From: Betaproteobacteria bacterium
GTDB taxonomy: Bacteria > Pseudomonadota > Gammaproteobacteria > Burkholderiales > SG8-41
Length of the DNA stretch: 64,000 bases
Direction: 5' to 3'
Assembly (NCBI GenBank): GCA_052389535.1
Contig: JBQTHU010000117.1
Location: 10,257-74,256, forward strand
Shown here in pieces: positions 1 through 64,000 of this stretch. How positions within the stretch are numbered: the stretch's first letter is position 1; every line of letters starts with the position of its first letter. The notes under the pieces are model-generated. The model saw nothing but the letters and a program-made list of their open reading frames with translations. It was not told where the DNA came from and searched no databases. A program made the translations under genes and the position numbers.

Positions 1-681
1 GCCGATGCCGAGAGCGTGCGCATCGGCATCTGCAGCGACGCCCGAATCGGTAATGCCTTCATGCATCCGGGCTGCGGTTTCGGCGGATCGTGCCTGCCCA
101 AAGACGTCCGCGCGCTGGTGCGCACTGCCTACGACGCCGGATACGATCCGGCGGTCCTGAGCGCCGTGGATCGGCGCAACCGCCGGCAGAAGGCGGTCCT
201 GTTCGAGAAGATCAGGCAGCGATTCGGGCCCTCGTTGCGCGGCCTGCAGTTTGCGGTGTGGGGCCTGGCGTTCAAGCCGGGGACCGACGACATACGCGAG
301 GCACCTTCGCTGGTGTTGCTGCAGGCCTTGCTCGATGCGGGCGCAGTGGTGCGCGCCCACGACCCGGCCGCCATGACCAACGTGAGACGGACGCTGCCGG
401 CGGCGTTTCTTGACGCCGGGCGGCTCACGCTGAGCGGGCAGTACGAGGCCGCCCAGGGCGCCGACGCCGTGGTGCTCGTGACGGAGTGGGCGGCGTACCG
501 CGAAGCCGATTTCCCGCGCCTCAGGCGCACCATGCGGCAGTTCGTGATGTTCGACGGGCGGAATCTGTACGACCCGCTTGCCCTGCACAACGAGGGCTTC
601 GAGTATTTCGGCATAGGACGCGCGATGCCGGCAGCCGCGCACGTCGCACCACGCCTCAAGCTCGCGGTCAGCCACCCCTGA
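1..681 (+). CDS. ugd: UDP-glucose 6-dehydrogenase, C-terminal part (5' end outside window)
   Basis: The frame is open from base 1. It carries the catalytic-Cys motif GFGGSCLPKDV and WGLAFKPGTDDIREAP, typical of the UDP-glucose/GDP-mannose dehydrogenase family. Stop at 679-681. Confidence 0.9.
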   Translation, partial: ADAESVRIGICSDARIGNAFMHPGCGFGGSCLPKDVRALVRTAYDAGYDPAVLSAVDRRNRRQKAVLFEKIRQRFGPSLRGLQFAVWGLAFKPGTDDIREAPSLVLLQALLDAGAVVRAHDPAAMTNVRRTLPAAFLDAGRLTLSGQYEAAQGADAVVLVTEWAAYREADFPRLRRTMRQFVMFDGRNLYDPLALHNEGFEYFGIGRAMPAAAHVAPRLKLAVSHP

Positions 682-714
682 CCCGCTGCGTCCGCGCAGG
701 CGGGAAATAGTTGC

Positions 715-1809
715 ATGCAACGGCCGCAATATTTACCGGCAGCGGCGCGCGTCGCGTCGCTCCGCGCGCCTGTTGCCGCTGGAATAAGACTTGCTGGAGT
801 GCGTGCAAAACGATTGCAGCGAAGTCACACCGTGCACCTTTCAGTGAGCGTCATCATCCCGACGCGTGGCCGTCCGCAACTGCTCGAGCGGTGCCTCGAG
901 TCGGTGTGCCGGCAGAGCCTTCCGGCCGAACGCTACGAAGTCATCGTGGTCGATGACGGGCCGGCAGCCGAGACGCAGGCCGTCGTTGAACGCTGCGCCG
1001 CGCAGGCGGCGACACGCAAGCTTTCCGTACGCTACCTGCCTTCGCCCGGGCCGCACGGGCCGGCCGCCGCGCGCAATCGCGGCTGGCGGCTGGCGCAGGG
1101 CGAAATCGTCGCGTTCACCGATGATGACACGCAACCCGATACGGCATGGCTCGAAGCCGGCCTCTGCACCTTCCGTCCCGAAACGGACGCCGTCACCGGG
1201 CGCATCGTCATGCCTTTGCCCGCGGCGCCCACCGACTACGAGCTCGATGCAAGCGGACTCGCACGCGGCGAGTTCGTGACGGCGAACTGTTTCTGCCGCA
1301 GGGCGGTCCTCGAGCGGCTCGGCGGCTTCGACGAGCGCTTTTCACTCGCGTGGCGCGAGGACTCCGACCTGCATTTCAGGCTGCTGCAGATCGGCGCGAA
1401 GATGGTGCATGCGCCGGGCGCCGTAGTGGTGCATCCGATACGGTCCGCGCCGTGGGGCGTGAGCCTGCGCCAGCAGAAAAAAGTGATGTTCGACGTGCTG
1501 CTGTATCGCCAGCACCGGTTTTTCTATCGCCGCCGGATACGCCGCGAGCCGCGCTGGGACTATCACATCGCGACCGGCGCGCTGCTCGCGACACCTGCGG
1601 CGCTTGCGCTCGGCGCGCCCGGGGCGGCGCTCGCTGCGGGGGCGGTGTGGATCGCGATTACCGGCGCATTGTCCGTGAAAAGGCTGCGCCATACGTCCAG
1701 GCGCCTCGGTCATGTGACGGAGATGGTCGTCACTTCGGCTCTGATTCCGCCGGTCGCCGTGTTCTGGCGCATCGCGGGCGCGATCCGCTATCGCACGTGG
1801 CTCGTGTAG
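715..1809 (+). CDS. Family 2 glycosyltransferase with C-terminal membrane helices
   Basis: VSVIIPTRGRPQLLERCLESV...YEVIVVDDGP and FTDDD (DxD) are GT2 signatures. The C-terminus is hydrophobic. The start is uncertain (ATG 715 or GTG about 832). Confidence 0.8.
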   Translation: MQRPQYLPAAARVASLRAPVAAGIRLAGVRAKRLQRSHTVHLSVSVIIPTRGRPQLLERCLESVCRQSLPAERYEVIVVDDGPAAETQAVVERCAAQAATRKLSVRYLPSPGPHGPAAARNRGWRLAQGEIVAFTDDDTQPDTAWLEAGLCTFRPETDAVTGRIVMPLPAAPTDYELDASGLARGEFVTANCFCRRAVLERLGGFDERFSLAWREDSDLHFRLLQIGAKMVHAPGAVVVHPIRSAPWGVSLRQQKKVMFDVLLYRQHRFFYRRRIRREPRWDYHIATGALLATPAALALGAPGAALAAGAVWIAITGALSVKRLRHTSRRLGHVTEMVVTSALIPPVAVFWRIAGAIRYRTWLV

Positions 1810-1839
1810 CCCGCCACGCGCAGCCAGTCAGGAGGGTAT

Positions 1840-2523
1840 ATGGAGAAACTCCTAGTCATATCGCCGCATCTCGACGATGCCGTGTTCGCCTGCGGCGATC
1901 TGCTCGCCGTGCATCCCGGAAGCACCGTCGTCACGGTATTCGCCGGGGTCCCCGAGCGTTTCAGCGGCCTGACCGAATGGGACGCCGTGTGCGGCTTCGT
2001 GAGCGCGCGCGACGCCGTGCTGGGGCGCCGCCGCGAGGACGAGACGGCGCTCGCGGTGATCGGCGCGCACGCGCGATGGCTGCCGTTCCGCGATGCGCAG
2101 TACGGCGAGCCGGCGCGCAGCATAGACATTGCGAGAGCGCTGCGCCGTGCGGTCAGGGAGGTGGCTTGCGATACCGTGCTCCTGCCGCTCGGGCTTTTTC
2201 ACAGCGATCACGAAATCACCCACCACGCGTCCCTGGCGCTGCTGCGCGAGGGGCTGCCGCTGCGATGGATGTGTTACGAGGATACGTTCTACCGCTGCAT
2301 CCCCGGACTGGTGCAGCAGCGGATCGCGCGTCTTTCCCGGGGCCATCGGTTGTCGGCGCCGCTCGTCAACAGCAAGGGGCTCACGTCGGCCAAGCGCCAG
2401 GCGGTGTACTGTTACGCGAGCCAGTTGCGGGGCCTTTCTTCGGCCGGCCGCCCCGGGCATCTCGATGCGCTCACGGCGGAGCGCTACTGGCCGCTCGGCG
2501 TGGAAGAGGAGTCGCTGCTCTGA
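1840..2523 (+). CDS. PIG-L/LmbE family N-acetylglucosaminyl deacetylase
   Basis: The N-terminal ISPHLDDAVFACG (PHxDD) and HSDH motifs are present. SD aggagg lies upstream of ATG 1840. Confidence 0.85.
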   Translation: MEKLLVISPHLDDAVFACGDLLAVHPGSTVVTVFAGVPERFSGLTEWDAVCGFVSARDAVLGRRREDETALAVIGAHARWLPFRDAQYGEPARSIDIARALRRAVREVACDTVLLPLGLFHSDHEITHHASLALLREGLPLRWMCYEDTFYRCIPGLVQQRIARLSRGHRLSAPLVNSKGLTSAKRQAVYCYASQLRGLSSAGRPGHLDALTAERYWPLGVEEESLL

Positions 2524-3416
2524 GCACCCTGCACCCGAAGATCTCGGTGGTCATTCTGACGCACAACCGGGCGCACGAGGTTGTGAACACGGTGCGTCAT
2601 ATGAGCGCGCTGCCCGAGCAGCCGCGCCTCGTAGTGGTGGACAACGCATCCAGCGACGGCACGGCCGAGCGGCTGAGGGCGCTGTTTCCGGAAATCACGC
2701 TGATTCGCGTGCAGGAGAACATCGGGGCGGCCGCGCGCAATGCCGGCGTGCGCCGCGTCGCGACGCCTTACGTCGCGTTCTGCGACGACGACACGGTGTG
2801 GGCGCCCGGCTCGCTCGCCACAGCGTGCGAACTGCTCGATGCCTGGCCCGGTATCGCGGCGCTCACCGCGCACGTGAGGGTAGGCCCGGAGCGGCGGGAC
2901 GATCCGGCCTGCGCCATGATGGACGCGAGCCCGCTTCCATCCACCGGACTGCCGGGCAAGGCGGTGCTCGGCTTTCTCGCCGGCGCGTGCGTCTTCCGGC
3001 GCGACACGTTTCTCGCCGTGGGCGGTTACGAGCCGAGATTCCTGATCGGCGGCGAGGAGGCGCTCCTCGCGATCGACCTCGTCGCCCGCGGGCACGTGGT
3101 GGTGTATTCGAGGGACCTGACCGTCTACCACCATCCCTCGACCCGGCGCAACGTGGCGCAGCGCCAGCGGCATACCGTGCGGAATGCATTGTGGGTCGCA
3201 TGGCTGCGCCGGCCATTCTGGAGCGCGCTCGGCTGCAGCGCGGACATCATCTCTCGCGCAGCGTGCAAACGCTCGGCGCTTGCCGGACTGATGGACGCGG
3301 CGCGCGAGCTGCCGTGGGTATTGCGCACGCGTCAGGTGATCCCGCCGCGCGTCGAAGCACTGTGCGTCCTGCTGGACAACCGCCGGCGGTTGGAACTGCC
3401 GCTACGATCTTCCTGA
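2520..3416 (+). CDS. Family 2 glycosyltransferase
   Basis: Only the last 299 codons of the 756-aa ORF look like a protein: KISVVILTHNRAHEV..VVVDNASSDGT..FCDDD (GT2). The start is uncertain. It is either CTG 2520, which overlaps the PIG-L stop and has GAGGAG 8 nt upstream, or GTG 2547. Confidence 0.75.
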   Translation: MSTLHPKISVVILTHNRAHEVVNTVRHMSALPEQPRLVVVDNASSDGTAERLRALFPEITLIRVQENIGAAARNAGVRRVATPYVAFCDDDTVWAPGSLATACELLDAWPGIAALTAHVRVGPERRDDPACAMMDASPLPSTGLPGKAVLGFLAGACVFRRDTFLAVGGYEPRFLIGGEEALLAIDLVARGHVVVYSRDLTVYHHPSTRRNVAQRQRHTVRNALWVAWLRRPFWSALGCSADIISRAACKRSALAGLMDAARELPWVLRTRQVIPPRVEALCVLLDNRRRLELPLRSS

Positions 3417-3454
3417 AGCGGCTTTTTCCCGCAGCTTGAGTATGGCGCGCAGGC

Positions 3455-3670
3455 TCACTCGGCACGCGGCTTGCCGAACGCCTGCTCGGTCAGGATCGCG
3501 TCCTCGAAGCCGTGCACGCCATGCGTGCGTGCCGGATTCATGATCACGACATAGAGCACGCCGCTCTGCCCGATGGCGTGGTCCGTGGCGGCGCGCTGCA
3601 GAAGCGGCGCGAGAAAAGCAACCGCCTGCCGCCCCGCCGCGCGGTCGATGTAACGCTCCGAATACGACAT
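3455..3670 (-). CDS. Hypothetical 71-aa protein (possibly a truncated remnant)
   Basis: ATG ORF 12 nt downstream of the ABC fusion on the same strand. I recognise no family. It ends where the convergent plus block ends. Confidence 0.35.
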   Translation of the reverse strand: MSYSERYIDRAAGRQAVAFLAPLLQRAATDHAIGQSGVLYVVIMNPARTHGVHGFEDAILTEQAFGKPRAE

Positions 3671-3682
3671 GGCCTGCTCCTT

Positions 3683-6367
3683 TCATGCACCGGACTGCAT
3701 CGACCGGGCGGTCAGGTGCGCCACCGCGGTCAGCAGCTCCTCGGGCCTGACGGGCTTGCCGAGCTGCAGCTGAAATCCCGCGAGCAGCGCCCGCGTGCGG
3801 TCCTCGCCGCTCGCCAGTGCGACGGCCGGCATGCGTTTGGCAAGCCCGGTGCCGCGTCGTTCCTCGATGGCCCGCACGCGGCGGATCACGCTGTAGCCGT
3901 CCTCATCGGGCAGCGCGATATCCGAGATCAGCACATCGGGCCATTCTGCGGGGTCGAGCGTCTCGAGTTCGCGCACGGCATCCGTGGCGCGGCCGTAACT
4001 CAGCACGCGCGCGCCGTGCCCGGCGAGCGCCGCATGCAGCCGGTCGCGGTTTTCGTCGTCATCGATCAGCACCACGGTGAGACCGGCCATGTCGGGGGCC
4101 TCGCCCGGGCCGCCGTCCGCGACGCCGAGTTGCGGCCTCGCGAGAACCGGGGGAAGTGCACTTCGCAGCGGCAGCGTCATGGCATACGAGGTGCCGGTCG
4201 CATCCTCGATCTTTACCGTCACGAGATGGCCGCCGTGCTGCTCGGCGATCGCCCGGGCGCGCAGCGTGTCCGCAAGACGGGCCGTCGTTGCGCCCCGCCA
4301 CGGTGGTTGAGCGCTCGTCCCGGATGCAGCGCCCGTGTCGGTCACCGTCAACCGGGCCGTGCCATCGGTCTGGTCAACCCGGATCTCGACGCGTCCGCCG
4401 GGCACCGTCGCGCGTATCGCGTTCGCGCACAGGTCCCACACGGCCTGCTGCAGCAGCCCGGGGTCGCCCGCGACCGGTCCATCGGATGTAATGATGGCGT
4501 AGAGGTTGATTTGCCGCTCGTCGATCTCCGGACGCAGCCCGTCGACCACACCGGCAACGACGTTCGCCAGACTCACCGGCTGGAGCGCAAGCGTGCGCTC
4601 CACGCGGCGCAGCTCGCGTTCCTGCTGCTGTACCGACCACATCTGCGCATAGATGCCGCGTCGCTCGAGCAGCGCCCCGTGAGTGCCGCGCTCGACGATG
4701 CGGCCGTGCTCGAGCACCAGGATCTCGTGGGCGCCGACCACCGTGGACATGCGGTGCGCGATGACGAGCGTGGTACGATTCTCCGCGATGCGGTCCAGCT
4801 CGGCCTGGATCGCCTGCTCCGCGCGGGCGTCGAGCGCCGAGGTGGCTTCGTCGAAGATGATGATCGGCGGGTTCTTCAGTATCGCGCGGGCGATGGCGAT
4901 GCGCTGCTTCTCGCCGCCTGAAAGCTTCAGTCCGCGCTCGCCTACGACGGTTTCATACTGATCGGGCAGCGCCGCGACGAATTCATGCACGCGCGCCGCT
5001 CGCGCCGCCGCCAGCACTTCCTCGTGCGTCGCCCCGGGATGACCGTACGCGATGTTGAAGAAAATCGTCTCGTTGAAGAGCACCGTGTCCTGCGGCACGA
5101 TCCCCACGGCGCTGCGCAGGCTCTCCTGGGTGACCCGTCGCAGTGCCTGGCCGTCGATCTCGATCGCACCCTCGCCGGCATCGTAGAAGCGCAGCAGCAG
5201 GCGCGCGATGGTGGACTTGCCGGACCCGCTCCCGCCGACCACCGCGACCGTCTCGCCCGGCGCAATCCTGAAATCGACCTCATGCAGGATGCGGCGCCCG
5301 GCGTCGTAACCGAAGCTGACGTGGGTGAAGCGCACTTCACCGTGCCGCACGACGAGCGGCCGGGCGCCGGCCTCGTTCCGTATCTCGGGCTGCGCCGCGA
5401 GCAGAAAGAAGAGGCGCTCGATGTTGATCAGGGCGTCTTTCGCCTGCCGGAACACGAAGCCGAGCGCATTGAGGGGCAGGCACACCTGGATCACATAGGC
5501 ATTCACCAGCACGAGATCGCCGACCGTCATCGTGCCGCCTGCGACGCGCACGCTGGCATACAGCATGATGGCCGCCACGCCGACGGCGATGATGCCGCTC
5601 TGCCCGATGTGCAGCATCGAAAGGTGCCGCTGGTTGCGCACGCCTGCCTCGACCCAGTCGTGCATGATCGGTCCGAAGCGCGAGCCTTCGTACCGTTCGT
5701 TCGCGTAATACTTCACCGCCTCGTAGTTGAGCAGACTGTCGACGAGCCGGCTGTTGGCGCGGGAATCGAGCTCGTTCAGCGCGCGCTGATGGATCATGCG
5801 CTGTGCGGTGAAGGCGACGGTGAAAGTGGTGTACACCGCGAAGGTGAGCGTGATGATCATCGTCGGCCAGTAGCCGTAGCCGGCCGCAATGATCGCCATC
5901 ACCGCCACGATCTCCACCAGGGTGGGCACGATGGTGAAAAGCGCCACGCCGAGGAGAAAGCCGATGCCGGCGGTGCCGCGCTCGACTTCCCGGGTGAGGC
6001 GTCCGGTCTCGCGCTGCATGTGGAAGCGCGGCGTCAGCCCGAGCAGGTGTGCGAATACCCGGGCGGTGAAATCGGCGACCGTCTGCTGCGTTACGCGCGC
6101 GAACACGAGATCGCGCAGTTCGCCGAACAGCGTTCCGCCGAAGCGCAGCAGCGCATAAGCGATCAGCATGAAGACGGGCAGTATGTACGCCGTCTGCTCG
6201 GCGCTGAAGCCGTCGATGATCTGCTTGAGCGCAATCGGCACGGCGATGGTCGCCGCCTTGGCGAGCACCAGCAGCGCCAGCGCGGCGAGGATGCGGCCGC
6301 GAAAGCGCCACGCCGCGCTCGCCAGCACCCGCAGCACGTGGCGTCCGGTGGAGCGTTCCAGAGGCAT
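3683..6367 (-). CDS. ATM1/HMT1-type ABC exporter (TMD-NBD) fused to an HATPase_c-like domain and a response-regulator receiver domain
   Basis: A single 894-codon ORF. It carries DSLLNYEAVKYYANERYE (ATM1 hallmark), Walker A GGSGSGKST, signature LSGGEKQR and Walker B IIIFDEATSALD. These are followed by the kinase-like and receiver segments listed as the next two features. Confidence 0.9.
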   Translation of the reverse strand: MPLERSTGRHVLRVLASAAWRFRGRILAALALLVLAKAATIAVPIALKQIIDGFSAEQTAYILPVFMLIAYALLRFGGTLFGELRDLVFARVTQQTVADFTARVFAHLLGLTPRFHMQRETGRLTREVERGTAGIGFLLGVALFTIVPTLVEIVAVMAIIAAGYGYWPTMIITLTFAVYTTFTVAFTAQRMIHQRALNELDSRANSRLVDSLLNYEAVKYYANERYEGSRFGPIMHDWVEAGVRNQRHLSMLHIGQSGIIAVGVAAIMLYASVRVAGGTMTVGDLVLVNAYVIQVCLPLNALGFVFRQAKDALINIERLFFLLAAQPEIRNEAGARPLVVRHGEVRFTHVSFGYDAGRRILHEVDFRIAPGETVAVVGGSGSGKSTIARLLLRFYDAGEGAIEIDGQALRRVTQESLRSAVGIVPQDTVLFNETIFFNIAYGHPGATHEEVLAAARAARVHEFVAALPDQYETVVGERGLKLSGGEKQRIAIARAILKNPPIIIFDEATSALDARAEQAIQAELDRIAENRTTLVIAHRMSTVVGAHEILVLEHGRIVERGTHGALLERRGIYAQMWSVQQQERELRRVERTLALQPVSLANVVAGVVDGLRPEIDERQINLYAIITSDGPVAGDPGLLQQAVWDLCANAIRATVPGGRVEIRVDQTDGTARLTVTDTGAASGTSAQPPWRGATTARLADTLRARAIAEQHGGHLVTVKIEDATGTSYAMTLPLRSALPPVLARPQLGVADGGPGEAPDMAGLTVVLIDDDENRDRLHAALAGHGARVLSYGRATDAVRELETLDPAEWPDVLISDIALPDEDGYSVIRRVRAIEERRGTGLAKRMPAVALASGEDRTRALLAGFQLQLGKPVRPEELLTAVAHLTARSMQSGA
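3713..4084 (-). other. Receiver (REC) domain inside the ABC fusion (aa ~762-885)
   Basis: The acidic pair VVLIDDDEN, phospho-acceptor context VLISDIALPDEDG (Asp816, nt 3920-3922), AVALAS and QLGKP (conserved Lys) are all present. Confidence 0.8.
4163..4600 (-). other. Degenerate histidine-kinase catalytic (HATPase_c-like) domain inside the ABC fusion (aa ~590-735)
   Basis: The segment has N-box-like DLCANAIRAT, G1-like VTDTGA and a C-terminal AEQHGGHLVTV...MTLPL. There is no H-box: no His occurs between aa 564 and 710. The G2 GxGLG lid is absent. Confidence 0.6.
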
Positions 6368-6412
6368 GGAGGTCGGATCAGCCGGTGCGCATGCCGCGCC
6401 GGCGCTGCCGCC

Positions 6413-7411
6413 TCAGCTCGAGCCGCCGGAAAGGGCGTGCGCCGCGCCGGAAGAGACGGCGGCACGACTACCCAGCCGCGCTGCGAAGTAATCGATCGTG
6501 CGCATGAGTCCCTGCTGCAGCGATACGCGCGGCGTCCATTTCAGGATACTGCGCGCCGCCGCGATATCCGGACAGCGCCGCACCGGGTCGTCCTGAGGCA
6601 GCGGCTTGAACTCGACGCGCGAGGACGATCCCGTCATCCGAACCACGAGCCGGGCCAGTTCCAGAACGGTGCACTCCCGCGGATTCCCGAGATTGACCGG
6701 TGCATGAAGCTTTCCGGATCTCGACATCAGGCGCACCAGGCCCTCGACAAGGTCCGTGACATAGCAGAAGGACCGCGTCTGCGAGCCATCGCCGTACACC
6801 GTGACCGTTCCGCGGCGCAACGCCTGTACGATGAAGTTCGACACCACGCGGCCGTCATCGGCCTGCATGCGCGGCCCGTAGGTGTTGAATATGCGAGCAA
6901 TCCGCGCTTCGACGCCGCGCCGCCGCCGGTAATCGGAGAAGAAGGTCTCGGCGCAGCGTTTGCCTTCGTCGTAGCAGGAGCGCGGTCCGATGGGATTTAC
7001 GTGCCCCCAGTAGGTTTCGGACTGCGGATGCACCTGGGGGTCGCCGTAGACCTCGCTGGTGGACGCCTGCAGGATCTTCGCGCCCGTGCGCTGCGCGAGT
7101 TCGAGCAGGTTCATCGCGCCGCACACGCTGCTCTTGAGCGTCTGTATCGGGTCTTCCTGATATTGCACCGGTGACGCCGGACACGCGAGGTTGTAGATCT
7201 CGTCCGCCTTCGCGTCGAGCGGTTCGACGATGTCGTGGCGCACGAAGGTGAACCGCGAGCGGCCCATGAGATGCGCGATGTTCTCCAGCGCGCCGGTACG
7301 CAGGTTGTCGACGCACAGCACCTCGTATCCGGAGTCGAGCAGGCGCTCGCAAAGATGCGAGCCGAGAAAGCCGGCACCGCCGGTGACGAGGGCCCTGCGT
7401 TCAGCCGCCAA
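6413..7411 (-). CDS. UDP-glucuronate decarboxylase (UDP-xylose synthase type) / NAD-dependent epimerase-dehydratase
   Basis: [17 protein letters not shown], a YDEGKR catalytic region and overall UXS-like sequence. Both candidate starts are TTG (7432 or 7411). 7411 has GGAAAGGA 5 nt upstream. Confidence 0.85.
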
Positions 7412-7449
7412 TGTAATCCTTTCCGTGAGCAAAATCGCTGCGCTGATGA

Positions 7450-8397
7450 TCAGCCGCGCGCCACCGAAGCGAAGGCATCGCTCCAGTCGCGCGTGAAGCG
7501 CTCGATGCCGAACCGCTGCTGCGCGCTGGCGCGGGCGCCGCGGCCCAGCCTCTGCGCCAGTTCGGGGTCGGACAGCAGCGCCTGCATGCGCGCTATGAGC
7601 CTGTCCACGTCGGTATCGCAGTAACCGTTCACCCCGTCTCTGATCAGAGTCGGCATTTCGGTCGTCGCCAACGCCACGATGGGCAGCCCCACCATCATCG
7701 TTTCGATGACCGCGAGCCCGAGGCTCGTGTAGCGGATCGGGTTGAACAGGAAGCGATATTGCGCCGCAAAGCAGGGAAGATCGGCGTGCCGTATTTCACC
7801 CAGCCCGCCGCACTCCTCCGCACCCATGCCGACGAGATCGAGCGGAACGTGCCGCCGGACCTGATCGAATATATCGGCGCCCAGCCGCCGGCCCCGGCGT
7901 GCGAGGTGATTCACGATCACCAGCCCGCGCGCCACGTCGCCCGAGTAGCGAGCGCGCTCCGGCGCCACGACGCCGTGCTCGATCACCCGCGTCGGCGTGC
8001 GGCCGCTGTCCCACATCAGCCGGTTGAAGGGCGTCACGTGCACGAGCAAGACCTCCGGATCGTCCACCGGATGGCGCGTATCGGTGGGATGCTCGCGTGG
8101 CGGATCGTGCTCGAGATAGATGCGTGGAAGGCGCCGCTGCGCCGCGCTCAGATATTCGTACTGGTCGCGCAGATACTGCGCGTCGTCCTGGAACAGGATG
8201 CAGTCGAGCGGCTGCTCGCGCGCCGCGGCGACCGGCAGATCGTGCACGTTCGCGCCCCACGGCAGGTGTCCCCAGCGCCCGGTATAGCCGGGCGGGCGGT
8301 CCGGCTTCGACAGCACGTAGAACTCGTGCGGCACCTGCGCGAGGTAATAGAGGTAGCTGCCGTGGGTATGCCACGTGAGGATCTTCAGCGCACGCAT
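7450..8397 (-). CDS. Group 1 (GT-B) glycosyltransferase
   Basis: The internal start [15 protein letters not shown] was verified as cat at 8395-8397. The C-terminal [17 protein letters not shown] is a GT1 EX7E-like region. It overlaps the upstream GT9 stop by 13 nt. Confidence 0.8.
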
Positions 8398-9509
8398 GTC
8401 CGGGCGATGTCCCTCGGTGTGGATTTCCGCAGCATCGACCGCGCCTCGCCAATGACGGCGGCGGGGTGCACGCCGGTCGCGCACGGGTGGCCGATCGGAC
8501 AGATCTCGTACGCGCAAGGGCGACACTCAACCGGATGGTGCAGCACGCGGTGCCGGTCCGTGTCGAGCGGCGCCCAGCGCCGGAAGTCCGAGCCACTGCA
8601 TACGATGACGCTCGGTGTACGCACCGCCGCAGCGATATGTGAAACCCCCGTATCGTTCGCGACGAGCAGTCGCGCGTCCCCGATCAGCACGGCGAGCGCG
8701 CCGAGCGTCGTGGCGCCACTGAGATCGACTGCGGTATGGCGCATCGCTCCGAGGACGCTCCGTGCCAGCGCGCTTTCGCCCGCGGTGCCGGTGATGACGA
8801 CCTGGCAACCGTCGGACGCCAGCGCATCGGCCACCGCGGCGAAGCACTCGGCGCCCCAGCGCCGCGATGGCAGCTGCGAGCCGGGATGAACACACACATA
8901 GCGCGACGTGTCGATACCGCTTCGCGCGGCGAGCGCCGCCCACGCGTTGCGGTCATCTGCGCTCACCGGAAACTCCAGGCTGGTATCGCAGGCCGCGATG
9001 CCCAGTTCGCGCATCAGGCGCACGTAGCGCACGATTTCGTGCTCGTCTTCCCGCCACGGAAAAAACCGCTCGGGGTCCGGACCATAGCCGCGCGGCTCGT
9101 GATAGCCGGCGCACAGACGGGCGCCAAAGAGCGCCACGACAGCGTTGGTGAGCCGGCCGCTGCCGTGCAATTGCAGGGCCAGGTCATAGCGGCGGCCCTG
9201 CACCATGCTCAGGAACTCCGGAATCCGGCGCACCTCGCAACGTTCCGGCAGGCCGGGATAACCGGGAAATTCCGCGAAATCGTCGATGTAGCGTTTGAAG
9301 CGCGCGACAAACTCGCGCGCCCACGGCAGTCCCGCGAGCGTAATGCGCGCGCGCGGGCACGCCTGGCGCAGCGCGCGCAAAGCCGGCACCGCACACAGCA
9401 TGTCGCCAAGCTGCAGCGCGCGCAGGATGATGATGCTCCCCGGGGATGCGAGCCGGTTGTTCGTTCGCGCGCCGTCCGCGGATCGCTCACGCATGCCGCG
9501 CTCACGCAT
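8385..9509 (-). CDS. Family 9 glycosyltransferase (heptosyltransferase-like)
   Basis: IIILRALQLGDMLCAVPALRALR and the C-terminal Cys cluster CRPCAYEICPIGHPC are typical of GT9. The start is ATG 9509 or 9494; both lie in a 15-bp tandem duplication. Confidence 0.8.
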   Translation of the reverse strand: MRERGMRERSADGARTNNRLASPGSIIILRALQLGDMLCAVPALRALRQACPRARITLAGLPWAREFVARFKRYIDDFAEFPGYPGLPERCEVRRIPEFLSMVQGRRYDLALQLHGSGRLTNAVVALFGARLCAGYHEPRGYGPDPERFFPWREDEHEIVRYVRLMRELGIAACDTSLEFPVSADDRNAWAALAARSGIDTSRYVCVHPGSQLPSRRWGAECFAAVADALASDGCQVVITGTAGESALARSVLGAMRHTAVDLSGATTLGALAVLIGDARLLVANDTGVSHIAAAVRTPSVIVCSGSDFRRWAPLDTDRHRVLHHPVECRPCAYEICPIGHPCATGVHPAAVIGEARSMLRKSTPRDIARTCVR

Positions 9510-9514
9510 GCCGC
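9485..9514. repeat. Perfect 15-bp tandem duplication (gctcacgcatgccgc x2) spanning the stop/start junction of two genes
   Basis: Read directly: 9485-9499 equals 9500-9514. Each copy carries, on the minus strand, ATGCGTGA, which holds both an ATG and an out-of-frame TGA. Confidence 0.9.
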
Positions 9515-11226
9515 GTCTTCTCGAGGATGCAGGGGCCGATGACCAGCGCATCGAGCGGGGAGGTCATGAAACAGCGCACCGCGTCCTGCGGCGTGCACAC
9601 GATGGGCTCGCCCTGCGTGTTGAACGAGGTGTTGACCAGCACCGGCACGCCGGTGCGGCGTGCGAATGCCTCGATCAGCCGGTGGTAGAGCGGATGCTGG
9701 GCGCGGTTCACGGTCTGGATGCGCGCCGTCCCATCGACGTGGCAAACGCCCGGTATGCGGTCGGCGCGCTCGCGCACCACGTCGTGAATGAAGAGCATGA
9801 ATGGCGAGACGCCGGCGCCGACGAACCAGTCCGCAGCCTCCTCTTCCAGCACGACCGGCGCGACGGGGCGAAAGTCCTCGCGGTCCTTGATGGCGTTCAA
9901 CCGGTGCTGGATCTCCGCGGTGAGCGGAGAGGCGAGTATGGAGCGCGCCCCGAGCGCGCGCGGCCCGTATTCCATGCGCCCCTGGAACCAGCCGACGATG
10001 CGATCGGCGGCCAGTATCGCCGCCGTCTCTTCCGCAACGTCGTCCGCGCGGCGATACGGCAGCTTGGCGTAATCGAGCAGCGACCTGATGTCCTGCTCAG
10101 AGTACTCCGGCCCGAGGAACGCGTGCTCCATCTGCCACGAGCGCTCGCCGCGCGCGCGCCAATCGGTCCACAACGCCGCGCCGATTGCGGTGCCGGAATC
10201 GCCGGCAGCCGGCTGGACCCATACGCGGCGAAACAGGCCGGCATCGCGCACGCGCGCGTTCATCACGCAGTTGAGCGCGACCCCCCCTGCCAGGCACAGG
10301 TTGTCCGAGCCGGTCTCGTCCCTGAGCCAGCGCGCGAGCGCGACGACGGTCTCCTCCAGCACGAGCTGCAGCGAGCGCGCGATATCGAAGTGGCGCTCGC
10401 CGAACTCGGCGCCGCGTTCGCGTGCCGGCCCGAAGCGCTCGGCAAGCCGCAACGGTGCAATCGCGTACTGCCCGTTTCCGGACACTTGCACGATTTCACG
10501 GAAAGCGTCGGCGTACACCGGCTTGCCGTAGGAGGCGAGCGCCATCACCTTGTATTCGTCGGAGGAATGCAGGAATCCCAGGTGGCGCGTGACCTCCTCG
10601 TACAGCAGGCCCAGCGAATGCGGGACGCAAACCTGGCCGATCCGCCGGTATTCACGGCCCGTGTAATGTCCGTAGCAGGTACTGGCGCGCTCGCCGCGGC
10701 CGTCGAGCGTCATCACCGCCGTGTCTTCGAACGGCGCGGCAAGGAACGCGCTCGCCTCGTGCGACAGGTGATGGTCCACGAATCTCCAGTTCCACCTGCG
10801 TTGCGTCCTCGCACGCCTGAACCGCCGCTTCAGATGAAACGGCGCACCGTCTATCAATTGCCGTTCGGCGTTCACCACGTAGGAGAGCGACAGCGGCTCC
10901 CACGGTGAGAGCCAATCCGCGGAAGTATCATGCGCGCTCGGCTCGAGCGGCAGCGTGATCGTCGCATCGTGCCGGCGCTCGCCCAGCACCACGCCGGGGT
11001 TGAAGGAATAGGCGACGTAATCCAGATCGGAAAGCTCGATGCCTGCCGCGCCGAGACAGTAATCGATTGCGTGAAACGGCAGTTCCCAGGTGGTGAAAGG
11101 AACCGGCCGCTTGCCATGTTTGACCCGCGTAAAGCGCTCCTCTTCTGCAGCGGCCACCACTTTCCCGTCGCGGACGAGGCAGGCAGCGGAGTCGTGAAAT
11201 ACGGCGTTGATGCCGAGCGTCAGCAT
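9502..11226 (-). CDS. NodU/CmcH-family O-carbamoyltransferase
   Basis: The start MLTLGINAVFHDSAACLV was verified as cat at 11224-11226. The FVDHHLSHEASAF metal motif is present and the length (574 aa) is typical of the family. Confidence 0.9.
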   Translation of the reverse strand: MLTLGINAVFHDSAACLVRDGKVVAAAEEERFTRVKHGKRPVPFTTWELPFHAIDYCLGAAGIELSDLDYVAYSFNPGVVLGERRHDATITLPLEPSAHDTSADWLSPWEPLSLSYVVNAERQLIDGAPFHLKRRFRRARTQRRWNWRFVDHHLSHEASAFLAAPFEDTAVMTLDGRGERASTCYGHYTGREYRRIGQVCVPHSLGLLYEEVTRHLGFLHSSDEYKVMALASYGKPVYADAFREIVQVSGNGQYAIAPLRLAERFGPARERGAEFGERHFDIARSLQLVLEETVVALARWLRDETGSDNLCLAGGVALNCVMNARVRDAGLFRRVWVQPAAGDSGTAIGAALWTDWRARGERSWQMEHAFLGPEYSEQDIRSLLDYAKLPYRRADDVAEETAAILAADRIVGWFQGRMEYGPRALGARSILASPLTAEIQHRLNAIKDREDFRPVAPVVLEEEAADWFVGAGVSPFMLFIHDVVRERADRIPGVCHVDGTARIQTVNRAQHPLYHRLIEAFARRTGVPVLVNTSFNTQGEPIVCTPQDAVRCFMTSPLDALVIGPCILEKTRHA

Positions 11227-11237
11227 GCAGCCTCTCT

Positions 11238-12383
11238 TCAGTGGACGGTGGCGTACAGCGCCAGTGGACCGGTCGCGGAAGGCTCGCCGATGCCCGCTGA
11301 AGCGGGCTCGTTCAGCAGCCGCTCGGCCGCGGCCGCCACCGTTTCCGGCGCCACCCCGGCGAGACAGGCGTGATGCCCCGCAGGGCATACGCTGCGGTAG
11401 CAGAACCGGCACGGCACGTCGCAGAACAGCACTTCGCTCCGCACCTGCCACGGCGCGTGCTGGGGATTGGTAAGCGCGTAGAGATCGACGACCGGCGTGC
11501 CGAGTGCAGCGGCGATATGGACCGGCCCGGTGTTGTTCGCGACGAGGAGGGACGCCCGCTCCAGCAGCGCACCCAGTTGCGCGACGTCGAGTTGTCCGGC
11601 AAGCGAGTACGAGGCGCGCGCCATCGCCTGGCGTATGCCTTCCACCAGATGCGTCTCTTCCGCACTGCCGGTGAATACGACGGCCGCTTCAGAAAGACGC
11701 TGCAAAAGAAGGTCCATCGCCTGTGCATAGCGCAGCGCCGGGTAGCGGCGGGAGGCCGCGCTCGCGCCGGGATGTACGGCGATGAGCGTCGCGCGCTCGT
11801 CGATGCCGGCACGCGCCAGCGCGCGCTTCGTCGATGCCCACGCGCACGGCGGCACGGCAAAGGAAAGCCGCTCATCGTCGGTGCGGCAGCCTATCGTCGC
11901 GGCGAGATCGAGATGGCGCCGCACCTCGTGCCGTATGCGCTCGAGCGGTTCCGGGTCCCGGACCCAGTCGGTCAACAGCCCGTAGGGATTCTCGCGGCAG
12001 TGCGCGAGCCGCAGCGGAATACCCGCGAGATAGCACAGGTATGCGGCAGGCAGCGGATTCTGGCTGTATACCGTGAAGATCACGGCCGCATCGAACCGCC
12101 GGCGCTTCAGTTCCTCGATGAGCGCCGCATCGTGCGGCGGAGCGCTCCCGGCCGGCTTCATCCACGGCGCATCGAAGGCGATCGCCTCGTCCACGTCCGG
12201 AATGAACGGCGCAACCGCGGCGCCGGAGCGGGAGGTGAGGAGCGTCAGCCTGCGTCCGGCCGCGCCCCGCCTCAGCGCCCGCAGCGCCGGCGTCGTCATC
12301 AGCACGTCGCCCATGCTGTCGAGCCGCACGCACAACACCCGATCGGCGCGGCGCCAGCCCAGCGTGCCCGGCGTGCCGTTCAT
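11238..12383 (-). CDS. Family 9 glycosyltransferase (heptosyltransferase-like)
   Basis: The start is MNGTPGTL (cat at 12381-12383). RVLCVRLDSMGDVLMTTPALRAL and the C-terminal CRFCYRSVCPAGHHAC are GT9-like. It forms an ATGA overlap with the upstream gene. Confidence 0.85.
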   Translation of the reverse strand: MNGTPGTLGWRRADRVLCVRLDSMGDVLMTTPALRALRRGAAGRRLTLLTSRSGAAVAPFIPDVDEAIAFDAPWMKPAGSAPPHDAALIEELKRRRFDAAVIFTVYSQNPLPAAYLCYLAGIPLRLAHCRENPYGLLTDWVRDPEPLERIRHEVRRHLDLAATIGCRTDDERLSFAVPPCAWASTKRALARAGIDERATLIAVHPGASAASRRYPALRYAQAMDLLLQRLSEAAVVFTGSAEETHLVEGIRQAMARASYSLAGQLDVAQLGALLERASLLVANNTGPVHIAAALGTPVVDLYALTNPQHAPWQVRSEVLFCDVPCRFCYRSVCPAGHHACLAGVAPETVAAAAERLLNEPASAGIGEPSATGPLALYATVH

Positions 12384-12973
12384 TGCGCCGCGCGACTCCC
12401 GGCGCGGCTCGCGAGGATGATCTGCGCCGCGGCCAGGAGGTCCTCGGCGAGCGCCTCGGGCCAGCGTTGGCCGCTCATGTCCCACTCCGTCTCGTTGCCG
12501 TTGTCGATGAGGATGGTGCGGCAGCGTGCGCGCCGCCCCGCCTCGATGTCGTCCAGGATGTCGCCCACCATCCAGGAGCGCGTAAGCTCGATGCCGTGCT
12601 CGCGCGCCGCCTGTGTGAGCAAGCCGCTGTCGGGCTTGCGACAGGCGCAATGGACGGCATAGTCCGGCAATGCTCCATGCGGATGGTGCGGGCAGTAGTA
12701 AAAACCTTCGAGCCTGACCCCGCGCTCGCCGAGTTCCTCGCTGATGTGGCGCTCCACCCTGCTCAATGCCTGCTCGGAGAACCGGCCGAGCGCGACGCCG
12801 GGCTGATTCGATACAACGAACAGGCGGAATCCCCGGTCGGCGAGCAGGCGCAAACCCTCGACGGCGCCCGGTGTGAAACGGATGAATGCCGGATCGACGT
12901 TGTACGGCACGTTCTCGATCAGCGTGCCATCCTTGTCGAGAAACACGGCGCGCCCGCCCTGCTTCACGGCCAT
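12380..12973 (-). CDS. HAD-IIIA phosphatase, D,D-heptose 1,7-bisphosphate phosphatase (GmhB)-like
   Basis: AVFLDKDGTLI (DxDGT), VVSNQ, the Zn motif YYCPHHP...CACRKP and MVGD are present. The start MAVKQGG was verified (cat at 12971-12973). Confidence 0.85.
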   Translation of the reverse strand: MAVKQGGRAVFLDKDGTLIENVPYNVDPAFIRFTPGAVEGLRLLADRGFRLFVVSNQPGVALGRFSEQALSRVERHISEELGERGVRLEGFYYCPHHPHGALPDYAVHCACRKPDSGLLTQAAREHGIELTRSWMVGDILDDIEAGRRARCRTILIDNGNETEWDMSGQRWPEALAEDLLAAAQIILASRAGSRAAQ

Positions 12974-13689
12974 GACGTCTCCCGCATCGGCAGCACCATT
13001 ATCTCCGGTATGACGGTCTCGTCGGGCTGCGTCAGAATGAATTTCACCGCGGCGGCGACGTGGGCGGGATCCTGCAGCACGCCCGGATCGATATCGGGAA
13101 AGCGATCGAGCAGAAACGGCGTCCTCATGCCTCCCGCGATCACCGCGCTCACCTTGATCCGGCGCGGACGCAGTTCCGCATGGAGCGCATGCGTGAGCCC
13201 GAGCAGCCCCCACTTGCTCGCGTGATACGCGGAGGCGTTGGGCCAGGCGCGGCGCGCAGCGGTCGAGGCGATGTTGACGATATGCCCGCCGCCCTGCCGT
13301 TCCATGACTGCACCCGCGAACTTGGAAAGCAGGAACGGACCGCGCAGGTTGGTCGCAATGACGGCGTCCCACTGCGCAACGCTCAGTTCACTGAGCGGCA
13401 GGGTGTGGTCCACCGCCGCGTTATTGACGAGGATGTCCAGTTTCCCGTAGCGCTCCCGCACTTGCGCTACGCACGTTCGCGCGCTGTCTTCGTTGCGCAC
13501 GTCGAGCTTCCACGCCGCGCAGCGGCCACCGTCGCGCTCGAGCGTCCCGGCGAGCGCGCGGGCCCGCTCCAGGTCGAGATCCGCAATGGCCACGAGCGCA
13601 TGCTCGCCCACGAGCGCCCGCGCGATCTCCGCGCCCAGACCGCGCCCGGCACCGCTGACGATCGCGACGCGTCCCTCGAGCATGCTCAT
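12964..13689 (-). CDS. Short-chain dehydrogenase/reductase
   Basis: VSGAGRGLG cofactor motif, NNAAV and the YHASK catalytic motif. It overlaps the downstream gene by 10 nt and the upstream gene by 4 nt. Confidence 0.85.
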   Translation of the reverse strand: MSMLEGRVAIVSGAGRGLGAEIARALVGEHALVAIADLDLERARALAGTLERDGGRCAAWKLDVRNEDSARTCVAQVRERYGKLDILVNNAAVDHTLPLSELSVAQWDAVIATNLRGPFLLSKFAGAVMERQGGGHIVNIASTAARRAWPNASAYHASKWGLLGLTHALHAELRPRRIKVSAVIAGGMRTPFLLDRFPDIDPGVLQDPAHVAAAVKFILTQPDETVIPEIMVLPMRETSWP

Positions 13690-14996
13690 CGCGCGGAGAC
13701 CCGGGTTGGCTGCTGAAACGCGCTGCCCGCGGAGGCGTGCTTGCCGCCGGCGAATTCCGCGCTGTTGCGGGGCGCCAGCTCGTCGTACAACGCCGCCATG
13801 GAGCGTGCGACGCGCTCCCAGGTGAAGTGCTTCTGTACCCGCTTCAGGCCGTTACGGCCGAACCGCGCGAGCAGGGGAGGATTGCGATAGAGGTCGGCCA
13901 GCCGGCTCGCCAGCGCGTCCGGATCGTTGGGCGGGATGAGATAGCCGGTAACGCCGTCCACCACGCTGTGCTTGATGCCGCCCACCGCGGAGCCCACGAC
14001 CGGCGTCCCGCACGCCATGGCTTCGAGCGGCGTGATGCCGAACGGCTCGTACCAGGGCGTGGTCACGAACACGTCGGCGGCGCTGTAATAGAGTTTGAGC
14101 ACTTCGCGGCTGCGCCGCCCGGTGAAAAGCGTCTGCTCGCCGACGCCTTCCGACCGCGCGATCTCACGCAGCCGCGCGAGTTCCGGAGTCGCCGCGCAAT
14201 CCGGCGCATCGGTGTTTCCCCCTATGATCACCAGGCGCGGCCGCATCCCGCTGCACCGCGCGAGGCGGCCCAGCGCGCGTATCACGTTGTCGACACCCTT
14301 GCGCGGCACCATGCGCCCGATGTGCAGCACGATGCGCTCGTCGCTGTCGAAACCGAGCAGGCGCCGCGCGAAGGCGCGCCGTACGGGCCAGAATTCCCGC
14401 GCGTCAAAACCGCACGGGATGGTGCGGATCTTGTCGCGCTCCGCGCCATACAGCGAAATCAAGTCGAGGCAGTCCTGCGGACATTCCGCGATGATGGCGT
14501 CGGCATGCTCTACCGTTCGGTCCTCGATGTCGATGCGCTCATCCGGGAACTGGTCGGCTTCCCGCTGGTGCAGGCGTCTCACGCGCCCGAGCGCATGAAA
14601 CGTGACGACGAACGGTATGCCGAACAGCTGCTTCAGGCCGAGCGCCACCATGCCCGACATGAAGAAATTGGCATGCACGACGTCATAGCCGGCTTCCCGG
14701 TCGCAGAACTGGGCGACGCGCGCGGTGAACTCCGGCATGACCGGAAGCATCGACTCCTTGCGCAGGGCGTCCTCGGGACCGGCGCGCACGTGCACGACGC
14801 GCAGGCCTTTCGCCACTTCGACGACTTCGGGCAGCGCAGGATTGTCGCGCCGGGTGAAGACGTCGAGCTCGTATCCCAGAGCGTGAACGTGACGCGCGAT
14901 GCTGGCTACATAGATGTTCTGGCCGCCGCTGTCGATGCCGCCGGCAACCGCCAGCGGGGAAGCGTGGTCACTGATGACTGCGATCCTGCTCGCCAT
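13686..14996 (-). CDS. Group 1 glycosyltransferase, sucrose-phosphate-synthase-like GT-B
   Basis: ISDHASPLAVAGGIDSGGQNIYV is an SPS-like N-domain and EPFGITPLEAMACGTPVV is the GT1 signature. SD AGGAG lies 5 nt upstream of ATG 14996. Confidence 0.85.
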   Translation of the reverse strand: MASRIAVISDHASPLAVAGGIDSGGQNIYVASIARHVHALGYELDVFTRRDNPALPEVVEVAKGLRVVHVRAGPEDALRKESMLPVMPEFTARVAQFCDREAGYDVVHANFFMSGMVALGLKQLFGIPFVVTFHALGRVRRLHQREADQFPDERIDIEDRTVEHADAIIAECPQDCLDLISLYGAERDKIRTIPCGFDAREFWPVRRAFARRLLGFDSDERIVLHIGRMVPRKGVDNVIRALGRLARCSGMRPRLVIIGGNTDAPDCAATPELARLREIARSEGVGEQTLFTGRRSREVLKLYYSAADVFVTTPWYEPFGITPLEAMACGTPVVGSAVGGIKHSVVDGVTGYLIPPNDPDALASRLADLYRNPPLLARFGRNGLKRVQKHFTWERVARSMAALYDELAPRNSAEFAGGKHASAGSAFQQPTRVSAR

Positions 14997-15093
14997 AGTA
15001 CTCCTGTATTACCGTTGGCATCGAAAGCGACGTAACTGGAGGTCTCGCCACAGCGGGCGCCCATGCGGGCGGAAAGAACGGCGCATGGGGTGC

Positions 15094-15109
15094 AGCAAAC
15101 CGCATGCCA
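15094..15109 (-). promoter_or_regulatory. Sigma-54-type -24/-12 promoter candidate for the glycan operon
   Basis: The minus-strand sequence is TGGCATGCGGTTTGCT, against the consensus TGGCACG-N4-TTGCW. The GG to GC spacing is correct. It lies about 87-100 nt upstream of ATG 14996. Confidence 0.5.
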
Positions 15110-15324
15110 CTTCTCGAAGCACACTGCGGCCCGCGCGCGCCAGACGCCGTGCGCCGCGTGAAGCGGTGCTCGCTCGATACAAGCCGCTTTAACTGCCGCC
15201 AGCTCGCCCCGCCGCCGCCCGCACGGAGCAGCCTCGTCGTGGAAGCAGTTTTTCCCGTGCCGCTGCGTAAGATTTACCGGGCAGAGCGTTCGCTGCTTTT
15301 CCGCGGCACGGGCAGCGCCGCACT

Positions 15325-15340
15325 CGGCATGTCCATTGCT
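15325..15340 (+). promoter_or_regulatory. Weaker sigma-54-type -24/-12 candidate upstream of the metallothionein-SDR gene
   Basis: The plus-strand sequence is CGGCATGTCCATTGCT. Spacing is correct but the first base is C instead of T. It ends 25 nt before ATG 15365, which would leave a very short leader without an SD. Confidence 0.3.
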
Positions 15341-15364
15341 TCTGCGCAGGCGAGTCGCAACCCA

Positions 15365-15532
15365 ATGACGCAGCGTTCGGACCCATCGAAATGCAGGCAT
15401 GCCACGTGCGAATGCACCGTGGAATCGAGTCTCGCCTACTGCTGCGAATACTGCGCGCGGGCCGACCAGCAGGAGACCGGCGCCTACCAGCACCATGCAT
15501 GCGAATGCGGCCATCCTGAATGCAGCCAGGAG
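15365..15532 (+). other. Cys/His-rich metallothionein-like domain (8 Cys, 4 His in the first 53 aa)
   Basis: The pattern C-x-H-x2-C-x-C ... C-C-x2-C-A ... C-x-C-G-H-x2-C parallels SmtA as I recall it (KCACEPCLCNV ... YYCSEACA ... GCGHTGCNC). Confidence 0.65.
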
Positions 15533-16474
15533 CCGGGCCGCGGCGAACCGGCGCACGCACGAGGAGTGAAGACGGAAATCGACGAAAAACAGGCGAAGCC
15601 GCAGATCCAGACCGAGCCGAAACCGCGCTTCCCGGAGCAGCACCAGCCTGCGCCCGGATTGGAGGCGAGACTGCAGCCGCGTCCGCGCTATGAAGCGCGC
15701 CGCTATCGCGCCGCAGGTAAGCTCGACGGCAAAGCGGCGCTCGTCACCGGCGGCGATTCCGGCATCGGCCGGGCGGTGGCCGTGCTGTACGCACGGGAAG
15801 GTGCCGACGTTGCCATCGCCTACCTGCCGGAGGAACAGCCTGACGCTGAAGAGACGGCCCGTGCGGCGAAGGCCGAGGGGCGCCGTTGCGTACTGCTGCC
15901 GGGAAACCTCATGGACCCCGAGGCGTGCACCGCAGCGGTTGAAAACACCGTGTCGCAACTCGGGAAGCTCGACATTCTTGTATCCAACGCCGCCTACCAG
16001 CGCCGCAAGGAAAACATCGAGGACATCGCCGACGAGGAATTCGATCGCACGTTCCGGACCGATATGTACGCCTATTTCTTTCTCGCGCGGGCCGCGCTGC
16101 GCCACATGAAAGCGGGCAGCGCGATCATCGCCACCAGCTCGGTTACCGCGCTGAGAGGCTCGAAGGCGCTGCTCGACTACTCCTCAACCAAAGGGGCGAT
16201 CAATGCCTTCACGCAGTCGCTCGCCCTGAGTGTCGTCGAGCGCGGCATACGCGTGAACGCCGTTGCGGCCGGACCGGTCTGGACGCCTCTCAACCCTTCG
16301 GACGGCGGGCTCTCCCCGGAGAAAGTCGCCGAATTCGGCAAGTCGACCCCGCTCGGCCGCCCGGCGCAGCCTGAGGAACTGGCGCCCGCGTACGTCTTCC
16401 TTGCCTCGGACGCCGATTCCTCCTACATCACCGGGATTGTGTTGCAGGTCACCGGGGGCGAGATCACAGCCTGA
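15365..16474 (+). CDS. Fusion protein: BmtA/SmtA-like bacterial metallothionein domain + YghA/YhxC-type SDR oxidoreductase
   Basis: The N-terminus is KCRHATCECTVESSLAYCCEYCA...HHACECGHPEC. A K/E/P/Q linker follows, then FPEQHQPAPGLE...GKLDGKAALVTGGDSGIGRA, NAAY and the SDR core. There is no stop codon between the domains. Confidence 0.8.
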   Translation: MTQRSDPSKCRHATCECTVESSLAYCCEYCARADQQETGAYQHHACECGHPECSQEPGRGEPAHARGVKTEIDEKQAKPQIQTEPKPRFPEQHQPAPGLEARLQPRPRYEARRYRAAGKLDGKAALVTGGDSGIGRAVAVLYAREGADVAIAYLPEEQPDAEETARAAKAEGRRCVLLPGNLMDPEACTAAVENTVSQLGKLDILVSNAAYQRRKENIEDIADEEFDRTFRTDMYAYFFLARAALRHMKAGSAIIATSSVTALRGSKALLDYSSTKGAINAFTQSLALSVVERGIRVNAVAAGPVWTPLNPSDGGLSPEKVAEFGKSTPLGRPAQPEELAPAYVFLASDADSSYITGIVLQVTGGEITA

Positions 16475-16497
16475 ATCCCGGTGCGCTCGCAGGCGGC

Positions 16498-16968
16498 TCA
16501 CTGCTGCATTTCGGGGGTCTCTTTCATCAGTTCCTGCTTGCGGGCCAGCATCTGTTCGCCCAGTCCCGCAAGGTCGATCTTCGCCTTCCTCGCCTTGGGA
16601 AACATTTCCTTCTGCTCTTCGGCGATGTGATGGTTGACGTACTCGCCGAGCACCGTGAACTTGGCATCGTACATCTCATCGCCCGGTTCCATCTGCTCGA
16701 GCTGTGAAATGAGTTCCTTTGCAGCCTGGTGCTCGACCAGCGCTTCGTCCATCAGATCGTCGTCCTCGATCGCCTCGCGTACCGCGGGGTAGACGATTTC
16801 GTTTTCGAGCCGGGTATGGACTTTCAGCTCGGCGCACGCCTGCCGGACGAGCTGCGCCTTTTCCTCGGATTCATCAAGCTTCTCGAAGTCCTTGAACATC
16901 TTCTTGACCTTGTCGTGATCCGCCTTGAGCATGGCGAGAGCATCGGTCCTGGTCGATTTGCGGGGCAT
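16498..16968 (-). CDS. Hemerythrin (HHE cation-binding) domain protein
   Basis: The start MPRKSTRTD has AAGGAG 8 nt upstream. The His/Glu ligand pattern is LKADHDKV, HTRLENEIVYP, EHQAAKE and VNHHIAEEQ. Confidence 0.85.
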   Translation of the reverse strand: MPRKSTRTDALAMLKADHDKVKKMFKDFEKLDESEEKAQLVRQACAELKVHTRLENEIVYPAVREAIEDDDLMDEALVEHQAAKELISQLEQMEPGDEMYDAKFTVLGEYVNHHIAEEQKEMFPKARKAKIDLAGLGEQMLARKQELMKETPEMQQ

Positions 16969-17004
16969 GAGCACTCTCCTTGGGTTGAACGCCCCCCACG
17001 GAGG

Positions 17005-17020
17005 AGCAAAGTCCATACCA
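17005..17020 (-). promoter_or_regulatory. Sigma-54-type -24/-12 candidate upstream of the hemerythrin gene
   Basis: The minus-strand sequence is TGGTATGGACTTTGCT, with correct spacing, and matches the 15094-15109 element at 12 of 16 positions. It lies 37-52 nt upstream of ATG 16968, leaving room for the SD. Confidence 0.4.
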
Positions 17021-17133
17021 CCGCTACCGGATGCGAAGCAGGCGGCTGCGGGACGTGCTGCGCGCCCTCCCGCCGTTGCTTGTTTACCGCCGCTTGTAAA
17101 TTTTTCGTGGCATGGCGCTCGCGCGAGACGCGC

Positions 17134-18108
17134 TCATTCCGCTTCTAGCTTCGCTTCCTGCACCACCCTGGTCCAGCGGGCGATCTCGGCTTTCACGTGC
17201 GCCGAGAATCCGTCGGGCGTCGTGGTCGACACGGCGATGCCCTGATCCTCGAGGCGCTGCCGCAGCGGGCTTCCGCCTGCAAGCAGCCGGTTGAGATCGG
17301 CATTGATCTTCGTGATGATGGCGGGCGCCACCTTCGACTGGGTGCAGAGGCCGTACCACCCGGTGACATCGTAGTTCGGCACACCCTGCTCGGCGAAGGT
17401 CGGCACGTCGGGCACCTGGGGATTGCGCTTGCCGGAAGTCACGCCCAGCGCGCGCACTTTCTTCGCCCGTATCGCGCCGAGCGGGCCGCCGGCCAGGTTC
17501 CCCACCGAGGATTCCATGTGGCCGCTCATGACATCGGCAAGCGCGGCAGCGGCCCCCTTGTAGGGCACGTGAACGATGTCTATGCCGGCGGTCATCTTGA
17601 AAAGCTCTATCGAAAGATGCGGCGATGCGCCGACTCCTGACGATCCGAAATTGACCTTGCCGGGATGCGCCTTGGCGTAGGCGACGAACTCCTTCAGGTT
17701 CCGGGTCGGCATGGAAGGATGGACCATGAAGACGTTCGGCACGCCGCCGATCATCGCCGGAAACGCGAAATCGCCGATCGGGTCGTAGGTGAGCCGCTTG
17801 CGGAACCGCGCCGGGGTGACGCTGTGCGAGCCGATGTTGCAGAGAACCAGCGTATGGCCGTCGGGCGCGGCGCGCGCCGTCGCCTCGGTCGCGATGTTCC
17901 CCGCCGCGCCGGGTCGATTCTCGACCAGCACGTTCGTGCCCCATGCTTCGCTCAACGCCGCCGCAACGATGCGCGCAGTCGTATCGACGCCGCCGCCCGG
18001 AACATAGCCCACCATGATGCGCACCGGCTTGCTGGGATACGTTTGCGCGCAGGCAAGGCCTGCGTAGAGAACGGAAAGCGCGACGAGCGCCCTGGCGCAT
18101 GCTTTCAT
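17134..18108 (-). CDS. Bug/TctC-family tripartite tricarboxylate transporter substrate-binding protein
   Basis: Signal peptide, then QTYPSKPVRIMVGYVPGGGVDTTARI...NRPGAAGNIA, the typical Bug-family N-terminus. Confidence 0.9.
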   Translation of the reverse strand: MKACARALVALSVLYAGLACAQTYPSKPVRIMVGYVPGGGVDTTARIVAAALSEAWGTNVLVENRPGAAGNIATEATARAAPDGHTLVLCNIGSHSVTPARFRKRLTYDPIGDFAFPAMIGGVPNVFMVHPSMPTRNLKEFVAYAKAHPGKVNFGSSGVGASPHLSIELFKMTAGIDIVHVPYKGAAAALADVMSGHMESSVGNLAGGPLGAIRAKKVRALGVTSGKRNPQVPDVPTFAEQGVPNYDVTGWYGLCTQSKVAPAIITKINADLNRLLAGGSPLRQRLEDQGIAVSTTTPDGFSAHVKAEIARWTRVVQEAKLEAE

Positions 18109-18183
18109 TCAAGCCTCCTCGAATGGATTATCGGTGCCGCCGCACGCGCTGCGCGTTCGTGCACCGGCGCAACGGCCGGGCGA

Positions 18184-19491
18184 TTATAGCCCACGGATGA
18201 TCTGCAGTGCCGCGCGCCGGCCGCTCTGCAAGGCGCCCGCGACCGTGCCCGCCTCGCCTTCGAGGTCGGCCGCCTCGCCGGCGAAATACAGCGTGCCCGC
18301 GACGGGCGCGGCGAGCGCTTCGCGGGCGCGCGCGCCGCCTGCCATGACGTAGCTGTAGGCGCCGCGCGCATACGGGTCCTGCTGCCAGTCGTGCAGGTGC
18401 GCGCCTACAAGACGTGTATCCGCCGGTTCGCCAAAAATTTCCCGCAGCGACATCCTCGCGCTGTCCAGGATCTGAACGCGTGACGCGCCGCGCAGGCGCT
18501 GTGCGTTCGGTCCGCCGGCCCACGCCACGAGCAGCGGCGCCCGCACCGGCAGCGCGTTCCAGAAGGTCGGGAATGCAGCGCCGGGGCAATGAAAAAACGT
18601 GCCGTCGAGATAGCGCCCGCCGTCGGATATTTCCCAGAATGCCGAGCTGAAGTGCAGCACCACCTTGATGACCGGCCCGGTGCCGAGCGCGCGCAGCGCC
18701 GCGCGCTTGCCCCTCAACCGGGGCGAAAAGGCGAGCGCGCCGGGCCGGCGCGCGCTATCCTGCAAGACGCCTACCGGAAGCGTAACAAGCGCGCGTGCCG
18801 CTGTAGCGCGCAAACTGCCATGAGCGCATTGGGCCTCCACTGTGACGGATCCGCGCCGCCACGCCAGCCTGCGTGCCACCGCCTGCAGCGCGAACTTCAC
18901 GTTCCCGGCCGCCGCGCTTGCATACAAGTATTCCAGCAGCGGGCCATAGCCCGACTGCGGACGGGCCAGCGCCGTGCCACCTTCCTGCGTCCATTCCTCC
19001 ACGATCGCGCGCGCGCTGACGCGCCGTGGATCGGCGGCGTCGTAACCCTGCACCAGCATGCGGGCGTAGACGCACGCCTCGCTCGAAACGCGCGGACGCA
19101 GCACGCGCGCGAGATAGGCATCGAACGTCATGTCGCGCCGCGCGAGCGGTCGGTCGAGCTTCATCGCTGCGCAGATTTGCCTCAGGTAATCCGGGCGCGG
19201 CTCGAGCCGACCGGACTTCACCACCCACGGCCTGCGCGGGGCGTCCACCACGGCCGACCCGCACGCCTGTATCAGTGTTGTAGTGGCGCGCGGACGGCCG
19301 TGGATGAATTCTGCGCCCAGTTCCACCGGCACCGGCAAGCCCGCGATGTGCATTGACCAGCAGCGTCCGCCGATACGCTCCCGCGCTTCCAGCACCAGGG
19401 TGGCGCAACCGGCGCGAGCAAGTTCGTCCGCGGCGGCCAGTCCCGCCGCGCCCGCGCCGATGACGATGACGTCGTACTCGGTCTTGCGCAT
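18184..19491 (-). CDS. FAD-dependent amine oxidase family oxidoreductase
   Basis: The start MRKTEYDVIVIGAGAAGLAAADEL is a dinucleotide-binding fold. EARERIGGR and the C-terminal YFAGEA are also present. Confidence 0.85.
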   Translation of the reverse strand: MRKTEYDVIVIGAGAAGLAAADELARAGCATLVLEARERIGGRCWSMHIAGLPVPVELGAEFIHGRPRATTTLIQACGSAVVDAPRRPWVVKSGRLEPRPDYLRQICAAMKLDRPLARRDMTFDAYLARVLRPRVSSEACVYARMLVQGYDAADPRRVSARAIVEEWTQEGGTALARPQSGYGPLLEYLYASAAAGNVKFALQAVARRLAWRRGSVTVEAQCAHGSLRATAARALVTLPVGVLQDSARRPGALAFSPRLRGKRAALRALGTGPVIKVVLHFSSAFWEISDGGRYLDGTFFHCPGAAFPTFWNALPVRAPLLVAWAGGPNAQRLRGASRVQILDSARMSLREIFGEPADTRLVGAHLHDWQQDPYARGAYSYVMAGGARAREALAAPVAGTLYFAGEAADLEGEAGTVAGALQSGRRAALQIIRGL

Positions 19492-19498
19492 GAACCGC

Positions 19499-20212
19499 TC
19501 AGCTTGCCCCGGCCGAAACGGGCTCCAGCAACTGCGCCTGGTCCATGCGCGCATCGTTGACGCGTGGACTGACCGCGTAGTGCTCCATGCGATCGACTGC
19601 ATTCATGGCGGCGGCGCGGGCCAGCGCTGCAGCGCTGGCGCTGTCATTCGTGGTATCCATCCAGGCGCCGTGCGCTTCGTTTGTAAGGACGACGGGCATG
19701 CGCTCGTGCAGCGTCGCGAGCGCCCCCGCGGCGGCAGTAGTGAGCACCGCGCAGCTCGTTACCGATTCGCCGGTGGTGCGATCGAGCCAGCGCGCCATCA
19801 CGCCCGCAAAGCAGAAGGGCTGCCGGTCGCGCGGGCGGATGAAGTAAGGCTGCCTGCGGCGGCGCCCGCTCGCATCGTGAGTGCCCTCCCTCCACTCATA
19901 CCATCCTTCCGCGGGGATCAGGCAGCGGGCCGTGCGACAGGCATCGCGCCACATCGGCCTGGAAGCCGCCTCCTCGATGCGCGCGTTGAATGAAAAACCG
20001 GGCGGCTTCGATGCCTTCCACCAGTGCGGAATCAAACCCCAACGTGCGCCGGCAAGCGCGAGGCGCCCGCTGTGGTAATCGAGGTGCAGCAAGGGGATGA
20101 TGGCGGTCGGCGCGACGTTGTAGCGCCGCGCGAAGGGAGCGTTGCCCTCACGCCCCACGTGCCACGCGCGCTCGATCGCCGCCTCGTCGGGGCTTACGAA
20201 TCTACCGCACAT
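19499..20212 (-). CDS. SOS response-associated peptidase (SRAP/YedK family)
   Basis: The start MCGRF (catalytic Cys2) was verified at 20210-20212. RYNVAPT and LIPHWW motifs are present. Confidence 0.9.
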   Translation of the reverse strand: MCGRFVSPDEAAIERAWHVGREGNAPFARRYNVAPTAIIPLLHLDYHSGRLALAGARWGLIPHWWKASKPPGFSFNARIEEAASRPMWRDACRTARCLIPAEGWYEWREGTHDASGRRRRQPYFIRPRDRQPFCFAGVMARWLDRTTGESVTSCAVLTTAAAGALATLHERMPVVLTNEAHGAWMDTTNDSASAAALARAAAMNAVDRMEHYAVSPRVNDARMDQAQLLEPVSAGAS

Positions 20213-20342
20213 CGGGTCGGCGTGGAGGCGAGCAGCATGACCGGCAAACCATACGCGTACGCTTGCAAGCTGTAAATCGCGCCCGCGAATCTCGGCTATC
20301 ATTGCCAGCACTCAGTTCCGCTCGGGCGCATTCCACGAAAGG

Positions 20343-21476
20343 ATGAACATGAAGATCGGCAAGGTCACGTGCTGGCTGCTCCGCATCCCGTTCACGTTTC
20401 CGCTGGTGAAGGAGACGCAGCATGCCATCGCCAATTTCATCGAGGTGGAGACCGGAGATGGTCTCAAGGGACACGCGCTCTCGACTTATCCCATGCGCCA
20501 CGGCATACGCGAGTTCATCAACCGCGAGGCCGCACCGGCGATACAGGGCATGGATGCACTGCGGCCGGAAGAGGTGCGCAACCGGCTGTTTCTCGCCACC
20601 GCGCGCAAGCACGTCATGGGCGCATGGAACTGTGCCGTCAGCCTGATCGATGTCGCGCTATGGGACGTGAAAGGCAAGGCGCTCGGCCAGCCGGTGTGGA
20701 AGCTGCTCGGCGGCGCGCACAGCAAGCTTCCCGCGTACATCACGTTCGGCCTGCCGCGCTACAGCATCGAGGAGCTGATCGAAGTTGCAAAGATGTTGAT
20801 CCGGGACGGCCAGACGCGGCTCAAGATGGTCGTCGCCAAAGGGGCCAATCCGTTCGATGAAATACTCGGCCAGCCCAACGATGCGGACATCCTCGAGGAT
20901 GCGCGCCGCGTCGCTGCGCTGCGTGAAGCGGTCGGGCCGAACGTCGAACTCATGATGGACGCCAACAAAGGCGCGACGTTCGCGCAGGCGCTCAAGCTCG
21001 CAAAGCTGTGCGAACCGTACAACCTGGCCTGGTTCGAGGATCCCGTACTCAAAGGCGATCCGAAACTCATGGCGCGCCTCAGGGCGCAGACCACGATACC
21101 GATCGCCGCCGGCAGCACCGCAACTTCGGATCTCATGTTCCTGCGCGAGTATCTCGTGCACGAAGCGGTCGATTACCTGCAGCCCAACGTGCGCGACATC
21201 GGCGGCTATACGCAGGGGCTCAAGGCGGCCGGCATTGCCGAAGCGTTCAACGTGCCGCTCGCGATGGGCGGCAACTATCCGCACGTCAACATGCATCTCC
21301 ACGCCGGCGTGCCGAACGGCGGGCGCGTGGAATTCCACTGGCAGGGATGGAAGTGTGTGGAGTCGCTTTTCGACGGCGCCCCCGGCCCGGTCAGCGGCAC
21401 GGTGACGCTACCCACCGCGCCGGGACTGGGATTTACTCCCAGGAGCGGGATATTGGATCTCGCGGTGGATCAGTAA
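20343..21476 (+). CDS. Enolase-superfamily enzyme (mandelate racemase/muconate lactonizing family)
   Basis: IDVALWDVKGKALGQPVWKLLGG, and the metal-ligand region MMDANK...WFEDP. Confidence 0.85.
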   Translation: MNMKIGKVTCWLLRIPFTFPLVKETQHAIANFIEVETGDGLKGHALSTYPMRHGIREFINREAAPAIQGMDALRPEEVRNRLFLATARKHVMGAWNCAVSLIDVALWDVKGKALGQPVWKLLGGAHSKLPAYITFGLPRYSIEELIEVAKMLIRDGQTRLKMVVAKGANPFDEILGQPNDADILEDARRVAALREAVGPNVELMMDANKGATFAQALKLAKLCEPYNLAWFEDPVLKGDPKLMARLRAQTTIPIAAGSTATSDLMFLREYLVHEAVDYLQPNVRDIGGYTQGLKAAGIAEAFNVPLAMGGNYPHVNMHLHAGVPNGGRVEFHWQGWKCVESLFDGAPGPVSGTVTLPTAPGLGFTPRSGILDLAVDQ

Positions 21477-22331
21477 TCAGGCGCTGCGAGACGCCGGTTT
21501 CGTCTCGAGGCCGAGCGTCGCGGCGAGCCACGAAGATACGATCCCGCACACCACGTCTTCGCGGCCGTTGTAGAAATGGTCGCAGTCCGAAATGATCTCC
21601 ACCCTGCAGGGGCCACCGGCGGCACGCTGAAATTCCTCGGCGGGATAGCGGTGCACGTCCTCCTTGTCGCCGCGAACGGCAAGCACCGGGCACTTGATCT
21701 TCGGCGCGAGCGCGATCGTGTCGGGCACGCTTTTGATGCGGTCGAGAAAACTTTCCGCACTGATCACGTACCACCATCCCGGCATCAACAGCAGTTCCCG
21801 GCCGCGTCCGGCGCGCACCAGCGCCTCGGCCCGGGCTTTCAGCTCCTGGAATCGATCCATCGCGAACAGGCGCTCGCTGCCTTTCACAGTATCCGCAAGC
21901 GCTCCGCCGCGCCCCGTGGAGAGCAGCACGAGCGCCGGGGTACGTGGATGATCCACCACGTGCTGCACGCCGAGCATGCCGCCGTTGCTGTGACCGATTA
22001 CGACCGGGTCGGGAAAGCCGCGTGCCGCGAGCCAGCGGGCGGCAATGCGGTTGTCCTCGAGCGCCTCGCGGGTGGACTGAAAGGCACCCCCTTCCACGAC
22101 GCGGCTGTTGCGCGTGCTCAGCACATCGTGCCCGCGACGGTTGAAGGCAAGGCAGGCGAAACCGAGGCGGGTCAGCACCGGCGGCAGAAAGCGCGGCGCG
22201 CAGACATAAAAGTTCATCGTGTTGCCGTGGAAGAACAGCGCGGCGCCGGCCCTCGCGCCGCCTTCCGGCTCGTAATACGCGCCGTCGAGCGGAGCCATGT
22301 CCGTCGGGATCGACACCAGTTCCGTGCGCAT
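21477..22331 (-). CDS. Alpha/beta hydrolase
   Basis: FFHGN and the nucleophile elbow IGHSNGG. Its stop abuts the stop of the convergent enolase-family gene. Confidence 0.8.
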   Translation of the reverse strand: MRTELVSIPTDMAPLDGAYYEPEGGARAGAALFFHGNTMNFYVCAPRFLPPVLTRLGFACLAFNRRGHDVLSTRNSRVVEGGAFQSTREALEDNRIAARWLAARGFPDPVVIGHSNGGMLGVQHVVDHPRTPALVLLSTGRGGALADTVKGSERLFAMDRFQELKARAEALVRAGRGRELLLMPGWWYVISAESFLDRIKSVPDTIALAPKIKCPVLAVRGDKEDVHRYPAEEFQRAAGGPCRVEIISDCDHFYNGREDVVCGIVSSWLAATLGLETKPASRSA

Positions 22332-22351
22332 GAGCGATGCGGGAAACGCGA

Positions 22352-22726
22352 TCAGCCGCGGTTGCCGCCGATCTTCAGCAGCCGCGGCTTCGGGCGTCGC
22401 ACTATGGTGGGCGTTTTCGTTTCGCCGCTCTTCATTGTTCTCGCCGGCCTGGCGGGGCCGGCGTCGAGCGGCTGTATCGTCGAGACCGCGTGCTTGTAAA
22501 CCTTGTCTGTCAGCGGTCCCTTCATCAGGATCACGTACTGGTCGTAGGAAACGATTTCACCCTCGAGCTTGACGCCGCTCGCGAGGAACACGGCGACCTT
22601 CCTGTGTTCGTCTATCATCTGCCGCAGGAACCGGTCCTGGGCCGATTGCGCCCCCGCGGCGCCTTCCTTTCCGGTCTTTTTTGCAGGTGTTTTTTTCTTG
22701 GTAGGCTTGAGCAGCCTGGCAGCCAT
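22352..22726 (-). CDS. Divergent Hfq-like (Sm fold) protein with Lys-rich N-terminal and basic C-terminal tails
   Basis: The core QDRFLRQMIDEHRKVAVFLASGVKLEGEIVSYDQYVILMKG...VYKHAVSTIQP aligns to Hfq Sm1/Sm2 (YKHAIST). The start MAARLLKPTKKKTPAKK was verified at 22724-22726. Confidence 0.7.
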   Translation of the reverse strand: MAARLLKPTKKKTPAKKTGKEGAAGAQSAQDRFLRQMIDEHRKVAVFLASGVKLEGEIVSYDQYVILMKGPLTDKVYKHAVSTIQPLDAGPARPARTMKSGETKTPTIVRRPKPRLLKIGGNRG

Positions 22727-22883
22727 TTCACGAACCCCGGTGAGCGACGAGACAGGTCTGGGATTATATCCCGCGCGATACGGTCCCGCGATGATTTCAA
22801 CGCGTGCGATGCGCGGCACGCTTTGATTCCCGGCCGCCGCTGCGATCGGCTATGCTTGCGCCCTTTCTCTACCGGAGACGCAT

Positions 22884-23654
22884 ATGACGACTGAAAGCGG
22901 CTCGGCTCGACCGGCACTGGAGCTTGCGGGCACGGTGGCGCTGGTGACGGGCGCCTCGCGCAACATCGGGCGGGCCATCGCGCTCGAGCTGGCTCAGGGC
23001 GGCGCCGCCGTCGCAGTCAACGCGCGGACTTCCCGTGAGGACGCAGAAAAAGTCGCGGGCGAGATTCGCACGCAAGGCGGACGCGCCGAGGTCTTCATGG
23101 CTGACATCGCCGATGCGACACAGGTTGCCGCGATGGTGGACGGCATCATCAAGCTTTATGGACGCATCGACATCCTGGTACTCAATGCGTCGGTGCGCAA
23201 GGAAACGTCCTTCCGTGAAATGACATTCGAAGAGTGGCGCAGCCTGCTCGCCATCACGCTTGATGGCGCTTTTCACTGCACCAAGGCCTGTCTCCCGGCG
23301 ATGATCGCCGCCGGCGGCGGCAGCATCGTGACACTGGGCGGGATGACGGCGCTCTCCGGCGCCAAGGGCCGGGTGCATGGCTCCACCGGCAAGCACGGAC
23401 TCTACGGCATGACCCGCGCACTCGCCCGCGAACTGGGCGAGTACGGGATACGCGCCAATTGCGTCGCGCCGGGCCAGATGAACACGGCGCGCGCCTCCGG
23501 ACGCGCGGCGCGCCCGGACGCCTCCCTCGTGCCGCTGGGGCGCCGCGTTGAACCGGAGGAGATTGCGTCGGTAGTACGTTTCCTGTGCGGTCCGGGAGCG
23601 AGCATGATCAGCGGGCAGCTGATCTACGTCGACGGCGGCCAGATGATGTTCTGA
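22884..23654 (+). CDS. Short-chain dehydrogenase/reductase (FabG-like)
   Basis: [18 protein letters not shown], a YGMTRA (Tyr-x3-Arg) segment at the catalytic position where YxxxK is expected, and the C-terminal GQLIYVDGG. Confidence 0.85.
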   Translation: MTTESGSARPALELAGTVALVTGASRNIGRAIALELAQGGAAVAVNARTSREDAEKVAGEIRTQGGRAEVFMADIADATQVAAMVDGIIKLYGRIDILVLNASVRKETSFREMTFEEWRSLLAITLDGAFHCTKACLPAMIAAGGGSIVTLGGMTALSGAKGRVHGSTGKHGLYGMTRALARELGEYGIRANCVAPGQMNTARASGRAARPDASLVPLGRRVEPEEIASVVRFLCGPGASMISGQLIYVDGGQMMF

Positions 23655-23758
23655 GGAAATCGCGGCAGCCGCTGCACTTTTTTACAAGGCGATGGGCCGC
23701 TTTTTACGATGTGCCGTGCGACCCATCCTCATGCAAGGTCCCGCACTTTACGTGCGGC

Positions 23759-24730
23759 TCAAGCCATCCGCACCACGATTTTCCCGACTTGCGCGTTCGA
23801 TTCCATGCGCGCCTTGGCCTGGGGCAGCTCGTCGAACGAATAAACGCGGTCGATGAGCGGCTTGATCCGCCCGTCGGCAAGCGCCGGCAGCACCTCGCGC
23901 ACGAACCCGCGCACGGCCTCGGCGCGCTCTTGCGGTCCCAGTCGGCTGTTCGACACGCCGAACACGACAAAACGGTTGGCATGCAGTGCGCCGAGATCGA
24001 TTTCGCTCTTGAGCACGCCGTCCACGTAGCCCACGGTGGCGATGCGGCCGTTGTACGCGAGCGCGCGCATGCATTCGCCGAACACCGAGCCGCCGACGCA
24101 GTTGACGACCAGGTTCACGCCCTTTCCGTCGCTTGTTTTCCGCACGCGCGCTGCAAAATCGCCGCTGCGCGTGGCGATCCCGACTTCCAGACCCGCGGTC
24201 TTGAGTCGTTCGAGTTTCTCCGCGGAACCCGACGTGCCGATGGTGTGCGCGCCCAGCATGGTTGCGATCTGCACGCTCGCGACGCCCGCCCCGGACGAGG
24301 CCGCCGTCACCAGCAGCCACTGCCCGCGCTGGAGGCCGCCGTAAGGAAAGAGCATCTCGTAAGCCGTGAGAAAACTGACCGGGACCGCGGCCGCTTCCTC
24401 CCAGCTCAACCGTTCCGGCATGGGCATCGCCTGGTGCGCTTCCATGGTTGCATAGGGCGCGAAGCCGCCGCGCGCACGCCCGAACACGCGATCGCCCGGC
24501 CTGACCGCAGTAACGCCGTCGCCGGCCGCGTGCACGATGCCTGAAACCTCGTTACCGCCGAGCTTCTCGGGGCCGCCGTGCACGACACCCCCGACGATCA
24601 GCTCGCCGCGGTTGAGCGCGCTCGCCTGCACGCGAACGATGATCTGTCCTGCCTTCGGCTGCGGCTCCGGCACCTCGCGCAGCTCGAGCACGGCCTTGTC
24701 ATGTTCGGTCTTGATCCAGTATGACTTCAT
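23759..24730 (-). CDS. Zinc-type alcohol dehydrogenase/quinone oxidoreductase family protein
   Basis: MDR-family layout: an N-terminal GroES-like region and the AASSGAGVASVQIA cofactor motif. Confidence 0.85.
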   Translation of the reverse strand: MKSYWIKTEHDKAVLELREVPEPQPKAGQIIVRVQASALNRGELIVGGVVHGGPEKLGGNEVSGIVHAAGDGVTAVRPGDRVFGRARGGFAPYATMEAHQAMPMPERLSWEEAAAVPVSFLTAYEMLFPYGGLQRGQWLLVTAASSGAGVASVQIATMLGAHTIGTSGSAEKLERLKTAGLEVGIATRSGDFAARVRKTSDGKGVNLVVNCVGGSVFGECMRALAYNGRIATVGYVDGVLKSEIDLGALHANRFVVFGVSNSRLGPQERAEAVRGFVREVLPALADGRIKPLIDRVYSFDELPQAKARMESNAQVGKIVVRMA

Positions 24731-24873
24731 GCTGACTCTCCCTCATGTATCGGTTGCGCCGGCATCCGCCAGCTCAGCCACTCGCAGATCCCGCCCGCGA
24801 TTCTCGCACAGCTGCCCGCCGGCGCGCATGCGTTGTGCCCGGGAACGCGTGGCAGCGCTTTCTTTGCAGCGCC

Positions 24874-24897
24874 GTTACAAAGATACAAAGTGTTACA
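24874..24897 (+). promoter_or_regulatory. Triple direct repeat gTTACAaag-aTACAaag-tgTTACAg upstream of the Spy/CpxP-like gene
   Basis: Read directly: TACA(A/G) cores at about 9-10 bp periodicity, 117-140 nt upstream of GTG 25014. This resembles OmpR/CpxR-type tandem half-sites. Confidence 0.3.
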
Positions 24898-25013
24898 GCG
24901 CGAGGCCGGAACCGGCTACGAACGCGCTATGTCACACTGCCGGGCCGATCCGCGCAAAGCACAACGATGGGCGAACGGCGCCATCATCCGTCAAACTTAA
25001 GGAGGGACCACTC

Positions 25014-25523
25014 GTGAACAGGCTCGTATTGAATACTCTGGTTGCAACCGGCATCGCGCTGGCCGCGCCGCTCGCTGTGGCCCAGTCGGGCGCGGAAGGC
25101 ATGCAGGCGCGACAGGCGGAACGACATATGCAGGGTGAGCGCGCGTTCCGGCTGCCGAGCGAGCGCGTCGAGGCGCGCATCGCCTATCTGAAAACGGCGC
25201 TGAAGATTTCGGATGCGCAGCAACCGCAATGGGATGCCTTCGCCTACACGCTGCGCAGGCAGGCGCAGGACATGGACGAGCGCATCAAGGCGCGCCGCAC
25301 CCAGGGGGCGGAAGGTCGGCGCGACGCGAGACCGACCGCGATCGAGCGGCTCGAGCGCCGCCAGGCCCGGCTCGCCGCCGCTTCGGCGCGTCTCAACGAA
25401 ACGCTGGTGGCCGCGAAGCCGCTTTATGCGGCGTTGAGCCCCGAACAGCAGAAAATCGCGGATGAAGTGCTCGCGCCGCAACGCCGTGGCATGGGGCACG
25501 GCCACCGTCGCGGGCACGCCTGA
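25014..25523 (+). CDS. Periplasmic Spy/CpxP/ZraP-like LTXXQ-motif protein with His-rich C-terminus
   Basis: GTG start with AAGGAGGG 8 nt upstream. It has a signal peptide, LKISDAQQPQW and LSPEQQKIADE motifs, and the tail GMGHGHRRGHA. Confidence 0.75.
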   Translation: MNRLVLNTLVATGIALAAPLAVAQSGAEGMQARQAERHMQGERAFRLPSERVEARIAYLKTALKISDAQQPQWDAFAYTLRRQAQDMDERIKARRTQGAEGRRDARPTAIERLERRQARLAAASARLNETLVAAKPLYAALSPEQQKIADEVLAPQRRGMGHGHRRGHA

Positions 25524-25550
25524 TTTTGCGGCGTCTCGCGCGTCGCCCCG

Positions 25551-26996
25551 TCACAGCGGCGGCTGGTTCAGGCTGAGCGGCGGGGCGACGCGCTCCAGGG
25601 GGCTGCGCTCGGCATTGACGGCGTAGCGGGCCGCAACAACAGCGGCGAACAGCATCAGCGCCGCGCCCACGGCATATCCGCCGAACACCGACGTGCGCGA
25701 TCCGGTATCGATCAGCGTGCCGAAGAACCACGGCGCCACGATGCCGCCCGTGGCGGTGCCGAGCGCGAAGAACACCGCGATGGCGAGCGCACGCAGTTCG
25801 AGCGGAAACACTTCGCTCACGGTGAGGTAGGCGGAGCTGGCGGCTGCGGACGCAAAGAAGAAGATGACGCTCCACAAGGCGGTCTGCTGGTATGCACTCA
25901 GCATGCCGTGCATGAAGAGCACTCCGGTGGCGAGCAGCAGCAGCGCCGATACCGCGTAGGTACCCGCGATCATGGCGCGACGGCCCACCGTATCGAAGTA
26001 GTGTCCCAGCAGCAGCGGGCCGAGAAAGTTGCCGAGCGCGAAGGGCAGCAGATAGATGCCGGTGTTCTGGGCCGGGACGTCGTAGAAGCGGGTGAGCACC
26101 AGCGCGTAGGTGAAGAAGATCGCGTTGTAGAGGAAAGCCTGTGAGGCGATCAGCACGAAACCGAGAAAGGATCGCGCACGGTAGGTGGAGAGCATGGTCT
26201 TCGCCACGACTCCGAAACCGGTGGTGCGCCGCGGATGGATGACGAGCGATTCGCCGGGAGGCACGAGCGCGACGCCGTGCCGGCGCACGATGCGGGCCTC
26301 GATCTCGGCCATCACCTCGGACGCGCGTTCGCCGTGCCCGTGGATGCACAGCCAGCGCGGGCTCTCGGGCACGTAGCGGCGCGCCGCCAGCACCAGCACT
26401 CCCAGCAGCGCGCCGACGCCGAAACCCACGCGCCAGCCGACGTCGATGGGAAAGACTTCAGGATCGAGCAGCACCAGCGTCGCGCCGGACCCGAGCGCCG
26501 CGCCGATCCAGAAGCTGCCGTTGATGGCGAGCGCGACGCGGCCCCGCACCCGCGCGGGCACCAGTTCATCGATCGCCGAATTGATCGCGGCATACTCGCC
26601 GCCAATTCCTGCGCCGGTGATCCAGCGGCAGACGGCGAGACTCGCGAAGTCCCAGCAGAATGCCGTCAGGAACGTCCCGCCGAGGTATATGGCAAGCGTG
26701 GCGAAGAGCAGCCTGGTTCTGCCGTAACGGTCCGTGAGATGGCCGCAGACAAGCGCACCCAGCACCGCGCCGAAAAGATAGGAGGACGCGAGCGCACCGA
26801 TTTCGCCGGCACTGAGGTTGAGCGTCGCGGGATCCTGCAACACCCCGCCGACCGCCCCCTTGAGGGTCACTTCGAGGCCGTCGATCGACCATGCCGCACC
26901 GAGCGCAAAGACGATCAACCAGTGGAACCGGCTCCACGGCAGGCGGTCGAGTCGGGCGGGAATATCGGTGCGCAGCGGCTGCGGCCGGTCAGGCAT
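25551..26996 (-). CDS. MFS transporter (metabolite:H+ symporter-like)
   Basis: 12-TM hydrophobic profile. N-terminal RLDRLPWSRFHW and the DRYGRTR loop motif. Confidence 0.85.
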   Translation of the reverse strand: MPDRPQPLRTDIPARLDRLPWSRFHWLIVFALGAAWSIDGLEVTLKGAVGGVLQDPATLNLSAGEIGALASSYLFGAVLGALVCGHLTDRYGRTRLLFATLAIYLGGTFLTAFCWDFASLAVCRWITGAGIGGEYAAINSAIDELVPARVRGRVALAINGSFWIGAALGSGATLVLLDPEVFPIDVGWRVGFGVGALLGVLVLAARRYVPESPRWLCIHGHGERASEVMAEIEARIVRRHGVALVPPGESLVIHPRRTTGFGVVAKTMLSTYRARSFLGFVLIASQAFLYNAIFFTYALVLTRFYDVPAQNTGIYLLPFALGNFLGPLLLGHYFDTVGRRAMIAGTYAVSALLLLATGVLFMHGMLSAYQQTALWSVIFFFASAAASSAYLTVSEVFPLELRALAIAVFFALGTATGGIVAPWFFGTLIDTGSRTSVFGGYAVGAALMLFAAVVAARYAVNAERSPLERVAPPLSLNQPPL

Positions 26997-27038
26997 CCAG
27001 TGCGCCCCGGTTCGAATCGCGACGGCGCGGCACGCGGG

Positions 27039-27836
27039 TCAGGCTCGCTCGAGCTGCTTGGCGGTCGCGAGCGATGCCGCGGCCATGGTGCGCAGGTCAC
27101 GCTCTATTCTGACGATGACGAACAGGAATATGGCGAAGACGAAAACCGCCACCGCGGCCGCTGCAATCCCCATGTAACTCCTGGTGCGCGACTGCTGATG
27201 CGCATAGTCGGCGAGCCGCTCCTGATAGACCTTCTGCAGCTGGGCATTCTCCCGCTCGAGATCGCGCAAGGTGCGCTGAACCCGATCGGCGTGCCAGGCG
27301 AGCACGCGGTGCGGATCGATTCGCCGCTCCTCGGGCAGAAGCGCCTGCTCCGGCCCGGTCCGCGCAAGCTGCGCGGAGAGCGATTCGAGCGTCCCGAGGT
27401 AGAGCCTGAGCTCGGCATCGCCACTCAGATCGAGATCCTTCATGACGTGCTTCACGCTCCACTGCGTGGCCTCGGGCACCGGGACGGCGGGCGGGAACGC
27501 ACTCTTCACATAGTCGTCCAGATTGCGCGCGATCCTCTGCACTGCGTCGGTGTAGGCGAACTCGCTTCCACTGTGGCTCGCGCTCTCGCTCGACCATGGC
27601 AGGGATGCACGGGCTTCCGCAAGCTTGAACCTGTCGAGCGTCACCGACTGCTGCAGCGTCCCGCCGCGCTCCTCCGGCTTCACTTTGGCCGGCGGATACG
27701 GCGGGATCGTCAGCAGCCCGTTGGCCGCGGCGGCCGCGGCGATGACCGCCGCGATCAGCGCCGCGGTCGCGACGCACAGTACGGCCGTCCTCCAGATTCG
27801 CAGATAGCTGTTTTCGATTCTGTACTCAAATCTCAT
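27039..27836 (-). CDS. Hypothetical membrane protein (N- and C-terminal TM helices flanking a ~180-aa domain with a coiled-coil segment)
   Basis: ATG ORF 51 nt downstream of the DksA-like gene. The TM helices are AVLCVATAALIAAVIAAAAAA and GIAAAAVAVFVFAIFLFVIV. I recognise no family. Confidence 0.6.
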   Translation of the reverse strand: MRFEYRIENSYLRIWRTAVLCVATAALIAAVIAAAAAANGLLTIPPYPPAKVKPEERGGTLQQSVTLDRFKLAEARASLPWSSESASHSGSEFAYTDAVQRIARNLDDYVKSAFPPAVPVPEATQWSVKHVMKDLDLSGDAELRLYLGTLESLSAQLARTGPEQALLPEERRIDPHRVLAWHADRVQRTLRDLERENAQLQKVYQERLADYAHQQSRTRSYMGIAAAAVAVFVFAIFLFVIVRIERDLRTMAAASLATAKQLERA

Positions 27837-27887
27837 TACCGCCGCTCCTGCAGCAGGCGCGGACAGGCGCTCGCCGGCGCGTGCGCT

Positions 27888-28280
27888 TCAGGGCCGCAGC
27901 GCGGCATCGTTGCCGTGCATTTTTTCGCGCACCGTCTGGCAATGTATGCAGCGTGTGGCGAACGGATAGGCATTGAGACGCCTGAAGCCGATCTCCTCGC
28001 CGCAATCCACGCACACGTTCGCCTCGCCGCTCTCGAGGCGCGCGCGCGCCGCTTCGATTTCCTTCAACTCCTGCAGATAGTGTTCCAGCAGCGTGTGGTC
28101 CACCTCCTCCTGCATGGTCGCCAGCGCTTCGTCCCCTGTGTCGTACACCACGCCGACGAGGTCGATGTATTTCTGGTCCGCCAGCTGCGGCATGGACTCG
28201 CGGATTTTCTCCCGCACCTCGGTCTCGAGTCTGTCGATCGCCCCGGTGAGTTCGGTCCTCTGCGCCTGAGTGAGCGTCAC
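27888..28280 (-). CDS. DksA/TraR-family C4 zinc-finger protein
   Basis: GTG start with AAGGAG 6 nt upstream. The coiled-coil tip is YDTGDEA (DxxDxA). The zinc finger is CVDCGEEIGFRRLNAYPFATRCIHC. Confidence 0.8.
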   Translation of the reverse strand: MTLTQAQRTELTGAIDRLETEVREKIRESMPQLADQKYIDLVGVVYDTGDEALATMQEEVDHTLLEHYLQELKEIEAARARLESGEANVCVDCGEEIGFRRLNAYPFATRCIHCQTVREKMHGNDAALRP

Positions 28281-28973
28281 GTTCGTCTCCTTTCCATAGC
28301 ATGCAGCCGCAAACGTCAGTTTCGTTAGAGCCGATGAATCGCCGAATGGTTTCAGGAGGTTCAGGCGCGCAGGCCGCGGCCGGAGGTACCGGATCGTTGT
28401 ACTCGCCTCCCATGACGGCGGCACGATGACCGCGGGCGGGACGCCTGCCTCATCGATTTTCTGCTGCCCCGCGGAACCCGCCGGTGCCGCGCGTGTCACG
28501 GCAGCCACGGCCGCTCCGGCACTGATGAACACGGTGTCGCCCTCGTCTGCTCGACCCGCTCGTCTACCGTCCGCGGTACGTCGCGACAACAGGCGATTCT
28601 ACCTTGACGGTGCTGCTTGCCGGGTCGCTCAATGGTTGAGCTATGATGGCCGTGCTGGAACGTGCGCCCTTTTTGCTTGTCAACCGCAATGCGTGGAGCC
28701 GTTTTTCGAGCTGCCGGCTGCGAATGCGCGATAACCCGCACAGCCGTGATTGATCACGTTTTTTTGACGGGTACCCGCGAACGGGACCGCTTTTTCGAGC
28801 GCCGATCGCCGCATGAGAAACAGTACGCTGTTAAAGGAGCAGAGCCGGACTTATAGTTGACATGCGCTGCGAACGGAACAGGCGCCAGCCGCTTACGCGC
28901 GTCGACGGAACCATGAATTTGCCGCCCTGTCCATTGTTCTCAGGCCTATATCACTGTAGCGGGAGGTAAAACG

Positions 28974-30950
28974 ATGCCGGCCGATTCTCACCAGTCTGAA
29001 CGCCAGAGCGAGTTCGTCAGAAATCTCCACGCCTTCGCGCAGCAGCACCGCGCCAGCCACTGGGCGGGCACGTTCGCGGAGTTTCTGGAGAAAGTGGTGC
29101 CGGGCAACACGCGGGGCGTCACCCGCAACAGTCACCAGTACGTATGGGACATGATCCGCTGGCAAGGCAGCGAGATCGACCAGGCAGGCCACACCCGGTA
29201 CAAGCTTTTCGCGGACGAACTGTACGGAATCGATGACTCGCTGGAGCGGCTCGCGGACTATTTCAAGGCGGCAAGCGCAGGCTCCGAGGTCGGCCGCCGC
29301 CTGCTGCTGATGCTGGGGCCGCCGTCGGGGGGCAAATCGAGCATCGTCATCCTGCTCAAGCGCGGGCTCGAGGAATACAGCCACACCGACGAGGGGGCGA
29401 TCTACGCCATACAGGGCTGCCCGGTAAACGAGTCGCCTCTCCATCTCGTGCCGTACACCCTGCGGCCGCAGTTTCGCGAGATCTACGGCATGGACATCGT
29501 CGGTGATCTCTGCCCGCTGTGCCGCGCCCGGCTTTCCGAGTTTCGCAGCGACGCTCCCCGCGGCGGCGAGGGCCGCCTTTCCGGCGACTTCATGCAAATG
29601 CCGGTTCAAAGGATATTCATTTCCGAGGCCGGACGGGTGGGCATCGGGACCTACGCCCCCCACGATCCGACCACCGCCGACATCGCCGACCTCGTAGGCT
29701 CTGTCGATCTGTCGAAGGTCGCGGAGTATGGCGACGAAGGCGATCCGCGGGCCTGGTCGTGGTCCGGCGCGATGTACGCCTCGAGCCGTGGCGTGCTGGA
29801 GATGATCGAGATCCTGAAGGTGAAGCGCGAGTTTCTGTATCTGCTGCTCACCCTCACCCAGGAGAAGAACGTCAAGGTGTCGCGTTTCCCGCTGATCTAT
29901 CTGGACGAGGCCATTCTCGCCCATACCAATCTCGCCGAATTCCGGCGTTTCCTGCAGGAGAGCGAGAACGAGGCCCTGCTCGACCGCATGGTGATCATCC
30001 AGGTGCCGTATACGCTCAGTTACAAGGACGAGGCCCGCATTTACAAGAAACTGATTTCGTCAGCGGTCGCGTTCAAGGAAGTCCACCTCGATCCGCACGC
30101 TCTGCACACCGCGGCCGTGTTCGCCATCCTCACCCGCATGCACGAGGGCGAGGAAAAGGAGACGGAATTTTCCAAGAAGGTGCGTGTTCACGCCGGTGAG
30201 GACGTGGAGGGCGTCAACCAGGCCGACGCCGAGCGCATCCGGGCGCGCATGCCGGACGAAGGTCTGGGCGGGGTAAGCCCGCGTTTCGTGATAAACGCGC
30301 TGTCGAACGCCATCATCCAGAGCGACGTGAGGAGCCTCACGACGATGGAGATGCTGCTCGCGCTGAAGGATTCGATCGAATCCGACGCGCGCATCGATCC
30401 GAAGAAGAAGCGCAAGTGGGTGGATTTCCTGGTTATTGGGCGCAAGGATTTCTACAACCGCTGGGTCAAGGAAGACGTGCACAAGGCGCTCTTCGTCTCG
30501 TTCGAGCAGGAGGCGCAGGATCTGCTGGACAAGTATCTCGACGAGGTCGAGGCGACGCTCGACAACCGGCCGGTGAAGGATCCGATGACCAACGAGGAGC
30601 GCAAGCCGGACGAGCGCTTTCTGCGTTCGGTGGAGGATAAAATCCACATTTCCGACTCGGGCAAGCAGTCCTTCCGCCAGGAGGTGGTGCGCAAGGCGAT
30701 GGGCGCGTTCAAACGCGGCGAGAAATTCGCGCTGTCGAGCCACGCGCGGCTGCACGAGGCGATCGAGCAGTATCTGTTCGAGCAGCGGCGCGACGTGCTG
30801 CGGCTCGTGAGCTCCACCACGCGCCCCGACGAAGAGGCCAAGCAGAAAATTTCCGTGGTCGAGCAACGGCTGGTGGACGAGTACGGCTACGACTCCCACA
30901 GCGCGCGGGAGGCGCTCAACTACGTCACGACGCTGCTCGCGCAGGAGTGA
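28974..30950 (+). CDS. prkA: PrkA/YeaG-family serine protein kinase (AAA-like + kinase domains)
   Basis: SD GGGAGG. LLMLGPPSGGKSS (P-loop), EMIEILKVKREFLYLLLTLTQEKNVKV, and a typical PrkA length (658 aa). Confidence 0.95.
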   Translation: MPADSHQSERQSEFVRNLHAFAQQHRASHWAGTFAEFLEKVVPGNTRGVTRNSHQYVWDMIRWQGSEIDQAGHTRYKLFADELYGIDDSLERLADYFKAASAGSEVGRRLLLMLGPPSGGKSSIVILLKRGLEEYSHTDEGAIYAIQGCPVNESPLHLVPYTLRPQFREIYGMDIVGDLCPLCRARLSEFRSDAPRGGEGRLSGDFMQMPVQRIFISEAGRVGIGTYAPHDPTTADIADLVGSVDLSKVAEYGDEGDPRAWSWSGAMYASSRGVLEMIEILKVKREFLYLLLTLTQEKNVKVSRFPLIYLDEAILAHTNLAEFRRFLQESENEALLDRMVIIQVPYTLSYKDEARIYKKLISSAVAFKEVHLDPHALHTAAVFAILTRMHEGEEKETEFSKKVRVHAGEDVEGVNQADAERIRARMPDEGLGGVSPRFVINALSNAIIQSDVRSLTTMEMLLALKDSIESDARIDPKKKRKWVDFLVIGRKDFYNRWVKEDVHKALFVSFEQEAQDLLDKYLDEVEATLDNRPVKDPMTNEERKPDERFLRSVEDKIHISDSGKQSFRQEVVRKAMGAFKRGEKFALSSHARLHEAIEQYLFEQRRDVLRLVSSTTRPDEEAKQKISVVEQRLVDEYGYDSHSAREALNYVTTLLAQE

Positions 30951-31087
30951 GCGGGCGATGCATGCCGCCGGCCCGCCCGAACTCCGTGTCGGCTTGCGTC
31001 GCGGCTCGTGCGTTGATGTATCAATGGCAATCGTTTCGTTCCGTCCCTTTGCCGAAGGGCAGCGCGCGCGCGGGAGTGTGAGGCGCC

Positions 31088-32269
31088 ATGCCTGCTGACG
31101 CGCTCAAGCCGGAATCGGGCTCGCGGATTTTTGCCGCCGTGTCGTGGTACGACCTGTTCTCGCGCGGCGCGCGTGACTGGCTGCGGCACAACGAGAAGGT
31201 GCGCGACGCCGTGAAGCAGCGGGTGCGCGAGTACGTGACCGGTCCCGACGTGCTCTCGCGCGCGCAGGGCGGCACCGTGCTCGTTCCGGTACGGCTGCTG
31301 GAGCACGCGCGCTTCCGGCTGCGGGACCCGGAGTCGGATTCGGGCGCCGGACAGGGCGCGGGGGAGCCGGGGCAGGTGCTGCGCCCGGCGCAGCCGCAGT
31401 CCGGCGAGGAGGCCGGAGAACGCCGCGGCGGAACCGGCGAAGGTGAGGTCAAGTTCGTTCTCGAGCTCAAGGTGGACGATTTCATCGACTGGTTGTGGGA
31501 CGAGATGAAACTTCCCGAACTGAAGCCGAAGCAGAGCCCGGTCGCCGAGGACGATGAGTTCGTGCGCGAGGGCTGGGACAAGCGCGGCGCACGTTCCCGG
31601 CTCGACCGCCGGCGCACGGTGAAGGAAGCGGTGAAACGCCGTGCGGTGCAGGAGCGGCCCGTGCCCTTCACCGATGACGATCTGCGCTTCCGGCAGCTCG
31701 TGCGCCGGCCCAAGCCGGCCACGAACGCCGTGGTGGTTTTCGCGCTCGACGTTTCGGGCAGCATGGGCGAGACCGAACGCCAGCTCGCCAAGACCTTCTT
31801 CTTCTTCGCGCTGCAGGGTGTGCGCAGGCAGTACCCGAAAGTCGAAACGGTGTTCATCGCGCACACGGTCAACGCCTGGGAATTTTCCGAGGAGGACTTC
31901 TTCCATACCAGCGGCACCGGCGGCACCGCGTGCTCGTCGGCGTTCAATCTTGCTTACGACGTCCTGCACACCCGCTACGATCCGTCCCGCTACAACAGCT
32001 ACGTGTTCTATGCCTCGGACGGCGAGAACGCCTCGGACGATCACGACGCGGCGAGCAGCGCGCTGCGCCGGATCGTGCCGGAACTGAACTACCTCGGCTA
32101 CGTCGAGCTGCGTACCTCGCACGGCATTTCGCTGCAGACCGAGATGAGCGGCATACTGGGCGAACTTCAGCCGTCGCATCCCGCGATCGGCGTGCGGCAG
32201 GTGGCCTCGCAGGACGACGTCTGGGCTGCGCTGCGCGAATTCTTCCAGCAGCAGGCGGAGGCCGCCTGA
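31088..32269 (+). CDS. YeaH/YhbH (DUF444) family protein with vWA-like domain
   Basis: VVFALDVSGSMGE (MIDAS-like) and FYASDGENASDD. It holds the conserved position between the prkA and spoVR homologs. Confidence 0.9.
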   Translation: MPADALKPESGSRIFAAVSWYDLFSRGARDWLRHNEKVRDAVKQRVREYVTGPDVLSRAQGGTVLVPVRLLEHARFRLRDPESDSGAGQGAGEPGQVLRPAQPQSGEEAGERRGGTGEGEVKFVLELKVDDFIDWLWDEMKLPELKPKQSPVAEDDEFVREGWDKRGARSRLDRRRTVKEAVKRRAVQERPVPFTDDDLRFRQLVRRPKPATNAVVVFALDVSGSMGETERQLAKTFFFFALQGVRRQYPKVETVFIAHTVNAWEFSEEDFFHTSGTGGTACSSAFNLAYDVLHTRYDPSRYNSYVFYASDGENASDDHDAASSALRRIVPELNYLGYVELRTSHGISLQTEMSGILGELQPSHPAIGVRQVASQDDVWAALREFFQQQAEAA

Positions 32270-32270
32270 A

Positions 32271-33638
32271 ATGTCCTCGGGCGTAGCCGAGTACGCGCCA
32301 CGCATCGAGGCGCTTGCGCACAAGCTGGGCCTGAGCTACCACCCGGTGGATTTCGAGCTGGTGCCGACGACCTTCATGATGGAGGTGGCGGTGTACGGCC
32401 TGCCGGTGCGCATGCCGCACTGGTCGTTCGGCGTGCGCTACATCCACGAGCTGATCCGCCGCAGCATGGGGAACTCGCGCATCTTCGAGGTGATGTTTCC
32501 CGGCAACCCGTGCCACGCCTACCTCGTCAGCACCAACACGGTCGCGGAGAACACGCTGGTCACCGCGCACGTGCTGGGGCACGCGGACTTCGCGCGCAAC
32601 AATCAGCTGTTTGCGCGGTTCGAGAAGATGGCGGGAGCGAACATCGTGGAGCACGCTGCGGCGCAGGCACATCGGATCGAAGAAGCGGTGACGAAGCGCG
32701 GTCAGCAGCGCGTCGAGGCGGTGCTCGACGCGGCGCTTGCGCTCGAGCCCCATGTCGACGTCAATCACGAGCTCCACCGCCCGGACTATCCGGTAGAGAC
32801 GACGCCGCGTGCGGCGCCAGCGGACGACGACCCCTTCCGCGGGCGCTTCCGCGGCCTGCCGGGAGAAAAGACGGCCCCCGGCGCGTCGCTCGAGCACCAT
32901 CGCGCTCCAGTACCCGAATCGCCGGAGTACGATTTATTGTGGTTTATCGCGCGCTACGGGCCCGAGCTGGACGACTGGGAGCGCGACGTCTTTCTCGCGG
33001 TGCGCGAGGAGTCCTTCTACTTCTACCCGGTCTTCGCGTGCCACATCATGAACGAAGGCTGGGCGAGCTACTGGCACGCGCGGCTGCTGCGCGAGGCCGA
33101 ATTTCTGCCCGAGACGCTGTATCTCGACGCCGTCAAGGCCCACTCGGACGTGGTGCGCCCGTTCGCCGCGGAACAGCAGGCAACTCTCATGGTGAATCCC
33201 TATCATCTGGGGTTCTCGATGTGGGAGCACATTGTCGAGCAGCGCGGCATCGACGAGGCCCGGCAGATCTGCCGTGAGGAAGACGACTTCGGCTTCATCC
33301 GCAATTACCTCGACCGCGACCTCGCCCGCAAGCTCGGGCTGTTCGTCTACGAGTCGAGGACCGGCGGCGAGATCAAGATCGCGAGCCGCGACATCGACGC
33401 CGTGCGCGAGGCCATACTGGCGCCCAAGTTCAATTACGGCGCCCCGAGGATCGCAGTTTCGGAGCTGCGCACCGACGGGACGCTGGTCCTCGTTCACGAT
33501 CACGCGAGCGACGGCCTTGGACTCGATCTCGGGCGCGCCGCACGCGTGCTCGAATACGTGCACCGGGTATGGCGGCGCCCGGTCATCCTCCATACTGTGG
33601 ACGCGCGCGGCGAACCCCAGGAACTGCACAAGCAGTGA
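32271..33638 (+). CDS. SpoVR/YcgB family protein
   Basis: PHWSFGVRYIHE, TAHVLGHADFARNN and MNEGWASYWH motifs. It starts 1 nt after the yeaH-like stop. Confidence 0.9.
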   Translation: MSSGVAEYAPRIEALAHKLGLSYHPVDFELVPTTFMMEVAVYGLPVRMPHWSFGVRYIHELIRRSMGNSRIFEVMFPGNPCHAYLVSTNTVAENTLVTAHVLGHADFARNNQLFARFEKMAGANIVEHAAAQAHRIEEAVTKRGQQRVEAVLDAALALEPHVDVNHELHRPDYPVETTPRAAPADDDPFRGRFRGLPGEKTAPGASLEHHRAPVPESPEYDLLWFIARYGPELDDWERDVFLAVREESFYFYPVFACHIMNEGWASYWHARLLREAEFLPETLYLDAVKAHSDVVRPFAAEQQATLMVNPYHLGFSMWEHIVEQRGIDEARQICREEDDFGFIRNYLDRDLARKLGLFVYESRTGGEIKIASRDIDAVREAILAPKFNYGAPRIAVSELRTDGTLVLVHDHASDGLGLDLGRAARVLEYVHRVWRRPVILHTVDARGEPQELHKQ

Positions 33639-33642
33639 ATGA

Positions 33643-34740
33643 TCAGGCGTTGACGCTGTAACGGCGCAGCGCCGCTTCGTCGTATTCGAGTCCCAGCCCG
33701 GGTTTCTGCGGCACCGCGAGTTCGCCCTTCACCGGCACCGGCACTTCTTTATAGATGCGGGCGGACCACGGCATGTATTCGACCGTGAGGCCGTTGGGGA
33801 CCGCCGCGACCAGGTGTACGGAAATCTCCGGATAGAGATGGTTCACGACCGGAAGATTGAAGGCCTCCGCCATGCCCGCGATCTTGAGCCACTGGGTGAT
33901 ACCGCCCGCTCTCAGCACGTCGATCATGACGATGTCCACCGAGCGCGCCTCGAGCATGTGCCGGAACGGTACCGCACCGTAGACGTACTCGCCCGCCGCG
34001 ATCGGTGTCGCGAGCGCCGCGGTTACGCTCGCAAGGCCGGGATAGTCGTCGGCCGCGACGACGTCCTCGAGCCAGAACAGGTTGAATTCCTCGACGCGCC
34101 GCCCGATCGAGATCGCCTGCCGCACGTCCCAGCGCTGGTTGATGTCGCACATGAGATCGATGTCGGCGCCGATCGCCTCGCGGATGACGCGGATGCGCTC
34201 GACTTCGCGCGCCGGCGTGGTATCGCCCGGCAGGGCGAGCTGCGTCTTCATCTGGCGGAAGCCCTTGCCGGCGAGCGTGGCCGCCGCCTTTGCTGCATGA
34301 TCGAGCGGAAACGTGCGCATCAGCGCGCCGCTCGCATAGGTGGGCACGCGGTCGCGAAAACCGCCGGCAAGCCTTGCGACCGGCACGTTGAACGCCTTGC
34401 CCTTGATATCCCACAGCGCGATGTCGATGGCTGCCAGCGCGAGCGTGAAGACGCCGCCCGGGCCGGCGTTGCCGGCGGCTGCACGCAGCTTGTGCGCGAT
34501 GGCCTCCACCCGCAGCGGGTCCTCCCCGATGGTGAGCGCGCCCAGTGCATCGACCGCCGACTTCAGCGCCCCGGTGATGGCTGCGCCGAAGAATGTGACC
34601 CCCACGCCTTCCAGCCCTGCGTCCGTTTGCAGGCGCACGGCAACGAAGTCGCGCGTCGCACCCGGCACTGCGGGGCCGTTCGCCAGCGGCTCGTCGGCGG
34701 GCAGCTTGAGGACCAGGGATTCGAGGCGGGAGATCTTCAT
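33643..34740 (-). CDS. Enolase-superfamily enzyme (mandelate racemase/muconate lactonizing family)
   Basis: The start is MKISRLESLVL. IDIALWDIKGKAFNVPVARLAGG, and the metal-ligand region MCDINQ...WLEDV. Confidence 0.85.
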   Translation of the reverse strand: MKISRLESLVLKLPADEPLANGPAVPGATRDFVAVRLQTDAGLEGVGVTFFGAAITGALKSAVDALGALTIGEDPLRVEAIAHKLRAAAGNAGPGGVFTLALAAIDIALWDIKGKAFNVPVARLAGGFRDRVPTYASGALMRTFPLDHAAKAAATLAGKGFRQMKTQLALPGDTTPAREVERIRVIREAIGADIDLMCDINQRWDVRQAISIGRRVEEFNLFWLEDVVAADDYPGLASVTAALATPIAAGEYVYGAVPFRHMLEARSVDIVMIDVLRAGGITQWLKIAGMAEAFNLPVVNHLYPEISVHLVAAVPNGLTVEYMPWSARIYKEVPVPVKGELAVPQKPGLGLEYDEAALRRYSVNA

Positions 34741-34900
34741 GAGGGCGACTCCGGGCCGACTGGAAAATCGCAACTATACGCCTCGGCCGCAAATGTCCCG
34801 CTCGAATTGGATCGTGCGCCGCGATGAATGTCAAAGCGTTCTGAAGTTGCCCTGCCGTGCGGCGCGCTTTAAGCTTGGCGGTTAATTCGAGGGCGCTATT

Positions 34901-36595
34901 TTGATTACACCATTCACCAGACAACCCCACATCGGCTACTTCTCCATGGAGATCGCGCTCGCGCCGGATATTCCCAGCTACAGCGGCGGTCTGGGAGTGC
35001 TCGCGGGCGACACGCTGCGCTCGGCAGCCGACCTGCGCCTGCCGCTCGTGGGCGTCACGCTGGTGAGCCGCATGGGATACTTCCGGCAGGCGCTCGACAG
35101 CGAGGGACGGCAGAGCGAGCAGCCTGCGGCCTGGGACCCGGCGCAGACCTGCGAGCCGCTCGACGCCAAGATCGTCGTCAAGATCGCGGGACGCAAGGTG
35201 TGGATCGGCGGCTGGATGTACACGGTGCAGAGCCACCTCGGGGGAAAGATTCCCGTCATCATGCTCGACACCGATCTGCCGGAAAACGACCGGGCCGATC
35301 GCGAGATCACGCACTTCCTCTACGGCGGCGATCAGGCTTATCGCCTCAAGCAGGAGATCGTGCTCGGCATCGGCGGCGTGCGCATGCTGATCGCGCTCGG
35401 TCTCCAGGTGCGCAACTACCACATGAACGAGGGGCATTCGGCCCTGCTTGCGGTGGAGCTGCTGCGCCGCTTCGAGGTTTTCAACCGCCGGCGTCCCCAG
35501 GAACCGAGCTACAACCTGCCGGGCGTGCGCGCGCTGTGCAGCTTCACCACTCACACGCCGGTCGACGCCGGCCACGATCAGTTCGACTGGTCGCTGGTGC
35601 AGGAACTGCTGCCGGATTCCATCTCACTCGAGGAGCTGAAAAAGCTCGCCGGGGAAGACCGGCTCAACATGACGCGGCTTGCGCTCAACCTGAGCGAATA
35701 CGTGAACGGCGTCGCGCGCCGGCACGCCGAGGTCTCGCAGCGCATGTTCCCGGGCTACAGCGTGAACGCGGTCACCAACGGCGTGCATCCCCGCACCTGG
35801 ACCGCGAAGACCTTCGCCGCCCTGTACGACCGCCATCTGCCGGGCTGGTGCAACGAGCCGACGCTGCTGGTGCGGGTGGACCAGATTGCGGACGCGGAGC
35901 TGTGGGAGGCGCACGCCGGGGCCAAGGCGGCGCTCATCGACCGGGTGAAGTCGCGCTGCGGCGTGCAGCTCGATCCCGCCCTGCCCATCATCGGCTTCGC
36001 GCGCCGCATGACCGCCTACAAGCGCCCGGATCTGCTGTTCTCCAACCTCGAGCTGTTGCGCGCCATCGCGCGGCGCCATCCCTTCCAGCTCGTTTTCGCC
36101 GGCAAGGCGCACCCGCGTGACATGGCGGGCAAGCAGCTGATCGCCGAGCTGCACCGGAACATCCGTTCGCTGGACGGCGCGGTGCGCGCCGCGTTTCTCC
36201 CCGACTACGACATGACCATCGCGCTCGACCTCGTGTCCGGCTCCGACGTATGGCTCAACACGCCGCAGCGGCCGCTGGAAGCGTCAGGCACCAGCGGCAT
36301 GAAGGCGAGCCTGAACGGCGTGCCGCACCTTTCGGTGCTGGACGGCTGGTGGGTCGAGGGCTGCATCGAGGGCATCACCGGATGGGCCATCGGCGGCGAC
36401 GGCGACGGCGAAGCGGAAAACGGCGGCGACGCCGAGTACCTCTATCAGAAGCTCGGCGAAGTCGTGCTGCCGCTGTGGTACGGCGACCGCGCCTCGTGGG
36501 TGGCGGTGATGAAGGGCGCGATCGGCAAGAACGCGTCTTTCTTCAACAGCCACCGCATGCTGCGCCACTACGCGATCGAGGCCTACCTGCGCTGA
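34901..36595 (+). CDS. glgP: Alpha-glucan phosphorylase (GT35, short type)
   Basis: YFSMEIAL...[25 protein letters not shown] and the [10 protein letters not shown] pyridoxal-phosphate Lys region. Apparent TTG start. Confidence 0.85.
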
Positions 36596-36605
36596 CCGCG
36601 GGGGA

Positions 36606-37346
36606 TCAGAGAAAGTACATGCCGCCGTTCGCGAGGTAGCACTGTCCGGTGATGTAGCCGGCGTGCTCGCTCGCAAGAAAGACGCACAGTTCCGCGATCT
36701 CCTCCGGCCGGCCGAGCCGCCGTACCGGCTGCGTCGGCTTCAGCCCCTTTTCGTTCTGGAAAGCATCGCGATCCACCGCGATGGTGCCGGGCCCGATGCA
36801 GTTCGCGGTGATGTTGTGCGCGGCGAATTCGGTTGCGAGCCCGCGCGTGAAGCCGATGACGCCGGTCTTGACCGTCGCTTTCGCCACACCGTTTCCCAGA
36901 AACGGCGCGATGCCGGAATAGTTGATGATGCGGCCCCAGCGTTTCCTCGTCATGCCGGGCAGCACGGCACGACACACGTGAAAGGGTCCGTTGAGATTCA
37001 CCTCGATATTGCGCGTCCATTTCTCGAAGGTCTGGTCGAGGAACCCGCCGCCTTCGGCACGATACACGGCATTGTTGACCGCGATATCGACGGCGCCGAA
37101 CTCGTCGCTCGCCAGCCGCACCAGATCCGCCACGGCTGCCGCGTCGGACACGTCGCATTGCGCCGCGACGACTTTCGCGCCGGCCGCGCGCGCCTCGCGC
37201 TCCACTTCGCGCAGCGCGTCCATCTTGCTGCTGGTGCAGAGCACGAGGTTGGCGCCTTCGCGCGCGAAGGCGAGCGCCGATACGCGGCCTATGTTGCGGC
37301 TCGCGCCAGTGATGAGGACGGTCTTGCCCTTGAGTCCGGTTTCCAT
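36606..37346 (-). CDS. Short-chain dehydrogenase/reductase
   Basis: The start is [20 protein letters not shown] (GGAG upstream). NNAV and the C-terminal GQCYLANGG are present. Confidence 0.85.
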
Positions 37347-37425
37347 TTTCGATCTGCTCCGAAGTGCCGGTAGAATGTCGCGGTCTATCATAGTAGCGCC
37401 GCGAACACAACGAAAGGACTCGCCG

Positions 37426-37731
37426 ATGAATGGAATGCCCGGTCCGCCCCGGCACGGACCGCTTCGAGATCGCGAGGTGGCTCATCCGGGAATTCGGGCG
37501 GATGTCAATCTGGAGAACGTCGATGCCGAAAACGCCTACATCATCGAAAGCATGCGCGACCTTTTGCACCGCGCGGCCGATCACGCTTCCTTTGATGCTG
37601 CCGGGGAAAGCCGTTGCCCGCCGTGCCGCCCCCGGCGTGAGCTGTGCGGCTTGACCGGGCGGCTGGCGGGGGACAGAATGGGTTTCGACATACGCAAGGA
37701 GATCCGGCATGCAGACCGCAGGCCGCAGTGA
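37426..37731 (+). CDS. Possible small protein (101 aa) with CPPC-x7-C motif
   Basis: ATG with AAGGA 7 nt upstream. It overlaps the TauD start by 23 nt. Third-position GC is lower than in neighbouring genes (by eye) and I recognise no family. Confidence 0.3.
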   Translation: MNGMPGPPRHGPLRDREVAHPGIRADVNLENVDAENAYIIESMRDLLHRAADHASFDAAGESRCPPCRPRRELCGLTGRLAGDRMGFDIRKEIRHADRRPQ

Positions 37732-38680
37732 GGCGGCTTCTCTGACCAAAGCGAATACGGTCAACACGCTGGCCTCATTTCGCGTCATCCCCGCAGATGC
37801 GGCGCTCGGCGCAGAGATCAAGGGCGTCGATTTTTCCCTGCCGGTGCCGGAGGAGGTGCGCGCGGCGCTGCGCAAGGCATGGTCGGATCATCTGGTGCTG
37901 CTGTTCCGGGAGCAGGACATCAACGATCACCAGCTCATCGACGCCGCCGGCATATTCGGCCCGCCGCACGACTCCGCATCACGGAAATATCATCTCGGCG
38001 CCGGAAAGAAGGTCGACAACCGATTCATGATCTCGGAGCATCCGAGCGTCAGCATCATTTCGAATCTGGATGAGAGCGGAAACCCGGTCAAAGACAACGG
38101 CAGCCTTGGCAGCTACGAAGTGGTGTGGCACACCGACAACTCGTACGTCGCGGTCCCGCCTGCGGGGAGCATGCTCTACGCGCTCATCATCCCGGTGAAC
38201 GGCGGCGGGGACACTTCCTTCAACAACCAGTATCTGGCCTGCGACGAGTTGCCCGATGATCTCAAGCGCGTCGTAGAAGGCAAATCACAAGTGCACGACT
38301 CCAGCCGCAACAGCGCCGGCGTGCTGCGCCCGGGCGTGCGGCTGCCGACCCAGCCCGAGGAAGTCGAAGGTCCCACCCATCCTCTGGTGCGCGTACACCC
38401 GGACTCCAGAAAGCGCGCGCTCTACCTCGGCCGGCGGCGCGTGTGGCCTTCCAATTACATCGTCGGCATGGACAATGCGGAGAGCGAGGCCGTACTCGAT
38501 CGCCTGTGGGCGCATGCCACGCAGCCCAAGTACGCCTGGACGCACCGCTGGCGCGCAGGCGACATCGTGCTCTGGGACAACCGCTGCTGCATGCACTACC
38601 GCACGGAAGTCGATTCCAGCCAGGCGCGCGTCATGCATCGAACGACCATCAAGGGCGAGGTTCCCATCGCGCCGTGGTAG
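37709..38680 (+). CDS. TauD/TfdA-family Fe(II)/2-oxoglutarate dioxygenase
   Basis: SD AAGGAG. LGAEIKGVDFS, WHTDNSY (HxD facial triad) and WDNRCCMHY. Confidence 0.85.
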   Translation: MQTAGRSEAASLTKANTVNTLASFRVIPADAALGAEIKGVDFSLPVPEEVRAALRKAWSDHLVLLFREQDINDHQLIDAAGIFGPPHDSASRKYHLGAGKKVDNRFMISEHPSVSIISNLDESGNPVKDNGSLGSYEVVWHTDNSYVAVPPAGSMLYALIIPVNGGGDTSFNNQYLACDELPDDLKRVVEGKSQVHDSSRNSAGVLRPGVRLPTQPEEVEGPTHPLVRVHPDSRKRALYLGRRRVWPSNYIVGMDNAESEAVLDRLWAHATQPKYAWTHRWRAGDIVLWDNRCCMHYRTEVDSSQARVMHRTTIKGEVPIAPW

Positions 38681-38737
38681 CCGGCAACTTTCAGGTTTGG
38701 GGGAGCCCGGTCCAGCCCCTTGCTTGCCGGCTTTTTT
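38679..38737 (+). terminator. Candidate intrinsic terminator after the TauD gene
   Basis: A 9-bp outer stem (agccggcaa / ttgccggct) encloses a G4/C4 inner stem and is followed by TTTTTT (38732-38737). Confidence 0.45.
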
Positions 38738-38848
38738 GCGGCGGTTGTGGACTTTTTGTCAGCACAGGGCCGCGCCAAACCGTTACAATCTCCTGTAACC
38801 ACAATGATAATTAACCTATAAGAACCTGCGCGAGCGAGGTCGCCTGCC

Positions 38849-39751
38849 ATGCCCATGCACGAGAAGATTGCTCGATATTTTGAAGGCAAGGAGCAGTTCT
38901 ATCCTGCGGCCCTGGAGGCCAGGTATGTCCGGATTTTCAACCGGATCATGGACTTATGGGGCCTGCAGGAGCTCGAGGATTATTTTGCAGAGCTGATGGT
39001 GGACAAGCGCGGCGGACGGCAGGGATTCCCCCCCGACGTGCTGAACGACATCCTCACACTGTCGCGGGTACACGGCCGGATTCTGGAGCTGACGGCGCCG
39101 AAGGCGCAGGAAGACGAAGATCCGTGGGCCAGCGACGTCGCGCGCCGCTCGCTGCAGGCCGAGCAGATCGAGTTCAACATCAAGGGCTTTGGGCGTGCCA
39201 TCGAGGTGGGCAATGAGCGTGCAGTCAAGATTTTTCTGAAGGCTGGCGTAAAGGCGAACGAGAAAGACTCGAGCGGATCCACGCCCCTGTTGAGAGCGGC
39301 TTCCTTGAACAGGACTTCAGTGGCCGCCGTGCTGATCGACGCCAAAGCGGACATCAATGTGCATGATATGCAGGGCTTCACGCCATTGCACTGGGCGGCA
39401 TTCAAAGGCTTTCCGGAGATGACGAAGCTGCTGGTCGAACGCGGCGCCGATGTCAACGCGAAAAGCAACATGGGGCTGACGCCGGTCATGCAGGCGACGA
39501 TGTGGGGGCATGACCGCATCGTGGCCTATCTGCTGTCGAAAGGTGCGCGCCCGAACGAAACCGACAGCGAAGGATTGACTGCCCTGCACAACGCCGTGTC
39601 GGATGGGCACGCCAAGGTGGTGAAGGCGCTGATGGCGGCGGGCGCGGATCCCAACCTGAAATCGGCGAAAGGCCTGACCGCGGCGGCGCTCGCACAGAAG
39701 AAAAACAACCCGGAAGTTTTGGCTGCGCTCGCGGCGACTCCCGCCGCCTGA
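38849..39751 (+). CDS. Ankyrin-repeat protein with an uncharacterised ~100-aa N-terminal domain
   Basis: About 5 ANK repeats (GSTPLLRAA, GFTPLHWAA, GLTPVMQAT, GLTALHNAV, GLTAAALA). The N-terminus contains LMVDKRGGRQGFPPDVLNDIL. An AT-rich leader lies upstream. Confidence 0.8.
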   Translation: MPMHEKIARYFEGKEQFYPAALEARYVRIFNRIMDLWGLQELEDYFAELMVDKRGGRQGFPPDVLNDILTLSRVHGRILELTAPKAQEDEDPWASDVARRSLQAEQIEFNIKGFGRAIEVGNERAVKIFLKAGVKANEKDSSGSTPLLRAASLNRTSVAAVLIDAKADINVHDMQGFTPLHWAAFKGFPEMTKLLVERGADVNAKSNMGLTPVMQATMWGHDRIVAYLLSKGARPNETDSEGLTALHNAVSDGHAKVVKALMAAGADPNLKSAKGLTAAALAQKKNNPEVLAALAATPAA

Positions 39752-39815
39752 GCTGCAACCGACGTTTTGCAGTACCGCAGCGTCGCCGGGACGCGGACGC
39801 CGCGTGCGTACTCAG

Positions 39816-40139
39816 TCACTTCTCCAGCAGATGTTCCTTCTTCTTGATTTTTGCCCACTCATCCGCGTCCGCCGGCGCCTCCTTCTTCTCGATGATCGGC
39901 TTCCAAGCCTTGGCGAGTTCGGCATTGATCCCGGTCCAGTGGCGCTGGTCGTCCGGCACGTCGTCCTCCGCGAATATCGCCTCCACCGGGCACTCCGCCA
40001 CGCACAAGGTGCAGTCGATGCACTCGTCCGGGTCTATCACCAGCATGTTCGGGCCCTCGCGGAAGCAATCGACCGGGCATACATCAACGCAATCGGTATA
40101 CTTGCATTTGATGCAGGTCTCGGTGACAACGTAAGTCAT
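39816..40139 (-). CDS. fdxA: 7Fe ferredoxin (3Fe-4S + 4Fe-4S)
   Basis: [26 protein letters not shown]...[12 protein letters not shown], the Azotobacter-type ferredoxin I pattern. Confidence 0.95.
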
Positions 40140-40326
40140 AGTATTCCTTTGAAAATAGGGCCTTGAAAGGACTGAAAAGGGCTTATTTTAACAGAGCGAT
40201 GCCGGCATCTTCCACGAGCCGGAACGGCTTCCTTCCCAACGCAGCCAGATTTCGCTAGCATTAGAAGGCTTTCCGACTGCCACCCTTCGCGTGGCGCTTC
40301 CCTTCCCAATCGTTTCAGGGCCTGTC

Positions 40327-40653
40327 ATGAGCGAGCACATCCATTACGTCACCGACGACACCTTCGAGCCTGAAGTACTGCATTCGCCAACCCCGGTGCT
40401 CGTGGACTATTGGGCCGAATGGTGCGGCCCGTGCAAGATGATCGCGCCGATACTGGACGAGGTGGCGAAGGAGTATTCCGGAAGGCTCAAAGTCGCGAAG
40501 CTCAACATCGACGAGAACCAGTCCACGCCGCCGAAGTACGGCATACGCGGCATCCCGACCCTGATGCTTTTCAAGAACGGTTCCGTGGAAGCGACCAAGG
40601 TCGGCGCGCTTTCCAAATCCCAGTTGACCGCATTTATTGACAGTCATATTTAA
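40327..40653 (+). CDS. trxA: Thioredoxin
   Basis: [13 protein letters not shown] active site. 108 aa from the internal ATG 40327. Confidence 0.95.
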
Positions 40654-40779
40654 ACCCTATACGCTTTTTCCCCGGCGCCTGCAGAAGAAGGCCGCCCCAG
40701 ACAGTAGAAAAACGGGCGGTGCAGGTGCGGGTGCAGTCCCCGCGGTTTTCGTCCCCCTCTCAATGTAGCGCTCCCGTAT

Positions 40780-42039
40780 ATGCACCTATCCGATCTCAAG
40801 AATCTACACGTCGGCGAGCTCGTCGACATGGCCGTCAAGAACGAAGTCGACGGCGCCAACCGCATGCGCAAGCAGGAGCTGATCTTCGCGCTGCTCAAGC
40901 ACCAGGCAAAAAAGGGGGAAAGCATATACGGGGGAGGCACGCTGGAAGTATTACCGGACGGATTCGGCTTCCTCCGCTCTCCGGACACCTCCTATCTCGC
41001 CGGCACGGATGACATCTACGTCTCGCCCAGCCAGATAAGGCGCTTCAACCTCCATACGGGTGACACGATAGAGGGCGAGATCCGCACGCCGAAGGACGGC
41101 GAACGATACTTCGCGCTGGTGAAGGTGGACAAGGTCAACGCCGAGCCGCCGGAGAACTCCAAACACAAGATCCTCTTCGAGAATCTCACGCCGCTCTTTC
41201 CGACGGATCATCTCAAGCTCGAGCGCGATATCAAGGCCGAGGAAAACATCACCGGCCGCATCATCGACATCATCGCCCCGATCGGCAAGGGGCAGCGCGG
41301 CCTCATCGTCTCGCCGCCCAAGGCGGGCAAGACCGTCATGCTGCAGCACATAGCCCACTCCATCACCACCAATCACCCGGAAGTGATGGTGATCGTGCTG
41401 CTCATCGACGAGCGGCCGGAGGAAGTGACCGAGATGCAGCGCTCGGTCAAGGGCGAAGTCGTGTCCTCGACCTTCGACGAGCCGGCGAGCCGCCACGTGC
41501 AGGTCGCCGAGATGGTGATCGAAAAGGCGAAGCGGCTGGTCGAGCACAAGAAAGACGTGGTGATCCTGCTCGATTCCATCACCCGGCTCGCGCGCGCCTA
41601 CAACACCGTCGTGCCGGCTTCCGGCAAGGTGCTGACCGGCGGCGTGGACGCGAACGCCCTGCAGCGCCCGAAACGCTTTTTCGGCGCCGCCCGGAACATC
41701 GAGGAAGGCGGCTCGCTCACCATCATCGCCACCGCGCTCATCGACACCGGCAGCCGCATGGACGACGTGATCTACGAGGAATTCAAGGGCACCGGCAACA
41801 TGGAGATTCACCTCGACCGGCGCATGCACGAGAAGCGCATCTATCCCGCGATCAACGTCAACCGCTCCGGGACGCGGCGGGAGGAACTTTTGATCAAGCA
41901 GGATATTCTTCAGAAGATCTGGGTCCTGCGCAAACTGCTCTACCCCATGGACGAGCTGGAAGCGGCCGAGTTTCTCATCGACAAGGTGCGGGTGACGAAG
42001 AACAACGCCGATTTCTTCGATTCCATGAGGCGCGGCTAG
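40780..42039 (+). CDS. rho: Transcription termination factor Rho
   Basis: MHLSDLKN..., the RNA-binding domain, PKAGKT Walker A and [16 protein letters not shown]. Confidence 0.97.
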
Positions 42040-42129
42040 GAGCGCGCGTGCCCGCTTAGACGCGTTTCAAGGGAGGCTCTCCTGAGACTCCGGCTGCTGT
42101 TTCTACTGCGCTTTGCCGCCCTGGCCGCG

Positions 42130-42531
42130 ATGTTGGGCGCCGCAGCCTGCACGCCGCTGCCGCCCAGCCCCGCGGACCTCCAGGCCAAACGCTTTGAGCC
42201 GTTGTCCGACAAGGGCGTCATTTATCTGTTCCGCAATCATCCCGATTTCTGGGATGACGGCGCCACCATCATGGTGAACGGCGACATGCAGGGCACGACT
42301 TATCCCGGCATGTACATGCGGTTCGAGCTCGAGCCGGGCATTCACCGCATCACGGGTTTTGCGGGGGACGCGGGCGCGATAAGCGTCGACGCGCGACCCG
42401 GTGAAATTCGCTTCGTGGAGCAGACCGTAATGCGGCCGTTCATCGGCCCGGCGCGGTCGTATTTTCGCCTGGTGGATCCGAACTACGGCCGGCACGCCGT
42501 CCTGCGGCACGAGCTGGTCGGTTCGCGCTGA
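42130..42531 (+). CDS. DUF2846-like lipoprotein (family name from memory)
   Basis: Paralog of the next gene (IYLFRN...MVNGDMQGTTYPGMYMRFELEPGIHRI). The in-frame upstream sequence LRLRLLFLLRFAALAAMLGAAAC reads as a lipoprotein signal. The true start may therefore be CTG 42082, which has GGGAGG 5 nt upstream. Confidence 0.65.
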   Translation: MLGAAACTPLPPSPADLQAKRFEPLSDKGVIYLFRNHPDFWDDGATIMVNGDMQGTTYPGMYMRFELEPGIHRITGFAGDAGAISVDARPGEIRFVEQTVMRPFIGPARSYFRLVDPNYGRHAVLRHELVGSR

Positions 42532-42555
42532 CGTCGCGATGAACGGGATCGCGCG

Positions 42556-43011
42556 ATGCGGATAACGCGAGCCGCGCTATCGGCGGTGTTTTGCCTGCTC
42601 ATCGCGGCATGCGCCTCCACGCCGCAGGCTTCGGTCGAGCGCGATGCGCAGGCCAAGGAATTCAACGCCCATCCCGGAACCGCGGCGCTTTACATCTATC
42701 GCACCGACAACCATTACGACGAAGAATCCGTTTTGTACATCGATGGCCGGCTCATCGGTTCGACGCTCCCGGGCACCTACTTCCGCGTCGAGTTGCGCCC
42801 CGGCAAGCACAAGCTGCACGGCATAGGCGCGGACGCCGGCGGCCTCACGATCGAGGGCCGTCCCGGTGAAATCCTGTTCGTATCGCTGCAGGTCTCGGGC
42901 GGCAACTCGCACTTCGAGCGGGCAAGCGAGGCGGCCGGCCGCCAGACGATAGAGGCCTGCTGCGCGCTGCTCGAGAACTGGGCGCCCGGGCAGCGACCCT
43001 TGCTTCGCTAG
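42556..43011 (+). CDS. DUF2846-like lipoprotein (paralog)
   Basis: Lipobox LLIAAC, then LYIYRTD...[27 protein letters not shown]. Confidence 0.75.
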
Positions 43012-43079
43012 TCGAATTCGCCCATAATCCGCCGCTTTCCCGACGGCCGACCCGGCCGCGATCCGGCAAGGCAACCGCA

Positions 43080-43307
43080 ATGAAGGCGAAAATTCATCCT
43101 GAATACAGTGAAGTAACGATCACATGCAGTTGCGGGAACTCGTGGGCTACGCGCTCCACGCTGAGCCGCGATCAGCTGCACGTCGAAGTGTGCTCTGCGT
43201 GCCACCCGTTCTATACCGGCAAGCAGAAGATCGTCGATACGGCGGGTCGCGTCGAGAAATTCCGCCAGAAATACGCACGCAAGGCGACGCCCAAGGCGAC
43301 GGCCTGA
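43080..43307 (+). CDS. rpmE: 50S ribosomal protein L31 (Cys-containing type)
   Basis: MKAKIHPEY...CSCG...[13 protein letters not shown]. Confidence 0.95.
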
Positions 43308-43364
43308 AAAACGGGAACGAAATCCCCAAGTAAAAGCGGGAACGGATTCCCCCAAAGTACTTCT

Positions 43365-44963
43365 TTAGTAGGCGGCGACGACCCCGTCGCTGCGCGGGTC
43401 GGCGCCGCCTTCCAGTACGCCGTTCGGATGGCGCACGATCGCGCCGGCGTGCCCCATCAGCTCATCGTAATCCTGCAGGACTTCTATCTCGTGGCCGAGC
43501 TTCCCCAGCGCCATGAGCACCGCCCCGGGAAAGCGCGCCTCCACCTTCAGCGTGTCGCTGGTCTGACCCCAGGTTCGACCGAGCAGCCAGCGCGGCGCGC
43601 TCACGGCGGCCTGTGGATTCAGCCCGAAATGGGCGATCCGGGTGAACACCGCGCTCTGCGTCTGCGGCTGGCCGTCGCCGCCCATCGTGCCGTAGATCAT
43701 CGTGCGTCCGTCGTTGCAGAGCGCGAGCGCCGTGTTGAGCGTGTGAAATGGCTTGCGCCCGGGCTGCACGAAATTGAGGGCTTGCGGATCAAGCGAGAAA
43801 CTGCAGCCCCGGTTCTGCCACATGATGCCGCTCTCTTCGAGCACGACGCCCGAACCGAACTCGTGATAGACGCTCTGGATGACGCTTACCGCGCGCCCCG
43901 CATCATCGACCACGCCCAACCAGACGGTATCCGAGGGCGCCTGACCGCCGTCCCATGGCGCGGCTTTTTTCAGATCGACCTTGGATGCGAGCTGGCGGAT
44001 GCGTTCGGGCACAAGCAGGTTCTGCGCATCGACCGTCATGTACTCGGGATCAGTGACATGGCGGTCGCGGATTGCGAACGCCCGTTTCGTTGCCTCGACG
44101 CTGAGGTGCACGAATTCCGGGCTCGCAGCGCCGGTTCCCTCGACGCGCAGCACATCGAGCATGCCCAGAATGAGGAGCGAGACGATGCCCTGGGTGGGCG
44201 GCGGCATGTTGTAGATCGTGGCGAGCGAATGGCGCAGCTCGAGCGGCGCGACTGCGAGCGCCCGGTGATCTGCGAGGTCGTCGATCGTAAGTGGGCTGCC
44301 CGCTCGCGCGAGATCGCGCGCCATCGATTTCGCGAGGCGCCCGCGGTAGAAACCGGCGAGCCCGCCGCGTGCGAGCCGGCGCAGCGTCTCGGCGAGGCGC
44401 GGTTGCGTGAACAGCGCGCCGTCCGCCGGCACTTTTCCTCCGGGCAGAAACGCTGCCGCGAAACCCGGATGAGGCGTGAGTTCTTCCCGCCGGGTCTCGG
44501 TTGCGACGGCTTGGCTGCGAGTAACGGCGATGCCGTGCTCCGCATAGTGGATCGCATCGGCCAGCAGGCGCTTGAGTGGCAGGCGGCCGCTCCATTTGCG
44601 CGACAGCTTGAACGCCATATCCCAACCGGAGACCGTGCCGGCCACGGTATTCGACGCGACTCCGCCGCGGAACGGAATGCCATCCTTGATCCCGCGTTCC
44701 GCATACCACTCGGGCGTGACGCCGGCGCCGGCAGCGCCGCACGCTTCGATGCCGCGGGGCTTGCGTCCCGGCACGTGCACCAGCCAGAACGAGTCTCCGC
44801 CAAGCCCGTTCATGTGCGGATAGACGACGGCTACGGTGGCAGCCGCAGCGATGGCCGCCTCCAGCGCGTTGCCGCCTTCGCGCAGTATGCTGAGCGCGGA
44901 TTGCGCAGCGGCGGAATGAGGCGCCACGGCGATGCCGCGCGTTCCTCTTATGGCATGAGTCAT
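43365..44963 (-). CDS. Gamma-glutamyltransferase family protein
   Basis: The N-terminal GIAVAPHSAAAQSALSILREGGNALEAAIAAA...NGLGGD and overall Ntn-hydrolase GGT layout. Confidence 0.85.
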   Translation of the reverse strand: MTHAIRGTRGIAVAPHSAAAQSALSILREGGNALEAAIAAAATVAVVYPHMNGLGGDSFWLVHVPGRKPRGIEACGAAGAGVTPEWYAERGIKDGIPFRGGVASNTVAGTVSGWDMAFKLSRKWSGRLPLKRLLADAIHYAEHGIAVTRSQAVATETRREELTPHPGFAAAFLPGGKVPADGALFTQPRLAETLRRLARGGLAGFYRGRLAKSMARDLARAGSPLTIDDLADHRALAVAPLELRHSLATIYNMPPPTQGIVSLLILGMLDVLRVEGTGAASPEFVHLSVEATKRAFAIRDRHVTDPEYMTVDAQNLLVPERIRQLASKVDLKKAAPWDGGQAPSDTVWLGVVDDAGRAVSVIQSVYHEFGSGVVLEESGIMWQNRGCSFSLDPQALNFVQPGRKPFHTLNTALALCNDGRTMIYGTMGGDGQPQTQSAVFTRIAHFGLNPQAAVSAPRWLLGRTWGQTSDTLKVEARFPGAVLMALGKLGHEIEVLQDYDELMGHAGAIVRHPNGVLEGGADPRSDGVVAAY

Positions 44964-45085
44964 GTGGTTCTATCGGGCGAGGAAATTTCGATTCTACGCG
45001 AGGTGCGACGGCTTCGCGGCGTGGGGCGGCGAATCAAGGGCGCGCCCACGACTACCCAACCGCATCGCTCACCGAATGAACCGCG

Positions 45086-46411
45086 TCACCAGCCGATGAC
45101 TTTGGGCAGCCAAAGCGCAATCTGCGGAAAGAAAAAGACCAGAACGACCGTGAGAATCTGCATCGCCACGAACGGAATGATGCCTACATACATGTGGCGT
45201 GTGGTCACCTGCGGCGGCGCAACGCCACGTAGGAAGAAGAGCGCCCAGCCGAAGGGCGGTGTCAGGAACGACGTCTGCAGGATGACGCAGATCAGCATCC
45301 CCAGCCATACCAGATCGACGTTTTGCGAAACGAACACCGGCAGGAACAGCGGTACGGCGATATAGCTGATTTCTATCCACTCGATGAAAAACCCCAGCAC
45401 GAAGATGAGCAGGATCAGGAACCAGATATCGGCGTTGACCCCGCCCGGGAGGAACTCGAACAGCGCGCTGATGAGGTCTTCGCCGTGGAGCCCGCGAAAC
45501 GCCAGCGAGAAGACCTGCGCACAGATGAGGATGAACATCACCATCGCGGTAATCTTCGTCGTCGCCTGCATGGTTTCGATGAGCACGCGCAGCGACATGC
45601 GCATGGCGCTCGCGGTGACGAGTATGGACCCGAGCGCGCCCATGGAAGCGGCCTCGGTCGGCGCCGCGACGCCGGCGATGATGGAACCCAGTACCGACAG
45701 CACAAGCGCGAGCGGCGGCAGCACCACCTTGAAGAACTGGAGCCACAGCTCGCCGCGCGGCATGGCGTCCCGCTCCTCCTTCGGCACGGGCGGCACCATC
45801 TGCGGGCGCACCATGCCCAGTATGACGATGTAGATGCAATAGATCGCCGCGAGCAGCAGACCCGGCATCACCGCGGCGGCGAATAGCGTGCCGACGGAAA
45901 GCTGCAGGATGTCCGAAAGCAGAATGAGGATCAGGCTCGGCGGAATGATCTGTCCGAGCGTTCCTGACGCGCAAATGGCGCCGCACGCGACACCCGGCTC
46001 GTAGCCGCGCCGCAAGAGCGTCGGCAGTGTGAGCAGCCCGAGCGTGATGACGGTCGCGCCGACGATGCCGGTCGTCGCGCCCATCAGCACGCCGACACCG
46101 ATGATGCCGAGCGCCATCCCGCCGCGCAGCCCCCCGGCAAGATGGCCGACGACGTCGAGCAGATCCTCCGCCAAACGCGATTTCTCCAGCATGACGCCCA
46201 TGAAGACGAAAAGCGGAATCGCGAGCCACTGGTAGTTCGCTACGACGCCATAGATACGCGCGGGAAGCAGATTGAAGAGCCCGGTGCCGAAACCCATCAC
46301 GCCAAACACGAAACCGGTGGTTGCCAGAGTGAGCGCGACCGGCACGCCCGCCATCAGCAGCCCGAAGAACGCGACCAGCATGAGCACCGCGAGGATCTCG
46401 GTGCCGCTCAC
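45086..46411 (-). CDS. TRAP transporter large permease (DctM family)
   Basis: 441-aa polytopic protein with DctM-like sequence. It overlaps the upstream DctQ gene by 4 nt. Confidence 0.9.
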   Translation of the reverse strand: MSGTEILAVLMLVAFFGLLMAGVPVALTLATTGFVFGVMGFGTGLFNLLPARIYGVVANYQWLAIPLFVFMGVMLEKSRLAEDLLDVVGHLAGGLRGGMALGIIGVGVLMGATTGIVGATVITLGLLTLPTLLRRGYEPGVACGAICASGTLGQIIPPSLILILLSDILQLSVGTLFAAAVMPGLLLAAIYCIYIVILGMVRPQMVPPVPKEERDAMPRGELWLQFFKVVLPPLALVLSVLGSIIAGVAAPTEAASMGALGSILVTASAMRMSLRVLIETMQATTKITAMVMFILICAQVFSLAFRGLHGEDLISALFEFLPGGVNADIWFLILLIFVLGFFIEWIEISYIAVPLFLPVFVSQNVDLVWLGMLICVILQTSFLTPPFGWALFFLRGVAPPQVTTRHMYVGIIPFVAMQILTVVLVFFFPQIALWLPKVIGW

Positions 46412-46935
46412 TTTCCGCTCCGCCGGAATTTTTCAAGACTGCCCAGTGCAGAGGCGACGCTCTGCGCCAGCAGCAATGCGAAGCCGATGGGGATCAGCGA
46501 CTTGATGAGATAGCGATGAGGAATGCCGCCCGGGTCGGGCGAGCCTTCGTCGATTACGTACGCCTGCTGTACGTAATGCAACGAAAACCAGATGACGAGC
46601 ACCGAAAGTGCGGCACACAGCAGCGCCGAAATGAAATCGACGATGTGCTTGGTGCGATCACTAAACTTGCCGTAGACAATGTCTACCCGGACGTGCTCGC
46701 CGTGGCGCATCGCATACGACATGCCGAAGAGAATGAGTGGCACGAGCAGGTGCCACTCCAGTTCCTGCGCCCATACCGTTCCGACGCTGAAGAGATAGCG
46801 CAGAATCACGTTCGTCGCCATGACGACGACGATGACCAGCGCAACCCATGAGGTCCATTCGCCGATCACATCGACGAGACGCTCGATGCCGCCGCGCAGG
46901 CCGCGCTGCGGTTCCTGCTGGCCCTCCTCAGGCAC
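46408..46935 (-). CDS. TRAP transporter small permease (DctQ family)
   Basis: A 4-TM protein of about 175 aa sitting between the DctP and DctM genes, with overlapping junctions on both sides. Confidence 0.85.
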   Translation of the reverse strand: MPEEGQQEPQRGLRGGIERLVDVIGEWTSWVALVIVVVMATNVILRYLFSVGTVWAQELEWHLLVPLILFGMSYAMRHGEHVRVDIVYGKFSDRTKHIVDFISALLCAALSVLVIWFSLHYVQQAYVIDEGSPDPGGIPHRYLIKSLIPIGFALLLAQSVASALGSLEKFRRSGK

Positions 46936-48025
46936 CGCGGATCTTGCCGTGATAGACGGCTTCGCTGTAGCCGGCCCAGGCGTCGTACTTGGCCTTGAAC
47001 GCGAAGTACGAATCGTGGACCTTCTTCGTGACCGGGTCCTTGGCGATCGCTTCGTCGAGCACCTTCTTGGTCGCAGCCCGCAGCGCCTTGATCACGTCGT
47101 CGGGCAGCGGTCGCGCGATCACACCCTGCTTCTTGACGAGGTCCTCCATCGCTTCGGCATTGGTGCGCTGACACCACGCTTCGCTGATGACGTTGCAGGC
47201 GGCGCACGCATTCTCGACGATCGCCTGCAGGTCCTTCGGCAGCTTGTCCCATGCCGCCCTGTTGACGATCAGCTCGGAGACGGTGGCGGTCTCGTGCCAG
47301 CCGGTCGTGTAGTAGTACTTGGCTGCTTTTTGCAGTCCCATCCGCCGGTCCTGGTACGGCCCGACGAATTCCGCCGCATCGATCACACCGCGCTCGAGCG
47401 CCGGAAAGATTTCACCACCCGGCAGCAGTTTCACGTCCACGCCGAGCGATGCGTAGACCTTGCCCGCCAGTCCCGGGATGCGCATCTTGAGGCCGTTGAA
47501 ATCCTTCACCGAATTGATTTCCTTCTTGAACCAGCCCGTCATCTGCACGCCGGTGTTGCCGCACGGAAAGGCCACCATGTTGAACGGCTTGTAGACTTCG
47601 TGCCACAACGGGATGCCGCCGCCATCGTAAAGCCAGCCGTTCATGCCCTGGAAGTTGAGACCGAAGGGCACCGCGGTGAAGTACTGTGCAGCGAAAGTCT
47701 TGCCGGTCCAGAAATAGCTGTTGGCATGGTTCATCTCGACCGTGCCGGACCGCACGGCGTCGAACCCCTCCAGCGCCGGGATCAGCTCGCCTGCGCCGTA
47801 GACGGTGATTTTCATGCGCCCGTTGGACATGGCCTCTATGCGCTTCGCGAGATCGGTCGCACTCCCGGGTCCCTCCATGTAGAACGGTGCGCCCTTGCCG
47901 TACGCGCTCGTCATCTTCCAGTTGAACGTCTGCTGCGCCCGGGCGACCATCGGAAAGCCGGCAATCGCCGTTCCGGTCGTCGCGACGGCGGCGCCCTTCA
48001 AGAATTTCCTGCGGGTGTTTTTCAT
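46928..48025 (-). CDS. TRAP transporter substrate-binding protein (DctP family) with Tat-type signal
   Basis: The start is MKNTRRKFLKGAAVATTG (twin-arginine). The remainder is DctP-like. Confidence 0.9.
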   Translation of the reverse strand: MKNTRRKFLKGAAVATTGTAIAGFPMVARAQQTFNWKMTSAYGKGAPFYMEGPGSATDLAKRIEAMSNGRMKITVYGAGELIPALEGFDAVRSGTVEMNHANSYFWTGKTFAAQYFTAVPFGLNFQGMNGWLYDGGGIPLWHEVYKPFNMVAFPCGNTGVQMTGWFKKEINSVKDFNGLKMRIPGLAGKVYASLGVDVKLLPGGEIFPALERGVIDAAEFVGPYQDRRMGLQKAAKYYYTTGWHETATVSELIVNRAAWDKLPKDLQAIVENACAACNVISEAWCQRTNAEAMEDLVKKQGVIARPLPDDVIKALRAATKKVLDEAIAKDPVTKKVHDSYFAFKAKYDAWAGYSEAVYHGKIRGA

Positions 48026-48303
48026 GGTTGCCTTCCGATGTGTGGATCGACGCGAGGGGATCACCTCGGTGTCATATGGTCTCAGAACGTCAGGAGGCGG
48101 CGCAAGGAAAACCGTCTCATGCACCGCAGCATCGGTCGGTCAGGACGCAGCATGCTCATAAAAGTGTGATTCGGCAAAGTGCAGAGTCGTCACCCTATTC
48201 CGCACGGATCGCTTGCCGGTGCGGTCCCCAGTCCCGGCCGGAATGCGATAATTGAGCGTCTCGCGCACAAGAAAATCAATGTGATCCAGGCGCCGATCCG
48301 GTC

Positions 48304-49911
48304 ATGATCTCCAGCCGCCACGTTCTGCTTGCCGTCCTGTGCCTGGCCTGGATACTGCCCGGCCTCGTCGGCCACGACCCGTGGAAGCCGGACGAGGCTT
48401 ACACCTTTGGCGTGGTGTACGAAATCCTGAAGGGCGGGTCGTGGATCGTGCCGCACCTCGCGGGCGAAGTATTCCTCAACGAGCCGCCGCTCTTTCACCT
48501 CACCGCCGCGGCGGCCGCGCAGCTGTTCTCCCCGCTCCTGCCGCTGCACGATGCAGCGCGCCTCGCAACCGGCTTTTACATGGCGGTGACCTTCGTCTTT
48601 TGTGCGCTGGCGGGACGGGAACTCAACGGCCCGCGTTCCGGCACGATCGCCGCGCTGCTGCTGCTCGGCTGCTTCGGCCTGGTGTTGCGCAGCCATCAGC
48701 TCATCACCGACGTGGCCGCCCTCTGCGGATTCGCCGTCGCGCATTATGGATTTGCGCTCGTCCTGCGCCGACCGGTCATGGGCGGTGCGTGGCTCGGAAT
48801 CGGCGCGGGACTCGTTTTCATGACACAGGGGCCGCTGGAGGCCGGCATACTGGCTGCGGTCGCGGTCCTGCTGCCGCTCGCCCCGCCCTGGCGCACGCGC
48901 CGCTATGCTGCGGCCGCCGGCGTGGCGGTTCTGGTTGCAGCCCCGTGGTGCGCCGTATGGCCGGTGCTGCTCCATCAGCATTCGCCGGCGCTGTTCGAGC
49001 AATGGTTCTGGACGCACAACTTCGGGCGTCTCTACGGCGACCTCGAGCACGGCTTTACGTACTATCTGCGTATTCTGCCCTGGTACGCCTGGCCGGTATG
49101 GCCGATCGCCTTGTGGACGCTGTGGCGAGCCCGCATCGCGGGCTACGGCCAGCCGGGCGTCGCCCTGCCGGTACTCAGTTTTCTGGTCATGCTCGCGATG
49201 TTGAGTCTCGCGCCGGAAGTGCGCGAGCTGCACGCGCTGCCGCTGCTGGTGCCGCTCACGCTGCTCGCGACGCCAATGGCGGACAGCCTGCGACGCGGCG
49301 CGGCCAACGCCTGGTACTGGTTCAGCGTGATGGGATGCACGTTCGGCGTGCTCGTCGCATGGTTTTACTGGAGCGGCCTCGAACTCGGCGTGCCCGCGCG
49401 CCTGCATGCGCATCTGCATCGCATGCAGCCGGGTTACGATCCGGGATTGAAGGTGCTGCCCTTCGCGCTGGGTGCCGCGTACACGCTCGTCTGGTTCGCC
49501 TTCGTGCTCGGCCTGCGCCGCACCCCGGAGCGCCCGGTCTACGTGTGGGCAGCAGGCGTGACGACGCTCTGGGCGCTGCTCGCCGTCCTGTTCGTGGGAT
49601 GGATCGATACCGGAAAAAGCTACCGGACGATGGTCGCGTCGCTGCAGAAAGCGTTGCCGGCGAAGTACGACTGCATCGCCAGCCGCGAGCTGGGTGAATC
49701 ACAGCGCGCTATGCTGCATTACTACGCCGGGATCATCACTGATCGCTTGGACGCGCCGGGGACGCAGCGCAACTGCAGCCTCATGCTGGTGCAGGGTCAT
49801 CCGCGGTCCGAAACGCCGCCCGCGGGCAACTGGCGGAAGATCTGGGAAGGCGCCCGTCCCGGCGACAAGGACGAACGCTACCGGCTGTACCAGCGCACGG
49901 CGAAGCACTGA
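48304..49911 (+). CDS. ArnT/PMT-like family 39 glycosyltransferase (undecaprenyl-phosphate-sugar dependent, polytopic)
   Basis: The N-terminal loop is GHDPWKPDEAYTFGVVYEIL...LNEPPLFH (DE motif after TM1). There are more than 10 TM helices and a soluble C-terminal domain. Confidence 0.8.
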   Translation: MISSRHVLLAVLCLAWILPGLVGHDPWKPDEAYTFGVVYEILKGGSWIVPHLAGEVFLNEPPLFHLTAAAAAQLFSPLLPLHDAARLATGFYMAVTFVFCALAGRELNGPRSGTIAALLLLGCFGLVLRSHQLITDVAALCGFAVAHYGFALVLRRPVMGGAWLGIGAGLVFMTQGPLEAGILAAVAVLLPLAPPWRTRRYAAAAGVAVLVAAPWCAVWPVLLHQHSPALFEQWFWTHNFGRLYGDLEHGFTYYLRILPWYAWPVWPIALWTLWRARIAGYGQPGVALPVLSFLVMLAMLSLAPEVRELHALPLLVPLTLLATPMADSLRRGAANAWYWFSVMGCTFGVLVAWFYWSGLELGVPARLHAHLHRMQPGYDPGLKVLPFALGAAYTLVWFAFVLGLRRTPERPVYVWAAGVTTLWALLAVLFVGWIDTGKSYRTMVASLQKALPAKYDCIASRELGESQRAMLHYYAGIITDRLDAPGTQRNCSLMLVQGHPRSETPPAGNWRKIWEGARPGDKDERYRLYQRTAKH

Positions 49912-50016
49912 TCTCGACAACGGCGCGGCGCGGGGCGTAAACTGATCCGCCCTATCGGTTTTCGCCATCGGCGCCTGCCGTTTTGTCATTCCATCAGCCC
50001 GTGAAGGAGACACCCT

Positions 50017-51207
50017 ATGAACAATGGTCGTGAGGTCGTGGTATTGAGCGGGGTGCGCACCGCCATCGGCGACTACGGCGGCGCGCTCAGGGACGTGGCG
50101 CCCACGGAACTGGCCGCGCAGGTCGTGCGCGACGCGGTGAAGCGCGCGCGCATCGACCCCCGGCAGGTGAATCAGCTGGTTTTCGGCAATGTGATCCACA
50201 CCGAGGCGCGCGACATGTACTTCTCGCGCGTCGCCTGCATCAAGGGCGGACTGTCGCAGGACACCACGGCGCTCACCGTCAATCGCTTGTGCGGGAGCGG
50301 ATTGCAGGCGATTGTCAGCGCCGCGCAGGCGGTCCAGCTCGGAGATGCCGACGTTTCGATGGGTGGCGGCGCCGAGTCGATGAGCCGGGGCGCCTATGTC
50401 CTGCCAGCGCTGCGCTGGGGCCAGCGCATGAACGATGGCGGCGTGATCGACATGATGGTCGGCGCGCTCACCGACCCGTTCGACACCGTGCACATGGGCA
50501 TCACCGCCGAAAACATCGCCGAGAAGTGGAAGATCACGCGCGAGCAGCAGGATGAGTTCGCGGTGGAAAGCCACCGGCGCGCCATCAACGCCATCGAGAA
50601 AGGCTACTTCAAAGACCAGATCCTGCCGATCGAGCTGAAAACGCGCAGGGGAACGACGGTGTTCGATCGCGACGAGCACCCGCGCGCGGATGCGAGCCTC
50701 GAAGGGATGGCGAAGCTGCGCGCAGCGTTCCAGAAGGAGGGCACGGTGACCGCAGGCAACGCCTCGGGCATCAACGACGGCGCCGCGGCGGTGGTGCTCA
50801 TGGAAAAGAGCGCCGCCGAAAAGGCGGGCTTGAAGCCGATGGCGCGGCTGGTATCCTACGGCCTCGCCGGCGTCGATCCGAAAATCATGGGCATCGGCCC
50901 GGTGCCCGCATGCCAGAAAGCGCTCGCCAAAGCGGGACTCAAGGTCGAAGACATGGATGTCATCGAATCGAACGAGGCCTTCGCCGTGCAGGCGCTTGCC
51001 GTTTCATGCGATCTGAGTTTCGACGCGAAAAAGACCAATCCCAACGGCGGCGCGGTCGGGTTGGGACATCCGATCGGCGCGACCGGTGCGGTGCTCACCG
51101 TGAAAGCGCTCTACGAGCTGCAGCGCACCGGCGGGCGCTACGGGCTGGTGACGATGTGCATCGGCGGCGGTCAGGGCATTGCCGCGGTCTTCGAGCGGAT
51201 GCACTGA
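50017..51207 (+). CDS. Acetyl-CoA C-acetyltransferase (thiolase II)
   Basis: VNRLCGSGLQA (active-site Cys), NASGINDGAAA and the C-terminal CIGGGQGIA. Confidence 0.95.
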   Translation: MNNGREVVVLSGVRTAIGDYGGALRDVAPTELAAQVVRDAVKRARIDPRQVNQLVFGNVIHTEARDMYFSRVACIKGGLSQDTTALTVNRLCGSGLQAIVSAAQAVQLGDADVSMGGGAESMSRGAYVLPALRWGQRMNDGGVIDMMVGALTDPFDTVHMGITAENIAEKWKITREQQDEFAVESHRRAINAIEKGYFKDQILPIELKTRRGTTVFDRDEHPRADASLEGMAKLRAAFQKEGTVTAGNASGINDGAAAVVLMEKSAAEKAGLKPMARLVSYGLAGVDPKIMGIGPVPACQKALAKAGLKVEDMDVIESNEAFAVQALAVSCDLSFDAKKTNPNGGAVGLGHPIGATGAVLTVKALYELQRTGGRYGLVTMCIGGGQGIAAVFERMH

Positions 51208-51216
51208 CGCGGATTG

Positions 51217-51936
51217 CTACGCCGCCCGCCTCAGGCGCGCCAGCTCCGCCAGGCCCAGGTGCGTGAAGGCAAGCCCGCTCGCGGCCGGCGCGATCAGGTT
51301 CACCAGCGGCACATAGTACAGCAGCGCCAGCAGCAGCCCGAGCAGGTACAGCTTGCCGCGGGCGCGGGAGACGATCAGCACATACTCCTCGCGGCTCGCG
51401 TGCTCGGAAAGCGCGTCATAACGCAGCAGGCGCTGGTTGAGGTAAGCCGATATCAGCGCCGGCAGCACGATGGCGCCGATTCCGGTGAGCCACAGCGGCA
51501 GGCTCACCAGCCAGAGCAGGCAGAATATCGCGATCCCGACGGCTGCATTGACCATGCTGCCGGGCAACGTCCCGCCCGCTCGTTGCTGGAGGTGGGGGAA
51601 GTACTTCGTGCCCACGTGGGAAACGATGACGGGCATGGCGAAAATCTCGTTGATCACGAGTGCGGTGACCAGCGTCGCCGGAATGACCAGCGCGATGACC
51701 CCGAGCGCGGTCAGGGCCTGGAGCACCCAGCCAGCGCCCACGCCCTCCAGCCAGCGTCCCGCAGCGGTGCCGGACGCGAGACCGCTGAGCCAGGCGGACC
51801 ACGTATCCCAGAAAACAAGCGACAGTACGAACCAGAGGCAAATGGCGCCGAGCATGGGCAGAAGGAGGACGGCAAGGATGCGCGGCGCCCGCAGGTCGCG
51901 CGCCGCCGCGCCGAGCGCAATGATGATATCAGCCAC
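51217..51936 (-). CDS. Polytopic membrane protein, EI24/CysZ-like (tentative)
   Basis: Hydrophobic 239-aa ORF. The family assignment is from overall resemblance only. Confidence 0.55.
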   Translation of the reverse strand: MADIIIALGAAARDLRAPRILAVLLLPMLGAICLWFVLSLVFWDTWSAWLSGLASGTAAGRWLEGVGAGWVLQALTALGVIALVIPATLVTALVINEIFAMPVIVSHVGTKYFPHLQQRAGGTLPGSMVNAAVGIAIFCLLWLVSLPLWLTGIGAIVLPALISAYLNQRLLRYDALSEHASREEYVLIVSRARGKLYLLGLLLALLYYVPLVNLIAPAASGLAFTHLGLAELARLRRAA

Positions 51937-52147
51937 GGCGGCATACCCGGTTGCGGCTGGCGTCGCTTCTCCACAAGGGAACGCGGCGTGATGTACTGCG
52001 TCTTTTCGACATGACGAACTTTCCAGGCTGTCCCGGTTCTCTGAGTACTGGATACTCGCCCATTGTAGATTTCGGCAGGACCGTCGGGAAAGCTAGAATG
52101 CGCTATCCGCGGCCGCTCTTGCCCCGGGAAGCCACGACGCAACCCTC

Positions 52148-53785
52148 ATGACCGAATCCCCCCGCCACCTGCGGGCATGGCAGGCGCTGCAACAGCGCCA
52201 GCCGCACGCTGCCCGAATGCATTTGCGTGAGCTGCTGAGCGGCGATCCGCGCCGCTTCGAGAAGTATTCGCTGGAATGCGCAGGCATCCTGTTCGATTTT
52301 TCCAAGCACCGCATTGACGACGACACGCTGCGCGAGCTGCTCGCGCTTGCCGAAGAGCGCGGGCTGCCGGCATCCGTGGAGCGCCTGTTCGGCGGGGCGC
52401 GCGTCAACACGACCGAGGGCCGCGCGGCCCTGCACACCGCGTTGCGCGCGAGCGAGCCGGTGATGGTGGACGGCCGCAACGTCGTCGGGGACGTCGAGCG
52501 CACGCTCCACCGAGTCCAGCAATTCTGCGAGGAGATCTCGAGCGGAAAGCGGACGGGTTGCAACGGACGTCCGTTTACCGACGTGATCAATATCGGCATC
52601 GGCGGCTCGGACCTCGGACCGCTGTTCGTGACCGAGGCGCTCGCCTCGTACCGACGTCCGCGCCCGCGCGTGCATTTCGTATCCAACGTGGACGGTGCGC
52701 ACCTTGCCGCCGCACTCGACGGACTCGACCCGGAGACCACGCTCTTCATCGTTGCGTCCAAGACCTTCACCACTCAGGAGACGCTCGCCAACGCACGATC
52801 CGGGCATGCGTGGCTCGCGGACAGGGTCGGTGCGGCAGGTGCCGGCCGGCATTTCGTCGCGGTCACGGCCAATCCGGCGGCGGCACAGGCCTTCGGTATC
52901 GCCCCCGATGCGCTGTTCGAGTTCCGGGACTGGGTCGGAGGCCGCTACTCGCTGTGGTCGGCGATCGGCCTGTCCATCGCACTGGCAACGGGCATGGAGA
53001 ACTTCAACGCGCTGCGCGACGGCGCGCGTGAGATGGACGAGCATTTCCGCCACGCGCCGCTCGCCCGCAACGCACCCGTGCTGGCGGGATTGCTCGGCGT
53101 CTGGTACATCGACTTTTTCGCCGCCCGCGCGCACGCGGTCCTGCCCTATGACGAGCGCCTGCAGCGGCTGCCGGACTACCTGCAGCAGCTCGAGATGGAA
53201 AGCAACGGCAAGCGCGTGCGCCACGGCGGCGAGGAAGTCGATTACGCGACCGCGCCGGTCATATTCGGAGCGGCGGGCACCAACGGACAGCACGCGTTCT
53301 ATCAGCTGCTGCACCAGGGAACGCAGCTGATTCCCGCCGATTTCATCGCCTGCTGCCGCGCCGACCACGGCATCCCCGGCCATCATTCCCTGCTGCTTGC
53401 GAATTTCTTCGCGCAGACCGAGGCGCTCGCGCTGGGAAAAACCGCGGAGCAGGCGCGCGACGAAATGCTGAGGCAGGGGATGCCCGCGGAAAAGATCGCG
53501 CAATTGCTGCCGCACCGCGTATTCCAGGGCAACCGGCCCACCACCTCGATCCTGCTGCCGCGGCTCACGCCGCATGCGCTCGGCGCGCTCATCGCCTTCT
53601 ACGAGCACAAGACCTTCGTGCAGAGCGTCATCTGGGACATCAACGCCTTCGACCAGTGGGGCGTGGAACTCGGCAAACAGCTCGCGGCGCGCGTGCTGCC
53701 CGAACTCGAAGGCGATGCGCCGGTCGCCTCGCACGACGCCTCGACCAACGGCCTCATCAACCATTTCAAGACGCACCGCGGGTAG
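52148..53785 (+). CDS. pgi: Glucose-6-phosphate isomerase
   Basis: NIGIGGSDLGP, GGRYSLWSAIG, QLEMESNGK and TNGQHAFYQL motifs. Confidence 0.95.
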   Translation: MTESPRHLRAWQALQQRQPHAARMHLRELLSGDPRRFEKYSLECAGILFDFSKHRIDDDTLRELLALAEERGLPASVERLFGGARVNTTEGRAALHTALRASEPVMVDGRNVVGDVERTLHRVQQFCEEISSGKRTGCNGRPFTDVINIGIGGSDLGPLFVTEALASYRRPRPRVHFVSNVDGAHLAAALDGLDPETTLFIVASKTFTTQETLANARSGHAWLADRVGAAGAGRHFVAVTANPAAAQAFGIAPDALFEFRDWVGGRYSLWSAIGLSIALATGMENFNALRDGAREMDEHFRHAPLARNAPVLAGLLGVWYIDFFAARAHAVLPYDERLQRLPDYLQQLEMESNGKRVRHGGEEVDYATAPVIFGAAGTNGQHAFYQLLHQGTQLIPADFIACCRADHGIPGHHSLLLANFFAQTEALALGKTAEQARDEMLRQGMPAEKIAQLLPHRVFQGNRPTTSILLPRLTPHALGALIAFYEHKTFVQSVIWDINAFDQWGVELGKQLAARVLPELEGDAPVASHDASTNGLINHFKTHRG

Positions 53786-53826
53786 CGCGGCGCATTAATT
53801 ATGTCAGGCACTCTAAAGGAGGAAGC

Positions 53827-54033
53827 ATGAACGACGAAGCGCTCAACATGAGCATCCGCAAGTTTCTCAAGACCGTCGGGGTCAACTCGCAGCTTGCCAT
53901 TGAGAAGGCGGTGCGCAAGGCGATCGAGGACGGAAAGCTCTCGGGGAACGAGTCTTTCCCGGCAACGATGACGCTCACCATCGGCAAGCTCGCCCTCGAC
54001 GTGAAGTTCGACGGCGACATCAAGCTCGGCTAG
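53827..54033 (+). CDS. Small hypothetical protein (68 aa)
   Basis: AAGGAGG SD 5 nt upstream of ATG 53827, with protein-like composition. I cannot confidently name a family. Confidence 0.6.
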   Translation: MNDEALNMSIRKFLKTVGVNSQLAIEKAVRKAIEDGKLSGNESFPATMTLTIGKLALDVKFDGDIKLG

Positions 54034-54046
54034 CCGCCGGGAGGCG

Positions 54047-54592
54047 TCAGGCGCGCAGAAAATGCTCGCGGTAGTACTTCAGCTCTTCTATCGACTCGTA
54101 GATGTCGGCGAGCGCCTCGTGCTTGCCGTGCTTGGTGAGGCCCGCCATGATCTCCGGCTTCCAGCGGCGCGCGAGTTCCTTGAGCGTGCTCACGTCGAGG
54201 TTGCGATAGTGGAAATACGCCTCGAGGCGCGGCAGGTGGCGCACCAGAAAGCGGCGGTCCTGGTGCACCGAATTGCCGCACATCGGAGAGGTCGCGGGCG
54301 GCACGTGGCGTTGCAGGAACGCGATCATCTGCTCCTCGGCGGCCGACTCGGTCAGCGCTGAAGCGCGCACCCGGTCGATCAATCCCGACTTGCCGTGCAT
54401 GGAGCGGTTCCATTCGTCCATCGCGGCGAGCAGCGCGTCCGGCTGATGCAATACCAGCACGGGCGCTTCGGCAACGGTGTTGAGGTTCGGGTCGGTGATC
54501 ACGATGGCTATTTCCAGGACCCGATCGACTTCGGGGTTGAGCCCGCTCATCTCCATGTCGATCCAGATCAGGCTGTTCGGGTCCTGTGCCAT
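54047..54592 (-). CDS. orn: Oligoribonuclease
   Basis: [11 protein letters not shown] (DEDD exonuclease motif I). 181 aa, Orn-like throughout. Confidence 0.95.
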
Positions 54593-54657
54593 AATATTGT
54601 TGGAATTGTGGAGGCCCTTATTGTGTCACAGTTTTTGCGGCCTCGTTTGATCCCTCG

Positions 54658-55908
54658 ATGACCCCCTTCGGCCTCGTATTCCTTGCCGCGCTGGCGCTCG
54701 CCACCGGCCTGCGCCTGTGGCTCGGCTGGCGCCACATCGCCCACGTGCGCGTCCATCGCGCGCGGGTCCCCGACGCGTTTGCCGGAGAGATCGGCCTCGA
54801 GGCCCATCAGCGCGCGGCAGACTATACCTGCGCGAAAACGCGTCTTGGAATGGCGAGCGTTATCGTCGAGGCGCTGGTCGTCGTGGCGCTCACGTTCGGC
54901 GGCGGGCTGCAGGCGCTCTACGAATTGTCCGCGGCCTGGCTTGCCGATGGCATCGTTCGCGGCCTGCTGCTGGTCATGCTCGTGACCGCACTCATGACGG
55001 CGCTCGAGGTGCCCTTCAACCTGTATCGCACGTTTCGCATCGAGCAGCGCTTCGGCTTCAACCGCATGACGCTGCGCCTGTTCTTCATCGATCTTGCGAA
55101 GTCCGTGCTGCTCGCAGCCGCGTTCGGCATGCCGCTCGCCGCGTGCGTGCTGTGGCTGATGGAAGACATGGGCGCGTACTGGTGGCTCTACGCGTGGCTG
55201 GTGTGGGTGGCATTCAATCTGTTCATGCTGGCGATCTATCCCACTTTCATTGCGCCGCTGTTCAACCGCTTCTCGCCGATGCAGGACGCGGAGCTGCGCG
55301 AGCGCGTGGAACGCCTGCTGCAGCGCTGCGGCTTTCGCGTAAAGGGCCTGACGGTCATGGACGGCTCACGCCGCAGCAGCCACGGCAACGCCTATTTCAC
55401 GGGTTTCGGCAAGTCCAAGCGCATCGTGTTTTTCGACACGCTGCTCTCACGGCTGAACCCGCCCGAGGTCGAGGCGGTGCTGGCTCACGAGCTGGGGCAC
55501 TTCAAGCTCCGTCACGTGGTGAAGCGCATGGCGTGGATTTTCGTGGCCAGCCTCGGATTCCTGTGGCTGCTGGGTTATCTCGCGCAGCAGGCGTGGTTCT
55601 TTCACGGGCTCAACGTGCAGGCGCAATCCACCGCCGTCGCGCTGGTGCTGTTCTTCCTCGTGATCCCGAGCTTTACCTTCCTGCTCCAGCCGCTGGGGGC
55701 GATGTACTCCCGCAGGCACGAGTTCGAGGCCGACCGTTATGCGACGCAATACGCCGCCGCCGGCGACCTCGTCTCGGCGCTGATCAAGCTCTACCGCGAC
55801 AACGCATCCACGCTCACACCCGACCCGGCGCACTCGGCTTTCTACGATTCGCATCCGCCTGCGATCGCGCGCATCGCACGTCTCAAGGCGGCGGCGGCGC
55901 GCCCTTAG
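54658..55908 (+). CDS. M48 (Ste24/HtpX-like) zinc metallopeptidase, membrane-bound
   Basis: HELGHFKLRH (HExxH) and a downstream EFEAD, with N-terminal TM helices. Confidence 0.9.
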   Translation: MTPFGLVFLAALALATGLRLWLGWRHIAHVRVHRARVPDAFAGEIGLEAHQRAADYTCAKTRLGMASVIVEALVVVALTFGGGLQALYELSAAWLADGIVRGLLLVMLVTALMTALEVPFNLYRTFRIEQRFGFNRMTLRLFFIDLAKSVLLAAAFGMPLAACVLWLMEDMGAYWWLYAWLVWVAFNLFMLAIYPTFIAPLFNRFSPMQDAELRERVERLLQRCGFRVKGLTVMDGSRRSSHGNAYFTGFGKSKRIVFFDTLLSRLNPPEVEAVLAHELGHFKLRHVVKRMAWIFVASLGFLWLLGYLAQQAWFFHGLNVQAQSTAVALVLFFLVIPSFTFLLQPLGAMYSRRHEFEADRYATQYAAAGDLVSALIKLYRDNASTLTPDPAHSAFYDSHPPAIARIARLKAAAARP

Positions 55909-55927
55909 CCTTCGAAGGAGGCGCACG

Positions 55928-56263
55928 ATGGAGATGATGGATCTGGCCCACAAGCGATGTCGCCCGTGCGAGGGCGGCGTTTCCCCTCTCACCGGGCATG
56001 AAGTCGCCAACCTGATGAAGCAGCTCGACGGCTGGCACCATGGGCACGACACGATCGAAAAGACCTATGCCTTTCGCGATTACTACCAGACCATGGCGTT
56101 CGTGAACGCCGTTGCGTGGCTGTCCCATCGCGAAGACCATCATCCCGACCTGACGGTGGGCTTCAAGCACTGCCGCGTTCAGTACACGACCCACGCCATC
56201 GGCGGCCTGTCGGAAAATGATTTCATCTGCGCCGCCAAGGTTGACGCCCTGTTCGCGCTCTAG
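55928..56263 (+). CDS. phhB: Pterin-4a-carbinolamine dehydratase
   Basis: REDHHPDL and the GGLSENDF motifs of the PCD/DCoH family. Confidence 0.9.
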   Translation: MEMMDLAHKRCRPCEGGVSPLTGHEVANLMKQLDGWHHGHDTIEKTYAFRDYYQTMAFVNAVAWLSHREDHHPDLTVGFKHCRVQYTTHAIGGLSENDFICAAKVDALFAL

Positions 56264-56326
56264 CGGCCCGCGACGGGCCGCGCGGTTCAGCGTGCGCGCC
56301 GCAGATGCAGCGCCTCGTCATCGGTA

Positions 56327-57262
56327 ATGCCGACGGCCCGCTCGGCAGAAAGCGTGTCGCTCGACGGCCTCGTCGTCGCAAGTTACGGAAGGCGCTACCG
56401 CGTGGAAGTGCCCGGGGGCGAGGCGCTGGATTGCGTGACCCGAGGCAAACGCACCGACCTTGCGTGCGGCGACCGCGTCGTCGTCCAGCGCAGCGGCGCC
56501 GGTCTGGGCATCATCCAGGACATGCGCCCGCGCGCATCGCTGCTCTATCGCAGCGACGCCTACCGCGAAAAGCTGATCGCCGCCAACGTCACGCAGGTCC
56601 TCGTCGTGGCGGCCGTACTGCCGCTTCCGCATGAGACGCTCATCGACCGCTGTCTCGTCGCAGCCGGGCACGGCCGCATGGCCGCCGCCATCGCGCTCAA
56701 CAAGTCGGACCTGCCCGAACATGGCGCGGCGCGGGACCGGCTGAGCCTTTACGAGGCGCTCGGCTATCGCGTGGTGCCGTTCAGCGCGAAACGCGACATA
56801 TCGCCGCTGCATGCCCTGCTGGAGGGACAGGTGAGCGTGCTGGTCGGCCAGTCCGGCGTGGGGAAATCCACGATCGTGAACCGCCTCGTGCCGTCTGCTT
56901 CGGCGCGCACCGATGAGATATCCCGCGCGCTCGGTTCCGGCCGGCACACGACCACGCACGCCCGGTTCTACCATCTCGACGACCGCAGCCACATCATCGA
57001 CTCGCCGGGCATGCAGGCCTTTGGTTTGCACCATGTGGCGGCGGTAGATCTCGCGCGCGGCTTCGTCGAATTTCAGCCGCATATCGGCCATTGCCGTTTC
57101 CGCGACTGTCGTCATCTGGCCGAGCCCGGCTGTGCGATCCAGGCCGCCTGCGACGAGGGCAGCGTGGCGGCGCGGCGCCTGGCTGCCTACCGCGTGCTGC
57201 TGCGCGAGCGCGAGTTGCAGCCGCGCGGGGGGTTCAACGTCCCAACGCGTAAGCCACCGTGA
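56327..57262 (+). CDS. rsgA: Ribosome small-subunit-dependent GTPase A
   Basis: GQSGVGKSTIVNRL P-loop and the zinc knuckle CRFRDCRHLAEPGCA. Confidence 0.9.
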   Translation: MPTARSAESVSLDGLVVASYGRRYRVEVPGGEALDCVTRGKRTDLACGDRVVVQRSGAGLGIIQDMRPRASLLYRSDAYREKLIAANVTQVLVVAAVLPLPHETLIDRCLVAAGHGRMAAAIALNKSDLPEHGAARDRLSLYEALGYRVVPFSAKRDISPLHALLEGQVSVLVGQSGVGKSTIVNRLVPSASARTDEISRALGSGRHTTTHARFYHLDDRSHIIDSPGMQAFGLHHVAAVDLARGFVEFQPHIGHCRFRDCRHLAEPGCAIQAACDEGSVAARRLAAYRVLLRERELQPRGGFNVPTRKPP

Positions 57263-58154
57263 CCAGCAGCACGAGGAACATCCACAGCACCAGCGCCCGC
57301 CAGATCAAGCCGACGGCGCTTCTCATGTAATCGACGTCCGCCTCCTCGCCGGTGCCCACCTCGGGGCGCAATTCGCCGGCGTCCGGCAGGCCGCCCGCCC
57401 GGAGTCGCACGCCGATCGCGCCGGCGCCGCTCGACAGGATGATCGCCTGCGAATGCATCGCCCACGACCGGCCCTGGGTGAGCCAGCAATAGACCGCGTC
57501 CTCGAAATTGCCTACGACGGCGAAGCTCGCGGCCGTGGCGCGCGAAGGCAGCCAGTCCAGCCAGAAGAAGAAGCGCTCCGCGAATCTGCCGAAATCGCCG
57601 AATGCGGGATCGATGCGGCCGCCCCACCGATCGGAGAGCATCGCACACGTCCTATAAAGCACGGCGCCGGCCGATCCCAGCACGATGAAGCTCGCGATCG
57701 GGCCGAACACGTGTCGGTGAGCGCTCAACAAGCCCTGCTCGATTGCGACGCGCGATATCTCGCTGCCGCTCGCATCCGCCGCCAGCTCGCCGCGCCACGC
57801 CGCGAGGCAGGCTCGCGCCTCGTCGAGGCGGCCTTCCTGCAGCGCCTGCAGGATCTGCGTATAGGGATGGCTGAACTGGCGGAACCCCACGGTGCAGTAC
57901 AACACTGCGACGTTCCAGCCCCACGCGAGGAGCGGGCTCGCTCGGTAGAGCAGGAACTGGATGACGGCCGCCGCGGCCACCAGCGGCACCACCGCGAGCA
58001 CCCACGCGATGATGCCGTGCTCGCCCCTGCCGCCGTTGAACCGGGTTTCGAGGTGTACGACATAGCGCACGTAGAGCAGGTGCACGGCGTTGCCCGGACG
58101 AAGGGGGCGCAGCTGCTCGAGGAGCAGCGCGGCGATGAGGGACAGGAACGTCAC
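57234..58154 (-). CDS. CobD/CbiB (AmpE-like) family membrane protein (tentative)
   Basis: MTFLSLIAALLLEQLRPL N-terminus and a polytopic profile. It has a GTGA start/stop overlap with the upstream Gre-like gene. Its 3' end overlaps rsgA by 29 nt. Confidence 0.7.
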   Translation of the reverse strand: MTFLSLIAALLLEQLRPLRPGNAVHLLYVRYVVHLETRFNGGRGEHGIIAWVLAVVPLVAAAAVIQFLLYRASPLLAWGWNVAVLYCTVGFRQFSHPYTQILQALQEGRLDEARACLAAWRGELAADASGSEISRVAIEQGLLSAHRHVFGPIASFIVLGSAGAVLYRTCAMLSDRWGGRIDPAFGDFGRFAERFFFWLDWLPSRATAASFAVVGNFEDAVYCWLTQGRSWAMHSQAIILSSGAGAIGVRLRAGGLPDAGELRPEVGTGEEADVDYMRSAVGLIWRALVLWMFLVLLVTVAYALGR

Positions 58155-58663
58155 GAATTCCTGGGATACGAAATGCCGGTGATCTCGACCTCGGTCTCAC
58201 CGGCCGGCCGGCGCCACACCACGACATCGCCGACCCGTGCGCCCATCATCGCTTTCGCGAGCGGCGAGCCCCAGCTGATCCTGCCGGCCGCCACGTCGGC
58301 CTCATCGTCGCCGACGATGCTGAAGCGATGCGCCTTGCCGTGCGCGTCCACGATCGCTACCGCGGCGCCGAAGTGCACTTCTTCGTCGGGCTGTCCGGCC
58401 GGATCGACCACGATGGCCCGCTCGAGCTGCGCCTTGAAGTAGCGCAGGTCGCGCTCGACTTCCCGCACCAGCTGCGTGCCCATGGGATCGCTGGCGGCCT
58501 GCGCGTTGAGGCGCTCGCGCATCTCCTGCAGCTCCCGCACGCGCGCGTGCAGCTGCTCCAGGCCTGCCGGCGTCACGTAGTTGGCGTGCGCGCTGAGCGG
58601 GCGTTCGGGCAACTCGCCGGCAGCAAGCTCCTCGTCGCTTTCCTTAACGAATGCGCGGCTCAT
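58151..58663 (-). CDS. GreA/GreB-family transcription elongation factor homolog
   Basis: N-terminal coiled coil, and a C-terminal ISWGSPLAKAMMGARVGDVV (Gre C-domain signature). Confidence 0.8.
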   Translation of the reverse strand: MSRAFVKESDEELAAGELPERPLSAHANYVTPAGLEQLHARVRELQEMRERLNAQAASDPMGTQLVREVERDLRYFKAQLERAIVVDPAGQPDEEVHFGAAVAIVDAHGKAHRFSIVGDDEADVAAGRISWGSPLAKAMMGARVGDVVVWRRPAGETEVEITGISYPRNS

Positions 58664-58686
58664 GTCGAGACGGTCGGTGAGCCTTC

Positions 58687-58715
58687 TTTATACCGAGTGC
58701 GCCCCGGCCTGGCAA
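58687..58715 (-). promoter_or_regulatory. Sigma-70-type promoter candidate for the Gre-like/CobD-like operon
   Basis: The minus strand reads TTGCCA, a 17-nt spacer, then TATAAA. The element ends about 24 nt upstream of ATG 58663. Confidence 0.4.
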
Positions 58716-58775
58716 CCTTCGCAAGGCAAGCCGCGTGACTCGTGCCCCCGGGGGAAGTTCCGCAATCAGCCGCGC

Positions 58776-59921
58776 TCAGGAGCAGCCCAGAAAGGTCAGC
58801 AGATCGTCCTTGCGCGCCATCGTGTCCTGGTAGCCGAGCTGGATCAGGGCGCGGCAGTACGACTTCTCGAACAGGAGGTACGACAGCAGATTGGAGCCGC
58901 TCTGACGCATCGCGCCGACGCGGGCGAGCAGGATCCGGATGGTGCGCGGCAGCTCGTGCGCGTAACGTACCGCGATGCGCTCGAGCTCCACGCTCGGCGA
59001 AAGCAGCCGAAACTCCACGTGCTGCAACGGATAGGCGGTGCTCTCCAGCACCTGGGGCGGAATCAGCTCGACCGTCCGGTTGATGCGCTGCAGGCGCTCG
59101 AGGTCGGTCTCCAGACTATCGAGAAAGATGCTGTTCAGCGCGTGGCCGGCTATCTGCGCAAGCGACGGATGCGTCTCGATCTTAGCCCGCTCCACCTCGC
59201 GCCCCCCGAGCTGGCGCCCCACGCCTATCACGAGCAGCCGGTTGGCCCCGAGATGCAGCGCCGGGCTCACCGGCGCGATTTGCCGCATGGAGCCGTCGCC
59301 GAAGTACTCGCGATTGATGTGCACCGGCGGAAAGATGAATGGAAGCGCGCTCGAGGCGAGCAGATGCTCGAGCGCGATCGGCATGGCGAAACCGATGCGC
59401 CGCGCCCGCTTCCACGGCTGCAGCTCGGACCGGCCCTGGAAGAACGTGACCGATTGTCCCGACGTGTATCCGGAGCAGGTGACGCTGAACGCCGTCAGGT
59501 CGCCGCGCTCGATACAGTGCGGGATGGCGGAGAAGTCGAGATAGCGCTCGAGCAGCCCGGCCAGCGGCGTATTGTCGAGCAGCGAGACGGGGCTCCGCGC
59601 GAACGCGCCGCCCGTCAGCGCGGTAAAGATCCAGCGCAGGCTGTTGTGCGCCGCGCCGAGCGGGTCCGCGCGATACACGTGATGGACGTGAAAGTTCTTC
59701 CATACGGTCATGAGCTGCCGCACGGCACGACGGAAGTCCCCGGCGTTGGCGGCGAGCACCGCGGCGTTGATCGCACCCGCTGAAGTGCCGCAGATGATGG
59801 GAAAGGGGCTGTTCGCGGTGCGCGGCAGGACTTCGGAGAGCGCCTGGAGCACGCCGACCTGATAGGCGGCTCGCGCTCCGCCTCCGGTCATGATGAGCCC
59901 GATGGTCGGCGCCCGGCTCAC
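58776..59921 (-). CDS. Patatin-like phospholipase
   Basis: GLIMTGGGARAAYQVG (oxyanion GGxR) and the GTSAG nucleophile elbow. The third conserved patatin motif (catalytic Asp, DGG/DGA type) was not located by eye. Confidence 0.85.
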   Translation of the reverse strand: MSRAPTIGLIMTGGGARAAYQVGVLQALSEVLPRTANSPFPIICGTSAGAINAAVLAANAGDFRRAVRQLMTVWKNFHVHHVYRADPLGAAHNSLRWIFTALTGGAFARSPVSLLDNTPLAGLLERYLDFSAIPHCIERGDLTAFSVTCSGYTSGQSVTFFQGRSELQPWKRARRIGFAMPIALEHLLASSALPFIFPPVHINREYFGDGSMRQIAPVSPALHLGANRLLVIGVGRQLGGREVERAKIETHPSLAQIAGHALNSIFLDSLETDLERLQRINRTVELIPPQVLESTAYPLQHVEFRLLSPSVELERIAVRYAHELPRTIRILLARVGAMRQSGSNLLSYLLFEKSYCRALIQLGYQDTMARKDDLLTFLGCS

Positions 59922-60048
59922 GGCGCGGCCGCTCCGCGTCCGGACTTCGCTGGCATGGGGCGCCCGCTGTTATTGTTGTCCAACTGCCCTCCCCGCAGTA
60001 GAGAAACTCATGGTGCCACAACGCCTGCGCGGCTACCACACCACGCCA

Positions 60049-60390
60049 TCAGTTGAGCATGCGCCTGTCCACCGCGATGCCGCCATGCGGCTCGAGATAG
60101 AGCGCCTGCACCATGGCGCCTACGAGCGTCACGCTGCCCGCGAGCCGGTTGTTGCCGGTATCGCTGAACTCGAAGCGGTAGACCCGCCGCAGCGCGATCC
60201 TGCCGTTTTCGTTGCGCTGCAGGCGCAGTCCCGCGAGCGCCACCGTGTCGTCGAGCAGTTGCACGTTCTCCGCGATGCAGGCGCGCCGCGCGGCGTCCAC
60301 CGCGGCCTCCCGGCGCGCGAGGCTGTCGTACCAGAACCAGGCGACGACGCCGAGCGACGCTATTGCGGCGAACTCGAAGAGGTAAGGCAT
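60049..60390 (-). CDS. DUF3301-like small membrane protein (family name from memory)
   Basis: The start is MPYLFEFAAIASLGVVAWFWY (TM). QLLDDTVAL...YRFEFS is also present. Its start shares one base with the Nudix stop (TGATG). Confidence 0.7.
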   Translation of the reverse strand: MPYLFEFAAIASLGVVAWFWYDSLARREAAVDAARRACIAENVQLLDDTVALAGLRLQRNENGRIALRRVYRFEFSDTGNNRLAGSVTLVGAMVQALYLEPHGGIAVDRRMLN

Positions 60391-61127
60391 CAATCCTGCA
60401 GCATGCGGCAGAGGCTGTAGAGTATGCCGGCGGTCGCGCCCCAGATGTAGCGCCCCTCGTAGGGGATCGCCATGTAATGGCGGTGGCGCCCGCGGAAGTG
60501 GTACTGCCGCCGCTGGTAGTGGGCGGCATCGAGAAAGTACGCGAGCGGCGCCTCGAATACGGCTTCCACCTCGAACGGATCGAGCGTGAGATCGAAGGAC
60601 GGCTCGATCCACCCGACCACCGGCGTGATGCGGAATCCCGATGGAATCTCGTAGTCGGGCAGACGACCGAGCACCCGCACGCGGGCGCGCTCGAGGCCGA
60701 TCTCCTCCCCGGTCTCGCGCAGCGCGGTGTCATCCCGCGAGGCGTCCCCGGGCTCCACCCGCCCCCCGGGGAAACTGATCTGGCCGGCATGGTCCGCCAG
60801 GTGTGCCGTGCGTTGGGTGAAGAGGACGCTGGGGTGCGACCCCCGGCATACCAGCGGCACCAGCACGGCGGCGTCGGTGACGCGGGTGCCCTCGGCCAGC
60901 GCCATGACATGCAGGTCGTCCGGGTCGGGCGGCGGCGCCGGGCGTGCCAGGCGCTGCACGATGGTCTCGCGCGAAGGGTGGAATATCCGGCGGACCGAGG
61001 GTGTTAGTGGCGTTGTAGCCAAGTGAATCAGGAATATGCCTTGCCGCAATTGTACCTGCGCTGTCGCCGGACGGCACGGCACAGGGATTGCACCCGTGGT
61101 TGTGTGGGGCGTTCGCACGGCATACAC
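60390..61127 (-). CDS. Nudix hydrolase, CoA pyrophosphatase (NudL-like)
   Basis: VLFTQRTAHLADHAGQISFPGG together with the Nudix box GRVEPGD...ALRETGEEIGL. The start is uncertain and the ORF may begin downstream of 61127. Confidence 0.8.
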   Translation of the reverse strand: MYAVRTPHTTTGAIPVPCRPATAQVQLRQGIFLIHLATTPLTPSVRRIFHPSRETIVQRLARPAPPPDPDDLHVMALAEGTRVTDAAVLVPLVCRGSHPSVLFTQRTAHLADHAGQISFPGGRVEPGDASRDDTALRETGEEIGLERARVRVLGRLPDYEIPSGFRITPVVGWIEPSFDLTLDPFEVEAVFEAPLAYFLDAAHYQRRQYHFRGRHRHYMAIPYEGRYIWGATAGILYSLCRMLQD

Positions 61128-61172
61128 TAGCGGGCCGCAGCCCGGTTGAACCTTTCAAGAGAGGAGTACTAC

Positions 61173-61418
61173 ATGAAGATCAGCAGTCTCATCGTAGCTT
61201 GCGCTTTTGCCATTGCCAGCAGCACCGCATTCGCCGGCACCTGCCCGAAACACATGAAGTCTATCGATGCCGCGCTCGCCAAGAATCCGAAGCTGACCGA
61301 GCAGCAGATGTCAGACGTGAAGAAACACCGCGCCGACGGCGAGAAACTGCACAAGGAAGGCAAGCACGGCGAATCGTTGGAGGCGCTTGCCAAAGCCGAA
61401 AAAATCCTCGGCATTTAG
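61173..61418 (+). CDS. Small secreted protein (81 aa), unknown function
   Basis: SD GAGAGGAG, signal peptide MKISSLIVACAFAIASSTAFAG, and a Lys/Glu/His-rich helical mature part. Local GC is lower than in the flanks. Confidence 0.6.
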   Translation: MKISSLIVACAFAIASSTAFAGTCPKHMKSIDAALAKNPKLTEQQMSDVKKHRADGEKLHKEGKHGESLEALAKAEKILGI

Positions 61419-61432
61419 CAGCGACATCTCCT

Positions 61433-61465
61433 AAAAATCCCCGCCCTGCGGCGGGGATTTTTTTC
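61433..61465. terminator. Bidirectional intrinsic terminator
   Basis: The sequence is AAAAA, then a 9-bp stem atccccgcc/ggcggggat with a ctgc loop, then TTTTTT. It lies between convergent genes. Confidence 0.8.
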
Positions 61466-61472
61466 TGCGCCC

Positions 61473-62177
61473 TCACCACGCGATCGGTAGGCGGTCGCGG
61501 AAGAAACCGCCTGTGGGCCCCTCATCGGGCAGCGTAGCGAGCCACACCGCGGTATCGGCCGCCTGCTCGACGGTGCGCGGGGCGTCGGGACCGCCCATGT
61601 CGGTTCTGACCCAGCCCGGGCACATCGCGTTTACCAGAATGCCGCTGCCCTTCAGTTCCGCAGCAAGGGTGCGGGTGAGCGCGTTGAGCGCCGTCTTCGA
61701 CACGCGATAGGCCGGCGTCCCCTCCCCCATGTCGGCGAGCTGTCCCTGGCCGCTCGACAGATTCACGATGCGCCCGTAGCCGCTCCTCTTCATCAACGGC
61801 ACGAACGCCTGCATCAGCTGCAACGGCCCGAGCAGGTTGGTCTCCAGCGTGTCGCGGAAGGTCTTCACCTTCGCGTCCAGCACCCGCGACCCGCGCGGGT
61901 CGAGCATGACGCCGGCATTGTTGACCAGCACGTCGATCCGTCCGTAGCGTTCCGCCACGTGCGCCGCGAGCGCCTTGATGCTGACCGGGCTCGTCACGTC
62001 GAGCAAGTGGTACTGGACTTCGGTTCCGCCCTCGCCCAGCGCCTTGATCGCGGACCGGCCCTTGGCGGCGCTGCGGCTGGTCAGTATCACTTTCAGCCCC
62101 TTGCGCACGAGCTGACGGCAGATCTCCAGCCCGATGCCGCGATTGGCGCCGGTAACGACAGCGATGCGCGGGTCCAC
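61473..62177 (-). CDS. Short-chain dehydrogenase/reductase
   Basis: Only the last 235 codons of the 431-aa ORF are protein-like. The GTG start at 62177 is 8 nt after the fumC stop. IAVVTGANRGIG, NNAGV and YRVSK motifs are present. Confidence 0.8.
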   Translation of the reverse strand: MDPRIAVVTGANRGIGLEICRQLVRKGLKVILTSRSAAKGRSAIKALGEGGTEVQYHLLDVTSPVSIKALAAHVAERYGRIDVLVNNAGVMLDPRGSRVLDAKVKTFRDTLETNLLGPLQLMQAFVPLMKRSGYGRIVNLSSGQGQLADMGEGTPAYRVSKTALNALTRTLAAELKGSGILVNAMCPGWVRTDMGGPDAPRTVEQAADTAVWLATLPDEGPTGGFFRDRLPIAW

Positions 62178-62185
62178 GATGGCGC

Positions 62186-63580
62186 TCAGATCCTGCCGAC
62201 CATGTCTTCCGGCCGGACCCACTGATCGAACTGCTCGGCCGTCAGGTGTCCCAGCTCCAGCGCCGACTGCTTGAGGGTGATCCCCTTCTTGTGCGCGTTC
62301 TTGGCGATCGCCGCGGCCTTTTCGTAACCGATGTGCGGATTGAGCGCCGTGACCAGCATGAGGGATTCCTGCATCAGCTTGTGTATGCGCTCGGTGTCGG
62401 GCTCGATGCCGGCCGCGCAGTGCTCGTCGAAATTGGCGCACGCGCTGGCGAGCAGGTGCGCGCTGTGCAGGAAGTTGCGGATCACGAGCGGCCGGAACAC
62501 GTTCAACTCGAAGTTGCCGGACGCCCCGCCCAAGTTGATTGCAACGTCGTTCCCGAACACCTGGCAGCAGACCATGGTCATCGACTCGGACTGCGTGGGA
62601 TTGACCTTGCCCGGCATGATCGAGCTGCCCGGCTCGTTCTCCGGGATGCTGATCTCGCCGATGCCGCAGCGCGGCCCGCTCGCAAGCCAGCGGATATCGT
62701 TGGCGATCTTCATGAGCGAGGCCGCCAGCGTCTTCAATGCGCCGTGCGCGTGCACGACGCCGTCGCACGTCGCGAGCGCTTCGAACTTGTTGGGTGCGGT
62801 GACGAACGGCAGCCCGGTCAGCTTCGCGAGTTCAGCGGCGACCTTCACGGCGAATTCGGGATGCGCGTTGAGGCCGGTGCCGACCGCCGTGCCGCCGAGC
62901 GCGAGTTCGTAGAGATGCGGAAGCGCGCCCGCGACGTGATTGAGCCCGTGGTCGAGCTGCGCGACGTAGCCCGAAAATTCCTGGCCCAGCGTGAGCGGCG
63001 TCGCGTCCTGGAGGTGGGTGCGCCCGATCTTGACGATGCGCATGTAATCGCGCGACTTCCGGTTGAGCGTGTCACGCAGGCGCCGGACAGCGGGCGTGAG
63101 TTTGCGCTCGAGCGCGATCACCGCCGCGACGTGCATGGCGGTCGGGAACGTATCGTTCGAGGACTGCCCCTTGTTGACGTCGTCGTTCGGGTGCACCAGA
63201 CGCGCTTCGCCGCGCTCGCCGCCCATCAGCTCCGAGGCGCGGTTCGCGAGCACCTCGTTCACGTTCATGTTGGTCTGCGTGCCCGAGCCGGTCTGCCACG
63301 TGACGAGCGGAAATTCGCCGTCGAGCGCGCCGCCAAGCGCCTCGTCCGCCGCCTTGACGATCGCCTCGCCTTTGCTGCGATCGAGCGCGCCGAGCGCCAT
63401 GTTGACCAGCGCGGAGGCCTTCTTGACCAGGATCTGGGCGTGCACCACCTCGAGCGGCATGGTCTCGCCGGGAAACACGAAATGGTGCAGGCTGCGCTGC
63501 GTCTGCGCCCCCCACAGCCGGTCGGCAGGCACCTCGATGTCGCCCATCGTGTCGCGTTCGATACGCACGTTCTTCGCCAT
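62186..63580 (-). CDS. fumC: Class II fumarate hydratase
   Basis: [13 protein letters not shown] signature. 464 aa, FumC-like throughout. Confidence 0.97.
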
Positions 63581-63589
63581 GAGTTTCCT

Positions 63590-64000
63590 TTACAGCAGCC
63601 GTTTCTGTTCGCCGCGCTGGCTGATCGCGTCCACCACCGTGAGTGCCGTCATGTTGACGATGCGCCGCACCGTCGCGCTGGGAGTCATGATATGCACGGG
63701 GCGCGCTGCGCCGAGCAGGATCGGCCCGACGGTGAGTCCGTCGCCGGCCGCGGTCTTGAGCAGGTTGAAGGCGATGTTAGCCGCATCGAGCGTCGGCATG
63801 ACGAGCAGGTTGGCCTCGCCCTTCAAGCGCGAGGACGGAAACACCCGCATGCGGATTTCCTCCGAGAGCGCGGCATCACCCTGCATTTCGCCTTCGATCT
63901 CCAGCCCGGGCGCGAGTTCTTCGATGATCGCGAGCGCCGCACGCATCTTGCGGGCCGACGGCGTGTCGGCTGCGCCGAAGCTCGAATGGGACAGCAACGC
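63590..64000 (-). CDS. C-terminal phosphate-acetyltransferase-like domain of a malic enzyme (MaeB type) or Pta; 5' part outside window
   Basis: LLSHSSFG...EGEMQGDAAL...ANLLVMPTLDAANIAFNLLK is typical of the PTA_PTB domain. The ORF is open to the window edge. Confidence 0.8.
   Translation of the reverse strand, partial: ALLSHSSFGAADTPSARKMRAALAIIEELAPGLEIEGEMQGDAALSEEIRMRVFPSSRLKGEANLLVMPTLDAANIAFNLLKTAAGDGLTVGPILLGAARPVHIMTPSATVRRIVNMTALTVVDAISQRGEQKRLL

What the first reader, a model, noticed from the sequence alone, without database searches (positions are those of the whole stretch)
3683..6367. ATM1-type ABC exporter fused to a degenerate histidine-kinase ATPase domain and an intact receiver domain
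One uninterrupted 894-codon ORF carries four modules.
- aa ~20-320: an ABC-B type membrane domain with the ATM1/HMT1 hallmark DSLLNYEAVKYYANE.
- aa ~345-580: a complete NBD (Walker A, LSGGEKQR, Walker B).
- aa ~590-735: a segment that aligns to the catalytic half of histidine kinases (DLCANAIRAT, VTDTGA, AEQHGGHLVTV..TLPL). It has no DHp/H-box (no His between aa 564 and 710) and no G2 GxGLG lid.
- aa ~762-885: a receiver domain with every phosphorylation residue in place (DD pair, Asp816 in VLISDIALP, Ser in AVALAS, Lys in QLGKP).

A receiver domain attached to an exporter implies that transport could be switched by phosphorylation from a kinase encoded elsewhere. The kinase-like remnant might serve as a docking or dimerisation module. 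The gene is also the penultimate cistron of the sigma-54-type-headed glycan operon. No partner kinase, Hpt protein or enhancer-binding protein is encoded in the window. I do not know of a characterised transporter with this architecture.
Basis: partly seen in the sequence, partly recalled or inferred. Interest (0 to 1): 0.75.

Follow-up and report, generated by a model that had tools for sequence, protein, structure and literature searches.

The report
ABC exporter fused to kinase-remnant and receiver
This gene encodes a membrane export pump of the ATM1 type that carries a dead histidine-kinase ATPase domain and a phosphorylatable receiver domain on its tail; the fusion is real and conserved in many Betaproteobacteria, but nobody has characterised it, so it may be a pump controlled by two-component signalling.

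Summary
Window 3683-6367(-) is one 894-codon ORF, and ABC_membrane, ABC_tran, HATPase_c and Response_reg all score above Pfam's cut-offs. The ABC half is ATM1-type (AtATM3 and NaAtm1, E about 1e-153).

The tail is the CA+REC half of a PAS-type hybrid histidine kinase. It has no DHp/His, no G2 box and a shortened lid.

- The canonical receiver Thr/Ser position is Ala852, not Ser853, so four of the five receiver residues are in place.
- The architecture is not rare. At least 120 protein clusters and about 55 species carry it (Bordetella, Achromobacter, Azoarcus, Aromatoleum, Piscinibacter and others), all under generic names. Eight literature searches found no description of it.
- The true last cistron is a DUF336-fold partner gene, which here carries a 211-bp internal deletion.

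The sigma-54 claim is supported. The -24/-12 element at 15095-15109 is the best-conserved block upstream of the operon, and similar elements sit directly upstream of the ABC gene in other genomes.

Best reading: a sigma-54-expressed exporter linked to a heptose/carbamoyl glycan cluster, whose ATPase cycle is gated by phosphorylation of Asp816 by a kinase encoded elsewhere. The gating is inferred, not shown.

Verdict: a new variant of a known kind, of moderate to high interest.

The parts
3683..6367 (-). Complete ORF (894 codons plus stop): ATM1-type ABC half-transporter, then linker helix, pseudo-CA (HATPase_c-like) domain, and receiver domain
5483..6289 (-). Transmembrane domain (aa 27-295, ABC_membrane). 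It holds the ATM1 hallmark DSLLNYEAVKYYANE (aa 210-224) and the pocket residues R190, Q194, H253 and R307
   Evidence: Pfam. Alignment to NaAtm1 and AtATM3. Family invariants
4628..5335 (-). Nucleotide-binding domain (aa ~345-580). It has Walker A GGSGSGKST, the signature LSGGEKQR, Walker B with E507, and H538, all invariant in the family
4586..4654 (-). Conserved C-terminal helix (aa 572-594; family consensus YAQMWxLQQQQxELExAERxLAxQPVNL). It continues the ATM1 C-terminal helix and superposes on DHp helix alpha-2 of histidine kinases. It has no His and no H-box
4163..4582 (-). Pseudo-catalytic (CA, HATPase_c-like) domain, aa 596-735. The fold is kept, but the G2 box is absent and the lid is about 14 residues short. 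The N-box Asn and G1 Asp are kept in this clade but not across the family
   Evidence: Pfam. Conservation. AF2 model. Foldseek hits to ShkA, ThkA, DivL and RetS
4079..4162 (-). Variable, low-confidence Pro/Ala-rich linker (aa 736-763)
   Evidence: pLDDT below 50. Indel-rich columns
3716..4078 (-). Receiver domain (aa 764-884). It has D769, D770, D816 (codon 3920-3922) and K871. The canonical Thr/Ser position is A852 and the switch position (K-3) is Q868
3455..3670 (-). 71-codon stub of the conserved partner gene, which is 150-187 aa elsewhere and has a DUF336/GlcG-like fold. An internal 211-bp deletion relative to the 89%-identical relative shifts the frame and creates the stop
15095..15109 (-). 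Sigma-54-type -24/-12 element TGGCATGCGGTTTGC, about 86-100 nt upstream of the ATG (14996) of the first operon gene
   Evidence: It is the best-conserved block of the intergenic region compared with L002. No sigma-70-like site was found in 3000-15400
6413..14996 (-). Upstream cistrons of the same operon, in order: MshA-like GT4 (13686-14996), SDR (12964-13689), GmhB-like HAD-IIIA phosphatase (~12380-12970), GT9 (~11238-12380), NodU-like carbamoyltransferase (~9502-11226), GT9 (~8385-9500), GT1-family glycosyltransferase (~7450-8379), and a 4,6-dehydratase/epimerase (6413-7432). Start codons are approximate
   Evidence: The same set is linked to the ABC gene in 20 or more other loci

Best explanation
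The gene encodes a homodimeric ATM1-type ABC exporter. Its C-terminal NBD helix runs straight into the CA+REC half of a PAS-type hybrid histidine kinase.

The kinase part cannot phosphorylate anything. It has no DHp/His and no G2 box, its lid is shortened, and its ATP-binding residues are not conserved in the family. It therefore serves as a structural or docking module.

The receiver keeps the acid pocket, Asp816 and Lys871. It is probably phosphorylated in trans by a separately encoded kinase. In Rhodocyclales a PAS hybrid kinase and an NtrC-type activator lie next to the gene.

The protein is made from a sigma-54 promoter together with a heptosyltransferase/carbamoyltransferase glycan cluster and a small DUF336-fold partner.

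Proposed mechanism: phosphorylation of Asp816 changes how the CA-REC tail packs against the NBD dimer or its C-terminal helices. This gates ATP hydrolysis and export of a product of the linked cluster.

Shown: the architecture, its conservation, the decay of catalytic motifs, the retention of receiver residues, the gene linkage and the sigma-54 elements.
Inferred: trans-phosphorylation, gating of transport and the substrate.
For: - Domains score above Pfam cut-offs.
- The ABC half is ATM1-type by sequence, at about 1e-153.
- ATPase motifs are invariant.
- The C-terminal model has pLDDT 85.7. Its best fold match is the full-length hybrid kinase ShkA across CA+REC (E 4e-17), followed by CA domains of ThkA, DivL and RetS.
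- A profile of the tail finds PAS/GAF hybrid kinases as its nearest non-family relatives. The tail is 32% identical to the CA+REC of the neighbouring PAS hybrid kinase in Azoarcus and Aromatoleum.
- Receiver residues: D816 in 42/42, K871 in 40/42, D769 in 39/42 and D770 in 37/42. In contrast, the N-box Asn is kept in 13/42 and the G1 Asp in 25/42.
- Conserved linkage to the small partner in 39 of 66 loci and to the GT4-SDR-HAD-GT9-CarbT-GT2-GT9 set in 20-32 loci.
- Sigma-54 elements lie at -24 to -48 of the ABC start in 8 of 56 loci, against about 0.12 expected. One sits at the operon head here and in L002.
- rpoN paralogs and enhancer-binding proteins are adjacent in several loci.
Against: - No kinase, enhancer-binding protein or rpoN is present in this 64-kb window, so the phosphodonor is unknown here.
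- The canonical receiver Thr/Ser is Ala in most members, so the usual Thr/aromatic output coupling cannot operate.
- One natural member (L061) lacks the receiver altogether yet keeps the pseudo-CA and the partner gene. The receiver is therefore dispensable in at least one lineage.
- Gene order relative to the glycan cluster varies, and in Rhodocyclales the cluster is not adjacent, so the substrate assignment is weak.
- No dimer model and no experiment are available.
Confidence: 0.45

Rival explanations
1. The transporter acts as a sensor or phosphate sink. The exporter's conformational cycle, which reports substrate flux, exposes or hides the receiver. The receiver then competes with the NtrC-type activator's receiver for phosphoryl groups from the shared hybrid kinase. 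The protein therefore feeds back on sigma-54 transcription of its own regulon rather than being the regulated target.
For: - The tail derives from a hybrid kinase of the type encoded next to it, alongside a REC-containing enhancer-binding protein.
- The neighbouring hybrid kinase has no Hpt domain, which fits a branched or sink arrangement.
- Loss of the Thr/Ser switch residue suits a receiver that only accepts phosphate.
- Sigma-54 promoters drive the gene itself.
- Established knowledge offers a precedent for ABC transporters reporting flux to kinases (BceAB-BceS).
Against: - The kinase and activator lie next to the gene only in a minority of loci, with an enhancer-binding protein in 13 and the PAS kinase in 7 of 66.
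- No co-variation or interaction data exist.
- All ATPase and pocket residues are under strong conservation, as expected for a working exporter, although this does not exclude a dual role.
Confidence: 0.25
2. The tail is a phosphorylation-independent structural remnant. The CA-REC tail is a dimerisation or partner-docking scaffold, for example for the DUF336-fold protein, and Asp816 is never phosphorylated.
For: - The CA domain is clearly a pseudo-enzyme.
- The Thr/Ser is missing.
- A REC-less member exists that keeps the pseudo-CA and the partner gene.
- The partner gene is tightly linked, in 39 of 66 loci. DUF336 proteins are known ligand-binding accessory proteins, such as EfgA and PduO-C.
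Against: Asp816 is invariant, and the acid pair and Lys871 are nearly invariant, across relatives only 52-89% identical. Meanwhile the neighbouring CA motifs drifted freely. That pattern indicates selection on phosphorylation chemistry. Pseudo-receivers usually lose one or more of these residues (established knowledge).
Confidence: 0.18
3. Assembly or sequencing artefact: two or three separate genes (ABC exporter, kinase fragment, response regulator) are joined by a missed stop or frameshift.
For: The window comes from a metagenome-assembled genome, and the adjacent small gene does carry a 211-bp deletion.
Against: The same continuous ORF of 870-1014 aa (nearly all 870-950) is found in at least 120 independent clusters and in finished genomes. 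The junction helix is among the most conserved parts of the tail.
Confidence: 0.01

Closest known systems
ATM1/ABCB7/ATM3/NaAtm1 exporters (ATM1-type ABC-B half-transporters)
   Same: - Full-length similarity over TMD and NBD, E about 1e-153.
- The hallmark LLNYE(T/A)VKY motif.
- The C-terminal helix after the NBD.
- Pocket residues equivalent to NaAtm1 Y195, R206, Q272 and R323 are kept.
   Different: - It carries a 310-residue CA-REC extension.
- Two of the four glutathione-pocket hallmarks listed in PMC6424863 are replaced family-wide: R210 to Q194 and N269 to H253.
- It is expressed from a sigma-54 promoter with a glycan cluster rather than in a metal or Fe-S context.
Hybrid histidine kinases of the PAS-HisKA-HATPase-REC type (for example ShkA, or the neighbour kinase in Azoarcus L001 3851-6895)
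   Same: The CA+REC order, fold and sequence match. The linker helix aligns with DHp alpha-2.
   Different: There is no DHp alpha-1 or phospho-accepting His, no G2 box, a short lid and non-conserved N/G1 residues. The sensor part is replaced by an entire ABC exporter.
Pseudokinase CA domains (DivL, RetS)
   Same: The CA fold is retained without the need for catalysis. Both appear among the fold and sequence hits.
   Different: Those proteins keep a DHp bundle that binds receivers. This one has only a single helix per subunit.
Phospho-regulated ABC exporters: M. tuberculosis Rv1747 (FHA domains, Ser/Thr kinase input) and CFTR (R domain). Cited from general knowledge, not tested here
   Same: The concept of a fused cytosolic module that lets phosphorylation control an ABC exporter.
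   Different: The chemistry and modules differ: Asp phosphorylation of a two-component receiver, rather than pThr recognition or PKA sites.
BceAB-BceS type transporter-kinase signalling complexes. Cited from general knowledge; 8g3a appears among the fold hits
   Same: An ABC transporter is physically coupled to two-component machinery.
   Different: BceAB and BceS are separate proteins with an active kinase. Here the kinase part is fused and inactive, and a receiver is present.
DUF336/GlcG family (EfgA, PduO C-terminal domain, NahX, ORFY), for the partner gene
   Same: The predicted fold (pLDDT 93.9) matches these and only these with probability 0.98 or higher.
   Different: No Pfam or NCBIfam sequence match, even at E of 10 or below. 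The ligand is unknown, and the gene is deleted internally in this window.

Membership tests
ATM1-type ABC exporter (ATM1/ABCB7/NaAtm1) | Best full-length similarity is to ATM1-group proteins rather than to other ABC-B exporters | tested here: met
   The top 11 solved-structure hits are AtATM3, NaAtm1, ABCB7 and a fungal Atm1-like protein (519-485 bits). ABCB6, ABCB1, ABCB4 and ABCB19 follow at 472 bits or below.
ATM1-type ABC exporter (ATM1/ABCB7/NaAtm1) | Conserved glutathione-pocket residues (NaAtm1 R206, R210, N269 and R323, as listed in PMC6424863) | tested here: not met
   R190 and R307 are kept. R210 is replaced by Q194 and N269 by H253. All four are invariant in 42 family members. The substrate is probably not a plain glutathione conjugate.
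ATM1-type ABC exporter (ATM1/ABCB7/NaAtm1) | Catalytically competent NBD (Walker A/B, catalytic Glu, signature, H-loop) | tested here: met
   GGSGSGKST, LSGGEKQR, D506-E507 and H538 are invariant.
Histidine kinase (HisKA/HATPase_c) | DHp domain with a phospho-accepting His (H-box) | tested here: not met
   There is no HisKA hit and no His at aa 564-710. In the family, only position 588 is His, and only in 7 of 42 members, without H-box context.
Histidine kinase (HisKA/HATPase_c) | ATP-binding N, G1 and G2 boxes and an ATP lid | tested here: not met
   N649 and D677-x-G679 are present in this protein. Family-wide, the Asn is kept in 13/42 and the Asp in 25/42. G2 is absent everywhere. The lid is short and modelled with low confidence.
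Histidine kinase (HisKA/HATPase_c) | CA alpha/beta sandwich fold | tested here: met
   HATPase_c scores 38.5 bits, above the 26.4 cut-off. Foldseek target-normalised TM-score is 0.76-0.79 to ThkA and MprB CA domains.
Two-component receiver domain (Response_reg) | Acid pocket DD, phospho-accepting Asp and conserved Lys | tested here: met
   D769, D770, D816 and K871 are conserved in 39, 37, 42 and 40 of 42 members.
Two-component receiver domain (Response_reg) | Conserved Thr/Ser at the end of beta-4 | tested here: not met
   Alignments to 3t6k and 8avv place it at A852. The family has A in 26, G in 6, D in 4 and S in 3.
Two-component receiver domain (Response_reg) | Actual phosphorylation by a cognate kinase | not testable with these tools
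   This requires phosphotransfer assays. No kinase is present in the window.
Sigma-54-dependent operon | A -24 GG / -12 GC element at the correct spacing upstream of the first gene, conserved in relatives | tested here: met
   TGGCATGCGGTTTGC at 15095-15109(-). The same place in L002 is the longest conserved intergenic block. Elements are enriched upstream of the ABC gene in other loci.
Sigma-54-dependent operon | A cognate enhancer-binding protein | tested here: inconclusive
   None is present in this window. Enhancer-binding proteins are within 10 kb in 13 related loci and rpoN paralogs in 6.
DUF336/GlcG (partner gene) | Sequence match to PF03928 or a related model | tested here: not met
   No Pfam hit at E of 10 or below and no NCBIfam hit at E of 1e-5 or below.
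DUF336/GlcG (partner gene) | Fold match | tested here: met
   The top 15 PDB fold hits are all DUF336 proteins, with probability 0.98-1.00 and TM-score 0.47-0.62.

The most novel reading that the evidence does not exclude
This family is the first two-component-gated ABC exporter. A sigma-54 stress programme in Betaproteobacteria builds an unknown heptose-containing, carbamoylated glycoconjugate on an MshA-type primer. It exports the product through an ATM1-derived pump. Receiver phosphorylation, and possibly a small-molecule-sensing DUF336 partner docked on the dead kinase domain, switches the pump's ATPase or reports its flux back to the regulon.
Probability: 0.3. Interest if true: 0.8.

Novelty: new variant of a known kind. 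Interest (0 to 1): 0.6.

Why it matters
Very few bacterial ABC exporters are known to be controlled after translation, and none was found here that is controlled by Asp phosphorylation. This conserved family joins a complete, apparently active ATM1-type pump to a receiver domain. That would make the control of export by two-component signalling directly testable, through D816 alleles, BeF3- and phosphotransfer profiling.

Suitable organisms are genetically tractable: Bordetella bronchiseptica, Achromobacter, Azoarcus olearius and Aromatoleum.

The finding also shows how a hybrid kinase can be recycled into a non-catalytic regulatory tail. In addition, it flags an unstudied sigma-54-linked stress and glycan island with a dedicated exporter whose substrate pocket differs from the glutathione-binding ATM1 pocket.

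Tried and rejected
- **The window protein's own contig.** An exact look-up of P0001 found no record, so nothing beyond the window could be read.
- **The 94-aa ORF 3402..3686 as last cistron.** It is in the wrong frame relative to the conserved downstream gene and has no Pfam hit. Rejected as spurious.
- **Sequence-based naming of the small partner.** Pfam at E of 10 or below and NCBIfam gave nothing. Only the fold search identified it.
- **Literature.** Eight full-text searches, one paper checked for mention of the fusion and one read for the ATM1 pocket residues turned up no description of the fusion or the island. Database names are all generic.
- **Chance sigma-54 matches.** The pattern count in the whole window is no higher than in shuffles (7 against 5.4). 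The promoter claim therefore rests on position and conservation, not on the count.
- **An ABC exporter fused to a complete kinase as an evolutionary intermediate.** None appears in the top 150 profile hits.
- **Artefact or frameshift reading.** Rejected on conservation.
Full report
**1. Observation**

The minus-strand ORF 3683..6367 is real and uninterrupted, 894 codons with an ATG start. All four modules pass Pfam's curated cut-offs:
- ABC_membrane, aa 27-295, E 4.7e-31.
- ABC_tran, aa 361-510, E 2e-32.
- HATPase_c, aa 634-735, E 1.7e-9, 38.5 bits against a cut-off of 26.4.
- Response_reg, aa 765-882, E 9.2e-10, 39.1 bits against a cut-off of 30.2.

NCBIfam sees only generic ABC-B exporter models, all below their equivalog cut-offs. 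Against solved structures, the ABC half is closest to the ATM1 group: AtATM3 7n58 at 2e-154, NaAtm1 4mrn at 2e-152, then ABCB7. ABCB6, ABCB1 and ABCB4 follow. The quoted motif DSLLNYEAVKYYANE is at aa 210-224. The ATPase motifs are intact and invariant in relatives.

**2. The tail**

Residues 585-894 align in one piece to the CA+REC part of a bacteriophytochrome-response-regulator fusion, and to the DivL and ZraS CA domains.

An AlphaFold2 model of aa 571-894, built on a 19-sequence alignment, has mean pLDDT 85.7. It contains, in order:
- One long helix, aa 572-594.
- A CA-type alpha/beta sandwich whose lid segment is short and low-confidence.
- A disordered linker of about 30 residues.
- A canonical (beta-alpha)5 receiver.

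Its best structural match is the full-length hybrid kinase ShkA across 305 columns (E 4e-17). CA domains of ThkA and MprB (target-normalised TM-score 0.76-0.79), DivL and RetS follow. Matches to HK853 extend into DHp helix alpha-2, which corresponds to the helix that follows the NBD here. No HisKA hit exists and there is no His between aa 564 and 710.

In a 42-sequence family alignment, the catalytic residues of the CA domain are not conserved. The N-box Asn is N in 13, H in 11, R in 6, Q in 4 and W in 3. The G1 Asp is D in 25, H in 13 and E in 4. G2 is absent and the lid is full of indels. Fold-defining positions (GDP 634-636, R659, E661, G713, P733) and the linker helix are nearly invariant. 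The CA module is therefore a pseudo-enzyme throughout the family. The window's own clade still has N649 and D677-T-G679.

The receiver behaves the opposite way. D816 is kept in 42/42, K871 in 40/42, D769 in 39/42 and D770 in 37/42. However, the canonical Thr/Ser at the end of beta-4 is Ala852 (A in 26, G in 6, D in 4, S in 3).

**3. Origin of the tail**

A profile of the tail was searched against 1.84 billion representative proteins. It finds the fusion family first, matching from profile position 1. At 50% identity the family has only about two full-length representatives, so it is compact.

The search then finds thousands of hybrid kinases, matching from about position 22. The best of these are cytoplasmic PAS/GAF-HisKA-HATPase-REC kinases. 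In Azoarcus and Aromatoleum, exactly such a kinase lies a few genes upstream of the fusion gene and is 32% identical to the tail over about 300 residues. No ABC exporter fused to a complete kinase was seen.

**4. Distribution**

The same architecture is present in at least 120 clusters at 90% identity, with 52-89% identity to the query over 94-100% of its length in 118 of the 119 relatives listed (one aligns over 74%). Members include Azoarcus olearius, Aromatoleum spp., Bordetella bronchiseptica, Piscinibacter, Methylibium, Pigmentiphaga, Usitatibacter and Zoogloea.

A truncated scan of one genome per species found 61 loci, about 55 with the full tail. These add Achromobacter, Pusillimonas, Roseateles, Rhizobacter, Ideonella, Azohydromonas, Comamonas, Hydrogenophaga, Methyloversatilis, Solimonas and a Pseudomonas MAG.

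All source names are generic. Eight full-text literature searches, plus two papers read, found no description. The fusion is therefore neither an artefact nor rare, but it appears uncharacterised.

**5. Genomic context**

In the window, the gene is the ninth cistron of a tightly packed minus-strand operon:
1. MshA-like GT4
2. SDR
3. GmhB-like HAD-IIIA phosphatase
4. GT9
5. NodU-like carbamoyltransferase
6. GT9
7. GT1-family glycosyltransferase
8. 4,6-dehydratase/epimerase
9. The ABC fusion
10. The small gene

A convergent GT2 / PIG-L / GT2 / UDP-glucose dehydrogenase set lies downstream.

A census of 66 loci by tblastn shows the small gene near the ABC gene in 39. It also finds GT4 (32), SDR (31), GT9 (24), HAD (22), GT2 (21) and carbamoyltransferase (20) within 10 kb. 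The most frequent order is ABC, small gene, GT4, SDR, HAD, GT9, CarbT, GT2, GT9.

Other loci, in Rhodocyclales and Bordetella, place the gene among BON, PRC-barrel, DUF883, MgtC and BrkB genes, NtrC-type activators and rpoN paralogs. Here the flanking genes include a hemerythrin-like protein with a weak match to the PA2171 persister family, and a PRK06701-type stress SDR. The setting is a stress-type island with a glycan-assembly module.

**6. Sigma-54**

TGGCATGCGGTTTGC at 15095-15109(-) lies about 86-100 nt upstream of the GT4 start codon. The raw count of such patterns in the window is not above chance. Three other lines support the site:
- It is the longest conserved block when the intergenic region is aligned with the 74%-identical locus L002.
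- No sigma-70-like promoter is predicted anywhere in 3000-15400.
- In loci where the ABC gene heads the operon, a GG-N10-GC element with at most one mismatch lies 24-48 nt upstream of the extrapolated start in 8 of 56 loci. The background rate of 8.75e-5 per nucleotide predicts about 0.12.

No enhancer-binding protein, rpoN or second CA/REC-like sequence is present in the 64-kb window.

**7. The partner gene**

The ORF the mechanical list offers after the ABC gene (3402..3686) is in the wrong frame. The conserved downstream gene starts at 3670, preceded by an AAGGAG ribosome-binding site, and stops after 71 codons.

In the two closest relatives (89% and 84% identity) it is 159 aa and intact. 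DNA alignment shows a clean 211-bp internal deletion in the window.

The family (18 homologs, all annotated as hypothetical) has no Pfam or NCBIfam match. Its model (pLDDT 93.9, pTM 0.89) matches only DUF336/GlcG proteins: EfgA, ORFY, NahX, the PduO C-terminal haem domain and 4nkp. These are small-ligand-binding accessory proteins.

**8. The substrate pocket**

A paper on the Rhodobacter homolog PexA lists the glutathione-pocket hallmarks, which correspond to NaAtm1 R206, R210, N269 and R323 (PMC6424863). In the phmmer alignment these map to R190, Q194, H253 and R307, and all four are invariant in the family. Two of the four hallmarks are thus replaced by fixed, different residues. This argues for a related but different substrate. 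Which product of the linked cluster it is cannot be decided here.

**9. Mechanism**

The most economical reading has four parts:
- The exporter is working, since its ATPase and pocket residues are under strong constraint.
- Its ATM1-type C-terminal helices continue into a non-catalytic CA module.
- A flexible linker tethers a receiver whose phosphorylation chemistry is under selection.
- Because there is no His in cis and the CA is dead, phosphorylation must come in trans.

I rank the readings as follows:
- Phospho-gating of the NBD cycle: 0.45.
- The exporter reports flux or acts as a phosphate sink for the sigma-54 activator pathway: 0.25.
- A phosphorylation-independent scaffold: 0.18.
- An assembly artefact: 0.01.

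Two points count against a simple gating model. The missing Thr/Ser switch residue is one. The other is a natural REC-less member (L061 8210..10516, 768 aa, still followed by the partner gene). That member also shows the pseudo-CA has a role of its own, plausibly docking the DUF336 partner or a kinase DHp. None of these steps is demonstrated.

**10. Verdict**

The thing is a new variant of a known kind: an ATM1-type ABC exporter with a recycled hybrid-kinase tail. It is widespread but unstudied. Interest is 0.6.

Noticed in passing
window 3455-3670 (-): The conserved small partner gene (DUF336/GlcG-like fold) has a clean 211-bp internal deletion compared with the 89%-identical relative L067 5403-5882, which leaves a 71-aa stub. 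It is intact (159 aa) in L066 and L067. This is either a real pseudogene in this MAG or an assembly error.
   Followed up: yes
window 3402-3686 (-): The 94-aa ORF that overlaps the ABC stop codon (ATGA) is in the wrong frame relative to the conserved downstream gene. It has no family hits and is a spurious high-GC ORF.
   Followed up: yes
L061 8210-10516 (Burkholderiaceae MAG PROT-4): A natural family member of 768 aa ends directly after the pseudo-CA domain, with no receiver. The small partner gene still follows it (10548-11051).
   Followed up: partly
window 5447-5800 (-), codons for R190, Q194, H253 and R307: Two of the four glutathione-pocket hallmark residues of ATM1-type exporters are replaced (R to Q194, N to H253). 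The replacements are invariant across 42 family members, which suggests a different substrate.
   Followed up: partly
window 13686-14996 (-), 12380-12970 (-), 1840-2523 (+): An MshA-like GT4 (3.5e-86 to the mycothiol MshA model, below its cut-off), a HAD-IIIA phosphatase and a PIG-L-family deacetylase share the island with an exporter of the thiol-conjugate (ATM1) type. This resembles the first steps of mycothiol/bacillithiol-type GlcN-X synthesis. No cysteine ligase was seen.
   Followed up: no
window 16522-16968 (-) and 15584-16474 (+): Divergently placed upstream of the operon are a hemerythrin-like protein with a weak match to the PA2171 ribosome-binding persister family, and a PRK06701-type SDR (436.8 bits, above its cut-off). 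The same pair lies upstream of the operon in L002. This suggests a stress or dormancy island.
   Followed up: partly
L003, L016, L025, L032, L033, L045: An rpoN paralog lies within 10 kb of the fusion gene in six loci, and sigma-54 enhancer-binding proteins in thirteen. Several BON/PRC genes there also have perfect or near-perfect -24/-12 elements, for example L003 12809 TGGCACAGCGCTTGC.
   Followed up: partly
L001 3851-6895; L004 5204-8194; also L013, L021, L035: In Rhodocyclales a PAS-PAS-HisKA-HATPase-REC hybrid kinase without Hpt and an NtrC-type activator lie a few genes upstream of the fusion gene. The kinase's CA+REC is the closest local relative of the fusion's tail (32% identity). It is a candidate phosphodonor.
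   Followed up: partly

What the first reader, a model, noticed from the sequence alone, without database searches (positions are those of the whole stretch)
7450..15109. Tightly coupled glycoconjugate operon with an O-carbamoyltransferase sandwiched between two GT9 enzymes
Seven minus-strand CDS run in this order: SPS-like GT1, SDR, GmhB-type phosphatase, GT9, NodU/CmcH carbamoyltransferase, GT9, GT1. Their junctions are -4 (ATGA), -10, -4 (ATGA), +11, -8 (ATGCGTGA) and -13 nt, which leaves no room for internal promoters. The first cistron has AGGAG 5 nt upstream and a -24/-12 element further upstream. A UDP-xylose-synthase-type decarboxylase, the ABC-REC fusion and a 71-aa ORF follow on the same strand with 12-45 nt gaps.

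GT9 enzymes classically add heptose to Kdo2-lipid A, and 7-O-carbamoyl-heptose is a known inner-core decoration in Pseudomonas aeruginosa. This locus, however, has no waaA, gmhA, hldE or lipid A genes nearby. It instead brings its own bisphosphate phosphatase, an SDR and a sucrose-phosphate-synthase-like GT1. The product may therefore be a carbamoylated heptose-containing glycan on a non-classical acceptor, possibly exported or regulated through the adjacent ABC-REC protein.
Basis: partly seen in the sequence, partly recalled or inferred. Interest (0 to 1): 0.6.

Follow-up and report, generated by a model that had tools for sequence, protein, structure and literature searches.

The report
LPS-independent heptose-carbamoyl glycan gene cassette
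The operon is real and belongs to an apparently unstudied sugar-assembly gene set, shared by at least twelve bacterial phyla, that seems to use the LPS sugar heptose and a carbamoyl group to build something other than LPS.

Summary
All seven minus-strand genes, their domains and every junction (-4, -10, -4, +11, -8, -13) are as described. So are the AGGAG, the -24/-12 element and the three downstream genes.

The cluster is larger than reported: ugd, a membrane-anchored GT2, a PIG-L deacetylase and a second GT2 converge on it at 1-3416.

It is one copy of a cassette found in at least 12 phyla. The seven-gene core is GT4, GmhB-like HAD, GT9a, carbamoyltransferase, GT2tm, GT9b and GT1b.

Four results argue against the LPS core:
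- The cassette occurs in Chloroflexota.
- It carries its own gmhA/hldE where LPS heptose is absent.
- It lies on secondary replicons in Burkholderia and Ralstonia.
- Both GT9s fall outside WaaC/F/Q.

The "sandwich" is a derived layout. In 71 of 80 loci the carbamoyltransferase is followed by the GT2, not a GT9, so carbamoylation of heptose is not established.

The SPS/MshA-like GT4 keeps invariant acceptor-phosphate ligands, which suggests a phosphorylated small-molecule primer. The sigma-54 promoter is conserved in 16 betaproteobacterial loci.

The product is unknown, and no paper on the cassette was found.

The parts
15095..15109 (-). sigma-54 type -24/-12 promoter element, TGGCATgcggtTTGC, about 100 nt upstream of g1
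   Evidence: Found. It is an island of identity with L082 in an otherwise diverged spacer. An equivalent TGGCAC-N5-xTGC lies 52-89 nt upstream of the GT4 gene in 16 betaproteobacterial loci, against about 0.14 expected by chance.
15001..15005 (-). Shine-Dalgarno AGGAG, 4 nt before the g1 ATG
   Evidence: Read from the sequence.
13686..14996 (-). g1: GT4 retaining glycosyltransferase of the sucrose-phosphate-synthase / MshA clade; proposed priming enzyme acting on a phosphorylated acceptor
   Evidence: Pfam and NCBIfam, (MshA model 289.6 bits, below its cutoff). Best solved relatives are TeSPS 6KIH (1.3e-79) and MshA 3C48 (2.7e-64). The residues matching the TeSPS acceptor-phosphate ligands (K80, R154) and the catalytic H134 are invariant in 61 orthologues (PMC7264703).
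12964..13689 (-). g2: classical short-chain dehydrogenase/reductase; accessory gene, present in 29 of 80 loci
12380..12973 (-). g3: HAD-IIIA phosphatase, GmhB-like (DxDGT motif and a Cys/His zinc loop)
   Evidence: it passes the HAD-IIIA and histidinol-phosphatase domain models, and scores 137 bits on the GmhB model against a cutoff of 178. Orthologues lie next to gmhA and hldE in non-proteobacterial loci.
11238..12383 (-). g4: GT9a, a heptosyltransferase-family enzyme of a distinct clade, with Asn at the position of WaaC Asp261
9502..11226 (-). g5: O-carbamoyltransferase of the NodU/TobZ/NovN type, with Kae1-like and YrdC-like domains
   Evidence: It is 60-68% identical across phyla in nearly all of the 80 loci.
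8385..9509 (-). g6: GT9b, a second heptosyltransferase-family enzyme of a distinct clade; the catalytic Asp residues are retained
7450..8397 (-). g7: GT1b, a divergent GT-B glycosyltransferase; only its C-terminal domain is recognisable by sequence
6413..7432 (-). g8: UDP-glucuronate decarboxylase (UXS)-like extended SDR; an accessory gene almost confined to Betaproteobacteria (33 of 40 loci there, plus one other Pseudomonadota locus)
3683..6367 (-). g9: MsbA/NdvA-like ABC half-transporter fused to HATPase_c and a receiver domain; accessory gene restricted to Betaproteobacteria
3455..3670 (-). g10: a 71-aa ORF that is the N-terminal remnant of a conserved 155-175-aa protein family (f21)
2520..3416 (+). 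GT2b: soluble family-2 glycosyltransferase. The start is uncertain: CTG at 2520 overlapping the PIG-L stop, or GTG at 2547.
1840..2523 (+). PIG-L family de-N-acetylase
832..1809 (+). GT2tm: MftF-like family-2 glycosyltransferase with C-terminal membrane helices. This is the gene that follows the carbamoyltransferase directly in 71 of 80 related loci.
1..681 (+). 3' part of a UDP-glucose 6-dehydrogenase gene (ugd), cut by the window edge; it would supply UDP-GlcA to the UXS-like enzyme

Best explanation
This is the local copy of a widely transferred, LPS-independent glycan-assembly cassette.

Proposed mechanism:
1. A soluble SPS/MshA-type GT4 (g1) glycosylates a phosphorylated small-molecule acceptor, a sugar phosphate or polyol phosphate. 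Heptose-7-P or sedoheptulose-7-P are attractive guesses.
2. The GmhB-like HAD (g3) removes a phosphate. It certainly serves ADP-heptose supply and may also act on the primed intermediate.
3. Two dedicated GT9 enzymes (g4, g6) add heptose from ADP-heptose.
4. GT1b and the membrane-anchored MftF-like GT2tm add further sugars.
5. The TobZ/NodU-type enzyme (g5) O-carbamoylates one sugar. That sugar may be the one handled by GT2tm rather than a heptose.

In this betaproteobacterium, accessory genes add a pentose route (ugd plus UXS giving UDP-Xyl), a HexNAc-to-HexN step (GT2b plus PIG-L) and an MsbA/NdvA-like ABC exporter with a HATPase-REC tail. The minus-strand genes are read as one sigma-54-dependent transcript.

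Shown here: gene content, domain identities, synteny across phyla, linkage to heptose-pathway genes, conserved acceptor-phosphate ligands and a conserved promoter.

Inferred: every substrate, the order of steps, that the product is a free or exported oligosaccharide or glycoside, and its role (stress protectant or signal).
For: Synteny. Using the carbamoyltransferase as probe, 599 of 600 matched stretches in GTDB species genomes encode a relative, and that is a lower bound. The 80 best are nearly all 60-68% identical (one truncated contig reaches 72%) and come from Betaproteobacteria, Chloroflexota, Bacteroidota, Cyanobacteria, Gemmatimonadota, Acidobacteriota, Planctomycetota, Verrucomicrobiota, Nitrospirota, Bdellovibrionota and others. 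All seven core genes lie within +-10 kb in 47 of 80 loci, and at least six in 60 of 80.

Heptose supply. An hldE gene (NCBIfam HldE model 379.7 bits; its adenylyltransferase domain passes the cutoff) and gmhA are embedded in the cluster in Chloroflexota, Bacteroidota and Acidobacteriota. gmhA alone is embedded in the two Nitrospirota loci. In Betaproteobacteria gmhA is absent from all 40 loci and hldE gives one hit in 40.

Not the LPS core:
- The cassette is present in the Dictyobacter aurantiacus isolate genome and in a Herpetosiphonaceae genome.
- It lies on B. multivorans chromosome 3 and on Ralstonia chromosome 2.
- GT9a and GT9b form their own clades, are about 25% identical to E. coli WaaF/C/Q, and fall below the NCBIfam equivalog cutoffs.
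- The window holds no waaA, waaP, gmhA or hldE homologue.

Phosphorylated primer. The best solved relatives of g1 are TeSPS and MshA. The positions matching the TeSPS sucrose-6-phosphate ligands Arg105 and Arg178 (PMC7264703) are K80 and R154, invariant in 61 orthologues.

Soluble enzymes. GT2tm and the ABC protein are the only proteins with convincing membrane segments.

Exporter type varies by lineage: ABC in Betaproteobacteria and MFS in some Acidobacteriota, Bacteroidota and Gemmatimonadota loci.

Regulation. The -24/-12 element is conserved. Two sigma-54 activator genes sit next to the B. multivorans copy. No internal promoters or terminators were found.
Against: - No product has been observed, and no donor or acceptor is established.
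- All characterised GT9 enzymes of the WaaC/F/Q type act on lipid-anchored acceptors.
- The universal core includes a membrane-anchored GT2, and the exporter here is MsbA-like. Both fit a lipid-linked intermediate.
- The gene inventory (two GT9, GT4s, a carbamoyltransferase, PIG-L, an MsbA-like ABC) resembles the Pseudomonas core-OS cluster (PMC8005017).
- The HAD may be nothing more than GmhB, which would leave the GT4 product phosphorylated.
- GT9a has Asn at the position of WaaC Asp261 in every orthologue, so its donor may not be ADP-heptose.
- Many loci show no exporter within +-10 kb.
- The statement that Chloroflexota lack LPS rests on general knowledge. It was not tested here.
Confidence: 0.45

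Rival explanations
1. The cassette builds a membrane glycolipid, an LPS-core-like oligosaccharide on a lipid other than Kdo2-lipid A. GT2tm would act at the membrane, and an MsbA-like ABC protein would flip the product in Betaproteobacteria.
For: - The known acceptors of GT9 enzymes are lipid-anchored (general knowledge).
- GT2tm has C-terminal membrane helices and belongs to the universal core.
- The best NCBIfam model for the ABC protein is MsbA (403.6 bits).
- The gene inventory parallels the Pseudomonas core-OS cluster, which includes PIG-L and msbA (PMC8005017).
Against: - No acyltransferase, lipid-synthesis, polyprenyl-phosphate priming, Wzx/Wzy or ligase gene occurs in any of the 80 neighbourhoods.
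- The ABC protein is restricted to Betaproteobacteria, and other phyla carry an MFS transporter or nothing.
- The GT4 keeps sugar-phosphate-type acceptor ligands.
- The fold search for GT2tm put a small-molecule GT (AvpGT) and teichoic-acid GTs first. The only membrane-anchored GT2 hit (PcManGT) ranked eighth, and no GtrB- or DPMS-type polyprenyl-phosphate GT was listed.
Confidence: 0.25
2. In this Gram-negative host the operon is an alternative or conditional LPS inner-core pathway. Under sigma-54 control it would add carbamoylated heptose branches to Kdo2-lipid A, as in Pseudomonas.
For: - Two GT9 genes lie beside a carbamoyltransferase, and 7-O-carbamoyl-heptose is known from the Pseudomonas core (PMC8005017; one search found that term in connection with LPS only for Pseudomonas).
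- GT9a scores 133.5 bits on the WaaF model, against a cutoff of 134.6.
Against: - Orthologues at 50-65% identity occur in Chloroflexota, with their own gmhA and hldE.
- The cassette sits on secondary replicons in Burkholderia and Ralstonia, whose core loci are elsewhere (the location of the core loci is general knowledge).
- The window has no waaA or waaP.
- The GT9s form clades distinct from WaaC/F/Q/U.
- The strongest conserved partner of the carbamoyltransferase is a GT2, not a GT9.
Confidence: 0.08
3. The GT9 enzymes O-heptosylate a protein, in the manner of TibC/Aah, and the other enzymes decorate that protein glycan.
For: GT9b gives a weak hit to the Aah/TibC model (18.7 bits, E 7e-4). 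A small conserved protein of unknown function (f21) is linked to the cluster in Betaproteobacteria.
Against: - The hit is far below the cutoff of 200 bits.
- No autotransporter or repeat-rich substrate gene is conserved near the cluster.
- f21 is absent outside Betaproteobacteria and is truncated in this window.
Confidence: 0.04

Closest known systems
Pseudomonas LPS core-OS cluster (waaF, waaC, waaG, wapH, wapO/PA5005, PIG-L PA5002, msbA), which makes 7-O-carbamoyl-HepII
   Same: Two GT9 genes, GT4 genes, a NodU/CmcH-type carbamoyltransferase, a PIG-L deacetylase and an MsbA-like ABC protein lie in one locus. Heptose and carbamoyl chemistry are the likely common ground (PMC8005017).
   Different: - No waaA, no waaP-type heptose kinases and no lipid A context.
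- The GT9s form separate clades below the WaaC/F/Q cutoffs.
- The cassette is found in phyla without LPS heptose or without LPS, and there it carries its own gmhA and hldE.
- The carbamoyltransferase is coupled to a GT2.
- The first enzyme is SPS/MshA-like.
- Orthology to WapO could not be tested, because no WapO sequence was available.
Sugar-phosphate synthase plus phosphatase modules: cyanobacterial SPS/SPP with glucosylsucrose synthase (tll1590/tll1591), and MshA/MshA2/MshB of mycothiol
   Same: g1 is most similar to TeSPS and MshA and keeps their acceptor-phosphate ligands. A HAD phosphatase follows it, directly or one or two genes later, in most loci, and a PIG-L (MshB-type) deacetylase is linked here. 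The precedent is an oligosaccharide built by further GTs on the primed disaccharide (PMC7264703, PMC9909042).
   Different: - g1 scores below both equivalog cutoffs.
- Phe replaces the Tyr found at position 111 in both relatives.
- The phosphatase is GmhB-type, not SPP-type.
- GT1b shows only generic GT-B similarity to the glucosylsucrose synthase.
- The extension here involves GT9s and a carbamoyltransferase.
ADP-heptose-dependent natural-product pathways in bacteria without LPS heptose (septacidin, hygromycin B)
   Same: A private gmhA/hldE/gmhB set is embedded in a biosynthetic cluster so that heptose can be used outside LPS. This rests on general knowledge; the primary paper is listed in the references of PMC9978623.
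   Different: Those clusters are narrow actinomycete antibiotic pathways with different transferases. This cassette is conserved at 60-68% identity across at least 12 phyla and uses two GT9 enzymes.
MftF, the mycofactocin glycosyltransferase
   Same: The best family match of GT2tm (153.5 bits). Both are GT2 enzymes with C-terminal membrane helices, and MftF acts on a small molecule (its function is general knowledge).
   Different: The score is below the cutoff of 280 bits, and there are no mft genes. The radical SAM/SPASM gene linked in non-proteobacterial loci is only distantly MftC-like (72 bits).

Membership tests
LPS inner-core heptosyltransferases WaaC/WaaF/WaaQ | GT9 domain (PF01075) with the N-terminal catalytic Asp (WaaC Asp13) | tested here: met
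   PF01075 E 2.5e-28 for g4 and 2e-28 for g6. The Asp is conserved in all GT9a and GT9b orthologues in the alignment with E. coli WaaC.
LPS inner-core heptosyltransferases WaaC/WaaF/WaaQ | Score above the NCBIfam equivalog cutoffs for heptosyltransferase I, II or III | tested here: not met
   On the heptosyltransferase II model (cutoff 134.6), GT9a scores 133.5 and GT9b 94.1. All other models score far below their cutoffs. Both are about 25% identical to the E. coli enzymes and form separate clades.
LPS inner-core heptosyltransferases WaaC/WaaF/WaaQ | Genomic and taxonomic tie to Kdo2-lipid A biosynthesis | tested here: not met
   No waaA or waaP in the 64-kb window. Orthologous clusters occur in Chloroflexota, including the Dictyobacter isolate genome, and on secondary replicons.
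LPS inner-core heptosyltransferases WaaC/WaaF/WaaQ | Second conserved Asp (WaaC Asp261) in the donor-sugar site | tested here: inconclusive
   Kept in almost all GT9b orthologues (NDTG). Replaced by Asn (NNTG/NNSG) in every GT9a orthologue. The functional meaning is unknown.
NodU/CmcH/TobZ O-carbamoyltransferases | Full-length Kae1-like N domain plus YrdC-like C domain | tested here: met
   PF02543 matched at 3-346 of 346 and PF16861 at 1-170 of 170. Solved relatives are NovN (7e-99), GdmN and TobZ.
NodU/CmcH/TobZ O-carbamoyltransferases | Membership of a named equivalog (NodU), or orthology to WapO | tested here: not met
   The NodU model scores 198 bits against a cutoff of 1000. WapO could not be compared, because no sequence was available in the tools.
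GmhB (D-glycero-D-manno-heptose 1,7-bisphosphate 7-phosphatase) | HAD-IIIA fold with a DxDGT nucleophile motif and a Cys/His zinc loop | tested here: met
   TIGR01662 scores 104.6 bits (cutoff 44.6) and TIGR01656 scores 123 bits (cutoff 84.15). The motifs FLDKDGT and CPHHP...CACRKP are visible in the translation.
GmhB (D-glycero-D-manno-heptose 1,7-bisphosphate 7-phosphatase) | Score above the GmhB equivalog or subfamily cutoffs | tested here: not met
   137 bits against a cutoff of 178 (NF006506), and 127 bits against 149.6 (TIGR00213).
GmhB (D-glycero-D-manno-heptose 1,7-bisphosphate 7-phosphatase) | Linkage to gmhA and hldE | tested here: met
   Orthologues lie between or beside gmhA and hldE in L020, L055, L054, L012, L002 and others. 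There is no such linkage in this window.
SPS/MshA clade of GT4 (retaining glycosyltransferases with a phosphorylated acceptor) | Catalytic His and Glu plus the basic residues that bind the acceptor phosphate | tested here: met
   H134, the EX7E glutamates, K80 and R154 align with TeSPS H158, E331/E339, R105 and R178 (PMC7264703). K80, R154 and H134 are invariant in 61 orthologues.
SPS/MshA clade of GT4 (retaining glycosyltransferases with a phosphorylated acceptor) | Score above the MshA or SPS equivalog cutoffs | tested here: not met
   MshA 289.6 bits against a cutoff of 462.5; SPS GT domain 141.9 bits against 576.
sigma-54-dependent promoter | GG and GC dinucleotides at the canonical spacing, upstream of the first cistron, conserved in orthologous loci | tested here: met
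   No activator gene (GAFTGA motif) lies in the window. Two lie beside the B. multivorans copy. Dependence on RpoN is not testable here.

The most novel reading that the evidence does not exclude
The cassette makes a previously undescribed class of free or exported bacterial glycan. It would be a small carbamoylated heptose-containing oligosaccharide or glycoside, primed by an SPS-like enzyme on a sugar phosphate. One possibility is heptose-7-P or sedoheptulose-7-P, with the GmhB-like phosphatase then freeing O-7. The glycan would be spread by horizontal transfer through soil and freshwater bacteria of at least 12 phyla, including monoderm Chloroflexota, and would serve as a stress protectant or signal. 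That would give ADP-heptose and GT9 enzymes a major role outside LPS.
Probability: 0.3. Interest if true: 0.75.

Novelty: new variant of a known kind. Interest (0 to 1): 0.6.

Why it matters
GT9 heptosyltransferases and ADP-heptose are textbook markers of the LPS inner core. ADP-heptose is also an innate-immune agonist.

A seven-gene cassette with strongly conserved sequences and gene linkage places two GT9s and a carbamoyltransferase in bacteria that lack LPS heptose, or lack LPS altogether. That points to an unrecognised heptose glycan with a broad ecological distribution.

It also shows that annotating these genes as "LPS heptosyltransferase" is probably wrong in hundreds of genomes. Tractable carriers exist for direct testing: the Burkholderia cepacia complex, Cupriavidus, Paraburkholderia and Chitinophaga.

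Tried and rejected
- Exact-sequence look-ups of the carbamoyltransferase and of P0121 found no contig. The source organism is known only as an NCBI "MAG: Betaproteobacteria bacterium", from a 100%-identical GT2.
- All ten full-text literature searches found no paper on this cluster. They used combinations of carbamoyltransferase, heptosyltransferase, GT9, PIG-L, HldE, RpoN and carrier taxa. The sigma-54 comparative paper does not mention it.
- I considered that the Burkholderia copy belongs to the low-oxygen "lxa" locus. The lxa paper mentions no glycosyl, carbamoyl or heptose genes, so I rejected the idea.
- I considered that GT1b is a glucosylsucrose-synthase homologue paired with the SPS-like GT4. 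A 20-sequence profile shows only generic GT-B C-domain similarity, with BshA, TreT and TeSPS all scoring higher. I rejected it as a specific link.
- The AlphaFold model of GT2tm (pLDDT 85) and a PDB fold search returned generic GT-A hits (AvpGT, TarP, PcManGT, K4CP). This does not settle whether the acceptor is a lipid or a small molecule.
- Rfam found no riboswitch or sRNA in 1-17500.
- No sigma-54 activator is encoded in the window.
- The first ORF-clustering pass was contaminated by alternative-frame ORFs of high-GC loci. I replaced it with tblastn maps.

Full report
**Observation.** The ORF layout, start codons and junctions were re-derived from the sequence. Seven minus-strand genes run from 14996 down to 7450, with junctions of -4 (ATGA), -10, -4 (ATGA), +11, -8 (ATGCGTGA) and -13 nt. 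Pfam and NCBIfam confirm the stated domain classes:
- a GT4 most like MshA/SPS;
- a classical SDR;
- a GmhB-like HAD-IIIA phosphatase;
- a GT9;
- a full-length two-domain O-carbamoyltransferase;
- a second GT9;
- a divergent GT1-type enzyme.

AGGAG lies 4 nt before the first ATG, and TGGCATgcggtTTGC lies at 15095-15109. A UXS-like gene, an ABC_membrane+ABC_tran+HATPase_c+REC fusion and a 71-aa ORF follow at gaps of 17, 45 and 12 nt. No sigma-70-like promoter or credible terminator lies inside. Base composition is uniform.

**The unit is larger than reported.** Four plus-strand genes converge on the 71-aa ORF:
- the 3' end of ugd (1-681);
- a family-2 glycosyltransferase with C-terminal membrane helices, "GT2tm" (832-1809);
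- a PIG-L deacetylase (1840-2523);
- a second GT2 (about 2520-3416).

A metagenomic relative (L082, carbamoyltransferase 82% identical) has the same flanks and the same two converging units, but lacks UXS and ugd. The rest of the window holds ordinary chromosomal genes such as rho, pgi, fumC, rsgA and a thiolase. A 100%-identical GT2tm is deposited as "MAG: Betaproteobacteria bacterium".

**Comparative genomics.** The carbamoyltransferase has thousands of close relatives in metagenomes. The best 80 loci are nearly all 60-68% identical (one truncated contig reaches 72%) yet span many groups: Betaproteobacteria, Gammaproteobacteria, Chloroflexota (including the Dictyobacter aurantiacus isolate genome and a Herpetosiphonaceae genome), Bacteroidota, Cyanobacteria, Gemmatimonadota, Acidobacteriota, Planctomycetota, Verrucomicrobiota, Nitrospirota and Bdellovibrionota.

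tblastn maps give a universal core of GT4, HAD, GT9a, carbamoyltransferase, GT2tm, GT9b and GT1b. All seven lie within +-10 kb in 47 of 80 loci, and at least six in 60 of 80. Most of the remaining loci are short contigs.

Accessory genes depend on lineage:

| Lineage | Accessory genes |
|---|---|
| Betaproteobacteria (almost exclusively) | UXS, the ABC-HATPase-REC fusion, the f21 protein, PIG-L, GT2b |
| Other phyla (almost exclusively) | hldE, gmhA, a radical SAM/SPASM enzyme, a third GT2, an MFS transporter |

**The "sandwich" is not conserved.** In 71 of 80 loci the gene directly after the carbamoyltransferase is GT2tm. GT9a precedes the carbamoyltransferase in 46 of 80. The direct carbamoyltransferase-GT9b junction seen here is a minority rearrangement, shared with L082, in which GT2tm has moved to the converging unit. 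The tightest functional partner of the carbamoyltransferase is therefore the MftF-like GT2 (153.5 bits on the MftF model, below its cutoff), not the GT9 pair. Which sugar is carbamoylated remains open.

**Heptose.** In Chloroflexota, Bacteroidota and Acidobacteriota copies, an hldE gene and a gmhA homologue sit inside the cluster, often flanking the HAD. The two Nitrospirota copies carry gmhA but no hldE within reach. The hldE gene scores 379.7 bits on the HldE model, and its adenylyltransferase domain passes the cutoff. Typical orders are GT4-gmhA-HAD-hldE-GT9a in L055 and gmhA-HAD-hldE-GT9a-GT9a in L020. gmhA is absent from all 40 betaproteobacterial loci and hldE gives one hit in 40. The gmhA query was the E. 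coli sequence recalled from memory. The hits of 24-46% identity (E 1e-9 to 4e-43) validate it.

This is the strongest evidence that the HAD works as GmhB and that the GT9s use ADP-heptose. No HldD-type epimerase is linked in those phyla, so the donor may be the D,D-heptose form. That is an inference.

**Not the LPS core.**
- The window has no waaA, waaP, gmhA or hldE.
- GT9a and GT9b are about 25% identical to E. coli WaaF/C/Q and fall below every equivalog cutoff. GT9a misses the WaaF model narrowly, at 133.5 against 134.6.
- In a neighbour-joining tree the two form phylum-spanning clades apart from WaaC, WaaF, WaaQ and WaaU.
- The WaaC Asp13 position is conserved in both. The Asp261 position is Asp in almost all GT9b orthologues but Asn in every GT9a orthologue. 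This is unexplained.
- The cassette lies on chromosome 3 of B. multivorans and chromosome 2 of a Ralstonia, and it occurs in Chloroflexota. By general knowledge, Chloroflexota lack LPS.

**The priming enzyme.** The best solved relatives of g1 are the Thermosynechococcus sucrose-phosphate synthase (6KIH, 1.3e-79) and MshA (2.7e-64). Both glycosylate phosphorylated acceptors. In TeSPS, Arg105 and Arg178 hold the phosphate of sucrose-6-phosphate, and His158 and Glu331 are essential (PMC7264703). After correcting for a +3 numbering offset, these align with K80, R154, H134 and the conserved Glu of g1. K80, R154, Q26 and H134 are invariant in 61 orthologues. A phosphorylated small-molecule acceptor is therefore likely, though its identity is unknown. 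A HAD follows the GT4, directly or one or two genes later, in most loci. This recalls SPS/SPP, and MshA/MshA2/MshB when PIG-L is included. The cyanobacterial tll1590/tll1591 pair shows that further GTs can extend such a primer into stress oligosaccharides (PMC9909042).

**Regulation.** The -24/-12 element is the only well-conserved block in the g1 upstream spacer when compared with L082. A matching TGGCAC-N5-xTGC lies 52-89 nt upstream of the GT4 start in 16 betaproteobacterial loci. From the background density of 335 sites in 1.47 Mb, about 0.14 would be expected by chance. Ralstonia copies carry a second site upstream of the ABC gene. The window has no activator gene. The B. multivorans copy is flanked by two.

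**Model.** Soluble enzymes build a hetero-oligosaccharide on a phosphorylated primer:
1. g1 primes the acceptor.
2. g3 dephosphorylates and supports ADP-heptose supply.
3. g4 and g6 add heptose.
4. g7 and GT2tm add further sugars, and g5 adds the carbamoyl group.

In this organism there are also xylose (ugd and UXS), HexN (GT2b and PIG-L) and ABC export. Only GT2tm and the ABC protein have convincing membrane segments. The exporter class varies between phyla, which fits a small exported product better than a conserved lipid-linked one. Every substrate assignment is an inference.

**Rivals.**
- Membrane glycolipid (0.25). It is favoured by GT9 precedent, by GT2tm and by the MsbA-like ABC protein. 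It is disfavoured by the lack of any lipid or priming genes and by the features of the GT4.
- Conditional LPS-core pathway (0.08). It is disfavoured by the taxonomic spread.
- Protein heptosylation (0.04). It rests only on an 18.7-bit hit to the TibC model.

**Known systems and literature.** The closest analogue by gene inventory is the Pseudomonas core-OS cluster with wapO (PMC8005017). The closest analogue by logic is a sugar-phosphate synthase, a phosphatase and elongating GTs. Private ADP-heptose supply outside LPS has precedent in septacidin and hygromycin B (general knowledge). Ten full-text searches found nothing on this cassette. No NCBIfam equivalog covers any of its proteins. The search reached only open-access papers and bioRxiv, so a prior description cannot be excluded.

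**Verdict.** The value added here has five parts:
- the operon is one instance of a pan-phylum, LPS-independent heptose/carbamoyl cassette;
- the sandwich layout is derived;
- the unit extends to 1-3416;
- the priming enzyme points to a phosphorylated acceptor;
- sigma-54 control is conserved in Betaproteobacteria.

I rate it a new variant of a known kind, with interest 0.6.

Noticed in passing
window 3455-3670 (-): The 71-aa ORF is the N-terminal 45% of a conserved 155-175-aa protein (f21), which has the motifs GxSGxLxxVxMxP, WDADYAAYARAKA and GIVVGVSGA. The motifs look DUF336/GlcG-like, but there was no Pfam hit. The C-terminal half is missing here, so this copy is probably a remnant.
   Followed up: partly
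window 3683-6367 (-): The ABC exporter carries HATPase_c and a receiver domain, but no recognisable HisKA/DHp domain or phospho-acceptor His between the nucleotide-binding domain and the HATPase. It looks like a kinase-dead sensor tail. The architecture is conserved in betaproteobacterial copies (L081, L082).
   Followed up: partly
window 11238-12383 (-) and all GT9a orthologues: Every GT9a orthologue has Asn (NNTG/NNSG) where WaaC, WaaF, WaaQ, WaaU and nearly all GT9b orthologues have Asp (the WaaC Asp261 position). This may mean a different donor sugar or a changed mechanism.
   Followed up: partly
related loci L002, L006, L011, L028, L050, L052, L054, L069, L070: A highly conserved radical SAM/SPASM enzyme (68-76% identical across phyla) follows GT2tm or lies next to the carbamoyltransferase. 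It is found mainly where UXS and ugd are absent, and only rarely in Betaproteobacteria (3 of 40 loci). It may be an alternative, BlsE-like route to a pentose residue, but this is speculative.
   Followed up: no
window 2520-2547 (+): GT2b has no canonical start codon near its expected N-terminus. Either CTG at 2520 is used, forming CTGA with the PIG-L stop and lying 9 nt after AGAGGAG, or GTG at 2547 is used, which would clip the first beta-strand.
   Followed up: partly
window 28974-33638 (+): A prkA / DUF444 (yeaH) / spoVR operon lies 14 kb from the cluster. This operon is associated with starvation responses. A hemerythrin gene and a YghA-like SDR with a Cys/His-rich N-terminal extension (15104-16474) lie directly upstream of the sigma-54 promoter region.
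   Followed up: no
locus L010 (NVTD01000059.1, labelled Candidatus Wolfebacteria): This 7.4-kb contig has Ralstonia-type gene order and a sigma-54 site identical to those of two Ralstonia loci. It is probably a mis-binned betaproteobacterial contig rather than a CPR genome.
   Followed up: no
window 34901-36595 (+): A 564-aa ORF matches only the middle part of the carbohydrate phosphorylase family (profile positions 320-583 of 713). It may be a truncated or divergent glucan phosphorylase.
   Followed up: no

Follow-up and report, generated by a model that had tools for sequence, protein, structure and literature searches.

Conserved sigma-54-type promoter sites before a glycan operon, a dehydrogenase gene and a hemerythrin-domain gene in a soil betaproteobacterial lineage

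Genes and candidate promoter sites at the locus

The window analysed here is a stretch of 64,000 nucleotides of betaproteobacterial DNA. Three of its transcription units are considered:

3455-14996, minus strand: glycoconjugate synthesis and export operon (glycan operon)
15365-16474, plus strand: gene for a fused Cys/His-rich peptide and YghA/PRK06701-type short-chain dehydrogenase (SDR), with its start taken from ortholog alignment
16498-16968, minus strand: gene for a hemerythrin (HHE) domain protein of 156 aa, with the Shine-Dalgarno sequence AAGGAG at 16980-16975

In the glycan operon the gene order is GT4 (MshA-like), SDR, HAD phosphatase, GT9, carbamoyltransferase, GT9 and GT1-like genes, followed by an epimerase/dehydratase, an MsbA-like ABC exporter fused to HATPase and REC domains, and a small ORF. 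The peptide and the SDR, fused in the window, are separate ORFs in the related loci L001, L081 and L131. An earlier note on this DNA had read the Cys-rich domain as a metallothionein, for which no Pfam, NCBIfam or PDB metallothionein match was found. We rejected this identity, as the domain has no significant PDB match and no named homologs; only three homologs, all unnamed, were present among 5.8 billion proteins. The label "metallothionein" draws on Cys/His richness and on a parallel with PA2140 of Pseudomonas aeruginosa.

The hemerythrin protein matches the Pfam Hemerythrin domain. Against the PA2171 ribosome-binding persister family (NF053874) it scores 87.7 bits (E = 6.8e-25), as compared with 17.6 bits against the RIC/YtfE family. 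Because the equivalog cutoff of the PA2171 family is 190 bits, we consider the protein a relative of that family and not an equivalog. The earlier description of an O2/NO/iron-sensing hemerythrin was not supported: the nearest family is that of PA2171, and conserved NorR-type sites are absent upstream of the hemerythrin promoter.

Each of the three units is preceded by one candidate site:

15094-15109, minus strand: putative sigma-54 promoter of the glycan operon, TGGCATGCGGTTTGCT, with GG at 15108/15107 and GC at 15096/15095; 18.2 bits, rank 2
15325-15340, plus strand: putative sigma-54 promoter of the Cys-rich-peptide/SDR gene, CGGCATGTCCATTGCT; 15.2 bits, rank 6
17005-17020, minus strand: putative sigma-54 promoter of the hemerythrin-domain gene, TGGTATGGACTTTGCT; 18.6 bits, rank 1

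All three 16-mers are present in the window exactly as the earlier note gave them, each with the GG-N10-GC spacing and the TTGCT -12 box that it had described; the 12 of 16 identical positions counted between the glycan and hemerythrin sites were also recovered. The placement of the sites depends on the gene starts, which were fixed by ortholog alignment and not by the longest ORF. With these starts, every site is intergenic and correctly oriented, in agreement with the original reading, and the AAGGAG said to lie downstream of the hemerythrin site is found on the minus strand, 6 nt 5' of the ATG at 16968. The distance from the motif end to the ATG is 97 nt for the glycan operon, 24 nt for the SDR gene and 36 nt for the hemerythrin gene (33-36 nt in orthologs). 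Transcription is predicted to start near 15083, 15351 and 16994, respectively, leaving leaders of ~87, ~14 and ~26 nt. The -26 base of the SDR site is C, not T, and no Shine-Dalgarno sequence is visible in the ~14-nt leader of the SDR gene in the window. A scan for sigma-70 promoters and terminators revealed no sigma-70-like promoter in the intergenic regions of the three sites, and terminator-like matches there were at background level only. An Rfam search of positions 14000-18000 gave no match.

Statistical exceptionality and conservation of the three promoters

The three promoters stand out statistically and have been conserved in evolution. The strict pattern GGYAYN5TTGCW has four matches in the window, compared with 0.70 +/- 0.81 expected by chance, and none of 100 shuffles of the sequence gave four. 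Scoring with a sigma-54 matrix, a check that the earlier note had proposed, placed the hemerythrin site first, the glycan site second and the SDR site sixth of ~128,000 window positions; since the matrix was rebuilt from the published consensus, its bit scores are approximate. Other intergenic regions had been said to hold only wrongly spaced look-alikes, which is contradicted by the fourth strict match:

61077-61092, plus strand: CGGCACAGGGATTGCA, correctly spaced and intergenic, upstream of a small secreted-protein gene

This site was rejected as a member of the group because it is absent from the orthologous loci L162, L164 and L166, which keep a sigma-70-like TTGTG-N17-TACACT instead. It is compatible with the ~0.7 chance matches expected per window. 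As it is not conserved, conservation of such sites is not automatic, and the site serves as a negative control. A further look-alike at 17343-17358 (15.8 bits) was also rejected: it codes W-Y-G-L-C within a TctC gene and is kept for coding reasons.

Four genomes are syntenic at the locus (the window, L001, L081 and L087), and in these all three sites and all three units are retained together. Substitutions among the four are confined to the degenerate -26 position and the spacer; the glycan site, for example, recurs in L001, L081 and L087, its spacer being variable. Among the loci that include the upstream region, all 10 with a hemerythrin ortholog of 79% identity or more have the hemerythrin site, and it is missing where ortholog identity is 68% or lower. 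In the hemerythrin alignment, comprising eight distinct upstream sequences, invariant columns number 15 of 16 within the promoter, as against 14 of 147 elsewhere upstream. An equivalent of the SDR site was found in nine of ten orthologs of at least 72% identity, the one without it being that of L003 (74%). In L002, L004, L005 and L006 the SDR site is kept although a UvrA-like gene, not the glycan operon, lies upstream. Farther Burkholderiales SDR orthologs have GGCAC-N5-CTGCY at a similar distance, and in L131 a site of 20.7 bits stands in front of an operon with the peptide and SDR genes. Because related soil bacteria keep them unchanged, the three sites are almost certainly real promoters.

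Two explanations that dispense with sigma-54 can be weighed against these data. If the matches were due to chance and had no function, they would resemble the site at 61077, apparently an accidental match, and the coding look-alike at 17343; however, the three sites are the ones kept at orthologous positions, amid flanking intergenic DNA that has diverged to ~10% invariant columns. A chance origin is thus scarcely credible, and the comparative data have in effect already refuted it. Motif conservation alone cannot name the reader of a motif, and the 16-mers might instead be operators for another DNA-binding protein. We consider this improbable, given that conservation has a bipartite form (GGCA/GGTA and TTGC do not change, GG and GC are always exactly 10 bp apart, and the bases between vary), that the pattern occurs in different genera and in three gene contexts unrelated to one another, and that it lies at a short fixed distance from start codons with no alternative promoter found. 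For these reasons, namely conserved -24/-12 elements, a varying spacer, a fixed start-codon distance and no sigma-70-like alternative, we read the three sites as genuine sigma-54 promoters.

Upstream elements and the question of a shared activator

At this class of promoter, a closed complex forms when the RNA polymerase-sigma-54 holoenzyme occupies the -24 GG and -12 TGC elements. Transcription starts only when an upstream-bound, ATP-hydrolysing enhancer-binding protein contacts the holoenzyme by DNA looping. Four blocks were found upstream of the promoters:

17094-17107, minus strand: AT-rich upstream element of the hemerythrin promoter, CGAAAAATTTACAA, centred near -106; candidate UAS
15265-15280, plus strand: upstream element of the SDR promoter, GCGTAAGATTTACCGG, centred near -78
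15242-15257, plus strand: T-tract block, GAAGCAGTTTTTCCCG, adjoining the SDR element upstream and conserved in the four syntenic genomes
15161-15173, no strand assigned: semi-conserved block at the glycan promoter, AAGCGGTGCTCGC, centred near -84; candidate separate UAS

All 14 columns of the hemerythrin element are invariant among the eight distinct sequences, and its distance to the -24 GG is 67, 77 or 88-90 bp, a helical phasing. The SDR element is identical in the window, L001, L081 and L087, at 44-49 bp from the GG; here the phasing is loose. The two elements have the core CGWAARATTTAC in common, in the same orientation, and the pattern AARATTTACM has exactly two matches in the window, which are these two elements. 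The shared ATTTAC element is short, has no clear palindrome and gave no match to a known UAS or IHF consensus. None of the NorR (GT-N7-AC), NifA (TGT-N10-ACA), NtrC-like, TyrR box or IHF sites is conserved upstream of the hemerythrin promoter. For NorR, which requires three tandem sites, 11 orthologous sequences had zero or one non-conserved match each within the 170 bp upstream. The element was not found at phased positions in L131 or in more distant SDR promoters; SDR orthologs outside the close clade keep the promoter and lack the element. The glycan block lies 47-54 bp from the GG of its promoter and shows no sequence relationship to the ATTTAC element; at its position L001 and L087 have the palindrome AGCGCTATAGCGCT.

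The expectation that the enhancer-binding protein is not encoded in the window was borne out, as neither a GAFTGA search nor tblastn found one there; with the activator of L014 as query, the best tblastn hit in the window had E = 0.16. L014, a distant Thermoanaerobaculia locus, is the only one of the related loci with an activator gene beside it. An RpoN-box search found no rpoN ORF in the window. The related Burkholderiaceae locus L055 carries rpoN, a gene that is to our knowledge near-universal in Proteobacteria.

The earlier note had assigned all three units to one regulon with one activator. This is only partly supported: the hemerythrin and Cys-rich/SDR promoters do share an element, but a different block lies upstream of the glycan promoter and some SDR promoters are without the element. 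A single enhancer-binding protein for all three units would suit the back-to-back arrangement of the glycan and SDR promoters, which are 181-218 bp apart with the ATTTAC element between them at looping distance to both, and the synteny of the units in four genomes. However, the conserved block proximal to the glycan promoter is its own and unrelated, and the ATTTAC element is not at a constant distance from the glycan GG (158, 151, 146 and 126 bp). Moreover, Proteobacteria typically carry many sigma-54 activators, so a common sigma-54 does not imply a common signal; we regard control of all three units by one protein as rather unlikely. Alternatively, the three real sigma-54 promoters may each answer to a separate activator; ATTTAC would then serve DNA architecture or bending, or be bound by an unrelated regulator. 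The element is AT-rich, lacks a clear palindrome, stands beside a T-tract and lies at the SDR promoter near -78, the usual place for bending proteins, and SDR promoters elsewhere appear to do without it. On the other hand, the IHF consensus WATCAANNNNTTR is unmatched on either strand, the hemerythrin element at -96 to -119 is in the usual enhancer range, and upstream of it there is no further conserved intergenic DNA. We consider this reading less likely than not.

The best explanation of the data as a whole, which we hold to be quite probable, combines three functional sigma-54 promoters, co-activation of the hemerythrin and SDR genes, and sigma-54 dependence of the glycan operon. The hemerythrin and Cys-rich/SDR promoters would be co-activated by a protein that binds the shared, helically phased CGWAARATTTAC and has its gene outside the window. 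The glycan operon would be sigma-54-dependent too, probably through its own upstream block (AGCG..CGCT), and its promoter may also be served by the shared element, which lies in the divergent intergenic region at a distance of ~150 bp. The genes themselves would point to a stress or dormancy response and not to O2/NO sensing; they include a PA2171-like hemerythrin, a YghA-type SDR and a Cys-rich peptide, joined in the gene set of the relative L131 by YqjD/YqjE-like genes.

Comparison with known systems and biological meaning

The sigma-54 (-24/-12) consensus of Barrios et al. 1999 reportedly reads TGGCACG-N4-TTGCW. Like canonical sigma-54 promoters, those described here have GG and GC exactly 10 bp apart, a TTGCT -12 box, an intergenic position and a conserved upstream element, here at ~-78 to -119. 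They differ in the -24 box, which is GGCATG or GGTATG and not GGCACG, and in having no recognisable IHF site. The promoters belong to the known sigma-54 class and are no new kind of element; they are almost certainly real, of the ordinary kind, and wired here to probable stress/dormancy genes.

Polysaccharide examples of sigma-54 control include Bep/BerB of B. cenocepacia and syp/SypG of V. fischeri. The activator genes berB and sypG are in or near their loci, and adjacent sigma-54 promoters of the syp locus may have an enhancer motif in common. As in these systems, a glycosyltransferase and exporter operon stands here behind a sigma-54 promoter; unlike them, it has no adjacent activator gene, and it comprises GT4, two GT9, a carbamoyltransferase and an MsbA-like exporter. 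Sigma-54 has been described as a controller of the bacterial exterior (Francke et al. 2011, PMC3162934). The norAB locus of Ralstonia eutropha resembles the present one in that a betaproteobacterium has a sigma-54 promoter before a hemerythrin-fold gene. NorA is a di-iron, hemerythrin-like protein. The sigma-54 promoters of norAB are NorR-dependent (PMC1274295), whereas here the three tandem GT-N7-AC sites are missing and neither norR nor norB is nearby.

In P. aeruginosa, PA2134-PA2192 is a stress/biofilm locus that includes a probable metallothionein (PA2140), an SDR (PA2142) and a hemerythrin-like persister protein (PA2171), and its reported regulation is by quorum sensing and RpoS (PMC3224232, PMC9262955, PMC13041383). 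In both cases a Cys-rich peptide, a short-chain dehydrogenase and a hemerythrin-domain protein occur together, with glycan/sugar metabolism genes nearby; the control differs, with sigma-54 promoters here and quorum sensing/RpoS in Pseudomonas. The likeness is a parallel of gene types and not established orthology, the hemerythrin being below the family cutoff. By this analogy, the gene set has its parallel in the PA2134-92 stress locus and not in an O2/NO-sensing system.

As a tentative proposal, stress-type genes may have been rewired to sigma-54 as a dormancy or general-stress regulon, whose activator would read the new phased 12-bp CGWAARATTTAC. The genes in question would be those for the PA2171-like hemerythrin, the YghA-type dehydrogenase, the Cys-rich metal-binding peptide and YqjD/YqjE-like proteins (ribosome- and membrane-associated stress proteins), together with the envelope glycoconjugate operon. 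In Gammaproteobacteria the same gene types are under RpoS or quorum-sensing control; the host here is an uncultured soil Betaproteobacteria lineage.

Since sigma-54 promoters need a dedicated signal-sensing activator, the genes at this locus would be tightly gated. The promoters offer a likely regulatory mechanism for a PA2171-related hemerythrin-domain protein, the regulator of PA2171 in Pseudomonas being not known, and also for a widespread stress-type dehydrogenase across Burkholderiales. In addition, they define a testable candidate enhancer motif, and suggest sigma-54 control of a stress/dormancy gene set in a lineage of soil bacteria that metagenomes alone have revealed.

Candidate promoters and the genes behind them

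The three 16-mers described in the earlier note occur exactly in the window sequence:
15109-15094, minus strand: site 1, candidate promoter of the glycan operon, TGGCATGCGGTTTGCT
15325-15340, plus strand: site 2, candidate promoter of the peptide/SDR (short-chain dehydrogenase) gene, CGGCATGTCCATTGCT
17020-17005, minus strand: site 3, candidate promoter of the hemerythrin gene, TGGTATGGACTTTGCT

As had been claimed, the GG-N10-GC spacing and the TTGCT -12 box are kept in all three, sites 1 and 3 are identical at 12 of 16 positions, and AAGGAG lies 6 nt 5' of the hemerythrin ATG. The G+C content of the window is 65.8%. The strict pattern GGYAYN5TTGCW had 4 matches in the window versus 0.70 +/- 0.81 expected from dinucleotide shuffles, a number reached by 0 of 100 shuffles; a looser pattern (two mismatches) showed no enrichment (22 matches versus 28 expected). 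Sites 3, 1 and 2 ranked 1, 2 and 6 among ~128,000 window positions when scored with a sigma-54 weight matrix, as the earlier note had proposed (18.6, 18.2 and 15.2 bits); because this matrix is an approximate rebuild from the published consensus, bit scores are indicative only.

Site 1 points at a minus-strand operon of ~11.5 kb with genes for a GT4 (MshA-like), an SDR, a HAD phosphatase, a GT9, a carbamoyltransferase, a further GT9, a GT1-like protein, an epimerase and an MsbA-like ABC exporter. The exporter gene is the last large one (3683-6412, minus strand), and in its 909-aa product a transmembrane domain and ATPase are followed C-terminally by HATPase_c and response-regulator receiver domains. 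It is unusual for a transporter to be fused to signalling domains in this way. Site 2 points at an ORF joining a Cys/His-rich peptide to a YghA/PRK06701-type SDR, and site 3 at a 156-aa hemerythrin-domain protein. Longest-ORF gene calls run over sites 2 and 3; since ortholog alignments set the true starts at 15365 (peptide/SDR) and 16968 (hemerythrin), both sites are intergenic. Neither a sigma-70-like promoter nor an Rfam element was found in the intergenic regions of the sites.

The comparison loci L001 (5226-5404; from 5441), L081 and L131 (peptide 873-1052) each have one ORF for the peptide and another for the SDR. In the window a single ORF (15365-16474, plus strand) covers both, with the frames merged and ACG replacing the ATG of the SDR; the same 456-aa gene call recurs in an independent Logan contig (L161).

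Conservation of the sites and look-alikes

The closest relatives of the window are uncultured Burkholderiales. We regard the comparative test across relatives as the decisive evidence for the putative promoters. All three orthologous places are occupied by a site in four syntenic genomes, namely L001, L081 (supplemented by L082 and L083), L087 and the window itself.

Sites at orthologous places in the syntenic genomes
Glycan promoter: window TGGCATGCGGTTTGCT; L001 TGGCATGCGGATTGCT; L081 TGGCATGCGGTTTGCT; L087 TGGCATGTCCTTTGCT
SDR promoter: window CGGCATGTCCATTGCT; L001 CGGCATGCAGCTTGCT; L081 CGGCATAGCCATTGCT; L087 CGGCACGCCCCTTGCT

Differences among these glycan and SDR sites fall at degenerate positions of the sigma-54 consensus. 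The hemerythrin site, TGGTATGGA[C/G]TTTGCT, lies 33-36 nt 5' of the ATG in all 10 loci that have an ortholog at least 79% identical and include the upstream region, and is missing where the ortholog is at most 68% identical. When 8 distinct hemerythrin upstream sequences were aligned, 15 of 16 promoter columns were invariant, versus 14 of 147 elsewhere upstream. Distant hemerythrin homologs (~42% identity, L138-L159) have a conserved palindrome-like CGGCACG-N3-CGTGCG 20-26 nt 5' of the start codon, probably the operator of a different regulator.

Of 10 SDR orthologs with at least 72% identity, 9 have a site of at least 12 bits (approximate matrix). The site is kept in L002, L004, L005 and L006 despite a different upstream neighbour, a double UvrA-like gene (~1,940 aa) in place of the glycan operon. 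In L002 (2-5833), L005 and L006, three Burkholderiales/Betaproteobacteria MAGs, the SDR directly follows this ORF and the site begins at most 10 nt from its stop codon. Since GGCAC-N5-CTGCY (GG-N10-GC) precedes the SDR start codon by ~40-60 nt in more distant Burkholderiales (Piscinibacter, Azohydromonas, Pelomonas, Hydrogenophaga and one Burkholderiaceae MAG; L025, L026, L034, L038, L055, L064 and L073, at ~5770-5890), sigma-54 control of the SDR is suggested to be widespread across the order. In L131 (1076-2420), TGGCACGTTACTTGCA scores 20.7 bits, which makes it a very strong site; the operon behind it comprises DUF883/YqjD-like, holin-3_6/YqjE-like, Cys-rich peptide and SDR genes, and a divergent site, TGGCACGGATGTTGCG, points at a YihY/BrkB-like gene; the YqjD-, YqjE- and YihY/BrkB-like labels are Pfam matches below threshold. 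In Pyrinomonadaceae (Acidobacteria; L016-L019, L023), a sigma-54-like CGGCACAAATATTGCT (~6920) lies immediately 3' of the SDR ortholog and precedes a BON-domain lipoprotein gene (L017, 7000-7593). The Burkholderiaceae MAG L055 encodes rpoN (RpoN box ARRTVTKYR, ~10789, plus strand) ~4.8 kb 3' of its SDR ortholog.

Two look-alikes served as negative controls. The fourth strict match, CGGCACAGGGATTGCA (61077-61092, plus strand), is intergenic, correctly spaced and correctly oriented ahead of a small secreted PF27144 (PA14_33160-family) protein (61174-61419, plus strand). It was rejected as a conserved promoter: three orthologous loci lack it and have a conserved sigma-70-like TTGTG-N17-TACACT in its stead, and it fits the ~0.7 matches expected by chance. 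Two GGAATATSC repeats lie nearby, at 60980 and 61031. Conservation can also be driven by coding sequence, as for TGGTACGGCCTCTGCA (17343-17358, minus strand; 15.8 bits), a false positive within the TctC gene whose codons spell W-Y-G-L-C; protein conservation accounts for its presence in every relative. For sites 1-3, phylogenetic footprinting strongly supports the promoter reading, and they are likely to be genuine sigma-54 promoters.

Upstream elements and the proposed regulon

The three sites would belong to a well-known kind of element. From the mechanism established for sigma-54 promoters, we propose that the polymerase would sit at -24/-12 of all three as a closed complex, to be opened at the cost of ATP by an AAA+ activator that binds upstream and reaches it through DNA looping. 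We infer the transcription starts of all three.

The DNA upstream of the hemerythrin gene has a single invariant island apart from the promoter, CGAAAAATTTACAA (minus strand, 17107-17094), in which 14 of 14 columns are unchanged. It lies 67, 77 or 88-90 bp from the -24 GG, depending on the genome, distances that correspond to one-helical-turn steps, as expected for a protein required to face the holoenzyme. The SDR promoter is preceded by GCGTAAGATTTACCGG (15265-15280), which the four syntenic genomes share without change, 44-49 bp from the GG. Both islands contain CGWAARATTTAC, oriented alike with respect to their genes. Exact AARATTTACM occurs in the window at these two islands only, and in the retrieved loci only at their orthologous places plus one unrelated match. 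This ATTTAC element is absent from SDR promoters outside the close clade, and no conserved NorR, NifA, NtrC, TyrR or IHF consensus was found at the upstream elements. A different block, semi-conserved, accompanies the glycan promoter at 47-54 bp from its GG: it reads AAGCGGTGCTCGC in the window, and L001 and L087 have AGCGCTATAGCGCT there. Measured from that GG, the ATTTAC element is 126-158 bp away, in no constant phase.

The single sigma-54 regulon of the earlier note thus holds in part: the hemerythrin and SDR promoters have a common element, whereas the glycan promoter has its own block. It is plausible, with the chances evenly balanced, that the ATTTAC element serves to co-activate the hemerythrin and peptide/SDR genes; that the same activator governs the glycan operon is a weaker proposition and rather doubtful. 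No activator was found in the 64-kb window, as had been anticipated, and no rpoN is encoded within it.

Functions of the linked genes

Among curated families, the hemerythrin-domain protein best matches that of PA2171, a ribosome-binding persister protein, at 87.7 bits, short of the 190-bit cutoff. PA2171 acts as a repressor of both translation and FtsZ polymerisation; what regulates it is not known (PMC13041383). In P. aeruginosa, the PA2134-92 stress/biofilm locus, under quorum sensing and RpoS, includes PA2140 (probable metallothionein), PA2142 (SDR) and PA2171 (PMC3224232, PMC9262955). Since this trio matches the gene types of the window, the likeness supports a stress or dormancy theme over the O2/NO/iron-sensing role first proposed, which the PA2171-family match likewise disfavours. 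The "metallothionein" label for the window's peptide found no support in Pfam, NCBIfam, PDB or named homologs. That sigma-54 can govern envelope glycan genes is well established (PMC3162934). The finding is of modest interest: stress or dormancy genes would be wired to sigma-54 via a candidate phased enhancer motif that is uncharacterised.
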